Sequence record: OZ035728.1
Direction: 5' to 3' (one strand)
Length of the DNA stretch: 64,000 nt
From: Phapecoctavirus 536P1
Shown here piece by piece: positions 1 through 64,000 of the stretch (position 1 is the first letter of the stretch; every line of letters begins with the position of its first letter). The position numbers were made by a program, and so were the translations under genes. Below the pieces are notes generated by a model. It was not told the origin of the DNA and made no database searches. It saw nothing but the letters and a program-made list of their open reading frames with translations.

Positions 1-2
1 GT

Positions 3-2345
3 TTGTTAGATGATGAGGTGGCTTACGCAACAGCAGGTCAATCGTTAACAGGGATTAAAGCTCTGTATGATCCAGTAGCACAGTCTTCCTACACATTACC
101 TCCTAACATCACAGGAACTTTAACATCCTTGTCTGTTTCTGGAGTAATGACTTATTCTGGGGGGTCTGTAGATCTTTCTGCACTAGCTGTTGAACGTGGA
201 CAGTTTGTTCATTTGCCTACAAGCTTTGGTAATAACGTAACTCTGACAGCTAAAAATCAAACGATTGGACGTGGTGCTGGTCGTTATCGTTGGGCTGGAA
301 GTTTACCAAAAAGTATTTTGGCCTCCGATACATTGGAGACAAGCGGTGGATTAGGTCCAAATGCATGGGTTCTGACCAATACAGAAGGACTGTTAACCCC
401 TCGTGGTGGAACATACAACGATTTATTCGATGTTGTCTACTTGTCAGAATTTGCTAACAACACAACAACATATACCACACCAGAGGCAGCTTTCCAAGCG
501 GCACTGTTAGCAGCAAAAGCTTCGAAAAGCAAGATTCTCGATGCTTACGGTTGCGATATGACTTTCACGACAAGCTCTTTTGATATTCAAGGTATCACTT
601 TGCGTGGGGGTGTGTTCCGTGGTCAACGCGACTATCGTGTGCAAAATGCTACAGTAGAAGGCACAACTTTCCGTAACTCTCGTGTTATGTATTGGGGTGG
701 TGCTGTGCGCATGTTCGATTGTTTGTGGGACGGTGCTCCTCGCGCAGGTCAAGTTGGTAGCTTGGTATTCCAAGGCAACCCAATATCAGGTACTTTTGAA
801 ATTGATAACTGTACTTTTAAAAACGGGTTGTATGGCATCCTTCAACAAGGAACAGGGGAACCAGTAACACGTGGTGTCTTCCGTAACCTTACCTTCATGG
901 ACATGCAAGGTGATGCAATAGAACTGAACGTCATCAATAAACATTATGACGATGGTTGTGTGATTGAGAATATTTACCTGTCTAATATCGATGGGACTAA
1001 CGCTCCTATTCCTCTGTCCAACTGGGGTATCGGTATCGGTGTAGCTGGTAAAGGACCATATGGTTACGGAATCCCTGATGATCAATATTGCAAGAATATT
1101 ACAATTCGTAACGTTTTTGCAAAACGTTGTCGTCAGATTGTCCACGTAGAAGTTGGTCGTAATATCTCTATCGAAAACATTCATGGCGATCCAGACCAGA
1201 CCGTATCTGTTGGGACAGGTTTGGCAACTGGCGCAGTTGTAATGTATGGAAGTAAAGATTTTACGATTGACGGTGTTTACGGAGAGCCTAAAACAGACGG
1301 TAGCACACTTGCAAGTAATATCCGTATGATTTATTTGGAGTGGGGAACTAACGCAGTTCTGGACGGAGAGGGTAATCCGGTAGTTCCGGCACAGGGCAGA
1401 CCTTCAAATCCATGCTTTAACTATTCTGTTCGTAACATTCACACCAAAACTGGGCGTGTTTTTGCAGGAGTTTCCGCTGGGCCAGGTTATGAAAACAGAG
1501 TTAGCTTTGAAAATATTCGTTGCGCTGCATTGCAGTTGTTCGGTATAGCTTCTTGGCTTTCAATGTCTAACATCACCTGTAATATCTTCGATTGTGTTGG
1601 TCAACCTGAATCTGGTCCAGGGACATTTTATGATGGATTCTTCCGTAGAGAAAAATCTGTTCTTGAAATGGTTAACGTAAACTGTTACCCAGATGGCAAG
1701 ACGATGGTTACTGGTCGTCCACAGTGGAGCCGTTGCCGTTACTCGGATATTCATCGTGTCAACTGTAATGTTGAAGCTAATATGTATACCAATATCGCAG
1801 GTGGTATTGGAGCTATTGTAGGGACAACGGGCAAAGTTTATTACTTAGAGCCTAATCCTAGTCGAAACATTGATGGAATGCATTTCCCAACAGGGAAAGA
1901 GTTTGACAAAGGTGATATGATAGTCAAGGCGGATAATACGTTCTTCCTTGTAACAACAAGTGGGGCATATATTCCAGATATCCCAGCTTTCGGTATTCGA
2001 GCTACACAGGCAGGAGATACCTTCCTGACACAGAACTTGACTCCTAACGGGACAGCAACAAATGCTTCTTGGTTGTATCATTACCCTCTATCAGCAGGGA
2101 CACGTATCCGTATTCCTGGTGCTGGCGTAGGTGGAGCAGATTTGGACACAGTTATTACTCGTGCACCTTATCAAGATAATGATACGTGGACTAACCCAGT
2201 TAAAATAGACATTGCAGATCCAATTGTAACGCCTACAAGTGCTGGAGTTAGAATTAAAACCATACCTAATGATTCCAGTAATGTTTCTGTAGGTAATACT
2301 GCGGTTATTCGCCCAACGCCAGTAGTAGATGTGCCAACAACCTAA
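3..2345 (+). CDS. tail fibre / tailspike protein, 5' end cut by window edge
   Basis: 780-codon ORF open to window start; Gly/Thr/Asn-rich with beta-helix-like repeats; first of three consecutive fibre-like genes. Confidence 0.6.
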   Translation: MLDDEVAYATAGQSLTGIKALYDPVAQSSYTLPPNITGTLTSLSVSGVMTYSGGSVDLSALAVERGQFVHLPTSFGNNVTLTAKNQTIGRGAGRYRWAGSLPKSILASDTLETSGGLGPNAWVLTNTEGLLTPRGGTYNDLFDVVYLSEFANNTTTYTTPEAAFQAALLAAKASKSKILDAYGCDMTFTTSSFDIQGITLRGGVFRGQRDYRVQNATVEGTTFRNSRVMYWGGAVRMFDCLWDGAPRAGQVGSLVFQGNPISGTFEIDNCTFKNGLYGILQQGTGEPVTRGVFRNLTFMDMQGDAIELNVINKHYDDGCVIENIYLSNIDGTNAPIPLSNWGIGIGVAGKGPYGYGIPDDQYCKNITIRNVFAKRCRQIVHVEVGRNISIENIHGDPDQTVSVGTGLATGAVVMYGSKDFTIDGVYGEPKTDGSTLASNIRMIYLEWGTNAVLDGEGNPVVPAQGRPSNPCFNYSVRNIHTKTGRVFAGVSAGPGYENRVSFENIRCAALQLFGIASWLSMSNITCNIFDCVGQPESGPGTFYDGFFRREKSVLEMVNVNCYPDGKTMVTGRPQWSRCRYSDIHRVNCNVEANMYTNIAGGIGAIVGTTGKVYYLEPNPSRNIDGMHFPTGKEFDKGDMIVKADNTFFLVTTSGAYIPDIPAFGIRATQAGDTFLTQNLTPNGTATNASWLYHYPLSAGTRIRIPGAGVGGADLDTVITRAPYQDNDTWTNPVKIDIADPIVTPTSAGVRIKTIPNDSSNVSVGNTAVIRPTPVVDVPTT

Positions 2346-2351
2346 TGGAAT

Positions 2352-2376
2352 AGAGGGGGATTCCCCCTCTTCTTCC
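2352..2376 (+). terminator. GC hairpin AGAGGGGGA-TT-CCCCCTCT after fibre gene 1, weak T tract
   Basis: 9-bp inverted repeat directly after stop codon; near-identical palindrome recurs at 21546. Confidence 0.4.
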
Positions 2377-2406
2377 AATAGAATGGTCTAATGATAGGAG
2401 AGATAA

Positions 2407-4431
2407 ATGAATTTAACAAGACCTAATAGTGCGATAGCCGATCTGGTAGAAGCTACTTATCGAAAACGTCGCAGCTTTGAGGCAGGTTTTACATTACGTA
2501 ATTCCCGTGAAGTTTTGCTGTTAGCAGCAGAAGGGAATTATTACCAATGGAAAGGAACTTTTCCTAAAGTAGTTCCAGCAAACTCTACGCCAGCCACCAC
2601 AGGTGGTATTTCTTCCCTTGCATGGCAAAGTGTTGGGACCGCTGATGATATAGCAATTATCAATGCCAAGTTTACGGCAATGCAGCAACAGATTGATGAT
2701 CTGTCGGAAACAATACCTGAAGCTGGTAAATCGGCTTATCAGATCGCACTTGATAATGGTTTTGTTGGAACAGAAGCACAATGGCTTGCTTCTTTGAAAG
2801 GGGACACTGGTGCTCAACTTAATATTAAAGGATCATTAGCAAGCACTAGTGAACTACCATCCACAGGTAACGTTGCAGGGGATGGTTATATCGTAGGTGA
2901 TGTAATCTACGCTTGGGATGGTTCTGTTTGGAAACTTATTTCTTCTCTTGGACCAGAAGGGAAATCAGCTTATGAGGTATGGTTGGCAGATGGTAATACA
3001 GGATCTGTTTATGATTTTCTTACCTCTATAAAAGGTGATAAAGGTGATGTTGGTCCTACAGGGCCACAGGGAGCACCTGGTGTTAACGCCAACGGTTTTG
3101 ATTATCGTGGGGATTTGCCTTCTACAAGTAACTTACCACAACCTAACTCTGAAAACGTAAGCCAAGCTTATTCTATCAATGGTAATCTTTATGTCTCTAA
3201 CGGGACAGCTTGGGTCAACATGGGTAATATTGTTGGTCCTCAAGGTCCACAAGGTGAGGCAGGTAAAGACGGTCTTGATGGAACAGATGGAGATGAAGGG
3301 AAATCTGCATATCAAAGTTGGCTGGATGCTGGTAATGAAGGGACAGAAGTAGATTTTATTGCCTCACTTAAAGGTCCAAAAGGAGACAAGGGTGATCAAG
3401 GAGAGCGAGGTCCACAAGGTGAACTAGGTCCACAAGGACCAGTGGGTGCAACAGGATCAGGCTTAGAGATTATCGGGGTTCTGAACAGTGAAGCTGAACT
3501 TCCTCCTACTGGAGAAGTAGGCGATGCATATAAAATTAATAATGATTTGTATGTTTGGGTTCAAGATGCTACGGAATGGATGAATGTTGGCAGTCTTGGA
3601 GGAACATCAATTACAGCTAAAGGTCATGTTCCGAACAGTGAAGCTCTCCCTGTTTACAATAACTATGGCGATGCCTACTTAACTGAAGACACCAGTAATC
3701 TTTACATCTATACCTACGATCAAGACACCAATTCCGCATCTTTTGTTGACATGGGAAGTATTAAAGGCGACAAAGGTGAAAAAGGGGATAAAGGAGATAA
3801 GGGTGATCCTGGAACAAACGGAACCAACGGTACTGATGGAACCAACGGTAAGGACGGCGCACAGTGGTTTGTAGCAACAACTAATCCAGTCGCAGGTGAT
3901 GGTGTTATCAATGATTACGCTTTCAATACTACCACTGGAGCAGTGTTTAAGAAAACAGATTCTTCTGCATGGACACTTATAGGAACTCTTCCTAGTATAC
4001 CAGAAGCACCTCAAGACGGCTTGACGTATGGTCGTTCTGATGGGAACTGGATCGAAATATCAGGATCAGATCCTACAGAAGCTATAACACCAACTAGAGT
4101 TACAGCAGGTTTCATGGAACTTGAAACAACTACTGCCAACTCTGGAGCATCTTGGACTCCTTCTGGAACTTCCAATATGTATGTTGTTACAGTAACTGAC
4201 GCTCTGACAGTTGGAGCATGGCCTGGTGTCACTGGATCTACAAAACCTAAAGCATTTTCAGCAATGATTTATTTGATTCAAGATACAACGGGACACACGG
4301 TTACACTAGATGCGTCTTATGGAGCACTGAATGATACAGAAATAGCAACTACTGCTAACGCAGTAACAATTTTGCAATTAACGTATCCTGGTGTGGGTAA
4401 TATCGTGGACATGGTTGTTGTAACACGATAA
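2407..4431 (+). CDS. tail fibre protein with collagen-like G-X-Y repeats
   Basis: 674 aa; runs such as GDKGDVGPTGPQGAPG, GPKGDKGDQGERGPQGELGPQGPVG, GDKGEKGDKGDKGDPGTNGTNGTDG; SD AGGAGAG upstream of ATG. Confidence 0.75.
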   Translation: MNLTRPNSAIADLVEATYRKRRSFEAGFTLRNSREVLLLAAEGNYYQWKGTFPKVVPANSTPATTGGISSLAWQSVGTADDIAIINAKFTAMQQQIDDLSETIPEAGKSAYQIALDNGFVGTEAQWLASLKGDTGAQLNIKGSLASTSELPSTGNVAGDGYIVGDVIYAWDGSVWKLISSLGPEGKSAYEVWLADGNTGSVYDFLTSIKGDKGDVGPTGPQGAPGVNANGFDYRGDLPSTSNLPQPNSENVSQAYSINGNLYVSNGTAWVNMGNIVGPQGPQGEAGKDGLDGTDGDEGKSAYQSWLDAGNEGTEVDFIASLKGPKGDKGDQGERGPQGELGPQGPVGATGSGLEIIGVLNSEAELPPTGEVGDAYKINNDLYVWVQDATEWMNVGSLGGTSITAKGHVPNSEALPVYNNYGDAYLTEDTSNLYIYTYDQDTNSASFVDMGSIKGDKGEKGDKGDKGDPGTNGTNGTDGTNGKDGAQWFVATTNPVAGDGVINDYAFNTTTGAVFKKTDSSAWTLIGTLPSIPEAPQDGLTYGRSDGNWIEISGSDPTEAITPTRVTAGFMELETTTANSGASWTPSGTSNMYVVTVTDALTVGAWPGVTGSTKPKAFSAMIYLIQDTTGHTVTLDASYGALNDTEIATTANAVTILQLTYPGVGNIVDMVVVTR

Positions 4432-4435
4432 CAGA

Positions 4436-4459
4436 AGCCCCGAAAGGGGCTTTCTTTTT
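4436..4459 (+). terminator. intrinsic terminator
   Basis: AGCCCC-GAAA-GGGGCT hairpin followed by TTTCTTTTT immediately after stop of collagen-like fibre gene. Confidence 0.75.
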
Positions 4460-4472
4460 ATGGAGGGTTTAA

Positions 4473-7145
4473 ATGTTTCCAATTCCAATATTTACTATTA
4501 TGACCAGCACTGGTGTCGTTCCTCTGCCAGCAGGTATTGTTAAAAAAGTAATTACTTTAGATTACCCAGATAATGCTGGTAATTCTAACAGTAGTTTAGC
4601 AATTTTGCTTAATGATGGTAGATTGTTTACTCAAGGCGCAAACCTCTTTGGTGAGATTGCAGATGGAACTCGTAGTGCACGATTCAATAATTTCCACTTA
4701 GCTTCTACTGTAGTAGCGGATGTGTTTACCGCAGATCGTTGTTTTGTTATTAAAACTAACAGTGGGGGATGGCAATATTCAGGATTGACAGCAGGGTTGG
4801 TAGGATCTATAGCAGCAGGTGGTACGGATGCATGTGTAACTACTTGGACCAGCTTTCCATCTGTAATAACAGGGACTATTTCTTTAGCCAATCTTAAAGA
4901 GGTTAAAGGAGGGTATAACAATACTCTCTGGTTAATGAATAGCGGTGTTCTTTATGGATCGGGTCAAAACACAGTAGGCAGTTTAGGTGCAAGCACTACT
5001 AACGAAGTTTCTACTCCTCGTCAGATAACAAGCGCAGCAGTTGCTTTTGATGCAGGTTACAACCAATGCTCTTATGTCAACAATGTGGGAACCTTGCGTG
5101 TTTGTGGAGCTAGTAAAGGTTTAGCAGGTAATAATAACACAACAACCGCTTTTGTCAATGCCAAGATATCCACTACTGAAACAGTGTATGTCAAAGATTA
5201 CATCAATACAGTTTCCCAGACAATAGTTGTAGGAGATACCTCCGGTGGTACGGGTACGGTAAACTACTTGTATGTTAGGTCTAATACAGAAACAACCTAC
5301 ACTAAACTGGATACCTTTGCAGCAGGTTTCTCAACATGGAAGTTTCCACCAAGCCGCCACTCTTTTTTCGTTGGTATTAATAATTCCTTGTGGGCTATTG
5401 GTAAGAACTATACGGCAAACTTAGGTTTGGGGTATGATTCTGCGAGCGGAGATCCACTTCAAGTGGGAAAACCAGTTAAACCTGAAGGAGTGGGTTCCTG
5501 GGATATAAACAAGCTCACAAGCGTTCATACGCTGAATATGGATGTTACTAACCAATTAGGTTATCAAGGAACCTTTTTCGTTTATAATGGAGATATGTAT
5601 TATTCCGGTATTTGGAAAGATGGGAAAGCCTCGTATCTGTTCAATAGTGGTCTAAACTATAATAAATTCACACCAATAGCAAGCTCCGTGATTACGGGTG
5701 ATATTCTGGCAACTGGCTTAACTACAGATTCTTTAGGAATTTGTATTGTAGGTGGAACTAAACAGTTGACACATTCTGTTAGCCCAGAAGGAGGTAAACT
5801 TTTCAATATTAAATACACTTCTTCTGCCCCTGCAAACATGACAATATCATCTACTGGTTTAATGACTTTCCATGCAGAAGGTGGTTTTGATGCAGGTATG
5901 ACAGCCTTAAACGCTGAAGGAACAACTTTATCAGATACCTCTGGAGGATATGCTTCAACATTGAGTGTTTACACCCCTAGCTTATCTGCGATGGATGTAG
6001 GAACAACACAAACAATGGTAGCAGAAATAACGCCAACAGGAGCAGCAAGCTTACCTGGTATGGTTGTTGAGTATACAACTACAGATCCTAATGTTGCTAC
6101 AGTAGATCCTACAACTGGTGTAATAACTGGTGTTGGTGATGGTGGTTGTAGAATTGGTTGCACAGCTACGTATCAAGGTGTTGTTACCGCTTCTGATAGT
6201 TCTTATTTAACGGTGAATGCTGTTGCGGGAAAGGAGTTAGCTCCATCTCCGAGTAGTAGCTTAACGGTTCTAAACGGATATTTCAACCACTCGGCAGATG
6301 GGGCAATTACATTCCCAATTTTATCGGGTACTGTCACACCAGCTAACTTTGTAGTTAAGGTGGATGACGTTGTAATACCTTCAAATAAAGTAATATTTAG
6401 AAATAAAGCTTTCTCTACAGTGGATAGTTATCCAGCAGGAGAATATAGACTGGCTATTGAATTTGCAAGTGCTTCAGTAGTGAATAGTGTTGATGTGTCT
6501 ATGGAAGCAAATCCAGATCTTTTAGAATTATGGGGCGGCAACAGAATTGGTTATTCTACAAGCCCAGCCTCACAATTCTTAAAAGGTTGTGCTAACTTAA
6601 GACGAATAACTTCTGATTGTTTTAGTAACACATCTTACACCGGAACATCTATAAGTGGTATCTTCTCTGGCTGTACAAGTTTGACAGCTATCCCTGAAGG
6701 ATTATTCAGTGATGCTTTATTTCCTTCAATGACAACAATGTCAAGCACGTTTGAAGGCTGTACATCTTTAACATCTATTCCTTCAGATTTATTTAAGAAT
6801 CTATCAAAAGTTACAAGATATTCTTACACCTTTAAAGATTGCACCTCTCTTGCAGAAGTTCCAGCAGGAATGTTTGATAATATTCCAACGAAAGTGACCT
6901 CCTTAACAGCTACATTCCAAGGTTGTTTAGCACTTACAGATTTTAATAAAATCTTTAATGACAATCCAGGGTTAACTGTTTGTGGTAAACGTGGAGCATT
7001 ATCTTCTTTCTTTAGTGGATGCACAAATCTTACAGGAACAGGAACAACATTAACAAATACATTAGGCGGAGTAGCTAATAGTTACCTATTCAGGTATTGC
7101 ACAAAACTTTCTGATTATAACAACATTCCTTCGGGTTATAAATAA
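4473..7145 (+). CDS. tail fibre / receptor-binding protein with Ig-like (Big_2-type) domain and C-terminal BspA-type leucine-rich repeats
   Basis: 890 aa; Ig-like segment (TTDPNVATVDPTTGVITGVGDGG) and repeated GCTSLTxIP units near C-terminus; SD GGAGGG upstream. Confidence 0.6.
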   Translation: MFPIPIFTIMTSTGVVPLPAGIVKKVITLDYPDNAGNSNSSLAILLNDGRLFTQGANLFGEIADGTRSARFNNFHLASTVVADVFTADRCFVIKTNSGGWQYSGLTAGLVGSIAAGGTDACVTTWTSFPSVITGTISLANLKEVKGGYNNTLWLMNSGVLYGSGQNTVGSLGASTTNEVSTPRQITSAAVAFDAGYNQCSYVNNVGTLRVCGASKGLAGNNNTTTAFVNAKISTTETVYVKDYINTVSQTIVVGDTSGGTGTVNYLYVRSNTETTYTKLDTFAAGFSTWKFPPSRHSFFVGINNSLWAIGKNYTANLGLGYDSASGDPLQVGKPVKPEGVGSWDINKLTSVHTLNMDVTNQLGYQGTFFVYNGDMYYSGIWKDGKASYLFNSGLNYNKFTPIASSVITGDILATGLTTDSLGICIVGGTKQLTHSVSPEGGKLFNIKYTSSAPANMTISSTGLMTFHAEGGFDAGMTALNAEGTTLSDTSGGYASTLSVYTPSLSAMDVGTTQTMVAEITPTGAASLPGMVVEYTTTDPNVATVDPTTGVITGVGDGGCRIGCTATYQGVVTASDSSYLTVNAVAGKELAPSPSSSLTVLNGYFNHSADGAITFPILSGTVTPANFVVKVDDVVIPSNKVIFRNKAFSTVDSYPAGEYRLAIEFASASVVNSVDVSMEANPDLLELWGGNRIGYSTSPASQFLKGCANLRRITSDCFSNTSYTGTSISGIFSGCTSLTAIPEGLFSDALFPSMTTMSSTFEGCTSLTSIPSDLFKNLSKVTRYSYTFKDCTSLAEVPAGMFDNIPTKVTSLTATFQGCLALTDFNKIFNDNPGLTVCGKRGALSSFFSGCTNLTGTGTTLTNTLGGVANSYLFRYCTKLSDYNNIPSGYK

Positions 7146-7147
7146 GA

Positions 7148-7174
7148 AAAGGAGCCATTTGGCTCCTTTCTTTT
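7148..7174 (+). terminator. intrinsic terminator, probably bidirectional (ends fibre operon; faces end of minus-strand block)
   Basis: AAAGGAGCC-ATTT-GGCTCCTTT hairpin with TTCTTTTATT tail. Confidence 0.7.
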
Positions 7175-7209
7175 ATTCAGCGTTCAACCTCACACACTTG
7201 AAACAAACC

Positions 7210-8142
7210 TTAGAAGCAATGCAGGAAGTTTCGACCATATTGCAGTCCAATAGGAGCAAATGGAATATCATCGTCGAAGTCCATTGGAGGTTCTTCTTGA
7301 TTACTTGGAGTTGGTTCTGGTTGTGGTTCAGGCTTCTTAACTTCTTTCTTCTCTTCTTTCTTAGGTTGTTCTGCGGAACCACGAATGGCAGCAGCAACTT
7401 TATCAGACAGAGCCAGAACTTTACGAGCAGAATCAATCAGATCTTCTACAGAGACAGTCTTAATGGTATGGTCTTTACAAGCATTGAGAATAGCGTGACC
7501 AACAGATGCCCCAAGATCATAATCATTAATATCAACGCCACGAGATTCAGCAATTTCCGATTTCAGCGTGACAGTTGCAGATTGAACAACCCCAGCGATA
7601 TCGAAAGCATCGCCTTTAACACCATTACGAATCAGTTCCAGTGCACCATTTACTGCGTGACCAGTTTCCAGACCTACAGTATCACGTTTTTTATAGGGTT
7701 GCTTAGGAGCAGCATCGTTGGAACCCTTATTGCCAGAAGCTTTGTTAGACTTCTGAACACCATCGGTAGACAATACTGTAATACGAGATTTTTTAGTATT
7801 GTAGTAAGTTTTACCGCCTTTATTGTCAACGCGATCAATATCAATACTTACTTCTACACCTTTTTCAATAGTGATCCAGTTATCACCTTCTTTGACTTGC
7901 AGGTTTTCATAACCCTCTTTCAGTTCAATGTCACCAAGAGAAATCCAAACACCTTTCTCCTCTGGTTTAGCACCTTTCTCTTTCAGAACAAGAGAAGCTC
8001 GGTGAGTTGAAACAATCGTTTTTCCTTCCCAATGAAAAGTTTTAGGTTCAGCGAATTTATCCAGTTTAACGTAGTCTACGATACCAGTTGCATAAGTTAC
8101 GGTTTTGCCTTTACGATCAGTTTCAGTATTAATTACGGACAT
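7210..8142 (-). CDS. ssb: single-stranded DNA-binding protein with E. coli SSB-like acidic C-terminal tip (DFDDDIPF)
   Basis: 310 aa; C-terminus ...PMDFDDDIPF matches SSB C-terminal tip; Pro/Glu/Lys-rich linker; SD GAGGAG. Confidence 0.6.
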   Translation of the reverse strand: MSVINTETDRKGKTVTYATGIVDYVKLDKFAEPKTFHWEGKTIVSTHRASLVLKEKGAKPEEKGVWISLGDIELKEGYENLQVKEGDNWITIEKGVEVSIDIDRVDNKGGKTYYNTKKSRITVLSTDGVQKSNKASGNKGSNDAAPKQPYKKRDTVGLETGHAVNGALELIRNGVKGDAFDIAGVVQSATVTLKSEIAESRGVDINDYDLGASVGHAILNACKDHTIKTVSVEDLIDSARKVLALSDKVAAAIRGSAEQPKKEEKKEVKKPEPQPEPTPSNQEEPPMDFDDDIPFAPIGLQYGRNFLHCF

Positions 8143-8158
8143 TATTATCTCCTCTATA

Positions 8159-8551
8159 TTACATTAATTTTGCACAGAAAGAGCGGAGTCTTTCCATATC
8201 ATCTTGCTCTAACAGGTATTTACCTTTACCTATTCCAACTCCAATTTCACCGTTAGGGAAATGAACTATTTGCACTGGGAAACCTCCGAGTTTAATTGTG
8301 GCAGCTTTGCCTTCTTCGTCTATAACGTTTCGGATTGTATCTTGCAGTGAAATGAATTCTTTGTTTGTAACAGTGGTTTCAATTATTTCAGATGTTTCGA
8401 CACGAGCAGTTAGCTTCTTGTTTCCACCTTGAATAACCAAAATTTGAAAATAAAAAGAGTTGTCAAGACCTACAACATTTTTCTCAACTAGTGTCAAACT
8501 GGTATAGTTTCCATAAACAGTTTCAACAGCTATCTTAGAACGTTCAGTCAT
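8159..8551 (-). CDS. hypothetical protein
   Basis: 130-aa ORF in operon frame between ssb and nucleotidyltransferase; no motif recognised. Confidence 0.55.
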   Translation of the reverse strand: MTERSKIAVETVYGNYTSLTLVEKNVVGLDNSFYFQILVIQGGNKKLTARVETSEIIETTVTNKEFISLQDTIRNVIDEEGKAATIKLGGFPVQIVHFPNGEIGVGIGKGKYLLEQDDMERLRSFCAKLM

Positions 8552-8596
8552 TGAATGCTATCCTATCATAAAATGTTTAATATTGTCAAGCTTTAA

Positions 8597-9190
8597 TTAC
8601 CAAGGAATATCATCTTCTTCCAATCTGGTATCTACTTGAGGTGGACGTGGAACCTTAACCTCTTTCACAAAACGAAGATATGGGAAACGTGTAGCAATTT
8701 TAATAACATGTTTGGCATCTTCTCTAACATCTTTGTGCAAGAAGCAGATCCCTGTTTCCAAGGTTGTTTCAAAATCTTTAGAATAATAACAGTCCTTCCC
8801 ATCAAATGCAGCCTGGCAGATGGACAGATCGAACTCATTTAGAAAGGTTGTCATTACGCTTGGTTCCATAATCATAAGGTTGCAAAGCTGACCATCACGT
8901 TCAAACTCAAAAACGTGTTTAAGACCAGTAACACCTTCATAATTGTCAGAAGCCTCTTTGTTTCCTAGTTTACGAATATTGGTTCCCATTAAAGCAGATG
9001 CAATTAATCCTTGTATTTGTTCTTCAGTCCGATGTGCAGGAAGGGACGTATAGAAATCCAGATCACGTCCAGCAATATCAAGAATACGCCAATCACGAAC
9101 AGCACCGCCAGCCAAGACAGAATTAGGATCAGCGATCTTTAATACGGTAAGAATTTCTTTGGCAATATTGATTTGTTTTGATTTAGTCAT
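8597..9190 (-). CDS. minimal nucleotidyltransferase (Pol-beta superfamily, tRNA CCA-adding-enzyme head-like) with SSB-tip-like C-terminus
   Basis: 197 aa; motif LAGGAVRDW...DIAGRDLDF (G[SG]xVRD ... DxD); C-terminus ...LEEDDIPW resembles SSB tip. Confidence 0.55.
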   Translation of the reverse strand: MTKSKQINIAKEILTVLKIADPNSVLAGGAVRDWRILDIAGRDLDFYTSLPAHRTEEQIQGLIASALMGTNIRKLGNKEASDNYEGVTGLKHVFEFERDGQLCNLMIMEPSVMTTFLNEFDLSICQAAFDGKDCYYSKDFETTLETGICFLHKDVREDAKHVIKIATRFPYLRFVKEVKVPRPPQVDTRLEEDDIPW

Positions 9191-9401
9191 TGATACGCTC
9201 CACAGTTACTTTTACAACATCGTCCATATTAATCTCATCCCCCAAGACCTCAATAACACCTTCCTCATAAAGTCGAGCACATTCTTCCCACACTTCAGCT
9301 TCCGTCATTCCACCTGCAATCTTATTTGCAAGACCTTTAATAACATCTTCATTTTGTTCATCAACAAGAATTGAAACATTAAAGCTCACTAATTTACGCA
9401 T
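9183..9401 (-). CDS. hypothetical small acidic protein
   Basis: 72 aa, SD AAGGAG 6 nt upstream of ATG. Confidence 0.55.
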   Translation of the reverse strand: MRKLVSFNVSILVDEQNEDVIKGLANKIAGGMTEAEVWEECARLYEEGVIEVLGDEINMDDVVKVTVERIND

Positions 9402-9411
9402 TGTTTTCTCC

Positions 9412-9579
9412 TTATACTTCTAAACGGAAAGTTTCTTTAGATACAAAATCGTATCCACCTTTTTCAAGCCAATCATTGTAAACCTCATCAGCTTGAGACT
9501 CTATCATAAAATACCGAGTGGTAACTTCGTCTCCGACAATACGCACAATTTTATAGCAAATCATGATACCATTTCCCAT
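9412..9579 (-). CDS. hypothetical small protein (55 aa)
   Basis: ATG overlaps stop of upstream gene (TAATG); ends just before SD of next gene; below ORF-track size cutoff. Confidence 0.35.
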   Translation of the reverse strand: MGNGIMICYKIVRIVGDEVTTRYFMIESQADEVYNDWLEKGGYDFVSKETFRLEV

Positions 9580-9770
9580 TAATCTTCCTCCAGATCAATT
9601 TCATTATAACAATGTATACAGAAACCATCATTGTGCATATGTTGTTCATAAGACATATCTTTACCACAAGACCAACAACGGATATCCCCATCGTCCCATT
9701 CACGTTCTTCTTCGCCTTCAAATTCATTTGGTAGGTAAGGCATACCAAAATAATCTAAATCGTAACTCAT
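9579..9770 (-). CDS. small acidic zinc-ribbon-like protein
   Basis: CWSCG...CIHC pattern; start placed at internal ATG with SD AGGAG (track ORF begins at upstream GTG 9791). Confidence 0.5.
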   Translation of the reverse strand: MSYDLDYFGMPYLPNEFEGEEEREWDDGDIRCWSCGKDMSYEQHMHNDGFCIHCYNEIDLEED

Positions 9771-9778
9771 ATCTTCTC

Positions 9779-10357
9779 CTACCGAGTCCACTCCTTACGT
9801 TGTTCAATATGTTCAAGCATATCGTTATACAATGTTTTAAGATGTGGAACAACTCTTTGATCTTCTGTTTCAAAAAACTTTGTAAGCTGTTCTGCTTTAG
9901 CTTTCAACCAACAAAGATGTGCTTGGAGTTCCGTATCGAAACGACCGAGTGTTATGATACGTCCTCCGATTTTAATATGGGCCTTATACTTCTTACGATC
10001 CTTCTCATAATTACATCCTACCATTTGACCTGACTTCTTTCTGTAGGCTAAAAACTTATTAAGATTTCCAGAAATCATTAAGCAAGTATCAGGGGAGTAG
10101 ACTCCCCCTCCCATAAGATCCTTATCGAGTTCCGAGTTTTCCCAGTCGTCCCAAGTTTCCAACCAAGAGTAGAAGTTGGAAAACAGCTTCCACTCTTCAC
10201 AAACCGTCACTCCATGATAAACGACATCTCTTGCCTGTTGGCAAGATGAATAACACCTTCCCAACATTGCCATCCATTTCATATAAGCAGGGTGCATAAC
10301 CCCTTCAGGAGATCTTGCAGTAATGCTCCCATCAAAAACACCGTGACCATAAACCAT
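9779..10357 (-). CDS. HNH-family homing endonuclease-like protein with AP2-like DNA-binding domain
   Basis: 192 aa; YMKWMAMLGRCYSS...YHGVTVCEEWKLFSNF pattern typical of phage HNH_3 endonucleases; C-terminal KAHIKIGGRIITLGRFDTELQA resembles AP2; lies directly downstream of DNA polymerase. Confidence 0.5.
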   Translation of the reverse strand: MVYGHGVFDGSITARSPEGVMHPAYMKWMAMLGRCYSSCQQARDVVYHGVTVCEEWKLFSNFYSWLETWDDWENSELDKDLMGGGVYSPDTCLMISGNLNKFLAYRKKSGQMVGCNYEKDRKKYKAHIKIGGRIITLGRFDTELQAHLCWLKAKAEQLTKFFETEDQRVVPHLKTLYNDMLEHIEQRKEWTR

Positions 10358-10386
10358 AAAAACTCCTTAATAAGTAATAGGTTAGA

Positions 10387-13300
10387 CTAATGGCAACTGG
10401 CCCAGGAATTCCCTACATCATATCCAGCAGTAAGCTGAACATTAAGATTGTAAAATTCTCCAGCCTTAGTAACAGCTAAGGCAGCAAGTTCACCTGCCCG
10501 ACTATAGGCTGTAAACCATCCACCTTTGGGAGATTCATGAATGTTAGCCCAAATTTGCCCTGTCTCTTTTTCCTTATTATGCTTCCATTCTTCGACTTTA
10601 GCAAGGCATTCTTTATCAATTTTCTTTTGTTCTTCAGGATCGTCTACTTTCTTCCAACCTAATGATTCAGGTGAAAACCATTTAAATTCTACAAGGTTAC
10701 GAGAAACTTCAAGCTGGGCTTCATCGTGATATGCAATCATTTGTTGCACGAAATCTTTATTCTTCCAGTCATCTTTAAAGAAGTCAACACTTAGTCCTTC
10801 TTCTTCGATCATGTCGTCATAAATAACCATTGCACGTTTAGCACAGATAACCCCACCACTTTGGAACAGAGAGTTAAGAATCGCGTGAGCAGAACGAGTA
10901 GGAACCTTACGACCGTCAATACCCAAAACATATTGTTTACCAGTCTTAACCCAAAAGTCGTTTAAACGTTCTTTAAGACGCGCCAATGGGAATGCAGCTT
11001 CCCAGAAAGCATCAAACACCAATTGACCTGTAAACTTATCGCTACCAATTGTTTTAGCAACCTTGTCGGCTTGTGCACCATAGGTAATACCATACTTAAC
11101 AGATTTAGCAGGACTACGTTCAAATTTACGTCCAATAGTTTCAGTGATACGTTTTGCCATCATTGTGTGAACATCGTTAGGTTTCTCTAACAACAGAGCG
11201 TTACAATACTCGTGTGGCTCCGGCTCGTACCGCCAACAGTTTCCTGTGATGGTAATGCAGTCTTTCTGACGCATGACCCACGTACCAAGTTCTGTTTGTG
11301 GACACCAAACATCCTCTACACCCCACTCTTCAATAGTCAAACTTTGAACAGGAATGTGAGAGCGGTTAGTCAATGTTGCCACTTTTACTTTCTGCTCTTT
11401 TGTATTGAAAGCTACAGAGATATTGCCTCCATGCACCAGGTACGAGGCAGTTAAAGCTGCTTCAAAAAGTTCACCTGGGTTCTGCGCCCAACGCCAAACA
11501 GGTTTTTGTTTATGTTCATGCCAGTAACCATCTGCAATCAAGAAACCTTCCAAGAAAGCTACACGCTCGGCATGAGACATATTAACTACACGCTCTACCC
11601 ACGGAACATCCCATTTACCTTGTTGAACAGAAGTTAAACTATTTACCTGATCTTGTTCCATGTTAAATGGAGCATTACAAATAATATTATCTCCTGTGCA
11701 AAGCTCGGCAGTTGTTCTGACTTTAGGCACATAAGTATTCCCTTTACTACGGGTATTAACATACCAACGGTGATCTGCTGTTGCACGGTAAGTGTGTGAT
11801 TTCCCTTTAATCTCAAACGTCTTACTATTTTTATAGAAGACCTTACCTTTTACTTTAGTCCATTCTTTCATACCTGTTTCAGCATTGTACCCTAAAATCT
11901 CATCCCCTTCCTTCAGGTCGTGATATCCTACCCAACCTTTACGAGTCAAAGCTTGAGCATCCATCGGCACACAGTAATGCGACTCAATCTTTGCTTCCAA
12001 AGAGTCGAAGTCATAACCGATCTGGAAGTATTTAGGAACTTCTACACCAAACAAGTTACGCATCTCCCATCCAAACAAAGATGTGACACGAGGAATATTA
12101 GCTACAGATCTATGCTTCATACGAGAGGTTGCAGCATCACATGTAGCGGCTGGGGTAGGAATACGCCCATCAGCCCTTACTGCGGCTAAGAAACCTTTAT
12201 CGTATTCTTGATCTTCTTCATCTTCTTCCCAATCAGCACCGCCACCTAAAATAGAGTTCCTACGATGCTTATACGTTAAGTATTCTACAATCTGTGTAGC
12301 ATAAGGAAACTTCTCACCCAAAGCTTGCAGGTTAGGACAAATTTCTTTTTCCTGACCTTTGGTAAAACACGGGTTAGTCAATACTTTAAGACCGCGACCT
12401 TTACCTTTTGCTATACGCTCTTGAATCTTCCTTTCCAAGGTTTCCGGTGTGCACTCCAGATGATCACAACGATCCTGACAAAAATTAGAAGATAGAGTTT
12501 GCTCAACGTAAGCTCGAATACCTTTCTGAAGTTCTTCCTCGCTCTTTTTAATTTTGGTGCCAGATTTAAGCGTCAAGTCTTTATCTTTATATTCAGACGG
12601 TACCCAACCTAATCCTACAAGCCAGTTTTTAATATGGGTTGTATCGTTCAATGTTGCAGGGATATTAGGATCACATAGAGGCTCATCTGCTGCAACTGGC
12701 AGTTTCCACTCTTTCCCCAACATAACTAACCACCAATCGCCATCCCTCTCTTCCAAATGACCATCATGTTTCTTAGCAAAATTGATCATATGGTTAGTTG
12801 GCTCTAAGTTCTTTTTAATTTGCAACTTAGGTGGAATAAAAGCTTTAAGATAACCTTTTGTTGCTGGTTTAGGTGGCAAAATAGGCTCAACGAGTAAACG
12901 AAGACGCTCCATTTCTGCATCCAAAAAAGCAAGGTTCTCTTCTGCTTGTTTCATGTTAAAAGCAAACCCACGGTGTTCCTGGCGTGTAATAATGTCTGCT
13001 ACACGTTGTTCAAGTTCAAATGGACCTTCCCATTTATCATAATCACCCCATTCTTCCATAAGGTAATTATATACGCTCGTATTGGCTTTGTTGTCATAGA
13101 TACAGTAATAAAGCATATCCGCAGCAAAAGTCTTAAATCGATCTTCTTCTGGAATCTCTTTACGGAAATCTATTTTTACATCACCACCTGCTTTTCGAGA
13201 AAGTGCTGCCAAGCTATGTCCTGATTTGCCCTCAATCTTTCGATCTGGGTTTAACACTTTACTCAAAATCAAGGAGTCAATAAGTTTTACCTTATTTTTG

Positions 13301-13719
13301 CCCCACGTATTATATTTAACACTGTAATCTAATCCATAAAACAGTTTTGTAGCCAACCAGTCGTAGTTGATACCGTTGTGAGCCACAGCCATTTCAACCA
13401 GATATTCAGGCTTGTCTTTAAAATAACCTTCATGATTAATAAAATCTGGGAAATCTTTTAGTTGAAAATGTGTGTAATCTTGCGCCACATACTCTTTAAG
13501 AACATATGTGTATTTACCATCTGACTCTTCATAAGGACGCCCATCAAAGATGTATTTAGGGCCATCGTGGAAAGCTACTATTTCTCCTGTTTCATGGTTC
13601 TCTAAGACAATACAGTGCATTTGAAATGTGTCTTTGAGACGATAAGGACTAGCTAAATAATCAATAGTGTCATTATTCAACAATCCGTTTGCTTCAATAT
13701 CCCATGTAAACTTACTCAC
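10387..13719 (-). CDS. DNA polymerase, family A, with 3'-5' exonuclease domain, interrupted by an in-frame intein
   Basis: 1110 aa; exo motif WDIEANGL; pol motif A DFDSLEAKIESHY, motif B RSPAKSVKYGITYG, motif C YHDEAQLEV; GTG start with SD AGGAGG. Confidence 0.85.
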   Translation of the reverse strand: MSKFTWDIEANGLLNNDTIDYLASPYRLKDTFQMHCIVLENHETGEIVAFHDGPKYIFDGRPYEESDGKYTYVLKEYVAQDYTHFQLKDFPDFINHEGYFKDKPEYLVEMAVAHNGINYDWLATKLFYGLDYSVKYNTWGKNKVKLIDSLILSKVLNPDRKIEGKSGHSLAALSRKAGGDVKIDFRKEIPEEDRFKTFAADMLYYCIYDNKANTSVYNYLMEEWGDYDKWEGPFELEQRVADIITRQEHRGFAFNMKQAEENLAFLDAEMERLRLLVEPILPPKPATKGYLKAFIPPKLQIKKNLEPTNHMINFAKKHDGHLEERDGDWWLVMLGKEWKLPVAADEPLCDPNIPATLNDTTHIKNWLVGLGWVPSEYKDKDLTLKSGTKIKKSEEELQKGIRAYVEQTLSSNFCQDRCDHLECTPETLERKIQERIAKGKGRGLKVLTNPCFTKGQEKEICPNLQALGEKFPYATQIVEYLTYKHRRNSILGGGADWEEDEEDQEYDKGFLAAVRADGRIPTPAATCDAATSRMKHRSVANIPRVTSLFGWEMRNLFGVEVPKYFQIGYDFDSLEAKIESHYCVPMDAQALTRKGWVGYHDLKEGDEILGYNAETGMKEWTKVKGKVFYKNSKTFEIKGKSHTYRATADHRWYVNTRSKGNTYVPKVRTTAELCTGDNIICNAPFNMEQDQVNSLTSVQQGKWDVPWVERVVNMSHAERVAFLEGFLIADGYWHEHKQKPVWRWAQNPGELFEAALTASYLVHGGNISVAFNTKEQKVKVATLTNRSHIPVQSLTIEEWGVEDVWCPQTELGTWVMRQKDCITITGNCWRYEPEPHEYCNALLLEKPNDVHTMMAKRITETIGRKFERSPAKSVKYGITYGAQADKVAKTIGSDKFTGQLVFDAFWEAAFPLARLKERLNDFWVKTGKQYVLGIDGRKVPTRSAHAILNSLFQSGGVICAKRAMVIYDDMIEEEGLSVDFFKDDWKNKDFVQQMIAYHDEAQLEVSRNLVEFKWFSPESLGWKKVDDPEEQKKIDKECLAKVEEWKHNKEKETGQIWANIHESPKGGWFTAYSRAGELAALAVTKAGEFYNLNVQLTAGYDVGNSWASCH
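11239..11973 (-). mobile_element. intein with degenerate LAGLIDADG homing-endonuclease block inside DNA polymerase (residues about 583-827)
   Basis: 245-aa insertion directly after pol motif A; begins with Cys, ends ...ITITGN followed by Cys; internal block ERVAFLEGFLIADGY resembles LAGLIDADG; extein without insert about 865 aa. Confidence 0.6.
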
Positions 13720-14513
13720 TATTCCTCCTTTCTAATGTTCTCCAGAACCCACTGAAGTTCTTTTAAACTTAAACTTCTTACTCCCGCAGTTTTACTAGCT
13801 TCAGCTTTAAGTAACGGGTAAGCCTCAATGATACGCGTTTTAAGATCAGAAGTCAAGGCTTTTAAAAAATAGGTGGATGCTTCAGATAAAGAATCTTCTT
13901 CTGATAACACTTTACCTGCACTTGCTCCCGCTCTCCTAACGGCTATATCGTAGTCTTTACTGTTACCTAATACGAATAGTCGATTCTCTCCTAAAACAAC
14001 GGGAGAACGCTTCTCATTGCGTTTAATCCATATCTGGAATACACAAGGAACATCCCAAGGTTCTCCATGAAGAATAAAAGATCCTTTTGGACATTCTTCT
14101 TCGTAAAGAAGATGCATGTGGGGATTTAGTTTGTGTGCAAAAAAGATTTTTTGAAATGTGCGAGGCAAGATAAAACAAATACCACCTTCGTTATCCAACA
14201 TTTCAGCACAATGGTTAAAGAACTTAATGGCAAGACTAGCATTTTTTCCAAATGGAGGATTACCGACAAAAGCAGTTACACTACCAACAGACTCAACAGA
14301 TTGAGCTAAAAAATCTGCCTCAATACAATCTTCAAACTTAGGGTCAATATCAAAAGAAGTTATGTTTTTAAAACAAGAAGAGAAAGCTCCTTCTCCCGCA
14401 GATGGTTCTACGTAGTTAGCTTCCTCTCCAAAAATTTCTTTGATCTTATCACATAAGAACCCCGCATAAGCGGGGTTAGTGTAATATTGATCAAGTGTGT
14501 TCAACTTGCTCAA
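13719..14513 (-). CDS. DNA N6-adenine (or N4-cytosine) methyltransferase
   Basis: 264 aa; AdoMet motif EPSAGEGAF and catalytic VGNPPFG; TTG start with SD AAGGAGG. Confidence 0.7.
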   Translation of the reverse strand: MSKLNTLDQYYTNPAYAGFLCDKIKEIFGEEANYVEPSAGEGAFSSCFKNITSFDIDPKFEDCIEADFLAQSVESVGSVTAFVGNPPFGKNASLAIKFFNHCAEMLDNEGGICFILPRTFQKIFFAHKLNPHMHLLYEEECPKGSFILHGEPWDVPCVFQIWIKRNEKRSPVVLGENRLFVLGNSKDYDIAVRRAGASAGKVLSEEDSLSEASTYFLKALTSDLKTRIIEAYPLLKAEASKTAGVRSLSLKELQWVLENIRKEE

Positions 14514-14522
14514 TAGTCCTCC

Positions 14523-14954
14523 TTAGTTGTTAGCGAACTCAATAGTGAGGTCAACTTTACCATCATCAGAAATAACCATGTTTTTAGTATTTTTAAAGAT
14601 GATATCTACTTTACCTTCACTTACACGACAGAAGGCAACACCATCTGCAACTTTATCGATATAATATTTGTAAGAAAGAATACCCACTTTACTACGACCA
14701 GCACCTTTTGTGAAAGAAGGGCTTACATCGAAACGGAAACCTTTAGAAGAAACAACACGGTAAGAACGTCCAGTTGGGATATGTTCAATAACAGAAACAT
14801 TGTTCTCAACAACTTTTACAGCAAACTCTTCAGGATGATCCTCAACAATCATATGTGGGATGGCAAATGCCAACGCTTGTTTGTGTTTAATAACACCAGC
14901 ACCCAGAGCACCAGCAGCTTTAACTTTTGCATTCAGATCGATTGTCATACGCAT
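14523..14954 (-). CDS. hypothetical protein
   Basis: 143 aa; SD GAGGAG; first gene after terminator that ends primase gene. Confidence 0.55.
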   Translation of the reverse strand: MRMTIDLNAKVKAAGALGAGVIKHKQALAFAIPHMIVEDHPEEFAVKVVENNVSVIEHIPTGRSYRVVSSKGFRFDVSPSFTKGAGRSKVGILSYKYYIDKVADGVAFCRVSEGKVDIIFKNTKNMVISDDGKVDLTIEFANN

Positions 14955-15021
14955 TTTTACTTCTCCTCTTGTTTGGTTGATGAGACAAGTATAAGTCCCT
15001 TCCGCAAAGTTGTCAACAGGT

Positions 15022-15048
15022 ATTTTTAATAAAAGGGCCGAAGCCCTT
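15022..15048 (-). terminator. intrinsic terminator after primase-helicase
   Basis: minus-strand reads stop codon then GGGCTTCGGCCC hairpin followed by TTTTATTAAAAATA. Confidence 0.7.
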
Positions 15049-16825
15049 AATAGTTGCTATCCGTAGGCAAATTAGCAGGATTGTTGAAATACTGCTCTTT
15101 GTCATGCAGAGTTGCAGTTCTAATATCATAGTAAAACTGCCCTGCTGGACCAGTTTCCGAGAACTCACGGTTTTTTAGGATAAAGCAATGAGTCGTATTG
15201 CGTTCTACAGGGTCTTCAGCGGCTTTATCTCGTTCCAAAGCCAAGGTAATACCAGCACCTTTAGCCAAGAAACTACTACCCATTGCATCGTCCTCTGTTA
15301 AGTGTTCATTGCCACCATTAGCCGATTTCTTAACGTGTGAGATGACGATAATAGTTATAGCATACTCTTTCATAATGCGCTTCAACCATGTTGCTAACTC
15401 TTCTTGGGCTTGAACATCCATACCAGAAAGCAAATCAGAATAAGGGTCGATAACAAGAATTGTTACTCCAAAATAGATGATCATTTCCAAAACTTTTTCT
15501 TTAATAGACTCCACATCTGCTCCACGATCATCACATACATAAAAACGTGGTGATCCATCTTCTCTTTCGTAAAAATCTAGGATTTTTTCTTTATTCTCTT
15601 CCAAGATTTGAAATTTCTCTTCCGGTGTTTTCCTGTGTAGAGGAATATGCAGGAACGAGGACAACAGGTTACGAGAATATTTCTTATAAGTTGCTTCCAA
15701 GGACAGGATACCTAGGGTATGTTCTGGGTGCGCAACAATAATATGTTTGGTGATCTCGTTCACCATCAAAGTTTTACCGATACTGGTCTTTGCCAGGATG
15801 ACTGTAATCTCTTCCTCTACTAAACCACCACCCAGCATGTTTGCAGCTACACGCATAAAAGGAGGCAAGGTAATCATCTTGGATTCCAAGCATTCTAATG
15901 CAGCTTCATACAAGACATTAGAAGCATAAACACCTGCTGGGGTGTATAGACGAGCACTCCAAAAAGCTTTTACGAAATCTTTTGCACGACCTTCTTCCAG
16001 ATATTGATTGGCATCCTTAAGATCCATCTGCATACGGTAGACTTTGTTACGAGGCAGCACCTTAACAATATTTTCAAATGCCTCATTACCTGCTTTATCA
16101 TTATCCATGCAAACAATAATCTTCTTAAATTTTTCAAAGAAAGGATATTGTGCCTGAACTTGTTTATACATACTGGTTTCACCAGTTGTGCCACTAACTA
16201 CTGCTGGAAGTTCATATTTGTTGTCCAAGTTTTCAGACAGCATTTGATAAGCTGCCAGAGCATCGTGTTCACCACCTGTAATTACCACAGTATGAGAACG
16301 GTCTGCAAAACGAATTTGTCCAAAAAGATCTACATCTTTACCTACTTGACCAATAGGTTTACTGAAATCTTTAGGATGAATACGACGCTTAAAACCAACC
16401 AATTCTTTACCGATAGTAGTTGGATATAAACAACTTTCTACTACCATCTGATCCCCTTCCTGACGGTATTCATAACGAACACCATAGAAAGATGAAACTT
16501 TTTCTTTAATGCCTCGATAACCACGTGGGTTGGTTGATGTTTCTTGAACAATTTTACGATGAATCTGTTTATTAAATTCCGAACCCACAATCTCCTCCTC
16601 TTCTTCTAAAACTTCACCATTTTCTCGTAACCATTCTACACTAGGAATAGTATATTCACACGCAAAGCACTTAGCACCTTTATGCTCTCCATTAGAATCT
16701 AATCCATAAACCATCAGGTTATTACGAGAGCGATCCTTGCCATTTTTCATGCAGCGCGGACAACCTGTATGTCCTTCCTTGCTAAGATCAACATCAAATC
16801 CATATTTAGTTATAATGTGCGACAC
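15047..16825 (-). CDS. T7 gp4-like primase-helicase
   Basis: 592 aa; N-terminal Zn-finger (CPRC...CFAC), TOPRIM motif IIVCMDNDKAGNEA, helicase Walker A AKTSIGKT; GTG start with SD AGGAG. Confidence 0.85.
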   Translation of the reverse strand: MSHIITKYGFDVDLSKEGHTGCPRCMKNGKDRSRNNLMVYGLDSNGEHKGAKCFACEYTIPSVEWLRENGEVLEEEEEIVGSEFNKQIHRKIVQETSTNPRGYRGIKEKVSSFYGVRYEYRQEGDQMVVESCLYPTTIGKELVGFKRRIHPKDFSKPIGQVGKDVDLFGQIRFADRSHTVVITGGEHDALAAYQMLSENLDNKYELPAVVSGTTGETSMYKQVQAQYPFFEKFKKIIVCMDNDKAGNEAFENIVKVLPRNKVYRMQMDLKDANQYLEEGRAKDFVKAFWSARLYTPAGVYASNVLYEAALECLESKMITLPPFMRVAANMLGGGLVEEEITVILAKTSIGKTLMVNEITKHIIVAHPEHTLGILSLEATYKKYSRNLLSSFLHIPLHRKTPEEKFQILEENKEKILDFYEREDGSPRFYVCDDRGADVESIKEKVLEMIIYFGVTILVIDPYSDLLSGMDVQAQEELATWLKRIMKEYAITIIVISHVKKSANGGNEHLTEDDAMGSSFLAKGAGITLALERDKAAEDPVERNTTHCFILKNREFSETGPAGQFYYDIRTATLHDKEQYFNNPANLPTDSNY

Positions 16826-16837
16826 TTTGTTCTCCTG

Positions 16838-17116
16838 TTAAAATGGTTCGTTAGTCTCCATCATATATTCTGCTTCTAGTTCTTCCATGTGCTTTCTAAA
16901 TTGGAAAGCAATTTCTGCTACAGTTACATTTAAATCTTTTTCAAAAACTTCTGTAGATCCTTCATAAAAACGAATACCGTCAATTAAAAGCCCTCCGTGG
17001 TAATCCCAATCGCTTTCACGAGAAAGTGGATTAGGTTCTTCATAATAGTAATCCACCTCCACGACCAAGGCTTTCCCGTTACGAGTGGTGTATTCAAAAT
17101 CAAAAGTGTTAATCAT
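16838..17116 (-). CDS. hypothetical protein
   Basis: 92 aa; SD GAGGAG; stop overlaps next start. Confidence 0.55.
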   Translation of the reverse strand: MINTFDFEYTTRNGKALVVEVDYYYEEPNPLSRESDWDYHGGLLIDGIRFYEGSTEVFEKDLNVTVAEIAFQFRKHMEELEAEYMMETNEPF

Positions 17117-18060
17117 TATAGCTCCTCAAATAAAAGTCTACGACGCTCATTCAACACATCAATGTGATAATGAGTCCTGACATACTTAGCTAATGCTAAT
17201 CCTTTCTCCATGCAAACATCGGGAGCACTTAATAAGTATTCCGTAATATCTTTCCACTCGGAAGGTGTTTCAGCAAAGAATAACAAATCTTTAAACTCTT
17301 GTGTATGATAATTCTCACGAGGAGAGCAGATTAAAGGTAAACCCTTAGCACCTGCCTCAAGAATTTTAAGATTGCTTTTTGCATTATTAAACACGTTATC
17401 GATCAATGGTGCAAGACTGATTTGATGACCATCGTAAGATTCCATGTAGTTGGCATATGGTCTTACACCTTCATAAACACAAGTTGGTGCTACATTTTCT
17501 CTGATTAAAGACCATTCACGACTACTTAAAACTTCAGAATCCCTACGAAAACCACATATTGTAAGATCTTTACCAAAATCGGGTAAGATAGCCAAATCTT
17601 GTTTATGTGTTTCACTTCCAGCCCAGACTAATGGAGTTTTGGAGTAGCGATCACGGGTCAACACAAATTGACCTTCATCGTAAGGAAGTCCATTAGGGAT
17701 TATGTGCACATTATCATTGTATTGTGAAAGTTCAACTTGCAAGGCAGGTGTCGTAGTTGTAACAAGATCACTGTGCTCTAAAAACCATTTTAAATGTTCA
17801 CGAATACCTGATTCAAAAATACCTTCTAACATGTGTCCTTTTGGAATAACTAAAGAGTCATCCAAATCCATAACCATTTTAAAGCCTAGGTTTTTAAGGG
17901 CTAAAAAGCCCTCTTTACCTTTTGTTGGCACTCCGTTAAAAACGAAAACGTTGTGTTTAGGTTGTGAAGAGAACTGCCTTGAGTAAGGCAGCACTACCCT
18001 ATGGAAATCGCAGACACTATAATTGATTCCGTTACGATTGTCAAGAATTATTTGTCCCAT
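17116..18060 (-). CDS. glycosyltransferase-like protein (GT-B-type C-terminal motif), paralogue of 18068..19015
   Basis: 314 aa; conserved KSNLKILEAGAKGLPLICS and VWAG blocks shared with neighbouring paralogue. Confidence 0.5.
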   Translation of the reverse strand: MGQIILDNRNGINYSVCDFHRVVLPYSRQFSSQPKHNVFVFNGVPTKGKEGFLALKNLGFKMVMDLDDSLVIPKGHMLEGIFESGIREHLKWFLEHSDLVTTTTPALQVELSQYNDNVHIIPNGLPYDEGQFVLTRDRYSKTPLVWAGSETHKQDLAILPDFGKDLTICGFRRDSEVLSSREWSLIRENVAPTCVYEGVRPYANYMESYDGHQISLAPLIDNVFNNAKSNLKILEAGAKGLPLICSPRENYHTQEFKDLLFFAETPSEWKDITEYLLSAPDVCMEKGLALAKYVRTHYHIDVLNERRRLLFEEL

Positions 18061-18067
18061 ACTTCAC

Positions 18068-19015
18068 CTACAAACTTTCAATAACCTGGCGTCGCAATTC
18101 GTTTGCATCTGCCAGATTATAATGTGTTCGAACATGTTCCGCTAAGAACAAGCCGCGATCTTCCCGATAGTTCGGATTGCGAAGAAGCTTAACAATTTCG
18201 TAATGCCATTCTGCTTTATTCTCTGCATAAGCAACAGCGCGAGCATCTACAGGGTTAAAATAAGGTAATACCTTAGAACAAACAATCGGAATACCTTTTG
18301 CCCCAGCTTCAAGGATTTTGAGATTACTTTTACAATTATTAAAATCATTATCTACCAAAGGAGCTATAGCAATAGCATGACTTTCGTAAACACTCATGTA
18401 ATTATCTAAATCTTTTACAGCAGCTTTATATTTGGCGTTTGGTAAATTTCTACGGATCTTAATCCACTCTTGACCTGTGATACTCTGCGATGCTTCATAT
18501 CCTGCAATAGTAAGAAGTTCATCATCGAAAGTATTAGAGACTAGTCGTAAATCGGGTTCGTGACTAGCACCGCCAGCCCATACAACAGGGGTACCGGATG
18601 AACGATCATTTGACAAAGTGAATTGTCCGCTATCAAAAGGAAGTGCATTTCGGATCACAACAACATTTCTATTTAAATGACGGATTTTATATGCCAAATA
18701 TTCCGTAGTCACAATGACCACATCAGCAAGCTTAACCATAGCCACAATAGCGTGAGTGTTTGACTCATATAAACTTGCTAAATAATGTTCTGGATTAAGT
18801 TGGTAGAAATCATCTAAATCTACAACAATCTTAACACCTTGACGTTTCAGGGACAGAACATATTCTGCACCTTTAGAATGAATACGGTTAAACACGACAA
18901 CATCTTTCTTAGGCTGAAAATTATTGTTGTTAAATGGCATAACAATACGATGATAATCACAACCACTGTGAGGTTTTGCATCAATTTTCAGTTTAGTCCA
19001 TTTTTTATTTGACAT
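18068..19015 (-). CDS. glycosyltransferase-like protein, paralogue of 17116..18060
   Basis: start placed at internal ATG with SD GAGGAGG (track ORF extends to 19054); shares CDYHRIV, VWAG, KSNLKILEAGAKGIPIVCS, HVRTHY blocks with paralogue. Confidence 0.5.
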   Translation of the reverse strand: MSNKKWTKLKIDAKPHSGCDYHRIVMPFNNNNFQPKKDVVVFNRIHSKGAEYVLSLKRQGVKIVVDLDDFYQLNPEHYLASLYESNTHAIVAMVKLADVVIVTTEYLAYKIRHLNRNVVVIRNALPFDSGQFTLSNDRSSGTPVVWAGGASHEPDLRLVSNTFDDELLTIAGYEASQSITGQEWIKIRRNLPNAKYKAAVKDLDNYMSVYESHAIAIAPLVDNDFNNCKSNLKILEAGAKGIPIVCSKVLPYFNPVDARAVAYAENKAEWHYEIVKLLRNPNYREDRGLFLAEHVRTHYNLADANELRRQVIESL

Positions 19016-19688
19016 GTGCCAGTGCCTCCTCATAAGAAATTCGGATTTTCCCATTTTTAATATCTTCTAAAGACGCTTTATATTCTTCCCAGTTAATGCC
19101 AATAGCAGCTTCTTTCTCTTCTTTTGTCAGATTAGCAAAAGGCATAGGATTGTTTCCAAAAACATCGTCTGGGTGGATATAAGCCATGATACGAAGTGGA
19201 CAAGGTATTGCCTGAATACCCTGATTCAAACCAGCAGCTTTCAAACGGTGTACCCATTCAGCATCTTCAAAACCATAGCCGTGAGTGTAAGGGCGGAAAT
19301 AACCCATCTTCTCAACAACGGCACGAGAATACATTGCAAATTGACACATTGCAAGTTCCCAGAGAATAACTTCTCCTTTACTCCCAACAACTTTATCTTT
19401 GAAATACTCCGGCATACCAAAGAAATCCCATCCTCCAGAGACAGCTTGATCTACAAAATATGTTTCCCATCCCTCCATGATTGGGTAGCAATCGTCGTCA
19501 AAAATAAACCAATAATCATAACCTTCTTCATAAAACTGGTGCATAAGTTCATTCCTGGCGTAAGCTACACCTTTACGATCTGGATCGTTGAATACTCGAA
19601 AATCTGCACGTGGATCTGTTACAAGGTAATCTTTAAGTGGACGGACACCTACAGTGATAACACCAACTCCGATTTTAATATTTTCCAT
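19005..19688 (-). CDS. glycosyltransferase (GT-A-like, DxD-type)
   Basis: 227 aa; acidic DDD in WFIFDDDCYP; SD AGGAGAG. Confidence 0.45.
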   Translation of the reverse strand: MENIKIGVGVITVGVRPLKDYLVTDPRADFRVFNDPDRKGVAYARNELMHQFYEEGYDYWFIFDDDCYPIMEGWETYFVDQAVSGGWDFFGMPEYFKDKVVGSKGEVILWELAMCQFAMYSRAVVEKMGYFRPYTHGYGFEDAEWVHRLKAAGLNQGIQAIPCPLRIMAYIHPDDVFGNNPMPFANLTKEEKEAAIGINWEEYKASLEDIKNGKIRISYEEALAHVK

Positions 19689-19696
19689 TTTCTCTC

Positions 19697-20260
19697 CTAA
19701 ATAGTTTTACTGTGATCATGACAGTGTAATAAATGATGTATAGACCGTTGAGGATTTGTTTGACCTAATCTGTAAATGTGAAACAGATACATTCCCCGCA
19801 TCAATCCTAACCTCTTTCCTTTTTCATGTAAAGTGCGAGAGAAAATTAAGTCGAATTGGATAGATTTTTCTTCGAAAGGAATTTCATTCCACAATGATTT
19901 TCTAAAAAGCAAAAAGAAACCTGCCAGAGGTATTCCGAAAGGAACTTCTTCAACACTCACTTTATGATGTTCTCTTGCAACCTTAGCATATTCTATATGA
20001 TTTAGAATATCTGGGTCATCGTTAATTTGGTTAGAGAAAAGCTGATAACCACTACCTAACCTGTTACAAGTTGCACCTATTACATCAAAAGGTGGGTTTG
20101 ACATAACAAGTTCTTCAAGCATAGATGGTTGATCAGGCAGAAGGAACATTGTATCGGTATCTCTTAAACACACCCAACTATCATCTGGAAGAACGGCAAT
20201 AGCTTCATTGATAGCCTTGCCGATATTTCCTGTCAGATAGGGAGTAATATAATAAATCAT
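19697..20260 (-). CDS. glycosyltransferase-like protein (GT-A-like)
   Basis: 187 aa; CLRDTDTMF DxD-like motif; SD GGAGGGGGA. Confidence 0.4.
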   Translation of the reverse strand: MIYYITPYLTGNIGKAINEAIAVLPDDSWVCLRDTDTMFLLPDQPSMLEELVMSNPPFDVIGATCNRLGSGYQLFSNQINDDPDILNHIEYAKVAREHHKVSVEEVPFGIPLAGFFLLFRKSLWNEIPFEEKSIQFDLIFSRTLHEKGKRLGLMRGMYLFHIYRLGQTNPQRSIHHLLHCHDHSKTI

Positions 20261-20277
20261 TCTCCCCCTCCGTCATA

Positions 20278-20469
20278 TTAGCTGTCGGCTACAATTCCAC
20301 GTTTAATCATTTCTTGTTGGATCTGAATGACACGATCTCGTGCTTCCATATATTCTTTAAAAGATTCTTGGAGATGGTCACGAGCTACATCTCGTAGTTT
20401 AATCAGTTTGTCGTTTGTCACTTCTTGAAGAGAGATTTCGCCAGTTTCATTGGTCCCAAGCGTTTTCAT
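20278..20469 (-). CDS. hypothetical small protein
   Basis: 63 aa ORF in operon. Confidence 0.45.
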   Translation of the reverse strand: MKTLGTNETGEISLQEVTNDKLIKLRDVARDHLQESFKEYMEARDRVIQIQQEMIKRGIVADS

Positions 20470-20677
20470 TTACAACCTCCTTAATAGCTACTGCACAGTT
20501 CTTACAGATACATTGACCTTTGTTCTTAGAAATTTCAATGTAAGGTTCATTTTCGTTTTCCCCGCGTCGTGAGTCGTATATTACCGTATTGAAGCAGACA
20601 ACGCAAATGTTTTTAATAACGACATATTTTTGCACTTTTTGTTTAGTGCGAAAATTAACTTCAATGATTTCTCCCAT
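20447..20677 (-). CDS. hypothetical small Cys-rich protein
   Basis: start at internal ATG overlapping upstream stop; contains CVVCF...CICKNC. Confidence 0.45.
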   Translation of the reverse strand: MGEIIEVNFRTKQKVQKYVVIKNICVVCFNTVIYDSRRGENENEPYIEISKNKGQCICKNCAVAIKEVVNENAWDQ

Positions 20678-20961
20678 CAGTGAATCTCCCCTAAAATGTT
20701 GTTTTGAGACATTACTGCGGAGCATTCTACAGCATCATGAGTTCTTGCAAAACGCTCCCACAACACAGCATCTACTTTAAGAACCATACAAGGATAAATA
20801 CTATCGTTGATCATATCAATACTATATTTATCTACATCTTTTTCATCTTCCATAAACAAAGTAGCGTATGCTTCCAAATGCTTACGGGTGTAGTATACGT
20901 CCTCTTCGGTAAGACCAACAACCAGGTAACTTGCTACAACAACAGTATTATCTTCTTGCAT
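20677..20961 (-). CDS. hypothetical protein
   Basis: 94 aa from internal ATG with SD AGGGGAG. Confidence 0.5.
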   Translation of the reverse strand: MQEDNTVVVASYLVVGLTEEDVYYTRKHLEAYATLFMEDEKDVDKYSIDMINDSIYPCMVLKVDAVLWERFARTHDAVECSAVMSQNNILGEIH

Positions 20962-20962
20962 T

Positions 20963-21484
20963 TTAACTCCCCTTTGGTAGATAGAAACCATGCACTTTAT
21001 CTCGGTAAACAAGACGCATATCACGTTCCCAGTGTGTCCTTATATTCCGTTTCTTGAAGTATAGAGCACCTTTAGTAACATCTAAAACAGACCGCAATTC
21101 AGGAAAATGTTTCTCTAAATAAAGTAAACGTTCCGCTATTGCTTTTGCTTCCTGCCACTTATCTTTCTCTGTCACGTTAAAAGTTTTCGCATATGAAAAT
21201 TGCCCTTTCTGGAGCAAGACTCCCCTGACTGTGTTAGGGAAGTAGGCATCATTTCTTCTGTTGATTACCACATTCCCAACGGCATTCATTCCTTTTTTAC
21301 CCAGACCGCGACCTTCTGCGTAAATTGCACAAGCTAATAGAATTTTATCATTATATTGCTTTGTACATTTGTGAACTACTTTAGCGGTTTTTACGTTTGC
21401 AGCTTCGGCTTTCGCCACAACAGGTGTAAATGTAAAAGCAGTTAAGGATAGTAACGCAACTGTTACAAAGTTTTTTATCAGCAA
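20963..21484 (-). CDS. secreted cell-wall hydrolase (SleB/Hydrolase_2-like), possible lysis enzyme
   Basis: 173 aa; N-terminal signal-like hydrophobic segment ending AKAEA; TTG start with SD AGGAGG. Confidence 0.45.
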   Translation of the reverse strand: MLIKNFVTVALLSLTAFTFTPVVAKAEAANVKTAKVVHKCTKQYNDKILLACAIYAEGRGLGKKGMNAVGNVVINRRNDAYFPNTVRGVLLQKGQFSYAKTFNVTEKDKWQEAKAIAERLLYLEKHFPELRSVLDVTKGALYFKKRNIRTHWERDMRLVYRDKVHGFYLPKGS

Positions 21485-21545
21485 ATTTTGCCTCCTTTTT
21501 AAGTTAACGAACTTCTAGTATAACACGATAGAGGCTTTATTGCAA

Positions 21546-21565
21546 GAGGGGGATTTCTCCCCCTC
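21546..21565 (-). other. GC palindrome GAGGGGGA-TTTC-TCCCCCTC between terD and hydrolase gene (no U-tract)
   Basis: perfect 8-bp arms; same core as hairpin at 2352. Confidence 0.4.
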
Positions 21566-21583
21566 AAAATCATTTGTTAATTA

Positions 21584-22186
21584 TTATGGACATTCATACC
21601 ATTCTTTTTTACCACCGAAGGCCATCACCACATCACAAATATCCAGACCAGCTTTACCTACACCATATGCTTTCAGCTTCCATTCCCCATCTTCACGAAC
21701 CAAGGAAGCCACGTGGCAGATTGTGTTGCCAGCTACTTCAGGAGCCAGGAAGTCAAAATCCAGAATTTCCACATTACGCTCGGAGTCGAAGATTTTAAGC
21801 ATACCTTCAGAAGCATGACCGAAACGTTTCAGACCTGTATCATCATCAATAGTCAGAACAAAGGCAATCTCTTGTGCATCAGGAGAGATTTTAGCCAGAG
21901 TAATATCAATCTGCTCCATGCTGCCAGTTCCATCACGAACATCGTCACCAGCGAAGGTAGAACGTTCAGGATCAAACTTGTTAGCATAGCAAACCAGATG
22001 ACGTGCAGACAGCATTTCAGGATTGCCAGCGGCATTGTGACGACAAACCAGTGCACTTACATCCAGATCCAGTTTAGAATCAGATTTCCAAGAGAACTCC
22101 AGGCGTAGTTCTTTCAGAGCCGGAGCAACTTTCTTCAGGGAAATTTTTTCGCTAGAGCCTTTTTTCAGGGAAATTTTATCAGTCAT
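21584..22186 (-). CDS. terD: TerD-family protein
   Basis: 200 aa; N-terminal ISLKKG...ISLKK repeat, DLDVSAL, GDDVRDGTG, EWKLKAYGVGKAGL blocks match E. coli TerD layout. Confidence 0.8.
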   Translation of the reverse strand: MTDKISLKKGSSEKISLKKVAPALKELRLEFSWKSDSKLDLDVSALVCRHNAAGNPEMLSARHLVCYANKFDPERSTFAGDDVRDGTGSMEQIDITLAKISPDAQEIAFVLTIDDDTGLKRFGHASEGMLKIFDSERNVEILDFDFLAPEVAGNTICHVASLVREDGEWKLKAYGVGKAGLDICDVVMAFGGKKEWYECP

Positions 22187-22201
22187 CTTTTGTCTCCTCT
22201 A

Positions 22202-22471
22202 TTATTTAAGTGTAATACCAGTTACAGTCAATTCTACTTCCAAAAGCTTAGATGTGTTTTGGATTGATACTAATTGTGCATGATGGTTTAGTTCTACAGC
22301 AGAATAATCATTTTCCCCATCATCTACTTTTAAATAAACAATGATTTCACTAAGGTCTAAACCATTTTCGTCAAATGCATTTTCATAGACGAAAGTATCT
22401 CCTACATCCAAATCTTTAATGGTAAGGCATCGTTTATTTACTTTTTGCTCATCAATTTCGAAGTTTAACAC
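22202..22471 (-). CDS. hypothetical protein, paralogue of 23493..23771
   Basis: 89 aa; GTG start with SD AGGAGG; shares DVGDTF and VTGITLK-type blocks with paralogue. Confidence 0.5.
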   Translation of the reverse strand: MLNFEIDEQKVNKRCLTIKDLDVGDTFVYENAFDENGLDLSEIIVYLKVDDGENDYSAVELNHHAQLVSIQNTSKLLEVELTVTGITLK

Positions 22472-22700
22472 TTCTTCCTCCTAATATTATCTCCGGTTTA
22501 TATATACGAAGAATTATAGCATTTTCATTTTCTTTGTCAACCCATTCTTCATAATCAGGCCATACATGAATCTCTACTCTACTTACAATATCTTCCATTC
22601 GCACAGTCCCAATGAAATACTCTTTGAGACTGCACATAATGAAAGCTTCTCTCTCGCGCCAATAATTTTCTATGACTTGAGAGGCAAGCTCGTCGATCAT
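22452..22700 (-). CDS. hypothetical protein
   Basis: 82 aa; start overlaps stop of vWA gene (ATGA). Confidence 0.45.
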   Translation of the reverse strand: MIDELASQVIENYWREREAFIMCSLKEYFIGTVRMEDIVSRVEIHVWPDYEEWVDKENENAIILRIYKPEIILGGRSVKLRN

Positions 22701-23491
22701 TTTTTAGCACCTACTTTAACAACCCACTCTCCGAACTCTTCAGATAAGAGTTTGTCATAAAGCTCTGAATCTGTCAAGTCTAAATCTTTAATGCCAATAA
22801 AACCAACATTATCATAAGCATTTGCCAGTTCTTTCAGGAAGCCAAACTTCTCATTACCAACGCCAACCATGAACCAATAAATAGGTTTATTCTTATTCTC
22901 TTCAATAAGACGACGAACAGCACTAGGATCACCATTCTCACCATCCGTCTGGAAGAATACAACACCAGGGGTAACGTCAGCACCTGGTTCAGACACAGCT
23001 ACAACCTTTTCACGCTCTACAGATACTGTTTCAGTTTTACCAAGCAGACGATTAAAGAAGCCTTTCTTTGGAGCCTCTTCTTGTACCACTTGTTTAGTGG
23101 TAATATATTTGGTAACAGTGCCAAAATACTCATCGTAGATATCTGCCATTACAGGGGCGTAATTTGTTCCACCTCCGATACGAACATTACGCATACATTT
23201 ACCAACATAGTCATCGTAAACGTCTGCTGTTGCTGGAGTAAGCTCTTGGGAACTCGTATTGAAGGCCCACATATCAATTTGTTGATTATCGTCGAACAGC
23301 ATACCAAAAGGAAGCAGTTTACCTACAAAATCACTCACTACCCCACTAGAATATAGACCATGCATACTACCAGAAATATCTAGAGCACATGCTACACGAA
23401 GAACAATCTTACCTTCATTCAGGTTCTTATTCTTTTTCAGAGAGAAAGCAAGGTTTTCTTGACGTTTTTTCAGGCTGATTTTATCGGACAT
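22697..23491 (-). CDS. von Willebrand factor A domain protein (TerY-like)
   Basis: 264 aa; MIDAS motif DISGSM; N-terminus SDKISLKK echoes TerD N-terminus; SD AGAAGGAG. Confidence 0.7.
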   Translation of the reverse strand: MSDKISLKKRQENLAFSLKKNKNLNEGKIVLRVACALDISGSMHGLYSSGVVSDFVGKLLPFGMLFDDNQQIDMWAFNTSSQELTPATADVYDDYVGKCMRNVRIGGGTNYAPVMADIYDEYFGTVTKYITTKQVVQEEAPKKGFFNRLLGKTETVSVEREKVVAVSEPGADVTPGVVFFQTDGENGDPSAVRRLIEENKNKPIYWFMVGVGNEKFGFLKELANAYDNVGFIGIKDLDLTDSELYDKLLSEEFGEWVVKVGAKK

Positions 23492-23492
23492 A

Positions 23493-23771
23493 TTATTTCT
23501 CCTTCTTAAGTGTAATGTTGGTAACTTCTAAATCTACTTCCACCACGTTTGTATCTGGTGCGATACAATGTGTATAACCTCGTTGTGCCATTCCCCCATT
23601 CATGCAGATTGCGCTATTTAGGGAACTTTTAATGAATACTAAATGAACGTAAGGGTCCAATCCTGCGTCTTGATAGGCAGCATAATACATAAATGTGTCC
23701 CCTACATCAAGATATTCAAAAGGAACAAATAAATCTTGACACTTTTCTTCTTGAATATTGAATCTAAACAC
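23493..23771 (-). CDS. hypothetical protein, paralogue of 22202..22471
   Basis: GTG start with SD GAGGAGG chosen (track ORF extends to 23837). Confidence 0.45.
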   Translation of the reverse strand: MFRFNIQEEKCQDLFVPFEYLDVGDTFMYYAAYQDAGLDPYVHLVFIKSSLNSAICMNGGMAQRGYTHCIAPDTNVVEVDLEVTNITLKKEK

Positions 23772-24327
23772 GCATACCTCCTCTACCAATTTTGAAGCCC
23801 AAATCGTAAGCTTCCTTAGTGATCTTTTGTAACTCACTTATAGGAAGTGTTACAAGAGGATCATCTTCTTCAATTTCCATCTTGTCATCTTCTGTTTCAA
23901 TGAGAGTATTATGCACTTTGTGATAAGGGTTGTCAACACGTTTAAACTTATTCTTTTCTGTGCTGAAAAAACAATCTGGATCTTCTTCACCATCACCCCA
24001 ACCTTGGTTAGGATCTCCGTCAGATTGTTCTGTAGGGATTTCACCTGTAAAGTACTCTTCCAGCACCATAGCGATACCGTCCCTTGGATTTGAGGAATGC
24101 ATCAAATCACAAACCTTACCCCAATCCATAGCCCATTCGAACCGTTCACGAACGCCATTTTCATCCTCTTTTCCAGAGAAAACACAACCATAACTATCAT
24201 AGTTGCCATACATCTCTTCAATAACAACACCGTCTTTCAAAAGAAAGAGGTAGCAAGGTGATCCGTCGAAAGAAGTAGAAAGGGCAGCTTTGCCCGATTC
24301 TTTGCACAAAAAACTAAAACAACCCAT
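23764..24327 (-). CDS. hypothetical acidic protein
   Basis: 187 aa; SD AGGAGGG. Confidence 0.55.
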   Translation of the reverse strand: MGCFSFLCKESGKAALSTSFDGSPCYLFLLKDGVVIEEMYGNYDSYGCVFSGKEDENGVRERFEWAMDWGKVCDLMHSSNPRDGIAMVLEEYFTGEIPTEQSDGDPNQGWGDGEEDPDCFFSTEKNKFKRVDNPYHKVHNTLIETEDDKMEIEEDDPLVTLPISELQKITKEAYDLGFKIGRGGMRV

Positions 24328-24530
24328 TACAAACCCTCCTTCAGATTATCAAGAGCTACAGTGGTTTCACAAAATTCTCCATAAGCTTTATGATGTTCCA
24401 GAAAAGCTTCGGGTCCACCCCAGTCATTATCTTGTGTATTCCAACCATCAATAAAAGCATCTTCAATGATTGTGATCAGTTCTTGTCGGGTTAACTGGAT
24501 AATATTAGGATCGTTATCGTAGTTAAACAT
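24327..24530 (-). CDS. hypothetical small protein
   Basis: 67 aa; SD GAGGAGG. Confidence 0.5.
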   Translation of the reverse strand: MFNYDNDPNIIQLTRQELITIIEDAFIDGWNTQDNDWGGPEAFLEHHKAYGEFCETTVALDNLKEGL

Positions 24531-24696
24531 CTTCTTCCTCCTCTAAAATATGAAACCCGTAATTACAATAGTCCTGAAAGGTTTCGTGCGCAAGATCTTC
24601 TATATCCTCTTGAGACATATCATCTTCAATTTCGATATCCACAACCTCATTGCATCCACACCAAGCAGTTTCAATATTCACTCGTAATATTTTCAT
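24526..24696 (-). CDS. hypothetical small Cys-containing protein (56 aa)
   Basis: SD GAGGAGG; start overlaps upstream stop and stop overlaps downstream start. Confidence 0.4.
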
Positions 24697-24890
24697 TACT
24701 CCTCCTCATTGAAGTCAATATCTGCAAGGAGTTGGAATTTACGGAAGTTACGACAACCTTCATAAATATAACAATCACGACAAACTGCTAGAACACTTGG
24801 GGGATATATGCCTCCCATCGGTGCGAATCGTTTTTCGTCATCATAACGGACACCAATGTCTTCATCAATTATATAGATACGGATTCTCAT
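24696..24890 (-). CDS. hypothetical small protein
   Basis: 64 aa; start overlaps stop of TelA-like gene. Confidence 0.45.
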   Translation of the reverse strand: MRIRIYIIDEDIGVRYDDEKRFAPMGGIYPPSVLAVCRDCYIYEGCRNFRKFQLLADIDFNEEE

Positions 24891-25999
24891 TTACCAAGCC
24901 CTCGTTTCACAGCAGCTACCATCCCGTCTTCCAGAGATTGAACTTCATTAATATAATCAACACGAGCAGCACGGGCTTCCGTATTGATGCGGTTAGTTTC
25001 TTCTAACATCTTAACCAAGTTTTCCTGATCGTGACGCAGAGTTTCAATATCGAGCACTTGACGGTTAGCCAGGGCTGCTGCTTCGATCTGATTCTGTGTG
25101 GCAAGATCGCTACCCAGTTTAATTGCCAGGTTAAATTCATCAAGAACGTTATTCTGCGTCTCTGCTGCTTTCATTTGACGTAAGCTCTCGATATACATTG
25201 AGAAGTTAGCAGAGTAAGCAGGAATAACATTATTTACTATGTTACGCGCAGATCGCATTAAGCTTGCAGAAACTTTTTGCATACCTTGTACACGCGGTCC
25301 CATTTGGACACACAGTAGGCGCAATGCCTTTAAATCTGCAATACGAATCTCCAGAAGATCCAAAGTGTCTCGGATCACTTGTCGCTGTTCTACTGCATCT
25401 TCTGGAAGAGCAGCCAAAGCTTGTTCTTCTTTTTCATAGGTTGCTGTTAGAAGCTGCATATCTCGGTTCAAACTTGCAGCATATTGTCCAATAGCTTGAT
25501 GTAGTTTTTCAAGATATACCAAGGAATCTTCTTCTTTGCGAATATCCGTTTGAAGGTTCTTTACCAACTCTTCAATACGGTTATTAACATTATCAAACTC
25601 CCCAAACAGGTCTTCTTTCATACCCATAACTTTTTTAATGAGTTTAGTAATACCTTTGCTTTGTTTAATAGAGTTTGGATCAAGTTGTTTTGCCTGTTTA
25701 ATCAAAGCTGTGAGTCGTTCACTCATCTGATCGCCTTGATTACTACGTTGATGTTTTAATACCTCGGCATTCAAGGAACGCAAGGTTGTTCCTGCCTCTG
25801 CCCCAATCTCTTCGATCTCTTGTCGGGTCATAGAAGGTAAAACTGGAACTTCTTGCGGTGCTGCTGGTGCATAAACAGGACTGGCATCTAACACGCTTGG
25901 AGCGAATACAGATTTACTTGCATCTGTTGTTGCAGCAAATACGCTCATTTCAGGCTTCTTCTGACCACCAGTAGCTGCTTTTAAAAATGGACTTGTCAT
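24887..25999 (-). CDS. TelA-like (toxic anion resistance family) coiled-coil protein, tentative
   Basis: 370 aa, long heptad-like helical segments; size and context beside TerD/vWA/TerC; assignment by context, not by a clear motif. Confidence 0.4.
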   Translation of the reverse strand: MTSPFLKAATGGQKKPEMSVFAATTDASKSVFAPSVLDASPVYAPAAPQEVPVLPSMTRQEIEEIGAEAGTTLRSLNAEVLKHQRSNQGDQMSERLTALIKQAKQLDPNSIKQSKGITKLIKKVMGMKEDLFGEFDNVNNRIEELVKNLQTDIRKEEDSLVYLEKLHQAIGQYAASLNRDMQLLTATYEKEEQALAALPEDAVEQRQVIRDTLDLLEIRIADLKALRLLCVQMGPRVQGMQKVSASLMRSARNIVNNVIPAYSANFSMYIESLRQMKAAETQNNVLDEFNLAIKLGSDLATQNQIEAAALANRQVLDIETLRHDQENLVKMLEETNRINTEARAARVDYINEVQSLEDGMVAAVKRGLGK

Positions 26000-26586
26000 T
26001 CTTCATTCTCCTCTTCTGCATCTCTTATATATGGTGAAACACCGTACTCTTTAGCTACTTTAACCCAATCATCCCATTTATACAACCATAATTTTCCTTC
26101 AGTTCCTTCTTTATCTGATTTCAACCACATATTAGGTTGCTTACCTGGGTACATGCGATTAGGTTTACGATTATAACCTCTAACACATCTTGTCGCAAAC
26201 CTATCTACCAGAACAAGAACATATTTATACTCGTGGTTCAACGGCTCTTTGGAAGTGGCTTTAGGATTAGCCCCTAACTCTGCTGCCAGTTTTTGCCAAT
26301 GAGCACCGTGCCTACTAAACTTACCCATACAACCATCAATAGCATGAGCAATTTCGTGCTTCATTGTATCCACGATCATATCTCTTGTAGAGTTCTTATG
26401 CAAGTGCCAATTTACAACAACAATTTTATCTCGGTAGTTGCACCAACCGAAAGAGTTATTAACTTTGTTTCTAACACAAGCTTTATATCCTGCTTCACGT
26501 AACATGTTGTAGTAAACAGGAAAATCTTCTTTTATTTCCTGCATCACTTCCCACCACAAGAGTTGCAAGTCTCTCTCGGTATACAT
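25996..26586 (-). CDS. SprT-like zinc metallopeptidase domain protein
   Basis: 196 aa; HEIAH...HGAHW (HExxH plus third His). Confidence 0.5.
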   Translation of the reverse strand: MYTERDLQLLWWEVMQEIKEDFPVYYNMLREAGYKACVRNKVNNSFGWCNYRDKIVVVNWHLHKNSTRDMIVDTMKHEIAHAIDGCMGKFSRHGAHWQKLAAELGANPKATSKEPLNHEYKYVLVLVDRFATRCVRGYNRKPNRMYPGKQPNMWLKSDKEGTEGKLWLYKWDDWVKVAKEYGVSPYIRDAEEENEE

Positions 26587-26589
26587 AAC

Positions 26590-27183
26590 TTACACCTTAA
26601 AAGTGAAATGCGTGGTCGTGGCTTCAAAATCAAGGCCAGATAAACGTGCACTGAAATCTGAAATATTTGTAATTAAAAAGCTTTTATGCATACCTAACAC
26701 AGCCACGCTTTCAATATCTTCTACTAACATTTCAATCATGTTAGAAACATGGCTGAACGTAGAGTTTTGTTTTTTGATGGTGTAGAAAGAAAGATTCCCA
26801 CCTGCTGTATAAGATACCTCTTCAAAATCTTTAATCGTATATTGTGTGCCATCAGTAAAGAAAATGGTAGCTTTATTAGTAGCACGTTTCTTGTTTTTTG
26901 GTCCTTTTTTACGTTTACTGCGAGTAGGCAAACCGTTTGGAAATACCGTAGCTACAAATTCTTCAGGAGAAACCTCCTTACCGAAATCATAACCGTAAGA
27001 AACAGCGTCTATAAACTCGTCGTCTTCATTTTTAAAATAATGAAAATAGGGCCAATTTGAGAGATTATCGAGCATCTTATGCTCATCCACAGCAGAGAAC
27101 GTATCCCTCAAAGCACGTGTGATTTGCAAAGCATTAGGCAAACTTTTAACACCTGTAATGGAAGTACGAATAGAAATTGTCAT
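26590..27183 (-). CDS. hypothetical protein
   Basis: 197 aa; SD AAGGAG. Confidence 0.55.
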   Translation of the reverse strand: MTISIRTSITGVKSLPNALQITRALRDTFSAVDEHKMLDNLSNWPYFHYFKNEDDEFIDAVSYGYDFGKEVSPEEFVATVFPNGLPTRSKRKKGPKNKKRATNKATIFFTDGTQYTIKDFEEVSYTAGGNLSFYTIKKQNSTFSHVSNMIEMLVEDIESVAVLGMHKSFLITNISDFSARLSGLDFEATTTHFTFKV

Positions 27184-27197
27184 TGTTTTTCTCCTTA

Positions 27198-27635
27198 TTA
27201 ACGTCGCTTGCTACGAGATGAACTCTTTTTACTTAAAGGGCTATTGTAAGATTTACGAGTTGTATAGCTACTATTTGTTTTAAAAGTTTGTCTCGGCTTT
27301 TCATAAGTTTTTATCTCTTGTTTAGGCTTACTATAAAAATTAGTTTTCGGTTTAGGTGTATTATAATGCTTATTAATAATCGTTCTGTTATCGTTATAAT
27401 CCCCACTGCTACGATTACTACCGCCACTCATCATATGCCCTAACAACATACCTGTAGCAAACTCACCAACACCGCTACTACTAGAACCGCCACCATTGTT
27501 GATAATAGTTGTATCTCCGTCAGATCCTTGTTGAGCGTATTGTTGAGGAGGTTGTTGGTATTGTGCAGGATTTGTTTCATCCTCGCAAGCTGTTAAAAAG
27601 ATACAACCAATTAAAATCAGGGCTAGTTTTTTCAT
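27198..27635 (-). CDS. lipoprotein with Gly/Ser-rich and basic C-terminal regions
   Basis: start at internal ATG giving MKKLALILIGCIFLTAC lipobox signal. Confidence 0.55.
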   Translation of the reverse strand: MKKLALILIGCIFLTACEDETNPAQYQQPPQQYAQQGSDGDTTIINNGGGSSSSGVGEFATGMLLGHMMSGGSNRSSGDYNDNRTIINKHYNTPKPKTNFYSKPKQEIKTYEKPRQTFKTNSSYTTRKSYNSPLSKKSSSRSKRR

Positions 27636-27818
27636 ATTTGCTTTCCTCGTTTTGGCTATTAATACATCTGTGTTTGAAATCTCCAGAGAAGCAATAAAGT
27701 TGCTCTCCATCTCGGTATAAACTCACTTTACTGCCGTTGATTACGCTTGTCAATACAAAAATTACAACAAACAACCCTATTGCAAAACAAATATTTTCAA
27801 ACACAACCAACAAGTATT

Positions 27819-28169
27819 TCATTTTAAAAATACCTCATCATCAGTTTCATTATCCCAGAAGAACAAGTCCCAACCATTCGGATCATTCCATTTAGCTGCT
27901 GGAGAAGTCCATATTTGCTCGATATCAATATTCAAAACTTCACCGTTTCGTTTTGAAACAGCTTTAGTTAATTCCCAACGGGATACAGGCTCCACTTCCC
28001 CTGAACCACTCCCACAACAAGCTACCACATTAGGAGGCAAATTAATTGGATCTTTGGTCACAATCATAACGCTTACCCCAGGGTAAACTTTTGAAAGATA
28101 ATCTGAAACGTAATCAACATCATCAGGTAAATCCCAAACAAGTTTTTGAATTTCATCAAAATTACTCAT
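27819..28169 (-). CDS. hypothetical acidic protein
   Basis: 116 aa; SD AGGAGAG. Confidence 0.55.
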   Translation of the reverse strand: MSNFDEIQKLVWDLPDDVDYVSDYLSKVYPGVSVMIVTKDPINLPPNVVACCGSGSGEVEPVSRWELTKAVSKRNGEVLNIDIEQIWTSPAAKWNDPNGWDLFFWDNETDDEVFLK

Positions 28170-28211
28170 AAGTCTCTCCTATAAAATAGCCTCCCGAAGG
28201 AGGCTCATCTA

Positions 28212-29186
28212 TTAAACAGCAGCTTCTTCTTTTTCAGGGAAGATAAAGCTTGCAATAACACCAAGAGCTAATGTGCCTAGAACAATCATCAGACTTACGT
28301 TAGGGGAAATATCATGCGGGAGGAATGACCACTTGGCATGAAGTGTTTCACCGAACGGGTGATACATAAGTTTAGCACCAACAAACACCAGAACCACAGC
28401 AACAGCTTTCTCTAAGTGAACCAGATATTTCACAGCTACACTTAACACAAAGAAAAGTGCACGTAAACCAAGAACAGCCATCAGCATTGCAGAATAAACT
28501 AGCAGAGGTTCTTGTGTCACACCAATAACAGCCGGAACTGAATCAAAAGAGAACACAATATCTGTAAGCTCAATAACAAACACACAAAGAAGAGCAGGAG
28601 TTGCATATTTAATACCATTCTTAATGGTAATGAACTTTTCACCATCCAGTGCGTTGTGCACAGGCAGAACTTTACCTACTAAACGAACAGCCCAATGTTT
28701 AGAGTAATCAATATCTTCTTCTTCGTCACCACCTTTGATAATAGCAACGGCAGACCAAGCTACAATCAGACCGAACAACACTTGGACCGACCAATGCAGG
28801 TTAAACAAAGCTGTCCCTGCTGCAACAAAAACACCTCGGAAGACAATGGCACCTGCAATACCCCAAAGTAAAATCTTATGTTGGAGATGTGTGCTCTTAA
28901 TTCCAAAGCTTGCAAAAATTGCCATGAACACCATTAGGTTATCTACAGAAAGACTCTTTTCCAACACATATCCACTTAGGAAAAGTGCGGCAAACTCTTT
29001 ACCATGCTCTACCCAAATGAATGCGTAATATCCTAAAGCTAAAGCAATCCAAAAAACAGACCAAAGCAAAGCAGATTTAATTCCAATTTCTTTATTCTCT
29101 TTATGACCAAAGAAATCGATACCAATAGACAATGCCAAAATACCAACTAAAACAACTACATCAATAATTGGGAAACCGAGTTGCAT
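28212..29186 (-). CDS. terC: TerC-family integral membrane protein
   Basis: 324 aa, multiple TM segments; duplicated TerC motifs VLEKSLSVDNLMVF and IELTDIVFSFDSVPAV. Confidence 0.8.
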   Translation of the reverse strand: MQLGFPIIDVVVLVGILALSIGIDFFGHKENKEIGIKSALLWSVFWIALALGYYAFIWVEHGKEFAALFLSGYVLEKSLSVDNLMVFMAIFASFGIKSTHLQHKILLWGIAGAIVFRGVFVAAGTALFNLHWSVQVLFGLIVAWSAVAIIKGGDEEEDIDYSKHWAVRLVGKVLPVHNALDGEKFITIKNGIKYATPALLCVFVIELTDIVFSFDSVPAVIGVTQEPLLVYSAMLMAVLGLRALFFVLSVAVKYLVHLEKAVAVVLVFVGAKLMYHPFGETLHAKWSFLPHDISPNVSLMIVLGTLALGVIASFIFPEKEEAAV

Positions 29187-29213
29187 TCTTTTCTCCTCTC
29201 TTTGCGGGGAACT

Positions 29214-29262
29214 ATTCCCCGCTTCATGTGATATATCTTACTCTTTTTAAGAACTATGTCAA
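29214..29262 (-). promoter_or_regulatory. promoter-hairpin cassette upstream of terC (same architecture as the 51-60 kb array)
   Basis: minus strand reads TTGACA-N16-TAAGAT, then GCGGGGAA-TAG-TTCCCCGC stem-loop, then AAAGAGAGGAG leader and terC ATG. Confidence 0.6.
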
Positions 29263-29265
29263 CAC

Positions 29266-29487
29266 TTATTTTGTTGAATGAGAGGAAAAGATTCCTCGTA
29301 ATACCGCCAGAATAAACGAAACACAAACCACGGTCCAGAAGGTTACTGGGACAGTGATATCTGCATGACCCATAACTTCAGCAACATAGTTGTAAGCCAG
29401 CAACAGTAACCAAGCTGGAATCAAACTAAGCATAAAAGCAATAACAAAAAAGCTTACCACTGCAACAATACCTGCAAAAACACCCAT
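29266..29487 (-). CDS. small membrane protein
   Basis: 73 aa, two hydrophobic helices; SD AGAGGAG. Confidence 0.55.
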   Translation of the reverse strand: MGVFAGIVAVVSFFVIAFMLSLIPAWLLLLAYNYVAEVMGHADITVPVTFWTVVCVSFILAVLRGIFSSHSTK

Positions 29488-29499
29488 ACTAATCTCCTC

Positions 29500-29973
29500 T
29501 TAAAGTTTATAAATAGTCACATCGTGACCTGTTTTTACTAAAGTTTCTTCAATCATCACTTGGATGATAGCCCAATTACCTCCAGCATATCCAGCGCCAA
29601 TCATAGGTAAGCCGATCTTACATTTTTGGTCACGGAGAAGCAAATCATTAGCCATAGCTATTAGTGCATCGTAAAGTGCATCATAGTCCAACTGACGACC
29701 TTTAGCATTGTATCCGTAACGGTATTGTCCGTATAGATTATATACCAAAGGGTCTGATTGTTCGTCTGGCACCCCTAAACTAAAAGAACCTAACTTACTT
29801 TGATCACCAGCCATTGTGTCTAAATCTGCCGCATATGCATAAGGGAATGCTCGTTTAATTTGCGGAGCAATTCCTGCTCCCATATTACACATACAATTGC
29901 AACAATGAGCAATAACAGTTACTTCTCCTGCTTTAGCGGCATCAATAAGATTACCTGTTTTCATTTTAAGCAT
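29500..29973 (-). CDS. macro domain protein (ADP-ribose binding/processing)
   Basis: start at internal ATG with SD AAGGAG (track ORF extends to 30078); VIAHCCNCMCNMGAGIA and LPMIGAGYAGG macro-like blocks. Confidence 0.55.
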   Translation of the reverse strand: MLKMKTGNLIDAAKAGEVTVIAHCCNCMCNMGAGIAPQIKRAFPYAYAADLDTMAGDQSKLGSFSLGVPDEQSDPLVYNLYGQYRYGYNAKGRQLDYDALYDALIAMANDLLLRDQKCKIGLPMIGAGYAGGNWAIIQVMIEETLVKTGHDVTIYKL

Positions 29974-29986
29974 TTTTAGCTCCTTA

Positions 29987-30814
29987 TTACAGAATATGTT
30001 GTTTTGTGTAACGATCCAAGAATTCAAAGTTTTCAGCATACTTTGAAATTCGGTTGTAACCTTCTCCCAAACATCCAAAGAAAAGTTGCTCTACATAGTA
30101 GTGTGGCAATTGGCTAAGAATGATTTTGAAGTCTTCGTGATTTTGGCCCATAAGATACTTAATAGGACGAACAAGGCACTGTGCATCACGTTCTTCATTA
30201 ATCATTTTAACAAACGCTTCTGGTGTATTAATGTAGTTAAAATTCAGTTTAGCTTCGGTATCTGCTTGATTACCTTCGTATTTTGCAAAATACAAGAAGT
30301 AAACATCATTTTTAACTTGATTTTCATCAAGGATCTCAATCAGTTTGTCTTCATGCGTTCCAGTGATATTTACATCATCAATGAATACAAGCTTCTTATC
30401 ACCCCAGAATTCTTTGTTGCAGTAGAATGTATCACCATCAATAAGTTTCTTACGACTAGCTTTATCCAAGAAACCATAATCGTTGATATAGCTAACTTTA
30501 CGATGAATAATGTCCAGTTCTGCTGAACGACCTTGATCATATTGTGATTGCAACATATTAAAATAATTAATAAAATGATCTGTCATCATTGTTGCAGCAT
30601 TATGCACATGGTTATAAGGAGAAGGAATGATAACAAATTGTTCCCCAATATGTTTCATTGCCACTTGAGCAAAAAACTGAAGTGCCAATTCTTTACCCAT
30701 ACGACGCGCAGCCTGGTTACTACCAAATTTCAATTTTGAATAATCTTGGATATCAAAAGTAGCAGTTTCCAAGTCATCAAATTTATTTGCAAAAATTTGA
30801 GTTTGATTACGCAT
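29987..30814 (-). CDS. type I phosphoribosyltransferase-family protein
   Basis: 275 aa; PRPP-binding-like KKLVFIDDVNITGTH; SD GAGGAG. Confidence 0.55.
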   Translation of the reverse strand: MRNQTQIFANKFDDLETATFDIQDYSKLKFGSNQAARRMGKELALQFFAQVAMKHIGEQFVIIPSPYNHVHNAATMMTDHFINYFNMLQSQYDQGRSAELDIIHRKVSYINDYGFLDKASRKKLIDGDTFYCNKEFWGDKKLVFIDDVNITGTHEDKLIEILDENQVKNDVYFLYFAKYEGNQADTEAKLNFNYINTPEAFVKMINEERDAQCLVRPIKYLMGQNHEDFKIILSQLPHYYVEQLFFGCLGEGYNRISKYAENFEFLDRYTKQHIL

Positions 30815-31463
30815 TTACAATTTCTCCTCTTTTAAGTTTCTCTAGTAAGTCGTTAGGGTTCTTAATATGACAAAAGTTAAATCCTAAGTCAACACATTTT
30901 CCATCATATTCTTCACTATCGCCTACGTGCAACACTTCGTGCCCTAATAGAGGGATCGGAGAATACGTGAGCGTGCGAGCAAAGAATCGCGGGTCTGGTT
31001 TACAAAGTAAAGCTTCATCCGAGAAATGGGTGAACTCAAAACAATTCCAACTATCAAACTTACAAGCACGACGCAGGATATCCCCTGATATGAAGTTGGT
31101 GTTGCTCTTAATACTCAAATCATAACGCCCCGAAAGATACAGCAAGTACATCGGCAGATCTACGGCTACGTGTGGTGGAAACTTAAGGAACCACTGTTCA
31201 CACTCGAAACGAAGCTTTGCAGACTTCCAAGGCGTTATCCCAAGTTCAGAACCAAGTCTTTCCCAGGCGTATGCTGCACACTCGGCTTTGCCTTGAAGTG
31301 CTGCATTATCCAGTTCCTTTTTGATCTTTTTATAAGCTGCTCTTGCTTCCACTTCCGTAATATCTCCATATTTTGCGATAGTCCAGGCTCGCATGTCTGC
31401 GTAATTGGAGTTTGCTGTGATCAGTGTGTTCCATACATCAAAAGAGATATGTTTAATAGTCAT
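30807..31463 (-). CDS. HAD-superfamily hydrolase/phosphatase-like protein
   Basis: 218 aa; motif I-like ISFDVWNTLI and motif IV-like HVGDSEEYD. Confidence 0.5.
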   Translation of the reverse strand: MTIKHISFDVWNTLITANSNYADMRAWTIAKYGDITEVEARAAYKKIKKELDNAALQGKAECAAYAWERLGSELGITPWKSAKLRFECEQWFLKFPPHVAVDLPMYLLYLSGRYDLSIKSNTNFISGDILRRACKFDSWNCFEFTHFSDEALLCKPDPRFFARTLTYSPIPLLGHEVLHVGDSEEYDGKCVDLGFNFCHIKNPNDLLEKLKRGEIVNA

Positions 31464-31464
31464 A

Positions 31465-32070
31465 TTAAGCCCACCATGCGTCTAAGTTAAGATTACTGTC
31501 CACTACTACTTGTTCTATGTGGTAGCCTTTTATCTGTATCCCACTGTTCAAGAGCATATCATACGCTTCATTGAAACGCAACTTATCTTCTGCGGAATAT
31601 AAGCGAGCATTATAAAATCGGTAATCAATTTCTTCAGCATTAGAAGAAATACGGAAGAAGTTTGTTTCTACTTCGGGATCACTTGCTGAAGTCTTAATGT
31701 GAACTTCTCCATAATTTTCTTTACTTAGATCCATGAAAAGAACACAGGCGACATGTTTAAACATTCGTTCCAGTTTGTAACGAACAACATTGAAACCTGC
31801 ATTCTCAAGTTTTTCTACACACTGCAACATTAAAGTAGTGTCGAGATCGCTTTGATATTTTGTTAACATACGATCACGTTGAGATTTTGTATCCCGATGT
31901 AAATCAATTGTTGTGCATTTGGCACCAATAATCTTAGCTGCTTTCATCAACTCTTCAGAACTAACGTTAGATAAAGTAAGATGAAAATGGGCTTTCCACA
32001 CTTTTTTAGCAGGGACACCAAAAGATTTATCCCCGCTATTTGGCATGTTAACTACTACACTATGTTGCAT
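31465..32070 (-). CDS. hypothetical protein
   Basis: start at ATG after SD GAGGAG (track begins at adjacent GTG). Confidence 0.55.
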   Translation of the reverse strand: MQHSVVVNMPNSGDKSFGVPAKKVWKAHFHLTLSNVSSEELMKAAKIIGAKCTTIDLHRDTKSQRDRMLTKYQSDLDTTLMLQCVEKLENAGFNVVRYKLERMFKHVACVLFMDLSKENYGEVHIKTSASDPEVETNFFRISSNAEEIDYRFYNARLYSAEDKLRFNEAYDMLLNSGIQIKGYHIEQVVVDSNLNLDAWWA

Positions 32071-32085
32071 CACTTATCTCCTCAC

Positions 32086-32277
32086 TTAAAATGGAAGTCT
32101 TTGAAGTTCATCTCCTCCGATATCAAGTAATTTAGCAACATCTCGATCAGAAAGCAACTCTTTTCTTTGTAAAATATCCACAAGGGTTGCAAGAATGTCC
32201 TTAACGTCCCGATCACTGTTCTTCAAAAGTTCTCCTGCCGTCCCTACTCTATCTCCTACAGCAAAATATGTAACCAT
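32086..32277 (-). CDS. hypothetical small protein
   Basis: start at internal ATG with SD AGGAGG (track ORF extends to 32310). Confidence 0.45.
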   Translation of the reverse strand: MVTYFAVGDRVGTAGELLKNSDRDVKDILATLVDILQRKELLSDRDVAKLLDIGGDELQRLPF

Positions 32278-32290
32278 GAAACCTCCTAAG

Positions 32291-32761
32291 TTAATCTGAT
32301 TGCCAACCACTTGCCGTTTTGGTCCATAATCTTTGATTATCTGACCCTCTGAAAGGTTTTGTAGTTGGATTGTTTATTTCATACTTTCCGTCTACAATAA
32401 TGTCAACAAGATTTTTAATATACAAAGGCACTTCCTCAAAAGTATATCCTGTATACACCATTATATCTTTGCTTGACCCATAAACGTCTCTAACCTTTTC
32501 TATAAGGTTTTTAACATTGTAAATATTCTGCGGATCTAATGGCTCTCCTCCTAAAATTGTTAAACCTTTTACAAACGGTCTTGACAAATCTTTTAAAACT
32601 TGCTCTACATTTTCGTGAGTAAATGGTTTCCCATAAGAATAAGACCAGGCTTTTTGGTTAAAACAGCCACGACAACCGTGGCTACAACCACTAACCCAGA
32701 GGGAGCACCTAACTCCCTCGCCATTAATAAGATCTACAGGTTCATATCCTGCAAAATTCAA
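32291..32761 (-). CDS. nrdG: anaerobic ribonucleotide reductase activating protein (radical SAM)
   Basis: 156 aa; YEPVDLINGEGVRCSLWVSGCSHGCRGCFN matches NrdG N-terminus with CxxxCxxC cluster; TTG start overlapping nrdD stop. Confidence 0.85.
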   Translation of the reverse strand: MNFAGYEPVDLINGEGVRCSLWVSGCSHGCRGCFNQKAWSYSYGKPFTHENVEQVLKDLSRPFVKGLTILGGEPLDPQNIYNVKNLIEKVRDVYGSSKDIMVYTGYTFEEVPLYIKNLVDIIVDGKYEINNPTTKPFRGSDNQRLWTKTASGWQSD

Positions 32762-33729
32762 AGATGTTTCTCCCTTTGCAAAACTTCCTGCATTTTACCT
32801 TTGTTGTAAGGGCGTGAATTAGGGGCAGAAAGATACCCTGACACACGTCTAACTACAGAAATAGTTTCTTCTTCATGGTTGCCACAATCAGGACACTCAA
32901 ACCCTTTAGCCGTTGCCTTAAATTCTCCATGAAAACCACACTTAAAGCATTGATCCACGGGCTGATTAATACCAAAATAGTGAATATGTTCATAAGCGTA
33001 GTCTACTAAAGTCTCCAAAGCTTCTAAGTTATTCTTTAAGTTTGGTGTTTCTACGTAACTTATGTTACCACCATTACTAATCTGTGCAAAACCTGCTTCA
33101 TAATCCCATTTTTCAAAAGGATTTGTTACCAACCATACAGGTTGATGAAAAGAGTTAGTAAGATAGTCTCTTTCTACCAAACCTGGGTATTTTTCATTTA
33201 AAGCTGTTGCAAACTTATAGCACAAGGATTCTGCTGGAGTTCCATAGAGACTAAACGCCAGCTTAGATCGCTCTTTAAACACAGCACACACATCTTTCAT
33301 ATGTTGCAGAATGTTTTTACCAAGTTCCTTTTTATCTTTTTCTTCTGGATAAAGGATTTCCAAAGCTTCAGCAAGACCTACATAACCAATACTAATAGAA
33401 GCATAACCACCTTCAAACAAAACACCAATTTCATCATTGGCATTTAAACGCGCTAAAGCCCCTTCCATGAAAAGAATAGGGTTTTCAGATGCTTTGGTAT
33501 GTCTGATACGGTTTACACGTAGCATGTGAGCATCGTAGGCTATCTCCATATGTTTATTAAGAAGATCGGTGAAAGATTCTCCTTTACTTCTCGCTTCCGC
33601 AGCAATCAGAGGCAAGTTGATAGAAACTACTCCAAGGTTGAATCGTCCATCATATTTTTCTCCTTGCTCTGTTGCATAGTATGACAAGAAACTTCTACAC
33701 ATTATGTTCAAAGTGGCTCGCAAGGCCAC
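32758..33729 (-). CDS. nrdD: anaerobic ribonucleoside-triphosphate reductase, C-terminal part (downstream exon/fragment)
   Basis: Zn-ribbon CFKCG...CPDCG and glycyl-radical motif RRVSGYL at C-terminus; first residues of the ORF are probably insertion-derived. Confidence 0.75.
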   Translation of the reverse strand: MALRATLNIMCRSFLSYYATEQGEKYDGRFNLGVVSINLPLIAAEARSKGESFTDLLNKHMEIAYDAHMLRVNRIRHTKASENPILFMEGALARLNANDEIGVLFEGGYASISIGYVGLAEALEILYPEEKDKKELGKNILQHMKDVCAVFKERSKLAFSLYGTPAESLCYKFATALNEKYPGLVERDYLTNSFHQPVWLVTNPFEKWDYEAGFAQISNGGNISYVETPNLKNNLEALETLVDYAYEHIHYFGINQPVDQCFKCGFHGEFKATAKGFECPDCGNHEEETISVVRRVSGYLSAPNSRPYNKGKMQEVLQREKHL

Positions 33730-34520
33730 TCCCGCACCATTACGTGCTGCTGCATGTCACCATGCAGATCAGACTATATCTTCATGCTTAAAGCATGTCT
33801 ACCATTTGGGGTGTCATAGGCTTACACCCTACGCTGCTACATTCATCACAGCTAGTCGTTAGGCATTTCGTAACAGAACTCATAATCATAATTATTTGGT
33901 GCTCCTTGTTTTAAGATTGCAGATATTCTTTTTCTGTCCAACCCTAAAGCGTCAGCACAACATCTCAGACTTTTAAAGTAAAAAACTTCACCAGTAGCCT
34001 TATGAGTAGCTTTTACACTGTGACACCTTGTGTAGAAAGCATAACAGTTATTATCGTAACCCTCTTGCGTGTTGTCTGGACAAGATCCCCACTCAAGATT
34101 GTATACACTGTTGTCTTTCCTATTGTCACCTTTATGCTTCACATAAGGTAAATTGTCTGGATTGGGTAAAAACGCTTCAGCTACAAGTCTGTGCACCCGA
34201 AAGCAAACAGTTTTCTTGTTTTTACGTATTCTGACAAGTTGGTATCCTGTGTTTATTTCTTCCCACGAGCGAAGGATTCTTTCATCCTTATACCTGGTAC
34301 AATAAACATTTCCAAGCTCGTCAATTTCATACCCTTCAAAATCACGAATTTGTTTTCTCATATCAGTACCCCCCTTCTTCTGTGTTGGGAGTTCTGTTAC
34401 GTTTAGCACGGGATTGTCTCTGTTGAGAGTTCCCCCGTTTAGGCAGATTTTACATGAGCAGTTATAGTTTACCCATACTCGTAACAGTGCCATCTGCTGA
34501 TCCCGTAACTTCTTTGTTCA
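33730..34520 (-). mobile_element. insertion splitting nrdD: putative group I intron carrying an HNH homing endonuclease ORF (boundaries approximate)
   Basis: nrdD reading frame broken into 293-aa and 323-aa pieces that together give about 600 aa; about 120 nt of GC-rich, hairpin-rich non-coding sequence lies between HNH stop and downstream nrdD piece. Confidence 0.45.
33852..34361 (-). CDS. HNH homing endonuclease (intron-encoded candidate)
   Basis: start at internal ATG (MRKQIRDFEGYEIDELGNVY); VHRLVAEAF and KHKGDNRKDNSVYNLEWGS HNH-type blocks. Confidence 0.6.
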   Translation of the reverse strand: MRKQIRDFEGYEIDELGNVYCTRYKDERILRSWEEINTGYQLVRIRKNKKTVCFRVHRLVAEAFLPNPDNLPYVKHKGDNRKDNSVYNLEWGSCPDNTQEGYDNNCYAFYTRCHSVKATHKATGEVFYFKSLRCCADALGLDRKRISAILKQGAPNNYDYEFCYEMPND

Positions 34521-35343
34521 AAGGAACAGAAATAAAATCTGGATAAATACGATCAGCACAACATGCCAAAGCTTGTTGCTTAAGGTCATAGTTAGGATCA
34601 CTAGGTTTCATGTTAACACCTTCTTGTAAAAAGAAAATAACTTTAGGGAATACAGGCGTTACATGATCTTTGCCTAGACCGTTACTATGCACTTTAAGAT
34701 AGTTAGCTGTAATCATTCTGCCAAAAACAGAGGTATCCAGACCCATACTGATTGTAATAAAAGGAGATTGTCCATTAACACTCATTAAAGTATTAACCTG
34801 ATACAAGAGAGTTTGCATAGCATCATATACATCTTGTTCGGTCATTTCTAGGGCTTCTTTCCTTGCATAACAACCGTAGCGACGTTTGGTTATCTCCATG
34901 TTTTTAAGGAAACTAGCTTCAACATAAGGACTAAGACCTTTATCAATGTGCGCACACGTCTGACCTCCATACTGACTGGAGGCAACAGCTTGGATAATTT
35001 GAGTTAGCACTGTGGTAGCTACCCCAATAGATTTTGGTTTTTCTATCTGTGCGGCTCCGATCTTAAAACCATTCTCTAACATATCTTGATAATTAACAAG
35101 ACAACAGTTTGTAAGAGGAGAGAGTAGATAATCCAAGTCGTGAATATGTCCAAAACCTTCTGTATGCCATTCTGACAAGTTTTTTGGCAGTATCTGTGTC
35201 ATTGCCATATGTTTGCTTAAAATCCCCGCCAAGAGATCCCTATGCGTGTTAACGAGGTGGGAAGGTTTGTTTGCATTCTCTCTAGTGTATGTTTCTGAAG
35301 TGCGATCTAAAAAAGAAAAAACATCTTGGTACAAATCTTTCAT
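34462..35343 (-). CDS. nrdD: anaerobic ribonucleoside-triphosphate reductase, N-terminal part (upstream exon/fragment; 3' end of ORF runs into insertion)
   Basis: 293-aa ORF upstream of and co-linear with C-terminal nrdD piece; SD AAGGA. Confidence 0.6.
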   Translation of the reverse strand: MKDLYQDVFSFLDRTSETYTRENANKPSHLVNTHRDLLAGILSKHMAMTQILPKNLSEWHTEGFGHIHDLDYLLSPLTNCCLVNYQDMLENGFKIGAAQIEKPKSIGVATTVLTQIIQAVASSQYGGQTCAHIDKGLSPYVEASFLKNMEITKRRYGCYARKEALEMTEQDVYDAMQTLLYQVNTLMSVNGQSPFITISMGLDTSVFGRMITANYLKVHSNGLGKDHVTPVFPKVIFFLQEGVNMKPSDPNYDLKQQALACCADRIYPDFISVPLNKEVTGSADGTVTSMGKL

Positions 35344-35418
35344 TATTAATCCTTATTTTGTGAGTAGAACTATTATTCTACCTCTTCCAACCGAAAAAAG
35401 CTTTGAGGAAAATCAAAA

Positions 35419-35439
35419 AAGGCGCAAAGTGCGCCTTTA
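35419..35439 (-). terminator. intrinsic terminator after the 448-aa gene
   Basis: AAAGGCGCACTTTGCGCCTTT hairpin followed by TTTTTGATTTT on minus strand. Confidence 0.6.
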
Positions 35440-35443
35440 AGTT

Positions 35444-36790
35444 TTATTGTTTGGAGAGGAATTGTCTTCCCATAATCTTACCGTTCTTTACAGCGGTCCC
35501 ATCATGTCCATTATAATCCCAAGTTCCGTCGATATTACGCAAGAAGCTATCACGAACAGTGTAGGCTTTACCGTTCTCTACTTTACTTTCTTCCACAATG
35601 ATCGCCATAACAAGCTTATTTTCAATTTCGGTAGTAACCGATTCTTTGATACCCTCTGTAACTTCACGATCATATTGGATATAAACTCGCTCCTCGGTTA
35701 CTTGCACGTCTACCACATTTTTAAATGTGTAGGTCTGTTGTGTAGTGTAGAGGACACGAACGACACTCTTCTTACCTACTGGCGGCTTCTGACGACGTTT
35801 GCGGTAACGTGGAGATGGGTTAAGTTTAATATAACCTACAATATCTGATCCATCTCCAGAGTGGCTCCAATAAAATGTCTCTGCCAAACCTTTTCCTTGG
35901 TCCCCATTTCGAAAAAGAACATTAACAGGACCATCACAAGGGCGTCTACCTCCGATGTGTGCTTGGTATTTTGCTGTTCTTGGGAGAACAAAATATTCTT
36001 CAATCTGCCATTCACTATCGTATTTCTCCCATTCGAAGTGGTTGGCTTTACATACTTCTAAAACACCATTTTTGTAACGGACTTGAACAAAGTCTTCACA
36101 AGGTTGAATACCTGTATTAGGAATATAGGTAGGCTCTGTGTCTTCTGGTTCAAAAGTCTCTTTTTGTTGTTCCACATCTTCCACTTTTCTTACATGCTTA
36201 GTATAAAACATATCTTTAAACTCCTGCGCTTCAACCTCAACTGCAAATTCATGTTCTCTGACAGCCGGAGGCACAAGGCTTCCACACTCAAGATGCAGCG
36301 CATCCAGACCTGCCATTTTATCGTAAAAGATAACTTTTCGATACTTCTTACCGTCTTCTGGAATAGCAGGGTCTACTCGTTTAAGACGGGAAGCATCGCT
36401 TTTAGTCCAAAAACTCTTCCCTGTTGTATTATTGAAAGTAGTAATCATTTCTTCAATTTCTTCTTCAGAAAGGTTACTAGTGTCTGTGTAAACATCTTCA
36501 ATTTTTAGCATTTTAGTTTTCTTAAGAATTAAATCTAGCATTGCATCTCCTGTAAAACGTAGCTCATTATCTCCTACTGTCGGCTCTCCAGAAAATTCAT
36601 TGGTCCCGACTGTATGACAGATGTATGGAAAATTTGTGCAACCGTGTAAAAGAGCATATTGTCCTGTAAGTTTAGGATCTGTCTCTTTAGTCCAACCATA
36701 TGCAATTTCAATAGCTTTGCAAAGCCTATCGAACAAGCCCCGATTGTTTGCCGCTGTTACCAAATCTTGCTTATGTGTATATACATTCAT
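35444..36790 (-). CDS. hypothetical protein (448 aa)
   Basis: long ORF with SD GAGGAGGG; no motif recognised. Confidence 0.65.
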   Translation of the reverse strand: MNVYTHKQDLVTAANNRGLFDRLCKAIEIAYGWTKETDPKLTGQYALLHGCTNFPYICHTVGTNEFSGEPTVGDNELRFTGDAMLDLILKKTKMLKIEDVYTDTSNLSEEEIEEMITTFNNTTGKSFWTKSDASRLKRVDPAIPEDGKKYRKVIFYDKMAGLDALHLECGSLVPPAVREHEFAVEVEAQEFKDMFYTKHVRKVEDVEQQKETFEPEDTEPTYIPNTGIQPCEDFVQVRYKNGVLEVCKANHFEWEKYDSEWQIEEYFVLPRTAKYQAHIGGRRPCDGPVNVLFRNGDQGKGLAETFYWSHSGDGSDIVGYIKLNPSPRYRKRRQKPPVGKKSVVRVLYTTQQTYTFKNVVDVQVTEERVYIQYDREVTEGIKESVTTEIENKLVMAIIVEESKVENGKAYTVRDSFLRNIDGTWDYNGHDGTAVKNGKIMGRQFLSKQ

Positions 36791-37341
36791 AATAACCCTC
36801 CTCGTTTTATTGCAATAGATGCCCTAGGCTCTGCGATACCAGTGGCGTATAAATACGGATGACCTTGTGGAGAAGTTCTCATCCCAAACGAACCTAATTC
36901 TAACCCATACATATCTTCCACGTCAAGACCAATATCTGTCTCTATGATTTGAGTTTGAACTTTGTAATACGTCCAAAAGAAATAGCGCATAGTTTCGGCA
37001 TATTCTTTGATGGATGCTCCTGGATAAAACTCAATAATTTCCAACTTCAAGAAAATGTTAAAATGAACATCATCTAACTCTTCTTCTGTTCGGTAGCAAG
37101 GTGTTAGAGCCATATAAGGATGATCTGTTGAAAATTCAAACCCGTCTTTCTCCATCTGGAGGAAAGACTGCTCTGCACTGGCTACGTAGAACTTACCATT
37201 AGGATGCCCCAAGGGGCAATCCTCTTTACCTTCTGGTAATGTATATGCAAGGATATCCGCATCTACAAGATAAGGGACTTCCAACATCTCCGCAAATCGC
37301 CCATAGTAATCAATAGCTTGAGCAATAACAGCTACGTTCAT
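36787..37341 (-). CDS. class II aminoacyl-tRNA synthetase-like / AsnA-like catalytic-core protein, tentative
   Basis: 184 aa; YVASAEQSF, ALTPCYRTEEE and GLELGSFGMR resemble class II aaRS motifs; SD GGAGGA. Confidence 0.35.
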   Translation of the reverse strand: MNVAVIAQAIDYYGRFAEMLEVPYLVDADILAYTLPEGKEDCPLGHPNGKFYVASAEQSFLQMEKDGFEFSTDHPYMALTPCYRTEEELDDVHFNIFLKLEIIEFYPGASIKEYAETMRYFFWTYYKVQTQIIETDIGLDVEDMYGLELGSFGMRTSPQGHPYLYATGIAEPRASIAIKRGGLL

Positions 37342-37589
37342 GATCTTCCTCCTGTGCGGAAAGCACGTTTAGTAATGTTGGACATAACGATTAAATCTTG
37401 TAAAGTCATGTCTGGGAACTGTTGTTCTAAAACTCCCTCAACAGCACCTATAATATCTGATAATTCAACAAGTTGCATTATTTTGCAATCCTGTTCAACA
37501 GCATCAAAAAGTTCTTCTACTTCCTCTTTAATCTTTTCTATGCTGCCATAAGGTTGTTTCTTAATGTCTGTTATGTGATACCCTGCCAT
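37338..37589 (-). CDS. MazG-like nucleotide pyrophosphohydrolase, tentative
   Basis: 83 aa all-helical; EEVEELFDAV...ELSD pattern; start abuts helicase stop. Confidence 0.35.
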   Translation of the reverse strand: MAGYHITDIKKQPYGSIEKIKEEVEELFDAVEQDCKIMQLVELSDIIGAVEGVLEQQFPDMTLQDLIVMSNITKRAFRTGGRS

Positions 37590-39182
37590 TTAACGATCCT
37601 CTCTGATTTGATTAATCTTACGAGCAAGGGCAGCTATAAGTTTATCTTCTTCGGATATAGGAGCCGTGCTCTTACCTAAACGATGCATGTCTAGAATCTC
37701 TTGAACAGTCCGGTTCCATTGTAGACATTTAATACAACGTGTATGTGCAACATACAGAAGATTTCGTTCTGATTCTTCAAGACCTACCCACTCACCCTTC
37801 TTATCATAATTAGAAGGAAAGTCATTTGCAACAATAACCTGATCCCACTCCAAACCTTTTGATTTATGGGCCGTAGTTAAAGTAACTTTAGCCGTTGGAG
37901 AGTTACGGTGCATACGTAAAGTGTATGCAATATTATTAGCTTTACCAGAAACAACAATGTTTAAAAGTCGTTTTGCATCAGGATCTGATTCTGCACACTC
38001 TACAAATTCTTCCCAAGAAGTGTAAGGTAGAACTGTCTCATGCTTAACTTTGTCCAAATCACCTCTACGTAAAGCATTAACACTATCAACCATAGAAATG
38101 AAATCTTTGGTATCTACGTTAATAATAATCTCTTCTCCGTTAGCGATTCGGTCCATAGCTTCGAGCAACAGGGTCAAATTCTTACGGAAAATAATGGTGT
38201 AAGGTTTACTATAATCTACCACATCAGAATGAAAACTTCCAGTGACAGTATCATAACCTTTCCCTACCAGCGGATGCTTCAGAGGTGAGCGATCAGAAAG
38301 GATCGCATTAGCAATGTCCGCAACTTTAGGACCAAAGCGAAAACAAGCTGTCAGAGGCAACTCAACCCCATATGTAGCCGTTTGCTTCATCATGTTCTGG
38401 CTTCCACGGAACTGATAAATACTCTGAAACTCATCACCCACAACAACAATACGTTTAGCCGATTTAGCATTGCGAAGGATAGACAGGAATGCAGGGTTAA
38501 CATCCTGGAATTCATCTCCAAAAATAATATCGTATCCTAAATCTTCTTTACTCAATTCAAAGAGTTTCACATAGGTGTCATGAGTCATAATGGTTTCTGA
38601 TTTAGGATCAATACGCTCACGCCAAAGTTGCTTCGCATATTTAACAACTTCGTTAATAAGTTTTTGTTCGTTGATGTTCTTACGTTTAAGATCTGACATA
38701 TGCACTTTAGGAAAATGTTTATGTCCAATATGTTCATCGTCAGAAAACTCGTATTTAGCTAAAGTTTGTTTTACCATTAACCCGATCATTGCACGAGTCA
38801 GTAGCACTTTACCATTCTTATCAATCAAGTTCTGAATCTTGAATTTTTTGGCAATCTCACTACCAGTTCCAGCTACGTTAACATATTGACCTTCTGGACG
38901 AGACAATTTGTGTCGAAGGTTTTGTGGAAGACGCTGGTAACAGATTGAATGTAGCGTTCGGCACATAACATTAGGCGGCATTTTACGTCGAGCTTCCTCT
39001 GCCATACTTTTGTTAAACGCCAAGTATAGAATACTATCATTTGTGCCATTAGCCAACATATACAGTGTTGACGTTTTACCTGATCCAGATTTAGCTTGAA
39101 TTGTAACGAAACGATTTTCTTGATACCCACTTTCAATAGCGTATTGTTCATCGGTAGGTGTAAAACTCAATTGTGTAGACAC
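37590..39182 (-). CDS. UvrD/PcrA-like superfamily 1 DNA helicase
   Basis: 530 aa; Walker A QAKSGSGKTSTL and DExQ-type box IIFGDEFQD; GTG start with SD AGAGGAG. Confidence 0.8.
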   Translation of the reverse strand: MSTQLSFTPTDEQYAIESGYQENRFVTIQAKSGSGKTSTLYMLANGTNDSILYLAFNKSMAEEARRKMPPNVMCRTLHSICYQRLPQNLRHKLSRPEGQYVNVAGTGSEIAKKFKIQNLIDKNGKVLLTRAMIGLMVKQTLAKYEFSDDEHIGHKHFPKVHMSDLKRKNINEQKLINEVVKYAKQLWRERIDPKSETIMTHDTYVKLFELSKEDLGYDIIFGDEFQDVNPAFLSILRNAKSAKRIVVVGDEFQSIYQFRGSQNMMKQTATYGVELPLTACFRFGPKVADIANAILSDRSPLKHPLVGKGYDTVTGSFHSDVVDYSKPYTIIFRKNLTLLLEAMDRIANGEEIIINVDTKDFISMVDSVNALRRGDLDKVKHETVLPYTSWEEFVECAESDPDAKRLLNIVVSGKANNIAYTLRMHRNSPTAKVTLTTAHKSKGLEWDQVIVANDFPSNYDKKGEWVGLEESERNLLYVAHTRCIKCLQWNRTVQEILDMHRLGKSTAPISEEDKLIAALARKINQIREDR

Positions 39183-39196
39183 GTATTTCTCCTCTC

Positions 39197-39706
39197 TTAA
39201 TAAAAACTCTTGACAATCCTCATCATTTCCTTAGCTCTGCTGGCGTAAGGTTCTTTTAGATTAGGTGGCAAATGTGCATTAATGTACCCCATTTGTTTTT
39301 CCCATGTCCACTTATCTTTAAATCTTGGCATGGTGTCTCCTGCTAAACTGTTTTCTTTTCGTGTTTGAATAATCCAATTACATGGAAAATGCACACCACC
39401 TTTACGGAAGGGAATATAATGTCCCAATGTGAATGCCTTATTATTCTTTAAACGTCCAGCTAAATTAAGATTAACAATAAGACTACGAAACACGTAGTAT
39501 TGATAAAGATTGTCAACAGTATATACAGAGTAGTATGCTCTAAGTGCATTATCTCGACTAAGATTACCAACATCCAAACTGCACCAGTTTAAATTACTTG
39601 GATCGTAGTTGTGATTATCAATCCATTCTTCTCTTTCCTCAAATTCTGCATTAACAGCAGACTGCCCTGCTGTAGATACAAAAAGAGAATTTGCATCAAA
39701 GAACAT
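39197..39706 (-). CDS. hypothetical protein
   Basis: start at ATG after SD AAGGGGGA (track begins at GTG 39712). Confidence 0.55.
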   Translation of the reverse strand: MFFDANSLFVSTAGQSAVNAEFEEREEWIDNHNYDPSNLNWCSLDVGNLSRDNALRAYYSVYTVDNLYQYYVFRSLIVNLNLAGRLKNNKAFTLGHYIPFRKGGVHFPCNWIIQTRKENSLAGDTMPRFKDKWTWEKQMGYINAHLPPNLKEPYASRAKEMMRIVKSFY

Positions 39707-39719
39707 ACTCACTCCCCCT

Positions 39720-40073
39720 TTAGTTTACATCGTTTAGAGCATTACCAATCTTTAAGATAATAACATCGTTAAGAGCTTCTTCTCCATTAAGGCCAGAGAA
39801 AGCAGGAGTAACGAAAGTTACCATGTAATAATGGTCTTCTTGTAGGATTGCGATAACGCCGTCTAGTTTAACATCTCCTGTGAAACGAAAAACTTTCAAC
39901 TTTTGTTCTAAAGGAAGATCTCCTTCAACATTTAAAACCATATCTCCAACACCAAACTTTTCTGCCCCGATGTAGATGTAAGCTTGGTCCTCTTTTTTAT
40001 GATAATACAGTGTTGCTTGTTTGTCTTGTAGTGTTGTGATACCAAACACATCTACATCAATAATATTTTTCAA
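39720..40073 (-). CDS. hypothetical protein
   Basis: 117-aa ORF. Confidence 0.5.
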   Translation of the reverse strand: MKNIIDVDVFGITTLQDKQATLYYHKKEDQAYIYIGAEKFGVGDMVLNVEGDLPLEQKLKVFRFTGDVKLDGVIAILQEDHYYMVTFVTPAFSGLNGEEALNDVIILKIGNALNDVN

Positions 40074-40085
40074 AAAATTCTCCTC

Positions 40086-40628
40086 TTATTTTGTGTTGAC
40101 CTTATTTCGCATTAACCTGTGGGATACAGAGTTGCGAGATCTGTTTAGAACCTTACCAATCCCTGCATGACTATACCCTTCACTATTTAACTTTTCAAGA
40201 ATCTGGTCTTCTTCCTCTGTCCAGTAGCGGCGTTTAGCTTGTCTATCATCCACACCATACATGATAGGTTGCTTTACATCCATCACTTTTAGCAATCTGA
40301 CAGCCTCTTCCGCTTTCTCTTTTTTGAAACGGAGATAAGGGATTAAATTCTCAAGCAATCTTATCACACTTTCTCTGCTGCTAACATTGATATTATACAT
40401 CAAATTATCATATTTTTCAGCCCAAGCTACGCGCGATGTGAAAGAGACAGTATATCCATAACTTTCCAACTCTTTAGCCAAATCGGTCATTTCTTCTGCC
40501 GATCTCTCGTGTTGTGTAAGGTTTACTGTGTAGGAGTCTGAAGTCTCCCTGTTTCTGCTTATAATAGACCCATCACAATCTATGCAACCTGCGTAGTAAG
40601 CATAAAACAGTTGTTCTTTTATGTCCAC
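40086..40628 (-). CDS. LAGLIDADG-like domain protein fused to C-terminal helix-turn-helix
   Basis: YYAGCIDCDGSI resembles LAGLIDADG; C-terminal WTEEEDQIL...GKVLNRSRNSV HTH-like; GTG start. Confidence 0.45.
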   Translation of the reverse strand: MDIKEQLFYAYYAGCIDCDGSIISRNRETSDSYTVNLTQHERSAEEMTDLAKELESYGYTVSFTSRVAWAEKYDNLMYNINVSSRESVIRLLENLIPYLRFKKEKAEEAVRLLKVMDVKQPIMYGVDDRQAKRRYWTEEEDQILEKLNSEGYSHAGIGKVLNRSRNSVSHRLMRNKVNTK

Positions 40629-40632
40629 AATA

Positions 40633-40995
40633 TTAACCTAAACACATACGTGCGATCAGACCCTGGATGAGTTTATCTGCTTCTTCACGATCATAGTCGG
40701 TATCTTCTATACCACCATCTTCGTCACGATAAACTTTACCTTCCAGGTACCCAGCATCGATCAAACCAATAATCAAATCGAACTGCCAGCAAGAGTTACC
40801 GAAAGGGCGTTTTCCACTGAAACTATCTTCTTCTTCCCAAAGTGTAGAGAGCAGTCGTCTGAAATATTCACGCACAGTAACAGTGCCAAGATCATCGTCT
40901 TCAAAAACAACATCTAAAGCGTCTGGTTCAGCTTTCTCTACAACAGGTACATAACGTTGACCATTAATAACAACATCTACAATCGTTTCTCTCAT
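40633..40995 (-). CDS. hypothetical acidic protein
   Basis: 120-aa ORF, start overlaps upstream stop. Confidence 0.5.
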   Translation of the reverse strand: MRETIVDVVINGQRYVPVVEKAEPDALDVVFEDDDLGTVTVREYFRRLLSTLWEEEDSFSGKRPFGNSCWQFDLIIGLIDAGYLEGKVYRDEDGGIEDTDYDREEADKLIQGLIARMCLG

Positions 40996-41354
40996 TTTTC
41001 CTCCTTCTTGTATTCTAAGAACATGTCAACTTCATAAGCTGTCCGTTCATTAAATTTACTAGGATCTACTAAAATAAAAAGTTGTTTATTTATATCTTGA
41101 AACTCTTTTACTACAATGTAAAGGTGTTTCTTACAAGAGAAGCCTGTTGCTTGATAAGCATCGCCCCAATCATCCACACCTTTTAATGTTTCTACATACT
41201 TACATTTTATTTTATCTTTACCGTCTTGGTAAAGTGCTTCACCTCCGAACCATGTGAAGAACTTAGTGCGATCTGCCCCAACCTTAAAGCCGTCACGAGC
41301 AAAAACACCAGTAGAGGCTAATAACAGCAAGGCAAACAGCACTTTTCTCATCAC
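40992..41354 (-). CDS. secreted/periplasmic protein
   Basis: signal peptide MMRKVLFALLLLASTGVFA. Confidence 0.55.
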   Translation of the reverse strand: MMRKVLFALLLLASTGVFARDGFKVGADRTKFFTWFGGEALYQDGKDKIKCKYVETLKGVDDWGDAYQATGFSCKKHLYIVVKEFQDINKQLFILVDPSKFNERTAYEVDMFLEYKKEEK

Positions 41355-41659
41355 ATCTCCTCGTCGGACTTCAAGGCTTTAGAGAATACTACATTAAACA
41401 TTTCACCGCAACCATTATTAACATAATACATGATGTAATTATCATCTTCGTCTACAGGCGCACGATACTCCAATTCATAACTATATAGATTAGAATTACT
41501 TGTGCAACCTTGTGGAAACCAAAAGTAAAGTTCACCACAAGATTCTACCCATTTAAGACCAGTCCGATCTTCAAATACTAATGTAGATGGATTTTCTGAA
41601 TCTTTTACAGCTTCTTCGTAATACTGGTGCACCGTAACTGCTAATGATAATGTACTCAT
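41351..41659 (-). CDS. hypothetical protein
   Basis: start at ATG after SD GGAGG (track begins at adjacent GTG 41662). Confidence 0.5.
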   Translation of the reverse strand: MSTLSLAVTVHQYYEEAVKDSENPSTLVFEDRTGLKWVESCGELYFWFPQGCTSNSNLYSYELEYRAPVDEDDNYIMYYVNNGCGEMFNVVFSKALKSDEEM

Positions 41660-41832
41660 CACGCCTCCAAATAGTGTTTACAAATGACAAAACGCCATGT
41701 TTGTTTATAATAGTCTCTTTTTTCAAGAGCCTCTTTGTAAGAGGGTATACGTTGCGACAGAAGCATCCATTCACAATCTGCACCCATTCTTCCATAAAGC
41801 GCGTAACGGATGTTACTTTGTTTATCTCCCAT
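41659..41832 (-). CDS. hypothetical small protein (57 aa)
   Basis: strong SD AAGGAGG 5 nt before ATG; stop overlaps next start; replaces out-of-frame track ORF 41571..41795. Confidence 0.4.
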   Translation of the reverse strand: MGDKQSNIRYALYGRMGADCEWMLLSQRIPSYKEALEKRDYYKQTWRFVICKHYLEA

Positions 41833-41875
41833 AAATGCCTCCTTAATCTTGTTTACAAGTATACCCTCTAATTAG

Positions 41876-42073
41876 TTACACTTTTTCCCAAGTACCAAAA
41901 GCACAGGAAGGGTAGATCCCAACTTGAGGGTTTCCGTTATCATCTTTGAAAGTAAAACTGTTGTTGTCTTTATCAAGAACTGTAGAATAAATCTTACCAA
42001 CAGTAACGCAGTTGGAAGCTTGACCCAGTTCAGTGAGAGTAAGACATTTCATTTTCTGTTTCTTTGTAGCCAT
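41876..42073 (-). CDS. hypothetical small protein
   Basis: 65 aa; SD AAGGAG; promoter upstream. Confidence 0.55.
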   Translation of the reverse strand: MATKKQKMKCLTLTELGQASNCVTVGKIYSTVLDKDNNSFTFKDDNGNPQVGIYPSCAFGTWEKV

Positions 42074-42103
42074 TTATAAAATCTCCTTAGTAAGTGAATC
42101 TTT

Positions 42104-42133
42104 ATTCTACACAAAGAGCTTTGCACATGTCAA
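42104..42133 (-). promoter_or_regulatory. sigma70-like promoter (TTGACA-N18-TAGAAT)
   Basis: consensus hexamers about 25 nt upstream of ATG 42073; -35 embedded in an inverted repeat. Confidence 0.5.
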
Positions 42134-42155
42134 GTAGCTCTTTATCAGATTAGTC

Positions 42156-42425
42156 TTAATGATTGGTGATGTTGATGACAATCTTAGTTTCAACCTTAGC
42201 CCAACAGGAGTCTGCTTCATTAAAACGACTATTCACAATGTATTCTCCTGCACGAGAACCTGTTAAGCACACTGCACCTGTATCTGTAGCCAAATAGTAT
42301 TCCCGTTCTTGTTCATCTACTTCTGCAATGTAATAGTAGAAAACAGACATAGGTTCAATTTCAGATAAACGGTATAACTTTGGAACAGGGGATTTCTCGA
42401 TAAACTCAACAGAAGTTTTACTCAT
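42156..42425 (-). CDS. hypothetical protein
   Basis: 89 aa; SD AGGAG; ATGA overlap with upstream gene. Confidence 0.55.
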   Translation of the reverse strand: MSKTSVEFIEKSPVPKLYRLSEIEPMSVFYYYIAEVDEQEREYYLATDTGAVCLTGSRAGEYIVNSRFNEADSCWAKVETKIVINITNH

Positions 42426-42619
42426 TTGTTTTCTCCTAGATCTAAACTAATTAAGAAGTCACGAAGGATGATCATTTGTTCTGTAGACAATGATAATACA
42501 CCTTCTCCATAAATATCACCAGACCATTCAGCAGTAAGATCTAACACACCAGTACCAGGGAACCAGTCTACTGTGATCTGATTACCATTAGAATCAGGTA
42601 GTACACCATTAACTAACAT
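42422..42619 (-). CDS. hypothetical small protein
   Basis: start moved to internal ATG with SD AGGAGAG because a TTGTTC-N17-TAAGAT promoter lies inside the longer track ORF. Confidence 0.45.
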   Translation of the reverse strand: MLVNGVLPDSNGNQITVDWFPGTGVLDLTAEWSGDIYGEGVLSLSTEQMIILRDFLISLDLGENK

Positions 42620-42645
42620 AACACACTCTCCTATTATTGTTCTTG

Positions 42646-42674
42646 ATCTTACGATCATCTACCGATAAGAACAA
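42646..42674 (-). promoter_or_regulatory. sigma70-like promoter (TTGTTC-N17-TAAGAT)
   Basis: hexamers positioned about 25 nt upstream of revised ATG 42619. Confidence 0.4.
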
Positions 42675-42795
42675 GTACTTAAATCTCTGTTCTTCGAACA
42701 TCTGACGATAGAGATTAATCTATTACATAATCTATACTCGCTATCGCTCGACCCTTCGGGGTTAGGGTAGCATATTTTTTGAAAAAAGTCAACAC

Positions 42796-43146
42796 TTATT
42801 TTTTGGTAAGTAGATAAATCAATTGTTCACCTGCTTCTGGTGCATATAGTGCTTTAGTATCGAAGTCAAAGAAGTGAGTGACTCCTGTTACTTTGGATGT
42901 ATGAATAGATAATCGTGCAAGCTTAAGCAGATTATCCATTTCCGCAATCTTTGCACGAAATACTGCACGTGTAGCGTCAAAAGCTGCATGTGGCATGTAT
43001 TTACGATTTAGACTACTACGTTTAAATTTACGATAATCTGCAATGATCCTGTTACGTTCTTTGTTCAAGTGCTTTACCAGTGCAGTATATACATGTGGTT
43101 CTTTGTTAGCCATTGTTAATCTCCTCTTCATATATTGGTAGTGCAT
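42796..43146 (-). CDS. hypothetical basic protein
   Basis: 116-aa ORF. Confidence 0.5.
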   Translation of the reverse strand: MHYQYMKRRLTMANKEPHVYTALVKHLNKERNRIIADYRKFKRSSLNRKYMPHAAFDATRAVFRAKIAEMDNLLKLARLSIHTSKVTGVTHFFDFDTKALYAPEAGEQLIYLLTKK

Positions 43147-43318
43147 GGTATGCGATCACAGGTGCCAAGTCAAAATAAAAATGACCATTGATAACAGCTA
43201 TCGTGCCATTGCGTGTTTTGTTAACTTCACAGAATCCCTTCTTGCCGTTTGCCATGATTACAAGCCACTCTCCGATAGGAACATCCTCGGTACCAGATAC
43301 TTTAATCCATCCACTCAC
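43106..43318 (-). CDS. hypothetical small protein
   Basis: 70-aa ORF overlapping neighbours at both ends. Confidence 0.4.
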   Translation of the reverse strand: MSGWIKVSGTEDVPIGEWLVIMANGKKGFCEVNKTRNGTIAVINGHFYFDLAPVIAYHALPIYEEEINNG

Positions 43319-43575
43319 TTTACTTCCCCTTTGTAATCGGACACTATACCAGGTCTTACTTTTGCCTTAAGATGTTTCAACTCTGCCATAGGAGTTGCCA
43401 CTTGTATAAGGTTAATAATTTCAACCTCGTAGATAGTATACTCATAACCCGCATACTTCCCAATGGAATGCAGGTATTTGATAGCATGTTCAGGTGAATC
43501 TGCTTCAACATACCCCAAATCTTTTGTAGTGCGGCCTTCACAGTCGCCTTCTGTAGTTACGTGATAAAGTGTCAT
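43315..43575 (-). CDS. hypothetical protein
   Basis: 86 aa; SD GAGGAGG. Confidence 0.55.
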   Translation of the reverse strand: MTLYHVTTEGDCEGRTTKDLGYVEADSPEHAIKYLHSIGKYAGYEYTIYEVEIINLIQVATPMAELKHLKAKVRPGIVSDYKGEVK

Positions 43576-43721
43576 AAAACCTCCTCATAGTAAGGTAAAG
43601 CCTTGATCAGTTGTTCTGAAGTGCCATTTTGCACCCACGTAACACCCTTGTCAAGAGAAACATACCCTTTCTTATTGATAAATTTACGGAGACAACCAGT
43701 GAACTTGTTTTTGTAGATCAT
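43572..43721 (-). CDS. hypothetical small basic protein (49 aa)
   Basis: ATGA overlaps at both ends link it translationally to neighbours. Confidence 0.35.
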   Translation of the reverse strand: MIYKNKFTGCLRKFINKKGYVSLDKGVTWVQNGTSEQLIKALPYYEEVL

Positions 43722-44152
43722 TTCTTCTTTCCTTTCTTTAATTTGTTGTGACCTTTACCCTTATAAAGCTTGTGATTACGAGCAGACGGGTTATTTTGGT
43801 TCTCCAGACGGCTAACAGGTGTATTCCAAAGGTTTCCTACTACAAAAGATGCTGCCACAAGTTCTTCCAGGTATACAAAATCCAAAGCAGGTATCTTTGT
43901 TTCCCTCATCTCGCGTTCTACATTAGACAACACGCCTTCTTCCTTACTGTCTTCTTTTTCAATTACAGACCAACCCTCTTCCTGCCAAGCTTCCCCTCTG
44001 AACCAAGTTTCCATGTTATAACCTTGTTCGTCGAGAATAACACCATCTCGCATCTCAAACCATTCGCCACCACAAAAATGGCGGTGCTCAACACGTCTAC
44101 CTTCCTTCATTGCTTCTTTAGCTTCGGGCCAAGTCAGTTTGATGTTTTGCAT
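43718..44152 (-). CDS. hypothetical protein, first gene of minus-strand block
   Basis: 144 aa; SD AAGGAG; promoter immediately upstream. Confidence 0.6.
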   Translation of the reverse strand: MQNIKLTWPEAKEAMKEGRRVEHRHFCGGEWFEMRDGVILDEQGYNMETWFRGEAWQEEGWSVIEKEDSKEEGVLSNVEREMRETKIPALDFVYLEELVAASFVVGNLWNTPVSRLENQNNPSARNHKLYKGKGHNKLKKGKKK

Positions 44153-44182
44153 TTGTTTTCTCCTTTTGTTTGGTAGGAGTTG

Positions 44183-44210
44183 ATCTTAACAAGATTAAAA
44201 AGTATGTCAA
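44183..44210 (-). promoter_or_regulatory. sigma70-like promoter (TTGACA-N16-TAAGAT) for minus-strand block
   Basis: consensus -35 with recurrent TAAGAT -10 about 30 nt upstream of ATG 44152. Confidence 0.55.
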
Positions 44211-44213
44211 TAC

Positions 44214-44241
44214 TTGATCTGAAATTATTTTCAGGTATCAT
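44214..44241 (+). promoter_or_regulatory. divergent sigma70-like promoter (TTGATC-N16-TATCAT) for plus-strand early genes
   Basis: back-to-back with minus-strand promoter; about 25 nt upstream of ATG 44267. Confidence 0.45.
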
Positions 44242-44266
44242 GTATGAACATTAACAAGAGAGGTAG

Positions 44267-44560
44267 ATGATGAACATTACTTTAGCAACTAAGAATATTT
44301 CTGAAACAATTAACGGTTTTGGTGTGATTGTAGCCTTGCACGGTAACAATGAGAAATGGTTGGCTTCTTTTGAAGAGGATCGTCAACACAACATTATTTT
44401 AGATGCCCCTATAAAAGTTATGCATATCGTTGGTGAAAGCAAAGTGCTCACTTCCTCCCGTTCAAAAGAACAAATTACAAATGAATTAGTAAAACTGCTT
44501 GACAATGTTCTTAACATGTTTGATAATGCACCCATCGATACAAAACGTGTCTTAATGTGA
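44267..44560 (+). CDS. hypothetical protein
   Basis: 97 aa; SD AAGAGAGG. Confidence 0.55.
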   Translation: MMNITLATKNISETINGFGVIVALHGNNEKWLASFEEDRQHNIILDAPIKVMHIVGESKVLTSSRSKEQITNELVKLLDNVLNMFDNAPIDTKRVLM

Positions 44561-44572
44561 GAGGAGAACAAA

Positions 44573-44710
44573 ATGTACTATTCACAAGACGAAGTAGCAA
44601 ACATTAAACTGGCAGTGGGAGATCTTATTGTGTCACCTAACTACTATTGGGATAACAGAGATTTGGTTGAAGTAGTAACCCATGTTGGAGTTGAAGGTAT
44701 TGTGCTCTAG
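44573..44710 (+). CDS. hypothetical small protein (45 aa)
   Basis: SD GAGGAG 7 nt before ATG. Confidence 0.4.
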   Translation: MYYSQDEVANIKLAVGDLIVSPNYYWDNRDLVEVVTHVGVEGIVL

Positions 44711-44856
44711 ATACTAGGTGGAGGTGTTGTTGGGGAAATGGAACGTTATACGACAACGAAGAAACTGGTAAGCTCTTATCACATGTTTTTACACCAAGGT
44801 TCGGAAGAGTATACAGCTTTCTTGTTGAAATTAGATGCAGATCGGGAGAAGGCACG

Positions 44857-45213
44857 ATGAAAATTGTACACGATGAAATTCAAATAGAAGAAAGTGACCT
44901 GATGGATTTGGATGCAGTTTTGGGGGAGGTAATCTATGCAGGAATTAAAGCCTTCCGTGAGAAGGCAAACAATAGCACGTTTGTCATGATCCCCACTAAA
45001 CTGATGCGTGTTTTGTATCCAAATAGAAGTGCGCCGTATACAGATGAAGAAGAGGAGACAGGTAGAAGAGAGTGGTTAAATATTTTAGAAAAGATGGAGA
45101 ATGCTTTTATTGATAGTGGTAATCCAGAAATCGTGTATGCTGAAGATCAAAGGAAGGCACGGTTAGAGGGCCGTCTTTTATTCGCTAGTTATTTTGATAA
45201 TCTTTGGAGCTAA
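44857..45213 (+). CDS. hypothetical acidic protein
   Basis: 118-aa ORF. Confidence 0.55.
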   Translation: MKIVHDEIQIEESDLMDLDAVLGEVIYAGIKAFREKANNSTFVMIPTKLMRVLYPNRSAPYTDEEEETGRREWLNILEKMENAFIDSGNPEIVYAEDQRKARLEGRLLFASYFDNLWS

Positions 45214-45215
45214 AT

Positions 45216-45392
45216 ATGTCTGAATTCTTCACAATGGCTTTCTTAGGGATCTATCTGATTATTAGTGCTGTTGGCTTAATCATGTCTCTAATAGAGGAAA
45301 TGGGAATTAAGTGGAATTGTGCATTCGGTATAGCTCTTATGCTCACTCCAGTTTGGATCTACATTTGCAAATCGGTTGAACTAATTGGTTAA
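45216..45392 (+). CDS. small membrane protein
   Basis: 58 aa from internal ATG with SD GGAG; two hydrophobic segments. Confidence 0.5.
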   Translation: MSEFFTMAFLGIYLIISAVGLIMSLIEEMGIKWNCAFGIALMLTPVWIYICKSVELIG

Positions 45393-45402
45393 TGGAGGTA
45401 AT

Positions 45403-45741
45403 ATGTTTAGTAAAGAAATGAGAGAGGTGATCGCTACTCTGGTAGTTGATCATGGTGTTGAAGTTGAGCGTCACGTTTGGAAAGACGAGCCTCCTTTCTT
45501 TGATTTGGCATCACGGGCTAAAAGTCACATGTATCTCCTTGAAGATGATAAGGATTTTATTCTGCGTATGCGTTATGATCGAGAGTTTAGAATTCCTCTT
45601 GACACAGATCCTGATGATGTAGTATTGTGGTTGGCAGAGCATTTCGCATTTAACGCTCTACATGGAAGAAGTTTTGGTAATGAACGTTGGGATACCATTT
45701 GTCGTAAACATAATATTGAACCAGAATACGGGAGTATGTAA
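45403..45741 (+). CDS. hypothetical protein
   Basis: start at ATG after SD GGAGG. Confidence 0.55.
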   Translation: MFSKEMREVIATLVVDHGVEVERHVWKDEPPFFDLASRAKSHMYLLEDDKDFILRMRYDREFRIPLDTDPDDVVLWLAEHFAFNALHGRSFGNERWDTICRKHNIEPEYGSM

Positions 45742-45992
45742 TGTTAAGTATCAAACCTAAAATGATTACTGAAGATCAAAAAGATTACATTTATAAATGT
45801 GGTCGGGTGTGGAAAGAATACACTAAAGGTAATGAAGTTATTGTAGTTACGGAACATGCTATTTCTTTATCAGATCTTTTTGGTGATTATTTGCAAGTCA
45901 TTAAAATTGGTATTGACAGAGGTTTGGTGCAGGTGTTAACATTATCCCAAGTTGAAGCAGAACACTTAGACAAAATCATTGTCGAGTTCTAA
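45741..45992 (+). CDS. hypothetical protein
   Basis: 83 aa; TAATG overlap with upstream gene. Confidence 0.55.
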   Translation: MLSIKPKMITEDQKDYIYKCGRVWKEYTKGNEVIVVTEHAISLSDLFGDYLQVIKIGIDRGLVQVLTLSQVEAEHLDKIIVEF

Positions 45993-46005
45993 GAGGAGAA
46001 AGAAT

Positions 46006-46170
46006 ATGATCTCTTTAGAATCAATAGCTTTTAAGAAAGGGTATACCGCAGGGTTCAAGTTTGGTATGTTTAATAAAGTAAATCCATATTGTCCAATGAC
46101 ACACAAAAAGGAATTCGAAGAATGGGAAGATGGATTTTCTAAAGGCTATCAGGCAAAGGGTTGGTTGTAA
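46006..46170 (+). CDS. hypothetical small protein
   Basis: 54 aa from ATG after SD GAGGAG. Confidence 0.45.
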   Translation: MISLESIAFKKGYTAGFKFGMFNKVNPYCPMTHKKEFEEWEDGFSKGYQAKGWL

Positions 46171-46179
46171 GGAGAGAAT

Positions 46180-46344
46180 ATGATTTTAAACTTCATCATC
46201 AACTTGTGTTTGACATTGGGACTACTTTGTGCAATAGTATCTCCTTTGGTTGGTGAATATTGTTCTGAATTGGCGATGTTTATAGTTCTTGGTGCGGCTA
46301 TTGCTAATATGTTTGTCGCTGCGATTTGTATGTTGTGGGAATAG
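46180..46344 (+). CDS. small hydrophobic membrane peptide (54 aa)
   Basis: SD AAGGAGAG; two predicted TM helices. Confidence 0.45.
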   Translation: MILNFIINLCLTLGLLCAIVSPLVGEYCSELAMFIVLGAAIANMFVAAICMLWE

Positions 46345-46355
46345 GAGGGAAGTTT

Positions 46356-46712
46356 ATGAAAAAATTAATCTTAGCCACATTGCTGGCTACCGTAAGCTTC
46401 ACCACTTACGCTCAAAAATTTGTAGCAGTTAAAACGAATATTGGTAAAGATGTTGTGATCACAGGCAACAAGTTTTACTATACACTTGGGAATGGTGTTC
46501 TAGAAGAGTGCAAAGATGTTGAGGCATATACAGGAAAAGAAGATAACACGGAACGTCCTTTTTATTCGATTATAGCTACTTGCAAAAATGAAATAGTAGC
46601 TATTAAACAATACAAAGATGCACCTGGAGGAGAGTACTTATTAATCAAGAATATTAAGAGTGAAAAAACTGCAAAGTTTACAGTAATTATTTTAAAAGGA
46701 GAAACGTTCTAA
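46356..46712 (+). CDS. secreted protein
   Basis: start at ATG after SD AGGAGG; signal peptide MKKLILATLLATVSFTTYA. Confidence 0.6.
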   Translation: MKKLILATLLATVSFTTYAQKFVAVKTNIGKDVVITGNKFYYTLGNGVLEECKDVEAYTGKEDNTERPFYSIIATCKNEIVAIKQYKDAPGGEYLLIKNIKSEKTAKFTVIILKGETF

Positions 46713-47851
46713 TGAAATACACTATTTTTGGAGATGTGGCTGTTGTAAATAAGGAATATGGTGTTGAAGCTAATAAACTTCCTGCTGGAGTTTGGGTTGT
46801 CAACTGCGATCCGCACGGTAACTACTCTTTAGTGCGTGGCGAAAGTTTCTCTCTTCCAAACACTCTTTATGGGGAAACTAAAGACCGCGCCGCACATGTT
46901 ATTAAAACATTTGCTCGTCGTAGCAAAGAAGGTAAAAATACTGGAGTGTTACTGACAGGGACAAAGGGCAGTGGTAAGACGATGTTAGCTAAACTGATTA
47001 GCATGTCCCTAATGTCCACAGAAGGTTTAGGTATTCCAACCATTTTGGTGACACAGCCTTACACAGATGCTGGATTCTTAGAATTTATGAGTAAAATTAC
47101 AGATCGTGCTGTTGTTTTATTTGACGAGTTTGATAAAGTGTACGCTAAGAAAGAAGATCAGGAAGCACTGTTGACCTTGTTGGATGGAACAGGAAGTGGA
47201 AATAAACTTTACATCCTCACTAAAAATAGCGGCTATATCTCGGAATATTTTGTAAACCGTCCTAGTCGTATCTATTACAGTTTCAATTACGATAAACTGT
47301 CTAGTGAAACTATGTTAGATTACTTGGATAAGAACTTGGTAAATAAAAAACACGTAGATAACTTCCAACGTTTATGGGATGTTAGCACAGAGTTGTCTTT
47401 CGATGTTATTCAAGGCATTGTAGAAGAATTGAATTTCTATCCAAAAATGACTTTTAAAGAATGCCTTGAAATGATGGGTATTTCTTTAGGCAATGATGCT
47501 AAATGGAATGTGGCTTCTATCGTAGCTAATGGCAAAACTCTGAAGGTGAATTGGATCAATAACTGGCACGACTTCACCCCTACTAAGTTTTTGTCGGGTG
47601 CTTGTTCCTTGAACATCTATCTGCAAAGCTTGAAAGATGATGAAGTTGAAGCAATGGAAACCAACAGTTATGTTATCCTGGATGAAGATGGTGATCCACA
47701 TATTGATCTATGTGCAACGACGGATGGTCTAACTTGTGATCTGATTGAAGGTGGTAAGATTCTGGTTATGAGCACCACACCAGGAAACACTCTGCGAGTG
47801 GTGCTGGAGCCTGTAACACAACGTTCCACCACACTAGGTAGCGTGTTCTAA
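46712..47851 (+). CDS. AAA+ family ATPase
   Basis: 379 aa; Walker A GTKGSGKT, Walker B VVLFDEFDK. Confidence 0.7.
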   Translation: MKYTIFGDVAVVNKEYGVEANKLPAGVWVVNCDPHGNYSLVRGESFSLPNTLYGETKDRAAHVIKTFARRSKEGKNTGVLLTGTKGSGKTMLAKLISMSLMSTEGLGIPTILVTQPYTDAGFLEFMSKITDRAVVLFDEFDKVYAKKEDQEALLTLLDGTGSGNKLYILTKNSGYISEYFVNRPSRIYYSFNYDKLSSETMLDYLDKNLVNKKHVDNFQRLWDVSTELSFDVIQGIVEELNFYPKMTFKECLEMMGISLGNDAKWNVASIVANGKTLKVNWINNWHDFTPTKFLSGACSLNIYLQSLKDDEVEAMETNSYVILDEDGDPHIDLCATTDGLTCDLIEGGKILVMSTTPGNTLRVVLEPVTQRSTTLGSVF

Positions 47852-47866
47852 TAAGGCTCCCTTATT

Positions 47867-47890
47867 AAACCCGCTTCGGCGGGTTTTGTT
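47867..47890 (+). terminator. intrinsic terminator
   Basis: AAACCCGC-TTCG-GCGGGTTT hairpin followed by TGTT after ATPase gene. Confidence 0.65.
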
Positions 47891-47928
47891 ATATTGATTT
47901 CAGTTTAATAGGAAGAGAATTGTTAGAT

Positions 47929-48921
47929 ATGCCAGTAAAGAAGAGTATTGAAACATATATGGAAGAATGTAAGCCGATAGCTGAGGCTAAAGGGATTACC
48001 ATTCTCGGCACGTATGGAGAAGATAAAGGTGTGCATACGAAGATGATCAATCGTTGTGAACATGGTCATGAATGGAACACTACAACCTTTAATAAATTTA
48101 AGTCTGGTCGTGGTTGCCCTGTTTGTAGGTATGAGAGAGCAGGACAAGCTAAAACTATTCCAGATGATCAGCACATACAAGATTTTATGAATACAGGCAA
48201 GTTTAAACCTGGGACTATCTTCACTAATACAGGAAAACGAGCTAAAGGAGGGCGCAATATTTTATGGTGTGTAGAGTGTCCTGTTTGTAGTGTTGATGAA
48301 TATGTTCAAGCGGGTGTCTGCAATGGTAAATTTTACTCTACAGGGAGTAGCCTTAAAAAAGGGCAAACCCCTTGCCGTTGTGCAACTAACTATCACCACA
48401 CAGAAGAACAGATCACCTACAGAACAAAGAAGGAAGTAGAGAGTAAAGGATACATTTGGATAGGATGGATCGGGAAACCTTTTGCACATGGTAAGTTTAA
48501 ATATGGATGTAAGGAGCACGGAGAGCAGATAGGACGTGCAAGGGATTTATTACACCAGGGTAGTGGTTGTCCTGGTTGCGCTGGCAAGAATCAACAACAG
48601 GCATACATTAACAACGTCTATGATGAACAAGGTGTTCTTTGTGCATTGAAGTTTGGCATTGCCAATAATAGCGATCAGCGTATTAAGATCCAGAACTACA
48701 ACAATGTGTTTACGATGAAACAAACCCAAGTGTGGCGCTTCCCTACTGTGAAGCAATGCAAAGATGCAGAAAAGCGTTGTAAGCGTGTCCTTCACACGGA
48801 AGCAGTGAGCAAATATTCTATGCCAGATGGCTACACAGAGACAGTGGAGTTATCTTGCATGGCATCAATACAAAATATTTATAAACTTTATGGTGGAACA
48901 TTACAGGAGGAAACATGTTAG
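47929..48921 (+). CDS. zinc-ribbon repeat protein (possible nucleic-acid-binding / endonuclease-like)
   Basis: 330 aa; three spaced CxxC-type clusters (GCPVC, ECPVC, GCPGC), each preceded by His-rich segment. Confidence 0.5.
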   Translation: MPVKKSIETYMEECKPIAEAKGITILGTYGEDKGVHTKMINRCEHGHEWNTTTFNKFKSGRGCPVCRYERAGQAKTIPDDQHIQDFMNTGKFKPGTIFTNTGKRAKGGRNILWCVECPVCSVDEYVQAGVCNGKFYSTGSSLKKGQTPCRCATNYHHTEEQITYRTKKEVESKGYIWIGWIGKPFAHGKFKYGCKEHGEQIGRARDLLHQGSGCPGCAGKNQQQAYINNVYDEQGVLCALKFGIANNSDQRIKIQNYNNVFTMKQTQVWRFPTVKQCKDAEKRCKRVLHTEAVSKYSMPDGYTETVELSCMASIQNIYKLYGGTLQEETC

Positions 48922-49280
48922 TTGACGTTCAAATTATGCGCAACGAAAGAATGGACTTCTTTGAAGCAGTAGAGAAACATCTGATCCGATGGGACTATGA
49001 ATTTGTTCCTGCTGGATGTGGACCAGTAGAGCATTTAGCGGAAGACGACGATGTATACATGATCATTCGTCAAGCGTACCAGACAGACCAGTGTGAAGAA
49101 ACTCCCGAACTGATTTTGTTTGAGTGTAAAGATCTTGCAAAATATTTTGACTATGGTGGAAAAGAGGGTCATAATCTCTCCAGATACAATAAACGTCTAC
49201 TTATCTTAGACTACATGCGGAACAACAAACACAAACTCATCGACGCAGACGCAGTTTATGGCTACTGGTGGATGGACTAA
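48915..49280 (+). CDS. hypothetical acidic protein
   Basis: 121 aa; SD AGGAGG. Confidence 0.55.
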   Translation: MLVDVQIMRNERMDFFEAVEKHLIRWDYEFVPAGCGPVEHLAEDDDVYMIIRQAYQTDQCEETPELILFECKDLAKYFDYGGKEGHNLSRYNKRLLILDYMRNNKHKLIDADAVYGYWWMD

Positions 49281-49293
49281 CAAAGGAGAAACT

Positions 49294-49473
49294 ATGGCAC
49301 GTTTAGCAGACCATGAAATCTTTAAACCTATTCTGAACCACTATGATGAACTTAAGGCAGTGTTGGATTGTTATAGAGAGGATGAAGAACGTTTGGAAGT
49401 GAATCTTAAGATAGTTCTGATGAAAGCTTTTCAAGACGGGCAAGCTGAAGTCTTAGGAGGCATGAAAAAATGA
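49294..49473 (+). CDS. hypothetical small protein
   Basis: 59 aa from ATG after SD AAGGAG. Confidence 0.45.
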   Translation: MARLADHEIFKPILNHYDELKAVLDCYREDEERLEVNLKIVLMKAFQDGQAEVLGGMKK

Positions 49474-50012
49474 GAATAACTGATGAATATGTATTCTTCT
49501 TTTCACATAAAGATGTGTTTAGTAATTGGTATATTGCACCCTTTACAGAAACCGAACCAGGTTACAATCAGACATTTAATTGTGTCGAACAATACATGAT
49601 GTGGCGTAAAGCTTTGCTTTTTAATGACCACAACACGGCACAGGCTATTCTGACTCATAGTTTGATACGAAAAGATGAGAAGATCCAAGCTTATTACAAA
49701 CGTATGGGTAGGGCAGTGTCGGATTTTGATAACAACGTATGGGAAGAGAACCGTGAGCGTATTGTTATGCGAGGTTTATGTTTGAAATATGTACAGAATC
49801 CAGATTTGTATGCAGACTTACACCTTTACCAATACAAAACGTTTGTTGAAGCAAGCCCTTACGATAAGGTTTACGGAATTGGAATGGGGATGTATGAACC
49901 AGGGGTGCTAAACCCTGCTACCTGGAAAGGGCAGAATCTTTTAGGCAAATATCATAATAAACTGATCGAAATACTTTTCCCAGACAAAATACCGCAAAGA
50001 CGATATTTGTGA
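49470..50012 (+). CDS. NADAR-domain protein (YbiA-like N-glycosidase family)
   Basis: 180 aa; FFFSHKDVFSNWY and EQYMMWRKALLF blocks parallel E. coli YbiA FYS...FSNF and EHYFQAxKF; SD AGGAGG. Confidence 0.65.
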   Translation: MRITDEYVFFFSHKDVFSNWYIAPFTETEPGYNQTFNCVEQYMMWRKALLFNDHNTAQAILTHSLIRKDEKIQAYYKRMGRAVSDFDNNVWEENRERIVMRGLCLKYVQNPDLYADLHLYQYKTFVEASPYDKVYGIGMGMYEPGVLNPATWKGQNLLGKYHNKLIEILFPDKIPQRRYL

Positions 50013-50066
50013 TATTTTAACTTTTTTCATTTTTAGAACAAAGGTGTCACTTTGTAGCACAGAAAT

Positions 50067-50103
50067 AAGGCTCCTACAGCACCGTAGAGAGCCTATTATT
50101 TTG
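50067..50103 (+). terminator. probable intrinsic terminator after NADAR gene
   Basis: imperfect GGCTCCTAC...GTAGAGAGCC hairpin followed by TATTATTTTG. Confidence 0.45.
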
Positions 50104-50255
50104 TCCTATACAAACACTTGTCTTTTTCAGTTGGCATTGCTAGGATTCGATCTGGGTGGGTTCCTGAAGGTCTACCAATAAGATTAAAGGTTATCTCAAA
50201 TTCCCACTACCTGTTATCTCAAAAATCCCTCAAATTATTTAAACTTTTTAAGAAT

Positions 50256-50302
50256 TTACAAAAGTGAAAGTTGAAAACCAAAATTTAAAGTTTAGGAAAA
50301 TT
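50256..50302. repeat. 47-bp A-rich direct repeat, copy 1
   Basis: TTACAAAAGTGAAAGTTGAAAACCAAAATTTAAAGTTTAGGAAAATT; about 42/47 identical to copy 2. Confidence 0.6.
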
Positions 50303-50393
50303 ATCTTAAAATGTTAGATACAAAACAAAACTCAAAAGTCAAGGAAAATTTTAAAAATTTTGCGCGCCCACAGTATTTAAAGTTTTTTTGCTT

Positions 50394-50440
50394 TTACAAA
50401 AATGAAAGTACAAAAGCAAAATTTAAAGTTTACAAAAATT
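50394..50440. repeat. 47-bp A-rich direct repeat, copy 2
   Basis: TTACAAAAATGAAAGTACAAAAGCAAAATTTAAAGTTTACAAAAATT. Confidence 0.6.
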
Positions 50441-50455
50441 TTTATGCAGGTGAGA

Positions 50456-50472
50456 ATGAGAAGAGTTCTCAT
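50456..50472. promoter_or_regulatory. perfect palindrome ATGAGAAGAGTTCTCAT (operator-like)
   Basis: 7-bp arms around GAG; shares TTCTCAT half-site with Fur-box-like sites. Confidence 0.4.
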
Positions 50473-50480
50473 GTGGAAAT

Positions 50481-50503
50481 GCAAATGATAATGATTCGCA
50501 TTT
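50481..50503. promoter_or_regulatory. Fur-box-like site (weaker)
   Basis: AAATGATAATGATTCGCATTT; shares TGATAAT core with Fur consensus GATAATGATAATCATTATC. Confidence 0.3.
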
Positions 50504-50540
50504 AAGTTTATAAATGAGATTGATTCTTATTCAATAAGGT

Positions 50541-50569
50541 AAATGATAATCATTCTCATTTAGAGAATG
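50541..50569. promoter_or_regulatory. Fur-box-like palindromic operator
   Basis: TGATAATCATTCTC matches Fur consensus core TGATAATCATTATC at 13/14; continues into palindrome TCATTCTCATTTAGAGAATGA. Confidence 0.45.
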
Positions 50570-50819
50570 ACGCGCAGGGGTGGTGTTTATCTCGCGCTCC
50601 CGTGTCCCCTCGCCATGTAATAAGAATAACAGATCCAGCCAGGAAAGCAAGCGATTATTTTTATCTTTACATTTCTTTACAAATTTATTTTAGACGAGCT
50701 ACCGGCGATCAACCTTCCAACCAGCGCCCTGGTATGTTAGCCCCGCCTTTACGCCGTGGGGTGGCGCTTCCTCTTCTGTATGTAAAACAGTATAAGCCCG
50801 ATCCCTGGGCTTGTCAAGA

Positions 50820-51086
50820 TTATTTTTTGTTTTCTTGCCAGGATAGGACACCTAACCAAAAATGCATATCGCCCCGCGCCCCTGGTGGGATCTTGCTTTC
50901 CCCGCCGCCACTGCAAGCCCATAAATAACCATCAGCGAACGGATCAAAGTTTTCTATTTCTTCCACCTTATGATCGCCCAGGTTGAGAACTGTTTCAGCC
51001 TTTAAGCCCGTTGCGCTTGCTACCTGGTGCACCGTGCCGCCTTGCCAGCCCAATGAGTGCATAAGGTGTAATGTAGTATTTGTCAT
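50820..51086 (-). CDS. hypothetical protein in GC-rich island
   Basis: 88-aa ORF with GC-rich codon usage unlike surrounding genes; weak SD. Confidence 0.35.
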   Translation of the reverse strand: MTNTTLHLMHSLGWQGGTVHQVASATGLKAETVLNLGDHKVEEIENFDPFADGYLWACSGGGESKIPPGARGDMHFWLGVLSWQENKK

Positions 51087-51195
51087 GGTGTCGCCCTTTC
51101 TTTGTTGTGCGCCCTGGTTGGCGCGGTAGAAAGATGATAGCCTTTTCCTTTATATATAGCAAGCAAAAAGAAAATAAAAAAGATTGAAAAAGTGG

Positions 51196-51224
51196 TTGAC
51201 GTTCCTCACCTGGTAGCGTAGTAT
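51196..51224 (+). promoter_or_regulatory. sigma70-like promoter (TTGACG-N17-TAGTAT) heading the cassette array
   Basis: hexamers about 135 nt upstream of ATG 51360. Confidence 0.45.
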
Positions 51225-51359
51225 TCATCTTGTCGAGGGGGGCGAGGCACAACGACAATAAACAACAGGAGGGCGCAATGTAGGACGGGCAAAGGTGAGG
51301 ATCTCCATAATCCACCGTCAACCAACAAAAAACATCATTCATCACCTGGAGTTAAAATC

Positions 51360-51557
51360 ATGGCAACATTGCACATTGTGGCGAAAGCTGGACAAATCAA
51401 CGTAATAGTAAACGGTTTTACTGAGTTCAGTCATCCCCAGGATGATCATGAAACGGTTTTATCTTTCATTGATTCCCTGTTAGAAATGGGAGTCATTACA
51501 GAAGACCAGCACGCTACAAAATGCAAGCGCGTTAATCAAATTGCAGGAATAGAATAA
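51360..51557 (+). CDS. hypothetical small protein
   Basis: 65 aa; first ORF of array. Confidence 0.55.
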   Translation: MATLHIVAKAGQINVIVNGFTEFSHPQDDHETVLSFIDSLLEMGVITEDQHATKCKRVNQIAGIE

Positions 51558-51563
51558 AAACTA

Positions 51564-51626
51564 TTGACAACAAACAACAACCTGATAAGATGTGTCACAT
51601 AGGGCGGCGGAATGGTCCAGCCGCTC
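51564..51626 (+). promoter_or_regulatory. promoter-hairpin cassette A
   Basis: TTGACA-N16-TGaTAAGAT then GGGCGGCGGAATGGTCCAGCCGCTC stem-loop starting about 3 nt after predicted +1. Confidence 0.6.
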
Positions 51627-51649
51627 ACAACAGAAGAGAGATTATAATC

Positions 51650-51922
51650 ATGGCATCATATAGCGCAACAATGATCGTAGCTGGCACCACTGGTAAACCT
51701 ATGAGCGGTGGCGGATCTTTCGCAAATATCAACATTGACGGGCGTTTATCCCTGGACGCAGCGATCACCGTGGCGCGGGAAACATTTAAGAAAGAATGTA
51801 AATTCAATAAACAAGATTATCTCGGTTTTGCTATTGAAAAAACCGCGCGCTTTGTTGATTATAAAAGCCCGAAAATGGTTGATACTACACTAAAAGCGCA
51901 AGATGTAGCGTTTTTGCTTTAA
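51650..51922 (+). CDS. hypothetical small protein
   Basis: 90 aa from ATG after purine-rich leader AGAAGAGAG. Confidence 0.6.
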   Translation: MASYSATMIVAGTTGKPMSGGGSFANINIDGRLSLDAAITVARETFKKECKFNKQDYLGFAIEKTARFVDYKSPKMVDTTLKAQDVAFLL

Positions 51923-51925
51923 GGC

Positions 51926-51980
51926 TTGACATTAACGAATAATTTGTTAATATGTTACATAAAGCGGGAATAGTTCCCGC
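51926..51980 (+). promoter_or_regulatory. promoter-hairpin cassette B
   Basis: TTGACA-N16-TAATAT then GCGGGAA-TAG-TTCCCGC. Confidence 0.6.
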
Positions 51981-51998
51981 TATTTGTAAGGTGGTAGA

Positions 51999-52256
51999 AT
52001 GTTTTACATCAAATTAAAAGGTCACGTGATCGCGTTCAAAGATAACGCTTTTTACAGATTAGCAAAATATGCGTTAATACATCCCCACTATGTTTATATA
52101 AGGGGGCGTGATGAAATAAATATCTTTGATCAAACAACATGCGAGAACATCGAGATCCGCAAGGTTGGCGTACGTGATTATCGTACATCTTTCTACCCTT
52201 GCAAGGATTCAGCAAGTCTTTTTAAAGTATGCCAATTGTTGAAAAAAGGTGGTTAA
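51999..52256 (+). CDS. hypothetical small protein
   Basis: 85 aa. Confidence 0.6.
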   Translation: MFYIKLKGHVIAFKDNAFYRLAKYALIHPHYVYIRGRDEINIFDQTTCENIEIRKVGVRDYRTSFYPCKDSASLFKVCQLLKKGG

Positions 52257-52257
52257 T

Positions 52258-52815
52258 ATGGGCCGCGAATATGTGATCCAGTCTTGGGTAAAACATGAAG
52301 CAGATGATCCGCGCATCATTCCCGATCATCTTATCGATGAATCCACGGGATATAGCGGTGAGCAAATAGGTAACAGATTAGCACGTAGTAACGGCAACGT
52401 AAAAGCGCGTTATGTGCGCCCTGGCTGGCTGGCAAATGGTAACGCTGATTTATCCAGTGCGGAAGATGCGAGCGACGGCGCGAAAGATAATCCTTTGTAC
52501 AAAATTGATCCGGCTTTTCGTGTCCTGGATGAATACCCCAGCAAGATAGCGGCGCTCGATCAGGCCCTGGAAAGTAAGCGCATCACCTGGACCGCTTACA
52601 ACATGGCAAAAAACGTACTTGATGGTAAATTGATTCAAGCTGAAAGGAAATTAGCCAAAATTGCAGCCATAGCCCAGGAGGAAGACGAGGAGACAACGGA
52701 AGAGGAAGAGTACGAAGAGATCCCGCCGTTGTTGTGTGTTGATGCTTTTCCTGATTATCAGCCGACAGAGGAAGAAAAAAGGATTGCACTAGAAAACTTT
52801 GAAAATAGTCTTTGA
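52258..52815 (+). CDS. hypothetical protein with acidic C-terminus
   Basis: 185 aa from ATG after SD AGGTGG. Confidence 0.6.
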   Translation: MGREYVIQSWVKHEADDPRIIPDHLIDESTGYSGEQIGNRLARSNGNVKARYVRPGWLANGNADLSSAEDASDGAKDNPLYKIDPAFRVLDEYPSKIAALDQALESKRITWTAYNMAKNVLDGKLIQAERKLAKIAAIAQEEDEETTEEEEYEEIPPLLCVDAFPDYQPTEEEKRIALENFENSL

Positions 52816-52869
52816 CATATCGCCGCCACTGGCATAATATTTACCACGTAGGGCGGCAATGGTGCCGCT
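52812..52869 (+). promoter_or_regulatory. promoter-hairpin cassette C
   Basis: TTGACA-N17-TAATAT then GGCGGCA-ATGG-TGCCGCT. Confidence 0.6.
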
Positions 52870-52897
52870 CATAGTGAAATTATGCAAGAGGTTTACA

Positions 52898-52993
52898 ATG
52901 ATTAATAAAGAAAATAGCTTGACGGTTGGAACGATTAACGCTATCATTTTCGCCGTTCCATTTTGGGTTGTAGTAGCGGCTATTATTTTCTAA
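52898..52993 (+). CDS. small hydrophobic peptide (31 aa)
   Basis: SD AGAGG; single predicted TM helix. Confidence 0.4.
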   Translation: MINKENSLTVGTINAIIFAVPFWVVVAAIIF

Positions 52994-53002
52994 AAAATAT
53001 TC

Positions 53003-53063
53003 TTGACAACGTTTTTTAATCTGATAAGATGTGTCACATAGGGCGGCGGAATACTTCCCCGCC
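53003..53063 (+). promoter_or_regulatory. promoter-hairpin cassette D
   Basis: TTGACA-N16-TGaTAAGAT then GGCGGCGGAATACTTCCCCGCC. Confidence 0.6.
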
Positions 53064-53084
53064 AAAACAAAAAAGGGTAACACA

Positions 53085-53447
53085 ATGAGCAAGCAAATCA
53101 ATACTATCATGTTTAATCTGGTATCTTTCCGCGATGATATGAAAAATTTACCACGTGAAACGGTTGATATTCATGTTTCAGCTTATCGCGCCCTTATTGA
53201 TATGTTACCGCTAAAACGTGATCAACATGCCGCTAATATGATGCTTAATGCTATGCTTAAAAAGATGATTCAAACGGATCTCACCCTGGCGTATGAGTAT
53301 CAAGGGCGCTTATATGCAACTTACAACAAGGCGGTACCTGGTCTGGGAAGTACCGAAGAGTTGCACGGCTTAAACCTGGATCAAAACACTTGGGATAGTA
53401 TGCGCCGCGTTATGATATGGGCCGAAAGCGGTAAAATTTACGAATAA
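53085..53447 (+). CDS. hypothetical protein
   Basis: 120 aa from ATG after leader AAAAAAGGG. Confidence 0.6.
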   Translation: MSKQINTIMFNLVSFRDDMKNLPRETVDIHVSAYRALIDMLPLKRDQHAANMMLNAMLKKMIQTDLTLAYEYQGRLYATYNKAVPGLGSTEELHGLNLDQNTWDSMRRVMIWAESGKIYE

Positions 53448-53452
53448 AAACG

Positions 53453-53512
53453 GTTGACACTGTTTAAACTTCTGGTATAGTTTACCACATAGGGCGGGAA
53501 GTGGTTTCCCGC
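53453..53512 (+). promoter_or_regulatory. promoter-hairpin cassette E
   Basis: TTGACA-N16-TGgTATAGT then GGCGGGAA-GTGG-TTTCCCGCC. Confidence 0.6.
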
Positions 53513-53535
53513 CAACAATGAAAAAGGTTATCATC

Positions 53536-53901
53536 ATGGCTATTAATATTAATGTTTCCGCTTATGCTACCCTGGCTAACACGGCTAAAATTGAATTATC
53601 CAGCATTGAGGCGGTGCATATTAGCGCCCGTCGCTGGTTTCAACGGTCCTACGGTAACACATATTTTTCTTTAATGGTTGACGTTGAGATCGGCGGTAAA
53701 CTGATCGAGGTGGTTAACGTTCCGTTTCAATATGGCTATGGTGATCATTTTGATACCGTCGCCCTGGAAGAGTTTAGCAAGGTTATCAACCTGGAAGGTA
53801 AAGAGTTTTCAAATTATGCCTACCTTTCCCGTTTTTGCCGTGACAATGGGATCACTGTATACAGTCATGCAAGCGATGTTAAACGTAAAAAAGATCTATA
53901 A
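53536..53901 (+). CDS. hypothetical protein
   Basis: 121 aa from ATG after AAAAAGG leader. Confidence 0.55.
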   Translation: MAININVSAYATLANTAKIELSSIEAVHISARRWFQRSYGNTYFSLMVDVEIGGKLIEVVNVPFQYGYGDHFDTVALEEFSKVINLEGKEFSNYAYLSRFCRDNGITVYSHASDVKRKKDL

Positions 53902-53907
53902 AAAGCA

Positions 53908-53969
53908 TTGACAGCACGAATAAAAAGAGTAAACTGTATTACATAGAGAGCGGGAATACTTCCCGCCTC
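53908..53969 (+). promoter_or_regulatory. promoter-hairpin cassette F
   Basis: TTGACA-N16-TAAACT then GCGGGAA-TAC-TTCCCGC. Confidence 0.55.
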
Positions 53970-53990
53970 ACTGAAAAAGAGATTAATATC

Positions 53991-54230
53991 ATGGCTAAAT
54001 CAAAAATGTTCTTAGGTCACAAAAATAAAACCCATTGGAATGTAAGCCTCTGGATTAATAACGATGAATCATTATATCGGTTGGCGAAAGAATTTATCGC
54101 CGCTAATACTAATCGTAATGATGCTGCGCGGGATATGATGCTTTTTCTGGAACAAACTGGACAAGATAAAACGCCAGACGGTTTCAAATATAGCACTACT
54201 GCGATCCGTGCCGCGATGGTTGGAATGTAA
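53991..54230 (+). CDS. hypothetical small protein
   Basis: 79 aa. Confidence 0.6.
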   Translation: MAKSKMFLGHKNKTHWNVSLWINNDESLYRLAKEFIAANTNRNDAARDMMLFLEQTGQDKTPDGFKYSTTAIRAAMVGM

Positions 54231-54239
54231 TAAAAACAG

Positions 54240-54299
54240 TTGACAACGTTTAAAATTAGTGTAAGATGTATCATATAGGGCGGGAAGTGGTTTCCCGCC
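54240..54299 (+). promoter_or_regulatory. promoter-hairpin cassette G
   Basis: TTGACA-N16-TGTAAGAT then GGCGGGAA-GTGG-TTTCCCGCC. Confidence 0.6.
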
Positions 54300-54320
54300 A
54301 AAACAGAGAGATTAAAGATT

Positions 54321-54548
54321 ATGGCTATCAATATTGTTCGCGTATCCGGCACCGTTGGCACTTCCCAGGTTATTGCAGTTGTAACAAACAAAAAGATTAA
54401 TGATGTATGTGAGATCTTGAATAAGTGGGCTGTTGCTAATTTTGGGGAATATGCAAGCGTCGAGTACATCGAATCCTACCAGGTGCCAACCATCAGCCTA
54501 ACCGATCTCAACGTTGATCGCCTGTTATGCCTGGATGAATTAATCTGA
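54321..54548 (+). CDS. hypothetical small protein
   Basis: 75 aa. Confidence 0.6.
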   Translation: MAINIVRVSGTVGTSQVIAVVTNKKINDVCEILNKWAVANFGEYASVEYIESYQVPTISLTDLNVDRLLCLDELI

Positions 54549-54557
54549 AAAAGATTG

Positions 54558-54620
54558 TTGACACGGGAAAGAAAAAGAGTAAACTGTATTACATCAAGGC
54601 GGCGGAATGGTCCACCGCCT
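54558..54620 (+). promoter_or_regulatory. promoter-hairpin cassette H
   Basis: TTGACA-N16-TAAACT then GGCGGCGGAATGGTCCACCGCC. Confidence 0.55.
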
Positions 54621-54643
54621 AACAAAGAGAAGAGGAAAACACC

Positions 54644-54811
54644 ATGATCACTTTCGCTACCCGTGAAGCCGCTCGCAATGTTGCCCGTAAAGTTAACGCC
54701 GCCAACCTGGGTGCTACGTTTAAAGCACCTGTAAAAGATGAATCAGGAAAATGGATCTTCCCTGGTCTGCGTCACGCTGATAAGCTAGGCACTTTAAGCC
54801 TTAAAAAATAA
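54644..54811 (+). CDS. hypothetical small protein (55 aa), N-terminus MITFA shared with next gene
   Basis: SD-like AGAGAAGAGG leader. Confidence 0.45.
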   Translation: MITFATREAARNVARKVNAANLGATFKAPVKDESGKWIFPGLRHADKLGTLSLKK

Positions 54812-54814
54812 TCG

Positions 54815-54854
54815 TTGACTTTTCGTTATAGCGCCCATCATAAGGCGCTATAGA
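54815..54854 (+). promoter_or_regulatory. atypical cassette I (TTGACT then ATAGCGCC-loop-GGCGCTAT palindrome)
   Basis: -35-like hexamer but hairpin sits where -10 is expected; different stem sequence. Confidence 0.35.
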
Positions 54855-54885
54855 GAAGAGAAACCACTACTAACAAGGAAACATC

Positions 54886-55107
54886 ATGATCACTTTCGCT
54901 ATTGTCGCCGTTGTTGCTGGTCAGGTTTACATAAACGATACATTCACCACAGAAGACAAGGCCGCAGGAGACATAACCGCCGTTTACAATGAGTGCAAGG
55001 CAGTAGAAAGGATGTTAGCGCCTTGTATGCTAATGAGTGAACGCCAGGACGGGATAACAGTATTTACTAACATTGAAACAGGGTACCAAATGGTAGTAAC
55101 AAAATAA
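54886..55107 (+). CDS. hypothetical small protein
   Basis: 73 aa. Confidence 0.55.
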   Translation: MITFAIVAVVAGQVYINDTFTTEDKAAGDITAVYNECKAVERMLAPCMLMSERQDGITVFTNIETGYQMVVTK

Positions 55108-55110
55108 AGC

Positions 55111-55167
55111 TTGACACGGATTTAATTTTCAGTAAACTGTTACACGTAGGGCGGGAATAGTTCCCGC
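55111..55167 (+). promoter_or_regulatory. promoter-hairpin cassette J
   Basis: TTGACA-N16-TAAACT then GCGGGAA-TAG-TTCCCGC. Confidence 0.6.
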
Positions 55168-55185
55168 TAAAAAGAGAGAAAGACC

Positions 55186-55539
55186 ATGAAAGCACAAAAT
55201 ACAATTAAAGAGTACATCCTTGCCGCTATCGATTTTAATGATTATGGTATTACAACCGAAAAAGAGAAGATCGCGGAATTGATGCGCCGTTTTAATTCCG
55301 AGTACTGGTACCCTGATAACCAATCACGTTTTAATTATAGTATTGTTAAAGCACTTGCATCATGGTTACAAGGTTTGCCATCAGATATCAATATCGCTTT
55401 CGAATATTGGGAAATTGATCGCTTGTTAACATCCTGGGGATACATTAAAGAGAATAGCAGCGATGATAAAATCCAACGAGAAAGGGAAAATTATTGGCTT
55501 TATATTGCAGGAGTGATCCTTGCTTGCTCTTATGAATGA
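55186..55539 (+). CDS. hypothetical protein
   Basis: 117 aa. Confidence 0.6.
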   Translation: MKAQNTIKEYILAAIDFNDYGITTEKEKIAELMRRFNSEYWYPDNQSRFNYSIVKALASWLQGLPSDINIAFEYWEIDRLLTSWGYIKENSSDDKIQRERENYWLYIAGVILACSYE

Positions 55540-55545
55540 TAAACC

Positions 55546-55600
55546 TTGACAATTTTACAAAACAGTTTAAATTAACAATATAGCGGCAATGGTGCCGCTC
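55546..55600 (+). promoter_or_regulatory. promoter-hairpin cassette K
   Basis: TTGACA-N16-TAAATT then GCGGCA-ATGG-TGCCGC. Confidence 0.5.
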
Positions 55601-55618
55601 ATATGAAGAGGAAACAAA

Positions 55619-55765
55619 ATGAAGACATCTAATCGCGCAGAAAAAATTCAATCTTCCAAGATCCGCAAGGCCTGGAACGAGGAAGTGATCCGCAAAGGCG
55701 ACAAGCGCAATAAAACAAAGCGCGGGAAGAGTGACAAATATAATTGGATGGATTTAGAGGATTAA
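55619..55765 (+). CDS. small basic protein (48 aa)
   Basis: Lys/Arg-rich; followed directly by terminator. Confidence 0.45.
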   Translation: MKTSNRAEKIQSSKIRKAWNEEVIRKGDKRNKTKRGKSDKYNWMDLED

Positions 55766-55772
55766 CATAACA

Positions 55773-55799
55773 AGGGCGCACCAAGCGCCCTTTCTTTTT
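55773..55799 (+). terminator. intrinsic terminator (GGGCGC-ACCAA-GCGCCC + T tract), copy 1
   Basis: identical hairpin and T tract recur at 60792. Confidence 0.75.
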
Positions 55800-55820
55800 A
55801 TATGTAGAGGATAAACAAAG

Positions 55821-56006
55821 ATGACTTTAAGCGAGCTTAAAACAGCCTACAACGCAACATTAAAAATAGCCGTGCGTTACCGTGATGCGTATGGTTTTAT
55901 CGCGCAGGGCGTGATCCTGGGCTTTTCTGACGATGGTTTGATCTATGTTGATGCACATCATAACAAGGTAAAACCTGAAAACGTCATTAGCATAAAATAT
56001 CTTTAA
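55821..56006 (+). CDS. hypothetical small protein
   Basis: 61 aa; SD GAGGA. Confidence 0.55.
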   Translation: MTLSELKTAYNATLKIAVRYRDAYGFIAQGVILGFSDDGLIYVDAHHNKVKPENVISIKYL

Positions 56007-56012
56007 AAGTGG

Positions 56013-56072
56013 TTGACACCATAACCGGACCTGTTAAACTGTATTACATCAGGCGGGGAATAGTTCCCCACC
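56013..56072 (+). promoter_or_regulatory. promoter-hairpin cassette L
   Basis: TTGACA-N16-TAAACT then GGCGGGGAA-TAG-TTCCCCACC. Confidence 0.55.
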
Positions 56073-56091
56073 ATACAAAAAGGTAAATATT

Positions 56092-56298
56092 ATGATCACC
56101 GCAAAACAAGAGAAAATCATTATCGACGTTGCAGCCGTTGCCGCTATTGCTATTATTGGATCTTATTATGATACCCGTTTCCCGTCGGCTATGCATGAGG
56201 TCGCCGCCGTTGCATCAGTTGGCGTACTGTTTTACGTTGGTAAACGCTATTTATCACCAATGATTAACAAGCTGACACCGTGGAAAAATAAAGGTTGA
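56092..56298 (+). CDS. small membrane protein
   Basis: 68 aa with hydrophobic segment. Confidence 0.55.
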   Translation: MITAKQEKIIIDVAAVAAIAIIGSYYDTRFPSAMHEVAAVASVGVLFYVGKRYLSPMINKLTPWKNKG

Positions 56299-56353
56299 TC
56301 CTGTTTTATATTGTGTTATAGTTATCGTGTAGGGCGGCAATGGTGCCGCGCCC
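56295..56353 (+). promoter_or_regulatory. promoter-hairpin cassette M
   Basis: TTGATC-N16-TATAGT then GGCGGCA-ATGG-TGCCGCG. Confidence 0.5.
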
Positions 56354-56369
56354 CTTTGAGGATGCAATC

Positions 56370-56654
56370 ATGAGTAAAGCTAACACCGTGCTAATGTTTT
56401 CCCTGATTAATGATCCCGCTTACTTGTCCAACATGACGCAGGAGGGTAACACATTAACGGCAACATTCACCAATAAGCTTGACCGAGTGATCATCATCTC
56501 ACTGAAAACAGTTAGTAAAGGCTTTTACTCGTTAGCTTATCATTGGATCACCGATACCGATGAGACAAGCCAGGACTATAGCGCCCCTTTCCCTGAATCA
56601 ATGGCACGGGAGATCATCGCCGCCGTTGTAAATGATGGTTTGTTTACTGAATAA
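56370..56654 (+). CDS. hypothetical protein
   Basis: 94 aa from ATG after SD GAGGA. Confidence 0.55.
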   Translation: MSKANTVLMFSLINDPAYLSNMTQEGNTLTATFTNKLDRVIIISLKTVSKGFYSLAYHWITDTDETSQDYSAPFPESMAREIIAAVVNDGLFTE

Positions 56655-56672
56655 AATAATTTAGAAAAAGGC

Positions 56673-56729
56673 TTGCAATCATTTTGAGATAGTGTATATT
56701 TAATTCATAGGGCGGCGGGAATAGTTCCC
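56673..56729 (+). promoter_or_regulatory. promoter-hairpin cassette N
   Basis: TTGCAA-N16-TATATT then GGCGGCGGGAA-TAG-TTCCC. Confidence 0.5.
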
Positions 56730-56752
56730 AAAGCAAACGAGAGGATTACACG

Positions 56753-56872
56753 ATGAGCAAGTACACAGTAGAATACACGGTAGAAAATCCGGCAGTATCC
56801 GAAGGTAAAAAGATGACATTTGCCATCAATATAATCGCTTTCGTTGTCACTATCTTATCAATCATCTTATAA
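56753..56872 (+). CDS. small hydrophobic peptide (39 aa)
   Basis: SD GAGAGGA; C-terminal TM helix. Confidence 0.45.
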   Translation: MSKYTVEYTVENPAVSEGKKMTFAINIIAFVVTILSIIL

Positions 56873-56882
56873 GGTGCACACC

Positions 56883-57044
56883 ATGAAAACAACAGATATT
56901 ATCAAAGAGATCGCCCTTGCCGCTGGCGTTGAGATCGAGGAAGTGATCGCGCTCAATCTTACAGAAAACGATCTGCGCAACTATGAAGCGGAAAGCGTGA
57001 AAGCAAGCGGCGCGGTCCTGGTATATGATCCGGCTAACAAGTAA
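56883..57044 (+). CDS. hypothetical small protein (53 aa)
   Basis: ATG 10 nt after stop of preceding peptide gene. Confidence 0.45.
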   Translation: MKTTDIIKEIALAAGVEIEEVIALNLTENDLRNYEAESVKASGAVLVYDPANK

Positions 57045-57053
57045 GGGGATAAC

Positions 57054-57203
57054 ATGAATCCGAAAGATATGCAAGCATGGAAAGGGTACGACGATCTAAG
57101 CGCCTTGCGCAATAAGTCAAGCCGTAACTTTAGACGGTTGGAAGCAAAGAAAAAGAAAAATAGTTTGACAAGTCCGCCTAGTCTGATAATATATATCTTG
57201 TAG
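57054..57203 (+). CDS. hypothetical small basic protein (49 aa)
   Basis: SD AAGGGGA; 3' end overlaps cassette O promoter. Confidence 0.35.
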   Translation: MNPKDMQAWKGYDDLSALRNKSSRNFRRLEAKKKKNSLTSPPSLIIYIL

Positions 57204-57222
57204 GGCGGCAATGGTGCCGCTC
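57165..57222 (+). promoter_or_regulatory. promoter-hairpin cassette O
   Basis: TTGACA-N16-TGaTAATAT then GGCGGCA-ATGG-TGCCGCT. Confidence 0.6.
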
Positions 57223-57241
57223 ACAAGAAGAGAGAAAAATC

Positions 57242-57526
57242 ATGAAAATCACAAAAAGCCTAACTAATTATGCAGCACGTCGCGGATTATGTTTAACCGT
57301 TGAAAACTTAGGGAAAGAAGACTTTTTGTGTTTTTGGGAGCTTGAAAATGATTGCGAGTGGATGTTTTCTTATTCTATCTGCGAAGATCAAAACGGTTGT
57401 TTGTTAACCTGGCGCGGTAATATCTGTTTACCGGAAGAAATTAAAGAAGAGTTACCAGGTACGATCATGACAGAGAGACAGCTTAAGGAAGTGATCAATT
57501 TTGTAGGGCAAAACATTAAAAAATAA
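57242..57526 (+). CDS. hypothetical Cys-containing protein
   Basis: 94 aa. Confidence 0.6.
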   Translation: MKITKSLTNYAARRGLCLTVENLGKEDFLCFWELENDCEWMFSYSICEDQNGCLLTWRGNICLPEEIKEELPGTIMTERQLKEVINFVGQNIKK

Positions 57527-57527
57527 T

Positions 57528-57590
57528 TTGACAGTAGGCAAACAACGTAGTAAAGTTTATTACATAGAGCGGCGGAATGGTCCACCGCTC
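57528..57590 (+). promoter_or_regulatory. promoter-hairpin cassette P
   Basis: TTGACA-N17-TAAAGT then GCGGCGGAATGGTCCACCGC. Confidence 0.55.
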
Positions 57591-57611
57591 ACAACAGAAG
57601 AGAAACAAATC

Positions 57612-57782
57612 ATGATCCCGACTATGTTTTATGTATCGCGCAAAGGTCACAATATTTTTTGGTCTGAAGATTTAAATGAAGCTATGACGTTTGCCCGTGA
57701 TCGTGTTGCTATCGGTGGCGTTAACATCACCGTAACCGATGAAAATGGCATTGAATACTATAACGGCGACGATGAAGAATAA
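57612..57782 (+). CDS. hypothetical small protein (56 aa)
   Basis: ATG after leader AGAAGAGAAACAAATC. Confidence 0.5.
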   Translation: MIPTMFYVSRKGHNIFWSEDLNEAMTFARDRVAIGGVNITVTDENGIEYYNGDDEE

Positions 57783-57788
57783 TTAATG

Positions 57789-57813
57789 AGGCGGGGGGAG
57801 TATTCCCCGCCGT
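57789..57813 (+). promoter_or_regulatory. leader stem-loop Q without recognisable promoter
   Basis: GGCGGGGGGAG-TAT-TCCCCGCC directly upstream of SD of gene 57831. Confidence 0.4.
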
Positions 57814-57830
57814 CAATAAAGAGGTAAATC

Positions 57831-58100
57831 ATGAAAATATCATTGGACGTTGCAATCAAGGCCATCGAATCCGGTTACATCCTGGTAAAAGATGATAAGG
57901 CTAAAATAGTGCATCATGTTAACAAGGAAACAGGCGAAAGCATGATCACATATAAAGCCGCCTACTTTCTCCAATCAGTAGCAGATCCGCGCGTACAACG
58001 CCAGGTTACGGCGGCTATTGCTAAAAAATTATGTGCTTTACAGGGTGCAAGTTTTAACGAGATTGCCCCGTGTTTTGAGTGGTCAAGCTTGAAAAAATAA
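57831..58100 (+). CDS. hypothetical protein
   Basis: 89 aa; SD AGAGG. Confidence 0.6.
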   Translation: MKISLDVAIKAIESGYILVKDDKAKIVHHVNKETGESMITYKAAYFLQSVADPRVQRQVTAAIAKKLCALQGASFNEIAPCFEWSSLKK

Positions 58101-58101
58101 T

Positions 58102-58163
58102 TTGACAACAATTATAAATCGGGTAGAATGTATTTCGTAGGGCGGGGCAATAAGGCAACGCCC
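58102..58163 (+). promoter_or_regulatory. promoter-hairpin cassette R
   Basis: TTGACA-N16-TAGAAT then GGGCG...CGCCC stem with long loop. Confidence 0.5.
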
Positions 58164-58181
58164 ATTAATGAGGGTAGAATC

Positions 58182-58286
58182 ATGTTAGAGAAAATTTTCA
58201 CGGTCGTAGTAGTGGGCCTGGCGTTATCGGTTGGAGTAGTTGCAACTATGGCTAATATGATCCTATCTTCCCACGGTATCGGCTAA
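58182..58286 (+). CDS. small hydrophobic peptide (34 aa)
   Basis: SD GAGGG; single TM helix. Confidence 0.4.
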   Translation: MLEKIFTVVVVGLALSVGVVATMANMILSSHGIG

Positions 58287-58300
58287 AAGAGAGACACAAC

Positions 58301-58687
58301 ATGAAAACAGAAATCATTATTGAAATCATCAACGGCTATAAAGAAGCCTTTATTTTTGCTGAATCAGCAAGGGATCATGAAGGTAATTTTATTGATAACT
58401 TAGACGATTATGATTTTTCTCCTAGCGCGGACGAACGGATCGCCCAGGATGTAACAGCCTTTATTAATGCTAATCTTGCCGCTATCTCTGAGGCAATGAG
58501 CGACGGCGCAACAGCCATCCAGATCGGGAGTGATTTACATTTTACCCGTAACGGTCACGGCATAGGCTTTTGGAATCGCCCTGAAATATACACTACTAAC
58601 ACGGCGAACCGCCTAACAAATGCCGCTAAGTTTATGCCTATTGTGTCGGCTTACATTGGTGAAGATAATTTGATTTATATTGAATAA
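58301..58687 (+). CDS. hypothetical acidic protein
   Basis: 128 aa; leader AAAGAGAGACACAAC. Confidence 0.6.
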   Translation: MKTEIIIEIINGYKEAFIFAESARDHEGNFIDNLDDYDFSPSADERIAQDVTAFINANLAAISEAMSDGATAIQIGSDLHFTRNGHGIGFWNRPEIYTTNTANRLTNAAKFMPIVSAYIGEDNLIYIE

Positions 58688-58693
58688 AAAGTA

Positions 58694-58751
58694 TTGACAC
58701 AGATCGCCAGTGTGCTAATATTTACCACGTAGGGCGGCAATGGTGCCGCTC
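58694..58751 (+). promoter_or_regulatory. promoter-hairpin cassette S
   Basis: TTGACA-N16-TGcTAATAT then GGCGGCA-ATGG-TGCCGCT. Confidence 0.6.
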
Positions 58752-58770
58752 ACTGTAAAAGGTAAACATT

Positions 58771-58962
58771 ATGAAAACTATCACCTATCTGGAATCTAAT
58801 AACATGTTTTTCGCCCCCGTTGATGAAATCATCGAAGCATTAAACAACGAGGAAGGGATCAAAGGTTTATCTTATAGCCAACTTTTAGGAATGGTTGCAG
58901 CAAATGAGGAGCTTGCTTACTATATTGAAAATTTTGATGAAGCTGTAATCTTTACAAAATAA
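58771..58962 (+). CDS. hypothetical small acidic protein
   Basis: 63 aa. Confidence 0.55.
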   Translation: MKTITYLESNNMFFAPVDEIIEALNNEEGIKGLSYSQLLGMVAANEELAYYIENFDEAVIFTK

Positions 58963-58964
58963 TC

Positions 58965-59021
58965 CTTGATCTAATCTCTCAGATAACTTATATTTAATGC
59001 GTAGGGCGGCAATGGTGCCGC
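58965..59021 (+). promoter_or_regulatory. promoter-hairpin cassette T
   Basis: TTGATC-N16-TATATT then GGCGGCA-ATGG-TGCCGCC. Confidence 0.5.
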
Positions 59022-59040
59022 CGATAATGAGGAAAACAAA

Positions 59041-59340
59041 ATGGAAACTATCGCTATTGTTACCGTAGAAAAACTGGTTGTTGGTGATGTATTCGCGTTA
59101 ATGGTGCCTAACAGCAGCAAGCTGGGCGCTTATGAAGTAATGGATCATAAAAATGAATCATTTGGCGACGGTTGCACAATGGCGGTAAAATCTTTAAAGG
59201 ATGGAATCATCCGCCAGGCTAACTGGCACAAAGGGAATCAAGTCGGTTTAATATCAGCTAATTTCTTGCCAGAAGAGCAAACATTAGATCAACTATCAGG
59301 CGGTAAGACGTTAGCCGAACTACTGGAAACAGCGATCTAA
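59041..59340 (+). CDS. hypothetical protein
   Basis: 99 aa. Confidence 0.6.
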   Translation: METIAIVTVEKLVVGDVFALMVPNSSKLGAYEVMDHKNESFGDGCTMAVKSLKDGIIRQANWHKGNQVGLISANFLPEEQTLDQLSGGKTLAELLETAI

Positions 59341-59347
59341 TCGACAA

Positions 59348-59364
59348 GGGGCGGCAACGCCCCC
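59348..59364 (+). promoter_or_regulatory. leader stem-loop U (GGGGCG-GCAA-CGCCCC, GNRA-type loop)
   Basis: hairpin 30 nt upstream of ATG 59394; no promoter hexamers seen. Confidence 0.4.
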
Positions 59365-59393
59365 ATTAAACGCAATAGGAAGAGGATAGACAC

Positions 59394-59678
59394 ATGAAAA
59401 AGACGATCGCAGTAGTTGCCCTGGTTGTTGGTATTAACGCGCCTGTAATGGCGAAAGAGTTGCCAGAATCCATCACGTTAACCGATATTAACGCAGTGAA
59501 CCGGATCGGTGTTAATTATCGCCTATGCCTTGCCGCTAAAACTTTCCAGGACGGCACAACAGAGTACTACGGATTCGAGGGTGTTCGGTGCGGTGAGCTT
59601 GCACGCGACCTTAAGGAAGATCCAGACCTTGAGGCCATACCGATGACCGTAAACGGTAAAGCCCAGGTAAACCGCTAA
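59394..59678 (+). CDS. secreted/periplasmic protein
   Basis: signal peptide MKKTIAVVALVVGINAPVMA; SD AGGAAGAGGA. Confidence 0.6.
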   Translation: MKKTIAVVALVVGINAPVMAKELPESITLTDINAVNRIGVNYRLCLAAKTFQDGTTEYYGFEGVRCGELARDLKEDPDLEAIPMTVNGKAQVNR

Positions 59679-59680
59679 CC

Positions 59681-59815
59681 ATGAGAAAGGTAATCATCAC
59701 AATGGGGATCGTAGTAGCAACGCTGGCGCTTATTCCCTTCCTGGTTGAATATGTGCTGATTAATGTTGTCCTAGTAGTCAGTGACCTATTGGAAACGGTT
59801 GGCACCTGGTTTTAA
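59681..59815 (+). CDS. small membrane peptide (44 aa)
   Basis: ATG 2 nt after upstream stop; two hydrophobic stretches. Confidence 0.4.
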   Translation: MRKVIITMGIVVATLALIPFLVEYVLINVVLVVSDLLETVGTWF

Positions 59816-59823
59816 AAATAAAT

Positions 59824-59853
59824 AAACAGGACTTGTTTTTGTCCTGTTTTTTG
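59824..59853 (+). terminator. intrinsic terminator
   Basis: ACAGGAC-loop-GTCCTGT hairpin followed by TTTTTTG. Confidence 0.65.
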
Positions 59854-59991
59854 TTATACTTATTAAACGGGCGGCACTTGGGAGCAGGTGAAGATAATCA
59901 CCGGAAGATCCCGCTATATATCGATAGCTAATACCTATCAAACAACAAAACATCAAAGAGATAAACTATTAAATCTTTACAATCCTACATA

Positions 59992-60020
59992 TTGACCGAT
60001 AAATCACAACAGTTTAATAT
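59992..60020 (+). promoter_or_regulatory. sigma70-like promoter (TTGACC-N17-TAATAT), no leader hairpin
   Basis: about 50 nt upstream of ATG 60069. Confidence 0.45.
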
Positions 60021-60068
60021 TGTTTTCAGAGGTTAAAATATTCCCCAAACGAAAACAGGAAAAAGAAA

Positions 60069-60305
60069 ATGAAAGAAGTTATGATCCTCAAAAAATCACC
60101 TATTTTACGTGGTGGCTTTATCGCTTACTCTGATGATCTGTTAATTGCAACAGTTGCAAAAATACTAAAATCAGAAGATGACAGTAAAAACGGCGTTTAT
60201 CGTATCTGTTTCACCCGTGGAAAATTACAAGGTAAGATCGCTTATGCCTTTGACTTACAAGATGTAAACGATAAAATATGCGCTGTTATTGATTATGCAA
60301 AATAG
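60069..60305 (+). CDS. hypothetical small protein
   Basis: 78 aa; A-rich SD. Confidence 0.55.
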   Translation: MKEVMILKKSPILRGGFIAYSDDLLIATVAKILKSEDDSKNGVYRICFTRGKLQGKIAYAFDLQDVNDKICAVIDYAK

Positions 60306-60317
60306 TTAATTTTCTTA

Positions 60318-60358
60318 TTGACACCGGATCACGCTTGCATTATTATTTATCACGTAGG
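60318..60358 (+). promoter_or_regulatory. cassette V: promoter with degenerate leader (CACGTAGGGC retained, stem lost)
   Basis: TTGACA-N17-TATTAT then CACGTAGGGCAAATCATTTT. Confidence 0.45.
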
Positions 60359-60392
60359 GCAAATCATTTTAAACGGTAAACGAGGAATCACC

Positions 60393-60776
60393 ATGAGCAA
60401 TATCATCAACCTGGCAGCGACTGTAAACGGTAAAGACTTTAACGGCGCTGTAGACCGTGATCCTATGTGGTGCTTATCAGTGTTTAAAGGCGACCTGGTT
60501 GAAGTTAGAACAACCGAAGGGTATAGCGATGATTATAAATGTGAGATCCATTTGCATAACTGGTACACGGGTAAAACTTATGCGCTGAATCACGCGTTTA
60601 TCGGAAAAATCGAATATTGTGAGATGATTGACGAAGAAACGGGGCAAGATTTTAGCGAAAACGTTTATATTCGTTCAGAAACATTAGCCGAACGTTTGAT
60701 CGAGAAAATGAAAGCAAAAAATAAAATTAATTTATCTCATTGGATTGATATAACAAACGATCCAGCTTATCAATAA
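60393..60776 (+). CDS. hypothetical protein
   Basis: 127 aa from ATG after SD GAGGAA. Confidence 0.6.
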   Translation: MSNIINLAATVNGKDFNGAVDRDPMWCLSVFKGDLVEVRTTEGYSDDYKCEIHLHNWYTGKTYALNHAFIGKIEYCEMIDEETGQDFSENVYIRSETLAERLIEKMKAKNKINLSHWIDITNDPAYQ

Positions 60777-60791
60777 ATAACATTTCACACC

Positions 60792-60818
60792 AGGGCGCAC
60801 CAAGCGCCCTTTCTTTTT
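60792..60818 (+). terminator. intrinsic terminator (GGGCGC-ACCAA-GCGCCC + T tract), copy 2; closes cassette array
   Basis: identical to terminator at 55773. Confidence 0.75.
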
Positions 60819-60959
60819 GCCCGAACAATGTTGATAGCTTTCGCCTATGAAAAACCGACACAGAACAAAATTGAATAAATAGCGGTATCAAGCTAATCAA
60901 CCATTAAACGAATAACCATACCTCCCAGGGTAACAGGCTGTTAGAGAGCCATTTATAGC

Positions 60960-61320
60960 GGTTAAAATCGATCAACAACCAACAACAAACCATCAAAAAC
61001 ACCTTTTTACCTCCTTTCTAGTGCAATGATAACCATTATCATCTACCCATGATTATCTATGCAATATAAGCGCATAACTATAATGTTGATAATAGTTCGC
61101 AACAACTAACCAACAAACAACATAAAACAATAAGCAAACTAATCATAATCAAAGGAATAATAGCAAGATGATTGATAACGACAAACAATCAAACCATGAT
61201 AAATACTAAGCAAAATAACGATAACACGACAAAACAACCAACTAACGAACAATAACAAACGAAACCATTAAAATAATAACTATTAGCAAAATAGTGCATG
61301 AATGAAATCATTACAAAACG
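60960..61320. repeat. A/C-rich, G- and T-poor low-complexity tract without ORFs
   Basis: runs such as CAACAACCAACAACAAACCATCAAAAACACC and AACAACATAAAACAATAAGCAAACTAATCATAATC; strong strand asymmetry. Confidence 0.6.
61026..61043. promoter_or_regulatory. Fur-box-like site
   Basis: TGATAACCATTATCATC resembles 3' two-thirds of Fur consensus. Confidence 0.3.
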
Positions 61321-61882
61321 AATCATTCACAGAGTCATCATTAGCACGCTACGCCGGACACGTAGCGAGCTAATAATAAGCCAACTACACCCCAACAATC
61401 ATAACCATCGGTGACGGTTATTTCTTGTTACTGCGTAGCTTGCAATAATTGCAAGCGTAATGACGCTTACACTTATTGCGCTGGCTTATTATTAGCATTA
61501 TATGTAATTACCAAGATCATAACATTAGCGCAATAACAATAATCATTGTGGTAATTACAAGAGTTATCACTATCGTTCAGTGTGATCATCATTAGCAGGA
61601 TGAATAATTGCACGTAGCAACATGAGCGAATAGCGACAGGTTGCATAGTGTGCACATAGTGTATAAACATACAAGAAAATAAAGGCTAATCTTTTGGGGG
61701 CGAATACTATCGCGTAGCGATATGTTGAGCACTAAGAGAAGAGATAAACCTTAATCATGGGGGCGTAAATATCCGCAGGATTGCCAACGGCGATCCGGTA
61801 GGATGTTGAGCACCTTCTCTTAAACGTAAATAAAATCAGAAAATTCTTGATTTATTTTAGTTTTTATGTTAATAAACGTTTA

Positions 61883-61900
61883 AATAATAATCATTCTCAT
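61883..61900. promoter_or_regulatory. Fur-box-like site
   Basis: AATAATAATCATTCTCAT; 12/14 to TGATAATCATTATC core. Confidence 0.4.
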
Positions 61901-62061
61901 ATAAATAATAGTCCGTCTGTCATGAGCGGGATCAGTTGACAATGTTCCGTCATATGATGAAGTTGCCAAACCATTGATAAATAAGTGTTTGTGTGATTTA
62001 TAATCAGGTGGCCCACCTTGTCGCTATGTTGGCATGAGCCTTGCATAAGTCATTGAATACG

Positions 62062-62085
62062 AATGATAATTATTCTCATTCTCAT
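62062..62085. promoter_or_regulatory. Fur-box-like site
   Basis: AATGATAATTATTCTCATTCTCAT; 12/14 to Fur core with duplicated TTCTCAT. Confidence 0.4.
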
Positions 62086-62421
62086 GATATTTGGGAATTG
62101 TCGCTGCGTGGACCTGACGGCCCGAAAATTCGCGTTAAGCACTTCTTACGTATGCGCCATGATTTTTGCCATATCATATTGATTCTATTAGATATTCTTG
62201 CCATGATTGCCATGAAACAGGGTGTCCCGAAATAATCTCTCCCCGTAGATATTTTGGGTTACTTTTTATACAAGAGCGGGGTGTCAAAAATAATCGGTAT
62301 ATATGGGATAATTGATAGGAATCCCCTATGATAATTCGATTGTAATTCCCTAAGATTGATCGTATGATGTTGGTGATTGATGATTGCCATGAAAGATGGC
62401 TAACGATGAGAGGAGATTGTC

Positions 62422-62766
62422 ATGCAAGAGAGTAAAAATGTTCCGTTGAGTAGTTTACGTCTAATGAAGTTTTACAAAGCTTGGCTTGCTGGTGAGGTAG
62501 AAGGTCACACAACGAGTGGCTTGTGCATATGTTTGATTAAGTATGTAGAGGGAACATATCCTGATGAACTGTTACCTCGTCTACAACAGGAGATGAAATC
62601 ACAGTTTATTGGTGCAGGACTGGATTACAATTTCCCGTTTAATGAAGGTGGTTATGAGGAATACACCTTCGAACATAAAAAACATATTTGCCATAAAAAC
62701 AAACATCGTATACAATGGGTGCTAGATAGAATTCAAGATTACGAAGGAGAGAAAAATGACAAATAG
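62422..62766 (+). CDS. hypothetical protein, paralogue of 62756..63124
   Basis: 114 aa; SD GAGAGGAG; shares SSLRLMKFYKAWLA...TTSGLCICL pattern with next gene. Confidence 0.6.
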   Translation: MQESKNVPLSSLRLMKFYKAWLAGEVEGHTTSGLCICLIKYVEGTYPDELLPRLQQEMKSQFIGAGLDYNFPFNEGGYEEYTFEHKKHICHKNKHRIQWVLDRIQDYEGEKNDK

Positions 62767-63124
62767 TATTCCGTTGAGCAGTGCAACATTGCTTCGCTTC
62801 TATAAAGCATGGATTGCCAACTATCCTGCAATGAATCGCACAACGAGTGGCTTATGTGGTTGTCTGGTAGATTATGTAGATGATTTTGTTGGTGAGACAA
62901 CTAGAGAAGAAGATAGAAGATGGCGGGATAGTTTGTTGGACCGTTTGAAATATGAAATGAGGAAACAATTTACATGTGCAGGGCTGGACTATAATCTTCC
63001 GTTCAATGCAGATTGCATGGATTACCTTTCAGAGTGTATAAACTTGGCGTGTCATACCAACACGTTACGTCTTCAATGGGTGAAAGACAGAATTGAAGAT
63101 GCAAATAATGCTTGCATTGAATAA
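62756..63124 (+). CDS. hypothetical protein, paralogue of 62422..62766
   Basis: 122 aa; SD AGGAGAG; SSATLLRFYKAWIA...TTSGLCGCL. Confidence 0.6.
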   Translation: MTNSIPLSSATLLRFYKAWIANYPAMNRTTSGLCGCLVDYVDDFVGETTREEDRRWRDSLLDRLKYEMRKQFTCAGLDYNLPFNADCMDYLSECINLACHTNTLRLQWVKDRIEDANNACIE

Positions 63125-63173
63125 AAATGTCTGTATAGTGGATGACATAACAGATAGCCAATGAGGAGATGAA

Positions 63174-63383
63174 ATGAAGAATTTGAAAACTGTCACAATG
63201 TTCTTGACTGATCCTACACGTGTGCAAGCACTGGCTAAAGCCAGCCGTGTAGCTGTAGAATTCCAAAACTTTAAGCCGTCCGTTGTGACAGGCAGTGAAA
63301 CGTGTGTTATCGATTTCATTAACGAATACTTCCGAGGGAATCCGGTTAGTCGTTACTTCATTAAGGGTCTGAAGGATGCATAA
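63174..63383 (+). CDS. hypothetical small protein
   Basis: 69 aa; SD GAGGAG. Confidence 0.55.
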   Translation: MKNLKTVTMFLTDPTRVQALAKASRVAVEFQNFKPSVVTGSETCVIDFINEYFRGNPVSRYFIKGLKDA

Positions 63384-63384
63384 T

Positions 63385-63606
63385 ATGAAACGCATGAAAA
63401 TTCGTATTGAGAATGATGGTGGTTATAAAGGATTGGCACATGCAAAATTTCCACTTGTGTTGGAAGCTACGGTGGAATACAGTGGGCTTGCTCATGTGCG
63501 ATTCTCGAAGATGATGGAAGTGCAGGAATGGTTTTGGGACGAGATAGATGCACGAGAAGGAGAAGATTATGTTTTCTTTCCTCACGAATATAACATTGTC
63601 TATTAA
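63385..63606 (+). CDS. hypothetical small protein
   Basis: 73 aa from ATG after SD AAGGA. Confidence 0.5.
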   Translation: MKRMKIRIENDGGYKGLAHAKFPLVLEATVEYSGLAHVRFSKMMEVQEWFWDEIDAREGEDYVFFPHEYNIVY

Positions 63607-63618
63607 AGGTTGTGTGCA

Positions 63619-63858
63619 ATGATCACACCACAACAGAATGAAGCCGCAATGGATCTTCTTGATAGTTTGTATTTCGATAATTGGTACTCTGAATGTGAAT
63701 GGATGAATATGCAAACTCTGAAAGAGAAGACAAAAGCGTTGATTACAGTAGATCAATTTCTTGCAGAGACGGAAAGAATGAATTATGATATGGCATCTCG
63801 CGCACGACGCGTTTCCATTTTCAATAAAATGTTAGCATTATGGGGAGGTAGAAAATGA
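63619..63858 (+). CDS. hypothetical small protein
   Basis: 79 aa from internal ATG. Confidence 0.5.
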   Translation: MITPQQNEAAMDLLDSLYFDNWYSECEWMNMQTLKEKTKALITVDQFLAETERMNYDMASRARRVSIFNKMLALWGGRK

Positions 63859-64000
63859 GACAATTCACTATACTGGCAGCTTATGTGCAATGTGTTCACG
63901 ATTATGTTAGTGCTCATACAGGTTTGCTGGAAGTTACCAGTAAAATTGAAGGTAATATGGGTACTGTCTGTGTGCAACATACTTTATCCAATGTGCCGTT
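63855..64000 (+). CDS. hypothetical protein, 3' end beyond window
   Basis: ATGA overlap with upstream stop, SD GGGGAGG; ORF open to window end. Confidence 0.45.
   Translation, partial: MRQFTILAAYVQCVHDYVSAHTGLLEVTSKIEGNMGTVCVQHTLSNVP

Follow-up and report, generated by a model that had tools for sequence, protein, structure and literature searches.

Known systems and the locus

The E. coli type I toxins Hok, TisB, Ibs, Ldr and ShoB are hydrophobic single-helix peptides of 19-50 aa, and phage T4 makes a small membrane protein, Imm. Characterised small membrane proteins regulate by binding larger membrane proteins, as AcrZ does with AcrB (PMC11539335, PMC7267776). For instance, the bacterial regulators AcrZ, MgrB and MgtS are under 50 aa, have a single transmembrane (TM) segment and bind a larger membrane protein (PMC7267776, PMC11539335, PMC12648545). 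T4 Spackle, which is made early, is a small periplasmic protein with a protective effect on the infected cell (PMC7677548). In a chi-like Salmonella phage, BSPM4 ORF52 is short, single-TM, early, membrane-located and encoded away from the lysis genes (PMC11657625). At the level of genome organization, T4-type PeSL arrays place strong sigma-70-like promoters, GC-rich stem-loops and Shine-Dalgarno (SD) sites between small ORFan genes, and these cassettes lie in hyperplastic regions where they are gained and lost between relatives (PMC2839356).

The window analysed here, a 64,000-nt stretch of DNA (OZ035728.1), is from a phAPEC8-like coliphage, Phapecoctavirus, whose host is E. coli and whose lineage is Stephanstirmvirinae and not T4-like. 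It holds five short ORFs, A to E (Table 1), in an array of PeSL-like architecture, and a stem-loop 3' of the -10 box is one described PeSL subclass. The array differs from T4-type PeSLs in lineage and in repeat sequence, and its stem-loops, set against PeSLs, lie at the transcript 5' end without a T-run. Given that position and the missing T-run, the stem-loops may stabilise the mRNA rather than terminate transcription. A-E have no sequence relation to AcrZ, MgrB or MgtS. They are encoded by a phage and E. coli genomes lack them; the likeness that we favour would be one of binding mode. The T4 proteins Imm and Spackle offer a pairing of compartments like that of E with the 94-aa protein SP94, and like that of A with a putatively secreted 118-aa protein. 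However, no homology links them, as Pfam gave nothing and Spackle was not retrieved when the SP94 model was compared with PDB folds. BSPM4 ORF52 differs in its 64-aa length, its N-terminal TM segment followed by a soluble domain, its unrelated sequence and its phage group.

Architecture of the cassette array

Each unit of the array consists of a near-consensus sigma-70 promoter (TTGACA-16/17-TAnnnT in the promoter scan), a GC-rich 5' leader stem-loop and an SD site left exposed by the predicted folds. The window holds 12 copies of the repeat TAGGGCGG, where 0.71 would be expected. The array is regular, its genes set apart by promoter-bearing gaps of 75-99 nt, and each ORF fills an otherwise empty slot. 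Records of phAPEC8 label these promoters host-dependent, and a paper on a related Certrevirus places such promoters in a "likely early gene region" rich in short ORFs (PMC7344957). From the promoter consensus and these relatives, we infer that A-E are transcribed early by host RNA polymerase, and the layout of promoter, stem-loop and SD suggests that this would occur in the first minutes of infection.

Table 1. Positions of the five ORFs, their neighbours and their predicted signals in the window
Feature	Position	Strand	Description and evidence
Extra small membrane ORF, 58 aa	45216..45392	+	two hydrophobic segments; hydrophobic-ORF scan, gene map
AAGGAG of ORF A	46169-46174	+	sequence, upstream of ATG
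ORF A, 54 aa	46180..46344	+	two-helix hairpin membrane peptide (most likely); sequence; phrog_27459 at E 1.4e-38
118-aa protein gene	46356..46712	+	signal-peptide-like N-terminal segment MKKLILATLLATVSFTTYA; gene map; phrog_5474
B-cassette sigma-70-type promoter	52812..52840	+	TTGACA-17 nt-TAATAT; promoter scan 10/12; cassette alignment
GC-rich stem-loop of B	52851..52870	+	predicted 5' end of B transcript; repeat core GGGCGGCAATGGTGCCGCTC; fold
ORF B, 31 aa	52898..52993	+	MINKENSLTVGTINAIIFAVPFWVVVAAIIF; sequence; AAGAGG 7 nt upstream of ATG
Extra ORF, 68 aa	56092..56298	+	two hydrophobic segments, own cassette; gene map; phrog_30003 at E 1.6e-46
C-cassette promoter-like site	56673..56700	+	TTGCAA-16 nt-TATATT; promoter scan 9/12
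ORF C, 39 aa	56753..56872	+	sequence; GAGAGG 8 nt upstream; phrog_10979 "membrane protein" at E 3.1e-22
53-aa soluble protein gene	56883..57044	+	phrog_35944; 11 nt downstream of C
D-cassette sigma-70-type promoter	58102..58129	+	TTGACA-16 nt-TAGAAT; promoter scan 11/12
D transcript 5' leader stem-loop	58140..58163	+	fold -16.8 kcal/mol, z -2.78
ORF D, 34 aa	58182..58286	+	single TM segment; sequence; GAGGG 7 nt upstream; phrog_14631 at E 2.1e-22
128-aa gene	58301..58687	+	phrog_1915; 15 nt downstream of D
SP94, 94 aa	59394..59678	+	signal-peptide-like N-terminus, two cysteines; phrog_9845; upstream partner gene of E
ORF E, 44 aa	59681..59815	+	one long helix; sequence; phrog_16005 at E 1.3e-28
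Intrinsic terminator closing SP94-E unit	59824..59856	+	9-bp stem plus T-run; -15.4 kcal/mol, z -4.86

The short ORFs are genes for membrane peptides

All five predicted ORFs are present at their starts (46180, 52898, 56753, 58182 and 59681), and the view that short hydrophobic-peptide genes with translation signals sit among the early promoters of a cassette array is supported. In each of them, the most hydrophobic 17-residue stretch reaches 2.4-2.8 on the Kyte-Doolittle scale. The original prediction gave every ORF a length of 31-44 aa, one TM helix and an SD. This description fits B (31 aa), C (39 aa) and D (34 aa) throughout. E (44 aa) agrees in size and helix but has no usable SD, and A has an SD motif upstream of its ATG but, at 54 aa, is too long and is hydrophobic over two segments, residues 1-21 and 32-52. 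Most likely, B, C, D and E are one-helix peptides and A is a two-helix hairpin, all of them inner-membrane microproteins.

A-E are genuine small genes encoding membrane-helix peptides. A scan of 44.0-60.2 kb for ATG-started ORFs of 25-60 aa that have an SD-like motif and contain a window of TM-grade hydrophobicity found six on the + strand and none on the - strand, whereas 300 shuffles averaged 0.02 such ORFs and never gave more than 1, so the six are more than chance. The sixth, at 45216-45392, is an addition to the original list. The frames of A-E are open in 3-15 distinct relatives each, down to ~76% DNA identity, with length kept or nearly so (only B varies, 31-35 aa), and the remaining two sense frames are closed in every relative in which the ORF frame stays open. 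Amino-acid sequence and hydrophobic character are conserved over two subfamilies. The ratio pN/pS is 0.10 for A, 0.17 for D, 0.27 for B (computed over 24 codons), 0.35 for E and 0.41 for C.

In nearly all copies, the antisense frame with the same third positions is open as well. By the logic of the genetic code this is an automatic outcome of NTN codons, whose antisense codons start with A and are never stops. Amino-acid replacements are conservative in the sense frame (mean BLOSUM62 +0.57) and radical in the co-open antisense frame (-0.64). For C and E, pN/pS is similar in the two frames and does not separate them; here the strand call comes from replacement quality, from start and SD signals and from the orientation of the array.

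Individual cassettes and their neighbours

B is the sole ORF of its cassette, the following promoter beginning at 53003. Its stem-loop is predicted to fold at -17.7 kcal/mol (z -2.06) and to leave the SD unpaired. A conserved core, LTVGTINAI..VP.W, is kept with three alternative hydrophobic C-terminal ends, and B is intact in 10 fetched relatives and has DNA matches in 107 phage records. ORF C has a tail-anchored layout, with a 20-residue polar N-terminus (KYTVEYTVENPAVSEGKK) followed by a TM segment that reaches the stop codon. A degenerate copy of the stem-loop repeat (TAGGGCGG at 56708) lies 3' of its promoter-like site and folds weakly (z -1.1). The DNA of C matches 62 records, and JohannJBalmer and Seunavirus SSE121 (gp136) hold divergent homologues, likewise laid out, that keep the polar N-terminal motif with the TM sequence replaced. 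The 53-aa gene lies directly 3' of C in 7/7 fetched loci with a close C homologue. As a tail-anchored peptide, C would display the conserved motif VEYT.ENP on the cytoplasmic face of the membrane.

The phAPEC8 counterpart of A is annotated at 138473-138637, and in a set of 5.8 billion proteins A falls in a single cluster named "TMhelix containing protein". The 118-aa gene, whose signal peptide was read off the sequence and not predicted by a tool, starts 12 nt 3' of A and co-occurs with it in phAPEC8 and nepoznato. Two further small ORFs also have paired hydrophobic segments: the 58-aa ORF matches phrog_22639 (E 1.5e-42) and is found in phAPEC8 and nepoznato at 97-98%, and the 68-aa ORF is found in 8 relatives.

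ORF D has DNA matches in 197 records, Vequintavirinae among them, and its 15 distinct intact copies are all 34 aa. Its C-terminal half (ATMANMILSSHGIG) is almost invariant, ATM(A/S)NMILSS(H/N)GIG being kept in rV5 while the N-terminal half differs. The same leader stem-loop precedes D in FV3. The 128-aa gene follows D, or D plus a 71-aa gene, in relatives, and its product has sub-threshold Pfam matches only.

In FV3, rV5, HdK5 and slur16 (Vequintavirus), D, the 71-aa gene, SP94 and E share one operon, for which a single 5' leader and terminator are observed in FV3; ancestrally, D most likely belonged to the same operon as SP94-E. SP94 and E stand side by side in 11/11 fetched loci holding either gene. 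D is present without them in phi92, JohannJBalmer, AV123 and UPEC06, so the partnership of D with E is not obligatory. The ATG of E lies 2 nt past the SP94 stop codon, with an ATGA overlap in relatives; this spacing and the lack of a usable SD indicate that E is translationally coupled to SP94. The DNA of E matches 164 records. Its AlphaFold model is one continuous helix (residues 2-43, pLDDT 93), and the sequence has an N-terminal MRK and conserved P19-F20, Y24 and VLVVSDL. The SP94 model (pLDDT 71) combines a beta-sheet and a helix and had no match at E<=0.001 in the PDB fold search. Most probably, E would work with periplasmic SP94, the product of its coupled gene. The terminator site of this unit is also annotated at the equivalent position in phAPEC8.

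Proposed role of the peptides

We propose that A-E are early inner-membrane microproteins that bind a larger envelope partner for envelope takeover or protection, a reading to which we give about an even chance. The most likely mechanism would be specific binding, helix to helix or through a motif, to some larger envelope protein of host or phage. In the role that we favour, the infected cell would be taken over or protected at the level of its envelope, for example by superinfection exclusion or by blocking of a membrane-associated host function. Conservation is motif-wise, in the C-terminal half of D, the polar N-terminus of C and the core of B, which favours specific binding over bulk hydrophobicity, and non-specific pore formation or lysis is less likely than partner binding. 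Since SP94 has no informative fold match, nothing specifically favours an exclusion function. Pfam, NCBIfam, PADLOC and PHROGs gave no homology of the peptides to holins, toxins or any characterised family, and a literature search found no paper on these families, including on their translation, localisation or partners.

Alternatively, the peptides could be membrane-damaging host shut-off toxins that, in the manner of type I toxins and other small phage killers, lodge in the inner membrane, collapse the proton motive force and halt host metabolism early in infection. They stand behind early-type promoters, their size, hydrophobicity and single-helix layout fit the class, and the 64-aa BSPM4 ORF52 permeabilises membranes on over-expression (PMC11657625). 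Motif conservation is seen in small toxins too, so the motifs do not exclude this role. However, searches of Pfam and NCBIfam gave no similarity to toxin families, and 5,426 complete E. coli genomes hold no copies. In addition, the type I toxins have an antisense RNA partner, an occluded SD, chromosomal copies and a family match, none of which we find for A-E, whose SDs are accessible with no repressing mRNA structure predicted. Immediate depolarisation would also harm a long-cycle phage, and bulk damage needs neither the polar N-terminus of C nor the SSHGIG tail of D, both conserved outside the hydrophobic core. We therefore regard a toxin role as unlikely.

A further possibility is that the peptides time lysis, as antiholins or holin modulators binding the phage holin, or as small holins. 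The two-TM layout and size of ORF A are near those of class II holins. BSPM4 ORF52 is a precedent for a small single-TM holin binder, as it is encoded outside the lysis cassette, appears earlier than the holin, binds it and delays lysis (PMC11657625); early expression and remote location thus do not exclude such a role. Against it, no endolysin, spanin or holin family occurs among 14 neighbouring products, known families of holins and antiholins showed no sequence relation to the peptides, and five separate families for one task would be unparsimonious. All five lack the charged C-terminal tail typical of holins (the ends are -AAIIF, -SIIL, -SSHGIG, -ETVGTWF and -CMLWE). Lysis timing is in our judgement distinctly unlikely. 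The functions suggested in the original prediction (toxins, holin-like factors, inhibitors of host membrane proteins) are generic. Its label "holin-like" is disfavoured by the tails, the neighbours and the sigma-70-type promoters in a region that papers on relatives deem early; the peptides may still have an antiholin-type or partner-binding role.

That the ORFs are non-functional as proteins, whether chance leader ORFs, expression-only uORFs or antisense by-products, is very improbable: C, D and A do end 11-15 nt before the next gene, making coupling possible, and the AV123 annotators chose an antisense frame in place of B, but no gene follows B within its cassette, E closes its unit ahead of a terminator, and the shuffles, the replacement pattern and the retention of sequence, length and hydrophobicity across two subfamilies described above all argue for peptides.

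Annotation of the peptides

The expectation that annotation pipelines usually overlook such peptides is only partly right. Among annotated records taken at even intervals down the match lists, B, D and E are indeed skipped in about half (the gene is carried in ~19/35, 8/21 and at least 11/28, respectively), whereas A and C are mostly annotated (~26/27 and 30/37). Moreover, A, C, D and E already are PHROG families, matched full-length at E 1e-22 to 1e-38 and hence the same genes, and each of the five has an annotated counterpart in some GenBank relatives. Across 62-197 phage records, DNA identity is within 76-100%. The peptides are thus ordinary and already catalogued; B is missing from PHROGs v4, the PHROG and GenBank counterparts have no assigned function, and for function, as for partner binding, we infer only. 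GenBank entries include G377_gp016, gp259 (C, as "membrane protein") and gp248 in the type phage phAPEC8, rV5 ORF170 and FV3_00157 (equivalents of E), FV3_00160, Mt1B1_P17 gp031 and bas62_0109 (both B), and bas62_0133. D is unannotated in phAPEC8 itself, and the phAPEC8 entry for E has 37 aa instead of 44 because it starts at the non-conserved internal ATG 59702, a position occupied by Leu in rV5, slur16, HdK5 and WPEC4.

Evidence that the small hydrophobic ORFs are genes

All five small hydrophobic ORFs (A-E; see table) are present where the original prediction placed them, and all are strongly hydrophobic, with 17-residue Kyte-Doolittle windows of 2.4-2.8. The expectation that each encodes one transmembrane (TM) helix behind a Shine-Dalgarno (SD) site holds for B, C, and D; A has two hydrophobic segments and E has no SD. 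The SD sites of A, B, C, and D are good, at 7-8 nt. The ATG of E lies 2 nt past the stop codon of SP94, a 94-aa signal-peptide-like protein encoded directly upstream, and in Mt1B1_P17 the two genes overlap at ATGA. AlphaFold models E as a single helix over residues 2-43 (pLDDT 93). We screened 44.0-60.2 kb for ATG-initiated ORFs that encode 25-60 aa, carry an SD-like motif, and reach a Kyte-Doolittle score of at least 2.3 over a 17-residue window; 6 were found on the plus strand and none on the minus strand (mean of 300 shuffles, 0.02). Two further small membrane ORFs, of 58 aa and 68 aa, are absent from the original prediction.

In nearly all copies of these ORFs, one of the antisense frames is open too, because sense NTN codons yield antisense codons that start with A and are never stops. 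As third codon positions are common to this frame and the sense frame, pN/pS cannot tell the strands apart for C and E, and a BLOSUM replacement test took over as the strand discriminator. The mean BLOSUM62 score of variable columns is +0.57 when they are read in the sense frame, against -0.64 for the antisense frame. Replacement quality, together with conservation of the start and SD and the orientation of the surrounding array, settles the strand. Alternative starts were also considered. A 37-aa form of E (ATG 59702, the start used in phAPEC8) was rejected, as that methionine is a leucine in rV5, slur16, HdK5, and WPEC4; codon 1 of the 44-aa form is ATG or GTG in all copies. A 44-aa form of B from the upstream ATG 52859 was rejected as well, its start falling in the loop of a repeated stem-loop and having no SD. 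The correct sizes are therefore fixed at 44 aa for E and 31 aa for B.

Features of the window discussed in the text
Feature	Coordinates	Strand	Description
ORF A	46180-46344	+	small hydrophobic ORF
ORF B	52898-52993	+	small hydrophobic ORF
ORF C	56753-56872	+	small hydrophobic ORF
ORF D	58182-58286	+	small hydrophobic ORF
ORF E	59681-59815	+	small hydrophobic ORF
SP94 gene	59394-59678	+	signal-peptide-like protein
118-aa protein gene	46356-46712	+	putative secreted protein
Extra small membrane ORF	45216-45392	+	58 aa, two hydrophobic segments; sixth ORF of the screen; phrog_22639
Extra small membrane ORF	56092-56298		68 aa, two hydrophobic segments (two-TM); phrog_30003
Hairpin octamer copies	51600, 52849, 53039, 53490, 54276, 55147, 56330, 56708, 57201, 58138, 58730, 59002		array 51564-59040
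88-aa ORF	50820-51086	-	inside 50000-51600
29-nt tandem repeat	50483-50567		2.9 copies

Conservation and catalogue status

By megablast, 52.0-60.2 kb of the window matches 248 phage records, the best at 94-97% identity over more than 90% of the query. Nearly all are Escherichia myophages of about 150 kb in the Stephanstirmvirinae, genus Phapecoctavirus, with type phage phAPEC8. The gene layout of the window, in which large minus-strand blocks run to 44 kb and a plus-strand block of short genes follows, fits this genus. Scans of the whole window for tRNAs and Rfam families found none. We note that these coliphages share >85-96% identity with 17-19 records labelled “Campylobacter phage” and with single phage records assigned to “Pseudomonas”, “Acinetobacter”, and “Klebsiella”; the host labels of those records look doubtful.

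In DNA searches with each ORF alone, B matched 107 phage records, C 62, D 197, E 164, and A 64. D and E extend into the Vequintavirinae, where the counterparts of E are rV5 ORF170 and FV3_00157 and that of D is FV3_00160. Homologous frames taken from 17 fetched loci of 16 phages are intact in every copy, with constant length for D (34 aa; 15 distinct copies), E (44 aa; 11), C (39 aa; 6), and A (54 aa; 3). Copies of B span 31-35 aa and combine one conserved N-terminal core with three alternative hydrophobic ends. The remaining two sense frames are closed in all copies. Summed pN/pS relative to the window copy is 0.10 for A, 0.17 for D, 0.27 for B, 0.35 for E, and 0.41 for C. That A-E are real genes for membrane microproteins is well supported and, in our view, very probable.

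Four of the peptides match PHROGs v4 families end to end (E-values in brackets): A phrog_27459 (1.4e-38), C phrog_10979 (3.1e-22), D phrog_14631 (2.1e-22), and E phrog_16005 (1.3e-28); B has no match there. The families of A, D, and E are labelled “unknown function” and that of C “membrane protein”, in the moron/host-takeover category. All five genes are annotated somewhere among GenBank relatives. In records sampled evenly along the hit lists, the gene is annotated in about 26/27 records carrying it for A, 30/37 for C, about 19/35 for B, 8/21 for D, and at least 11/28 for E. The view that such peptides are usually missed by annotation is only partly right: B, D, and E are left out of roughly half of related records and sometimes annotated on the wrong strand. 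For instance, in AV123 the annotated CDS 2039-2230 (minus strand) overlies the B homologue at ~2130-2237 (plus strand; fetched-locus coordinates), and is the ever-open antisense frame of a hydrophobic ORF mistaken for a gene. In PsgM04F (~3190-3273 of the fetched locus) and phiWec181 (minus strand, same cassette), a further hydrophobic ORF of 27 aa, MSTTSLFFAINFIPGFRAALEIILWTL, separates the hairpin from the B homologue. The MSTTSLFFAINFIPGFRAALEIILWTL ORF is unannotated in phiWec181; in PsgM04F a CDS starting from a GTG inside the hairpin swallows it and fuses B to the upstream frame.

None of the five peptides or nine neighbouring products scored above cut-off in Pfam, NCBIfam, or PADLOC scans. 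In large protein searches E returned 29 close clusters, all phage-derived, and its profile found only 3 clusters at 50% identity among 1.84 billion representatives; A returned one cluster, and SP94 returned 41, nearly all at least 80% identical, and 3 IMG/VR loci. These searches with E, A, and SP94 gave no distant relatives and no bacterial contexts. A literature search for functional, transcriptomic, or proteomic work on the early genes of these phages found none. The genes are already catalogued and are ordinary for a phage early region; the housekeeping result is that, in a well-sampled group of coliphages, at least five early-region micro-genes are confirmed as real.

A promoter and stem-loop cassette array

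Between ~51.5 and 59.1 kb, the genes are 31-185 codons long and are separated by gaps of 75-99 nt, each of which holds TTGACA, a 16-17 nt spacer, and TAnnnT, followed by a GC-rich hairpin and an SD site. The hairpin octamer TAGGGCGG occurs in 12 copies in the window against 0.71 expected, and the cassette precedes almost every gene of the array; the full elements can be aligned in nine cases. A plus-strand promoter scan gave about twenty sites with 10-11/12 matches, and a “host dependent promoter” is annotated at the corresponding sites in the phAPEC8 record. B is the sole ORF between the promoters at 52812 and 53003, so that a whole cassette is given to one 31-codon gene. These consensus sigma-70 promoters argue for early transcription of the small ORFs, as predicted from sequence. 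In Certrevirus, a related group, such promoters sit in a “likely early gene region” of short ORFs (PMC7344957).

The array resembles the PeSL cassettes of T4-type phages, in which a sigma-70-like promoter, a GC-rich stem-loop, and an SD are repeated between small ORFan genes (PMC2839356). The same elements recur between small ORFan genes here, and a presence/absence matrix shows cassette-wise gain and loss among close relatives. By this matrix, a 71-aa gene present in phAPEC8 is missing from the window, and the presence of a 63-aa gene, B, C, D, and the SP94-E genes varies among relatives. However, the window phage belongs to another, non-T4 lineage. PeSL criteria also include a terminator/attenuator stem-loop and mini-circles from repeat recombination. 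The stem-loops of the window have no T-run. Therefore, the hairpins may be 5' mRNA stabilisers or protein-binding sites and not terminators.

A conserved operon containing D, SP94, and E

SP94 contains two cysteines and begins with a signal-peptide-like segment. Its gene and E lie side by side in 11/11 fetched loci holding either gene, and a strong terminator follows the pair in the window, phAPEC8, and FV3. In the Vequintavirus phages FV3, rV5, HdK5, and slur16, D, a 71-aa soluble protein, SP94, and E form one operon in this order; in FV3 a hairpin leader stands ahead of it and a terminator behind. The D/SP94/E unit of the window no longer contains the 71-aa gene, and three other genes, two of which have promoters of their own, break it up. 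In phi92, JohannJBalmer, AV123, and UPEC06, D is found without SP94-E. Outside Vequintavirus, linkage of D to the 71-aa gene was not found in Certrevirus (CR3 and F1M1E) or Seunavirus SSE121, and the 71-aa gene is present without D in Certrevirus and Seunavirus. The operon linkage that joins D, SP94, and E in two subfamilies is the one modestly new point of this analysis, and the conserved D/71-aa/SP94/E operon is a small, well-defined experimental target.

A Foldseek comparison of the SP94 AlphaFold model (pLDDT 71) to the PDB gave nothing at E<=0.001. The best match, HIV RT RNase H (E ~0.015, TM ~0.3), is meaningless. With no informative PDB neighbour, SP94 gives no functional lead.

Motifs and possible functions

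The microproteins are conserved in discrete motifs. D keeps ATM(A/S)NMILSS(H/N)GIG, with a first half that differs in rV5; E keeps P19-F20, Y24, and VLVVSDL; and B keeps LTVGTINAI..VP.W. In C, a polar N-terminal motif is kept (KYTVEYTVENPA in the window, PVQYSVINPA in JohannJBalmer, and KVEYTTENPV in Seunavirus SSE121 gp136) and the TM sequence is replaced. SSE121 gp136 (112-228 of the fetched locus) is a 38-aa “membrane protein” with this C-like motif and layout. JohannJBalmer (~8556-8780 of the fetched locus) has tandem micro-TM ORFs, the annotated 31-aa bas62_0126 followed by an unannotated 39-aa divergent C homologue. With these homologues, the C family spans three genera. A is followed 12 nt downstream by a 118-aa protein with a signal-peptide-like N-terminus.

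We favour specific binding of partners in the envelope as the mode of action, since conservation lies in discrete motifs and E, and ancestrally D, is tied to a secreted protein. Those small bacterial membrane proteins that have been characterised act through specific partner binding (PMC11539335, PMC7267776). Like the AcrZ/MgrB-type regulators among them, B, C, D, and E are below 50 aa with a single TM helix; A has two helices. None of the peptides belongs by sequence to a described family of such regulators, the best Pfam scores being far under cut-off (for example, YbgT_YccB at 11 bits versus 26). The microproteins would serve in early envelope takeover or protection of the infected cell, a role we consider likely. 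In T4, Imm is the membrane partner in a pairing of compartments with Spackle. SP94 and E, and likewise A and the 118-aa protein, would form similar membrane and periplasmic pairs, with timing and localisation as predicted, although neither Pfam nor the SP94 fold search points to homology. Spackle itself is an early periplasmic exclusion protein (PMC7677548). A more specific scheme, speculative and improbable as a whole, is that D, SP94, and E constitute an unrecognised envelope module, split by cassettes in phAPEC8-like phages, that would protect a newly infected cell, for example through superinfection exclusion or by disabling a membrane-based host defence, and that tail-anchored C would display its cytoplasmic VEYT.ENP motif to catch a host target.

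The original interpretation is partly supported: the ORFs are genuine genes for membrane-helix peptides, but the suggestion that these peptides may be membrane-targeting toxins, holin-like factors, or inhibitors of host membrane proteins is generic. That they are membrane-damaging shut-off toxins is unlikely. They do resemble type I toxins as small hydrophobic TM peptides; in such toxins, mRNA structure and an antisense RNA antitoxin keep translation in check. In contrast, the predicted hairpins in the leaders here begin 3-5 nt past the inferred transcription start and leave the SD unpaired, and, near B, the sole minus-strand site that resembles a promoter (53009-52982) mirrors the -35 box of the next cassette. 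Pfam and NCBIfam gave no toxin match, and the DNA of D and SP94-E has no match in 5,426 complete E. coli genomes.

A function in lysis timing is quite unlikely. Holins have at least one TM domain and, after it, a C-terminal tail that is highly charged and usually basic; they are expressed late, from a lysis cassette next to endolysin/spanin genes, and form timed lethal holes in the inner membrane. All five peptides, however, end in or a few residues past the hydrophobic segment, and the sole charged tail, that of E, is acidic. The 14 neighbouring products match only PHROGs of unknown function, and Pfam detected no lysozyme, amidase, or spanin domains in them. The lack of charged tails and of lysis-gene neighbours speaks against a true holin; an antiholin version finds a precedent in BSPM4 ORF52, an early single-TM antiholin encoded away from the lysis genes (PMC11657625). 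It is very improbable that A-E, conserved as they are, are non-functional or purely coupling ORFs.

If true, the roles proposed for these peptides would raise the importance of the micro-genes. Therapy cocktails and the BASEL reference collection both make use of rV5-, phi92-, and phAPEC8-like phages, whose early “dark matter” probably holds the determinants of superinfection, host takeover, and defence evasion.

Other features of the region

About 170 nt after the terminator of E (59824-59996; next ORF at 60069) are ~90% conserved in all relatives and partly in Vequintavirus. This sequence contains a TATACT box as well as a GGGCGGCAC element; its fold is no better than that of shuffles (z -0.68) and it has no Rfam match. 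Between two plus-strand gene blocks, 50000-51600 is locally GC-rich and has no convincing plus-strand gene. Judged from size and position, its 88-aa minus-strand ORF may be the counterpart of the minus-strand gene Phi92_gp224. Lastly, 60800-62400, after a terminator at 60792-60810, is AT-rich (window GC 0.357), ORF-poor, and 88-97% conserved in several relatives, and may be a regulatory or terminal genome region.

Follow-up and report, generated by a model that had tools for sequence, protein, structure and literature searches.

The closest described counterparts of the locus analyzed here are the genome ends of the phi92- and phAPEC8-like phages (Stephanstirmvirinae), which turn up in many isolations and have a place in therapy cocktails and model collections. 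In the literature on these ends we found no description of a cut motif, a folded element or a G-poor tract, and the genome records of these phages start at arbitrary points and leave the non-coding kilobase considered below blank. To our knowledge, the cutting and duplication of a short terminal repeat is understood only for T7-like podoviruses; T7 and T3 reportedly carry short-repeat arrays and an inverted repeat to the left of the right direct terminal repeat (DTR). Phage phi29 encodes beside its genome end the pRNA (RF00044), a structured RNA of ~170 nt whose pairing rather than sequence is conserved. For packaging by T7, a plasmid needs the origin together with the terminal repeat and a pac site (PMC13236587). 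The subfamily of phi92- and phAPEC8-like phages is stated to possess DTRs (PMC12695924). A terminal repeat of 328 bp is reported for Schickermooser (Korf, 2019; PMC6563267) and a DTR of 342 bp, obtained by PhageTerm, for BME3; the phi92 record (NC_023693) carries annotated 343-bp DTR-L and DTR-R copies that are mutually identical. The 328-bp terminal repeat itself is an already known feature of this phage group.

The window, a stretch of 64,000 nucleotides (64 kb) from a Phapecoctavirus (phAPEC8-like) E. coli phage, contains its longest stretch without an ORF of at least 70 aa on either strand at 60777-62421 (1645 nt; the second-longest is 800 nt), which bears out the ORF-poor region described in the first-pass annotation. 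The terminator that the same annotation placed before this gap was recovered by a terminator scan at 60792-60818, where it closes an upstream array of small early-type genes; the homologous site in the phAPEC8 record carries an annotated ARNold terminator, and the site is kept in every lineage aligned. A gap of 1.5-2.0 kb with an identical order of parts is found in all genera; it is left blank in most related GenBank records, and many related assemblies break inside it. The segment 60802-61500 is 90-100 % identical even in the phiWec genus, in which the upstream flanking gene has no blastn match and the DTR and the downstream genes are only ~70-83 % identical; the non-coding block is more conserved than the adjoining genes. 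Taken jointly, the features listed below are best explained, in our view rather probably, as a genome-end junction that comprises a DTR, terminase cut sites and a right-end kilobase serving as a cis-acting control zone.

60792-60818, + strand: intrinsic terminator (stem 60792-60810, then a T run; terminator scan)
60831-60900, no strand assigned: Block A, ~70 nt with subfamily-wide conservation (alignment of 10 lineages)
60960-61320, + strand: A-rich, G- and T-depleted tract, unstructured on the + strand (composition, folding energies)
61018-61100, no strand assigned: Block B (repeat family D2; by-eye Fur match)
61334-61501, no strand assigned: covarying multi-helix element of ~168 nt (RNAalifold, pair counts, covariance model)
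61503-61690, no strand assigned: variable spacer with strain-specific indels
61696-61732, + strand: upstream extra copy of the left module (repeat family D14)
61759-61813, + strand: predicted left cut-site module at the repeat boundary (record ends, phi92 DTR annotation, motif conservation, hairpin covariation)
61809-62136, no strand assigned: DTR of 328 bp, by homology (record ends of relatives; Korf, 2019)
62134-62142, + strand: predicted right cut-site motif GTTA^AGCAC, preceded by conserved GAAAATTCGC
62137-62421, + strand: left-end leader, by homology, before the first gene (ATG at 62422)

The positions that correspond to 61809 and 62136 are the exact start or end of at least 11 records of relatives, submitted from several laboratories, and the Mt1B1_P17 record carries at both of its ends an identical 328-bp sequence that maps to 61809-62136. 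The boundaries of the annotated phi92 DTR align with the same two positions; the annotated DTR of BME3 was not used directly, since the ends of that record overlap oddly. Because the record ends of relatives, the Mt1B1_P17 repeat, the published repeat length (Korf, 2019) and the phi92 annotation all coincide, comparison with relatives identifies the region as a junction, collapsed in the assembly, at which both physical ends of a linear, non-permuted genome are written as a continuous piece. By the same comparison, 60816-61808 corresponds to the non-coding right genome end and 62137-62421 to the leader of the first left-end gene. Two hallmarks of a DTR are present, namely an identical sequence at both ends of the virion DNA (via Mt1B1_P17 and phi92, and for this isolate by homology) and fixed termini, in that at least 11 independent records begin at one base and GTTR^AGCAC stands at both boundaries. 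The window is 96-99 % identical to the DTRs of relatives, and from this identity to phages with mapped ends we infer the termini of the isolate itself. The first-pass annotation had suggested a packaging signal and a check on genome termini; followed through the record ends of relatives, the check gave fixed ends at the equivalents of 61809 and 62136, and the packaging idea is supported for the 328-bp repeat 61809-62136, which that annotation did not single out, rather than for the A/C-rich tract on its left. In the leader, the direct repeats that it reported in 62200-62400 are both present, ATGATTGCCATGAAA at 62203-62217 and 62380-62394 and GGGTGTC..AAATAATC at 62220-62237 and 62279-62295, together with a 24-nt tandem repeat (62307-62356) and a promoter-like TTGTAA-17-TATGAT at 62340-62368 (+) that recurs at an equal relative place in muut and ECGD1.

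In every lineage examined, the two DTR boundaries carry the motif GTTR^AGCAC in the same orientation, as GTTG^AGCAC on the left and GTTA^AGCAC on the right, and no copy of it occurs on the - strand within the window's region. Phapecoctavirus has the two motifs at a spacing of 329; the value rises to 330-331 for two phiWec-like metagenome contigs, to 342-344 for Justusliebigvirus and the Klebsiella phages, and to 401-412 for two metagenome phages. These spacings agree with the published DTR lengths. The left module consists of a G-run, a short GC hairpin and ATGTTG, in the order GGGGGCGTAA, hairpin GGATTGCC-AAC-GGCGATCC (61778-61796) and ATGTTG^AGCAC, and places the left cut between 61808 and 61809; the right cut falls after 62136 or 62137. 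The hairpin ahead of the left site changes in sequence while its pairing is kept; its absence in Justusliebigvirus counts against the proposed cut-site scheme. The extra module copy upstream has the order GGGGGCGAA, hairpin TATCGC-GTA-GCGATA (61708-61722) and ATGTTGAGCAC (61722-61732), and it is found in some strains and absent in phAPEC8, AV125 and phiWec179/190. The occurrence of GTTR^AGCAC at both boundaries appears not to have been described before; GTTR^AGCAC is the likely cutting motif and a putative terminase recognition site. The third motif copy at 61722-61732, which is external to the DTR and at which no genome end has been reported, counts against terminase recognition. We suggest that the terminase would recognize the two boundary sites in a replicative concatemer that holds one DTR copy per junction, a cut at the left site giving the left end and a cut at the right site giving the right end, and that the 328 bp between the sites would be copied to give two copies per packaged genome, as in T7-type phages. 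The non-coding kilobase of the right end may then act as the cis-acting control zone for end cutting. As a practical rule, two GTTR^AGCAC motifs 329-344 bp apart in most lineages allow the genomes of the subfamily to be oriented and the DTR to be predicted without reads, and the exact ends provide a defined substrate on which to study the cutting and duplication of a short terminal repeat by a large myovirus.

The right-end kilobase begins, after the terminator, with Block A, which has the pattern TGATAGCTTT..CC.AT.GAAA.C...CAC.G...AAAAGTGAATA.ATCGCGGTAT, and continues with a G-poor zone that as a whole spans ~60850-61330. The composition of the tract at 60960-61320 is A 48.8, C 20.5, G 9.4 and T 21.3 %. 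The claim of an A/C-rich, G- and T-depleted tract is correct in that A+C (69.3 % vs a window mean of 51.1, sd 3.8) reaches the window-wide maximum on either strand and G the window-wide minimum, but C itself, at 20.5 %, equals the window average. Likewise, AAC and ACA are among the commonest triplets (AAC, CAA, AAA, ACA), as had been noted, but the proposed ARN-like pattern is no stronger than composition gives: the longest in-phase A-R-N run is 5 vs 4.25 in same-composition shuffles, short of an Hfq (ARN)n site. Conservation of the tract, suggested earlier as a check, is found at two levels. Depletion of G on the same strand extends to all genera (G 3-10 %), but A/C richness is confined to two of them, and a sequence conservation of 90-100 % links Phapecoctavirus with the phiWec genus alone. 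With ARN runs at the composition level and A/C richness in two genera only, the idea of a sponge RNA finds no specific support. As a shared feature of the subfamily, the + strand G depletion of the tract appears to be undescribed. The near-identity of the tract between two genera exceeds what a compositional role needs and counts against the best explanation given above.

As + strand RNA, the tract folds with -0.084 kcal/mol/nt vs -0.222 (sd 0.035), which makes it the least structured segment sampled; its GC skew is -0.24 to -0.39 and its + strand folding is the weakest in the window. By composition only, it has the properties of a rut site (untranslated, unstructured, with C above G over at least ~80 nt) over 361 nt, and on this composition we propose a role for Rho. 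The terminator and then the G-poor, untranslated, rut-like tract would halt rightward transcription from strong upstream promoters before it reaches the junction, and the same skew, which makes the opposite strand poor in C, would let leftward transcription proceed on it from a promoter-like site within the DTR (62097->62069, - strand), which lies at an equal offset (+260) in three genera.

Several palindromes of the region resemble the 19-bp Fur box, which has the consensus GATAATGATAATCATTATC. Block B holds the Fur-box-like palindrome AATGATAACCATTATCAT at 61025-61042 (15/19 to the Fur consensus, counted by eye), a palindrome TATGC..GCATA at 61058-61076 and a second, degenerate Fur-like box at ~61081-61097, and these positions are kept in Justusliebigvirus, the Klebsiella phages and L098. 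Fur-box-like palindromes also occur in the DTR at 61883-61900 and 62062-62079, where the sites 61883 and 62062(+) agree at 14/19 positions, counted by eye, and the site 62065(-) at 16/19; the Fur-like site in the phi92 DTR agrees at 17/19. With the same consensus, two sites with at most 3 mismatches are found in the window vs 0.04 expected. The conserved Fur-box-like sites hint at a link of genome-end events to the iron status of the host or to a look-alike phage protein.

The segment 61334-61501 contains a multi-helix element composed of the following helices:

H1, 61347-61353 / 61361-61367
H2, 15-bp closing stem, 61369-61383 / 61482-61496
H2b, 61385-61388 / 61435-61438
H3, 61401-61409 / 61413-61421
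H4, invariant palindrome, 61438-61456
H5, 61456-61462 / 61474-80

RNAalifold and pair counts on 21 distinct sequences gave a + strand model of 47 pairs, in which 98.2 % of cells are paired (89.4 % in shuffles, 0/500; 21-48 % when slid) and 16 pairs show double changes (1-7 when slid). The - strand model has 53 pairs with 98.4 % of cells paired and is ~17 kcal/mol more stable; the core helices are symmetric, wobble pairs give no verdict, and only the extensions favor the - strand. Compensatory retention of pairing beyond controls, as expected of a structured RNA or ssDNA, is found on both strands similarly. The covariance model has a single match in the window (190.7 bits). Searches of Rfam 15 (including phi29 pRNA, Y RNA-like, tRNA-like and phage motifs) with both strands of 56000-64000 gave no match at E<=1, and ARAGORN found no tRNA or tmRNA. 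The metagenome pattern GCTTGCAANNATTGCAAGC was too loose (120 loci returned, 4 real), and when IMG/VR was screened with a gapped H2-stem pattern and then by covariance-model searches, no members at a greater distance came up. The element is evolutionarily conserved and seems to be so far undescribed. It offers itself to experiment as a clean candidate for a new part of end processing, whether cis-acting or RNA. Its distance to the cut site varies from 240 to 520 nt, and it is not bracketed by a promoter-terminator pair conserved in all genera; both points count against the control-zone view.

The palindromes reported in 61320-61760 are all present, at 61341-61373 (TTAGCACGCTACG/CGTAGCGAGCTAA, one mismatch), 61438-61456 (GCTTGCAATAATTGCAAGC, perfect) and 61708-61722 (TATCGCGTAGCGATA); they do not form a loose cluster, and most of them are helices of the one covarying structure or hairpins of the cut-site modules. 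The recurring CGTAGC core was likewise confirmed, with 5 of the 23 window matches in 61348-61718. Of three supposed TCATCATTAGCA repeats, two are exact (61335, 61586), but the third, TTATTATTAGCA at 61485, has two mismatches. The word TTAGC occurs on the + strand 5 times in 350 bp vs 0.5 expected. The variable spacer contains TTAGC words (61525, 61592) and also holds an imperfect inverted repeat (61503-61520 / 61542-61559). The 168-nt element would fold only when single-stranded, as RNA or as exposed DNA; together with the repeated TTAGC and the Fur-box-like sites, it may mark the place that organizes end processing, packaging initiation or priming. It is possibly part of an origin or a non-coding RNA, and both possibilities have counterparts among the readings that compete with the genome-end junction and its control zone.

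The folded element and the skewed tract could instead be one trans-acting non-coding RNA gene, transcribed either to the left, starting at the DTR promoter-like site, or to the right, starting at a weak promoter immediately before the element, and acting as a packaging or assembly RNA, a decoy (sponge) of a host RNA-binding protein or an early-gene regulator. We consider this unlikely. The multi-branch layout with a 15-bp closing stem around ~100 nt and the compensatory and one-sided G-C/G-U/A-U changes are typical of structured RNAs, and the asymmetry of the tract belongs to one strand and not to duplex DNA; the recurrence of the - strand promoter-like site at +260 in three genera and, in Justusliebigvirus, the presence of CATACA-17-TATAAT directly upstream of the element on the + strand also speak for it. 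However, the promoter-like sites near the element are genus-specific or weak: no sigma-70-like promoter upstream of it is conserved in all genera on either strand, no promoter-terminator pair bracketing it is conserved in all genera, and no intrinsic terminator flanks it on either side. On the + strand, the element sits behind the terminator and the rut-like tract. Further points against a trans-acting RNA are the lack of an Rfam family match, the ARN runs not above the composition expectation and the conservation of the tract sequence in two genera only. A blastn search of 60816-61808 against 5,426 E. coli genomes returned no match, and thus there is no sign of host-derived sequence, of an obvious antisense target or of similarity hinting at base pairing. 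Our literature search found no transcriptome paper for the subfamily. The T4-type late promoter TATAAATA was rejected as a candidate, since it is not enriched in the window (7 matches vs 5.8 expected).

A bolder proposal, of which we are doubtful, is that the element represents a new class of phage non-coding RNA at the genome end, on which end processing, packaging or replication priming would depend in cis or in trans. Its most plausible source would be leftward transcription that starts at the promoter-like site of the terminal repeat, with the skew working as a one-way Rho valve. If true, the element would do in a terminase-packaging myovirus what phi29 pRNA or a ColE1-type primer RNA does elsewhere, and the skewed tract would end rightward transcripts via Rho and spare the leftward transcript.

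It is similarly doubtful that the region is or contains a DNA replication origin, a candidate of the first-pass annotation. Here, unwinding would take place in the AT-rich, G-poor tract, and proteins would bind at the TTAGC words and Fur-like palindromes. The folded element would arise in the displaced strand or in a primer transcript, and initiation would be primed by transcription or an R-loop, as at the origins of T4 and ColE1. In all genera the tract has an A+T content of 70-80 % and a strong strand skew, the TTAGC repeats are directional and 10-fold enriched, and the DTR promoter-like site points into the tract. In addition, Justusliebigvirus has 21-nt tandem repeats beside the element, which the muut and arall records annotate as a repeat_region, and in rV5, from the sister subfamily, the terminal gap has ~10 iteron-like ACTGTTTAC copies and the replication genes are annotated as T7-type; T7 origins are transcription-primed. 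The motif scan, however, found no DnaA boxes (nor Chi sites) and a single IHF consensus, at 61979 on the - strand within the DTR; no identified initiator gene adjoins the region, and the proximity to the DTR in all genera is equally well explained by packaging.

That everything beyond the DTR and promoters is functionless spacer, conserved through recent common descent and with palindromes arising by chance, is hardly credible and already contradicted by the covariation counts. With most Phapecoctavirus records sharing >94 % identity over their length, similarity within the genus is of little weight, but 98 % of cells are paired through compensatory changes across five lineages that are only 70-78 % identical in the element (21-48 % in slid controls), conservation is higher in the non-coding block than in its neighbor genes, and the order of parts is maintained in all genera. 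Least credible of all is that the gap encodes small proteins missed by annotation, for example hydrophobic peptides on the G/T-rich - strand: there are open frames of 32-65 codons on both strands and hypothetical proteins annotated there in a few records, but none of ten small ORFs from the gap matches a PHROG family, the frames overlap mutually in all phases and cross the covarying helices, nothing is annotated there in most records, and the hydrophobicity comes from T-rich codons of the skewed strand. Coding potential was rejected for want of a PHROG match and a consistent frame.

Among known systems, the rV5-like phages (Vequintavirinae; LL12 DTR 459 bp) also have a large non-coding gap with a short DTR inside it, and in this gap GAGAAT/ATTCTC palindromes occur and a G-poor tract follows the last gene; their flanking genes converge, with the same skew on both convergent sides of the terminal gap in rV5, the repeat words differ (ACTGTTTAC), and rV5 has no covariance-model match to the folded element. 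The tract resembles a rut region in being untranslated, with C above G, and unstructured far beyond 80 nt downstream of the last gene of an operon, but this likeness is compositional only, and the tract is several times longer than a typical site and nearly invariant in sequence between two genera. With the phi29 pRNA the folded element shares a size of ~170 nt, a position by the genome end and conserved pairing, known here from sequence alone; it differs in its helix layout and in having no Rfam match, and packaging here is by terminase from concatemers, whereas phi29 packages protein-primed unit genomes. Like the T7/T3 concatemer junction, the locus has a short non-permuted DTR with one copy per concatemer junction. 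We know of no T7 counterpart of the 168-nt covarying multi-helix structure; the phage is a myovirus of ~150 kb without sequence similarity to T7/T3, carries the same cut motif at both boundaries and has a much larger non-coding zone. A further likeness is that cis sequences beside the repeat are required for T7 packaging (PMC13236587). The DTR ends of the phi92- and phAPEC8-like phages are homologous in sequence and share with the locus the place of the DTR, its length (328 bp; 343 bp in phi92) as well as the neighbor genes; between them and the locus there is no difference in kind, and the same feature is present here in a single copy because the assembly is collapsed and permuted.

The region 60700-62500 matched 124 phage records in megablast, nearly all of them Escherichia phages from Phapecoctavirus and Justusliebigvirus, which belong to the subfamily Stephanstirmvirinae, myoviruses of about 150 kb. 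As the first-pass annotation had noted, ORFs are scarce here: 60777-62421 (1645 nt) is the window's longest stretch free of ORFs of 70 aa or more, the next being 800 nt. The same empty gap is present in other related records; in phAPEC8 (96% identity, megablast) its counterpart is the unannotated stretch 5513-7021, bounded by gp017 and gp018, with same-strand arrays of small hypothetical genes on either side and an annotated terminator before it. This is a real, non-random region. Records titled 'Campylobacter phage' B15, A150, and C3 (MG065650, MG065639, and MG065656), together with one Pseudomonas and one Acinetobacter phage record, also contain this terminal region of Escherichia phages, with an identity of 92-97% (78% for A150 and C3, which are Campylobacter records of the Justusliebigvirus type); the hosts named in these records may be unreliable or the result of contamination.

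More sensitive blastn revealed that many related assemblies start or stop inside the region. Comparison of record ends showed that the first and last 328 bp of Mt1B1_P17 are identical and map to window positions 61809-62136. A search with these 328 bp only identified at least 11 records, originating in several laboratories, whose first base is exactly 61809, and several carry a second repeat copy at the opposite end (Schickermooser, BI-EHEC, WPEC1/2/4/6, three SA_NWU phages, and Ro121lw). A terminal repeat of 328 bp was reported for Schickermooser (PMC6563267) and one of 342 bp, by PhageTerm, for BME3 (PMC12210895), while the subfamily genomes are described to "terminate with direct terminal repeats" (PMC12695924). 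The phi92 RefSeq annotation places DTR-L (direct terminal repeat) at 1-343 and DTR-R at 148270-148612, and the BME3 repeat has the same location as those of phi92 and muut. The BME3 record itself (PP239276) is oddly arranged, its two ends overlapping by several hundred bases; its DTR-L annotation lies on the - strand at 146957-147298, and the repeat includes N's. Taken together, the record ends of relatives and the published repeats place the junction of the physical genome ends in this region, which the window would present as continuous sequence with a single repeat copy. Genome ends with a short terminal repeat are the main identity of the region and are already known for this phage group; we count the DTR position as shown by comparison with relatives. 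The earlier suggestion of a packaging signal was right in kind, though it fits the terminal repeat at 61809-62136 and not the A-rich tract.

Between genera, the boundary blocks of the DTR are conserved, but its interior retains only about 70% identity. The aligned boundaries (caret, presumed cut) and the spacing of the motifs are as follows.
Left DTR boundary, window: GGATGTTG^AGCACCTT; phi92: TTTGTTG^AGCCTAC
Right DTR boundary, window: TTCGCGTT^AAGCACTT; phi92: ATCGCGTTA^AGCACCTC
Motif spacing, Phapecoctavirus: 329 (reported DTR 328)
Motif spacing, phiWec-like metagenome contigs: 330-331
Motif spacing, Justusliebigvirus and Klebsiella phages: 342-344
Motif spacing, phi92: 343 (annotated DTR 343)
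Motif spacing, two metagenome phages: 401-412
When all oriented loci were scanned, every lineage had the pair GTTG^AGC and GTTA^AGCAC, in this orientation, 3' of the folded element. This boundary motif, whose conservation across the aligned loci we count as shown, is presumably the nuclease site used by terminase. The module 5' of the left site consists of a G-run (GGGGGCGAA), a 5-8-bp GC hairpin, and ATGTTG. Pairing in the hairpin is kept while its sequence changes (TATCGC/GCGATA; ATCGC/GCGAT with the loop inverted; CCGCC/GGCGG; GGATTGCC/GGCGATCC; GCCCAC/GTGGGC; AACCCT/AGGGTT); in the comparison across lineages, Justusliebigvirus had no hairpin before the left cut site. Some strains have one copy of the module; the window has two (61696-61732 and 61759-61813) and KP13-26 three.

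Conservation varies along the gap: 60802-61500 stays 90-100% identical even in phiWec179/190, phages of a separate genus whose upstream flanking gene is not matched by blastn and whose DTR and downstream genes reach only about 70-83% identity. The piece surviving in the most distant relatives is 61337-61497. For an alignment of 21 distinct sequences covering five lineages, RNAalifold predicted six helices with 47 pairs in total.
H1: hairpin
H2: closing stem of 15 bp around about 100 nt
H2b: stem of 4 bp
H3: hairpin of 9 bp with a 3-nt loop
H4: perfect palindrome, invariant
H5: stem whose loop holds lineage-specific inserted hairpins
By pair counting, 98.2% of the cells are paired, vs. 89.4% in column shuffles (none of 500 as high) and only 21-48% with partners slid, and 16 pairs have both-side changes, vs. 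1-7 with partners slid. The H2 variants AAGCCA/TGGCTT, AACGCA/TGCGTT, ACCGCA/TGCGGT, and AACACA/TGTGTT are complementary each time, arall has one A-T to T-A swap, and H3 takes at least six different stems; we count the covarying structure as shown. Duplex DNA cannot extrude, as a simple cruciform, a long-range stem that encloses internal branches, so the structure must form in RNA or exposed single-stranded DNA. The core helices are symmetric between strands; the - strand is more stable in 21 of 21 sequences (mean -78.4 vs. -60.8 kcal/mol), and its model has six extra pairs dependent on G-U and more one-sided wobble changes. An alternative pairing of the H4 centre with the H5 3' arm also exhibits compensatory changes, e.g., in ECO340P1. 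The covariance model gave a single match in the window (61334-61501, 190.7 bits), with no match in rV5 or six further IMG/VR loci; Rfam contained no match to the element. It probably serves end processing, packaging, or priming. As far as could be found, neither the cut motif nor the folded element has an earlier description.

The following smaller elements accompany these parts.
60831-60900: block A, right-end region, conserved subfamily-wide
61018-61100: block B, conserved subfamily-wide, two Fur-box-like palindromes flanking a TATGC..GCATA palindrome
61883 and 62062: Fur-like boxes, within the best-conserved parts of the DTR interior
L009 (muut locus) 1905-1966, L143 (arall locus) 1438-1471, also phi92: 21-nt tandem repeats
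The three palindromes noted earlier in 61320-61760 are all present, as are the direct repeats at 62200-62400, and the recurring CGTAGC has 5 of its 23 window matches within 370 bp; the three supposed TCATCATTAGCA repeats comprise two exact copies and a third with two mismatches. The spacer from the folded element to the cut site is a patchwork of indels such as the 21-nt insertion at 61563-61583 (GTTATCACTATCGTTCAGTGT), which among the aligned phages is common to phiWec190 only and missing from close Phapecoctavirus relatives. In Justusliebigvirus, a 21-nt unit (GTAATCATTTCATACA) stands directly 5' of the folded element in 2-4 tandem copies, the number depending on the strain, with a perfect TATAAT between repeats and element. 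A second Fur-box-like palindrome cluster (GTGAGAATGAGAAGAGTTCTCAT, GCAAATGATAATGATTCGCATT, and GTAAATGATAATCATTCTCAT; 50440-50560) sits in another ORF-free stretch (50013-50601), just 5' of the start of the early-type gene array; its site at 50539 has 3 mismatches to the Fur 19-mer.

The tract 60960-61320 (A 48.8, C 20.5, G 9.4, T 21.3%) had been called A/C-rich and G/T-depleted. Its A+C of 69.3% is the maximum of equal-length windows on both strands and G is at the window minimum; C is merely at the window average, and therefore "A-rich, G/T-poor" is the accurate wording, with T depletion limited to Phapecoctavirus and the phiWec genus among the genera compared. The proposed ARN-like pattern did not hold, in-phase A-R-N runs being no longer than in shuffles (5 vs. 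4.25), which leaves the sponge RNA argument unsupported. A trans-acting non-coding RNA is a less likely rival reading; the promoter scan found no promoter-like site conserved in all genera before the folded element. Tract sequence is not conserved across genera; + strand G depletion (G 3-10%, about 400 nt) and high A+T persist in all of them. As + strand RNA, the tract is untranslated, unstructured, and richer in C than G, a make-up that by composition suits a Rho loading site, whereas the complementary transcript would be C-poor and therefore a poor Rho substrate. In rV5, the skew has the same sign past the last gene on each of the two convergent sides of the 2.6-kb terminal gap. These observations support, but do not prove, a transcription-insulating role, in which the tract would act through Rho; near-invariance of the tract sequence between two genera is not explained by such a role.

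A - strand promoter-like site at +260 from the left cut is common to three genera (62097->62069 in the window, overlapping a Fur-like box); another, TTGTAA-17-TATGAT on the + strand, lies before the first gene and is found again in Justusliebigvirus. A transcription-primed origin appears still less probable than a trans-acting RNA. Upstream, CAC(G/A)TAGGGC has 7 + strand matches in 51596-60360 (1.4 expected, both strands together). At 60318-60360 and in phAPEC8, where the record lists it as 'PHIRE promoter' features, a strong sigma-70-like promoter (TTGACA-17-TAnnAT) precedes it and a GC hairpin begins with it; it resembles a conserved 5'-leader element of the early genes. At 59824-59849, T runs on both strands flank a perfect 9-bp hairpin, which has the appearance of a bidirectional terminator within the upstream gene array.

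Returning to the genome-end junction, the conserved order of its parts, as seen in the aligned loci, is likewise counted as shown. The nearest mechanistic precedent is T7. In rV5 (NC_011041), a 2.6-kb non-coding gap between convergent gene arrays (6015-8618 of the extracted locus L148, record 104014-106617) lies at about the record position of the mapped 459-bp terminal repeat of LL12; G-poor tracts follow the last gene on each side, and the gap also holds GAGAAT/ATTCTC palindromes and some 10 iteron-like ACTGTTTAC/ACTGTTCAC copies (L148 7480-7640).
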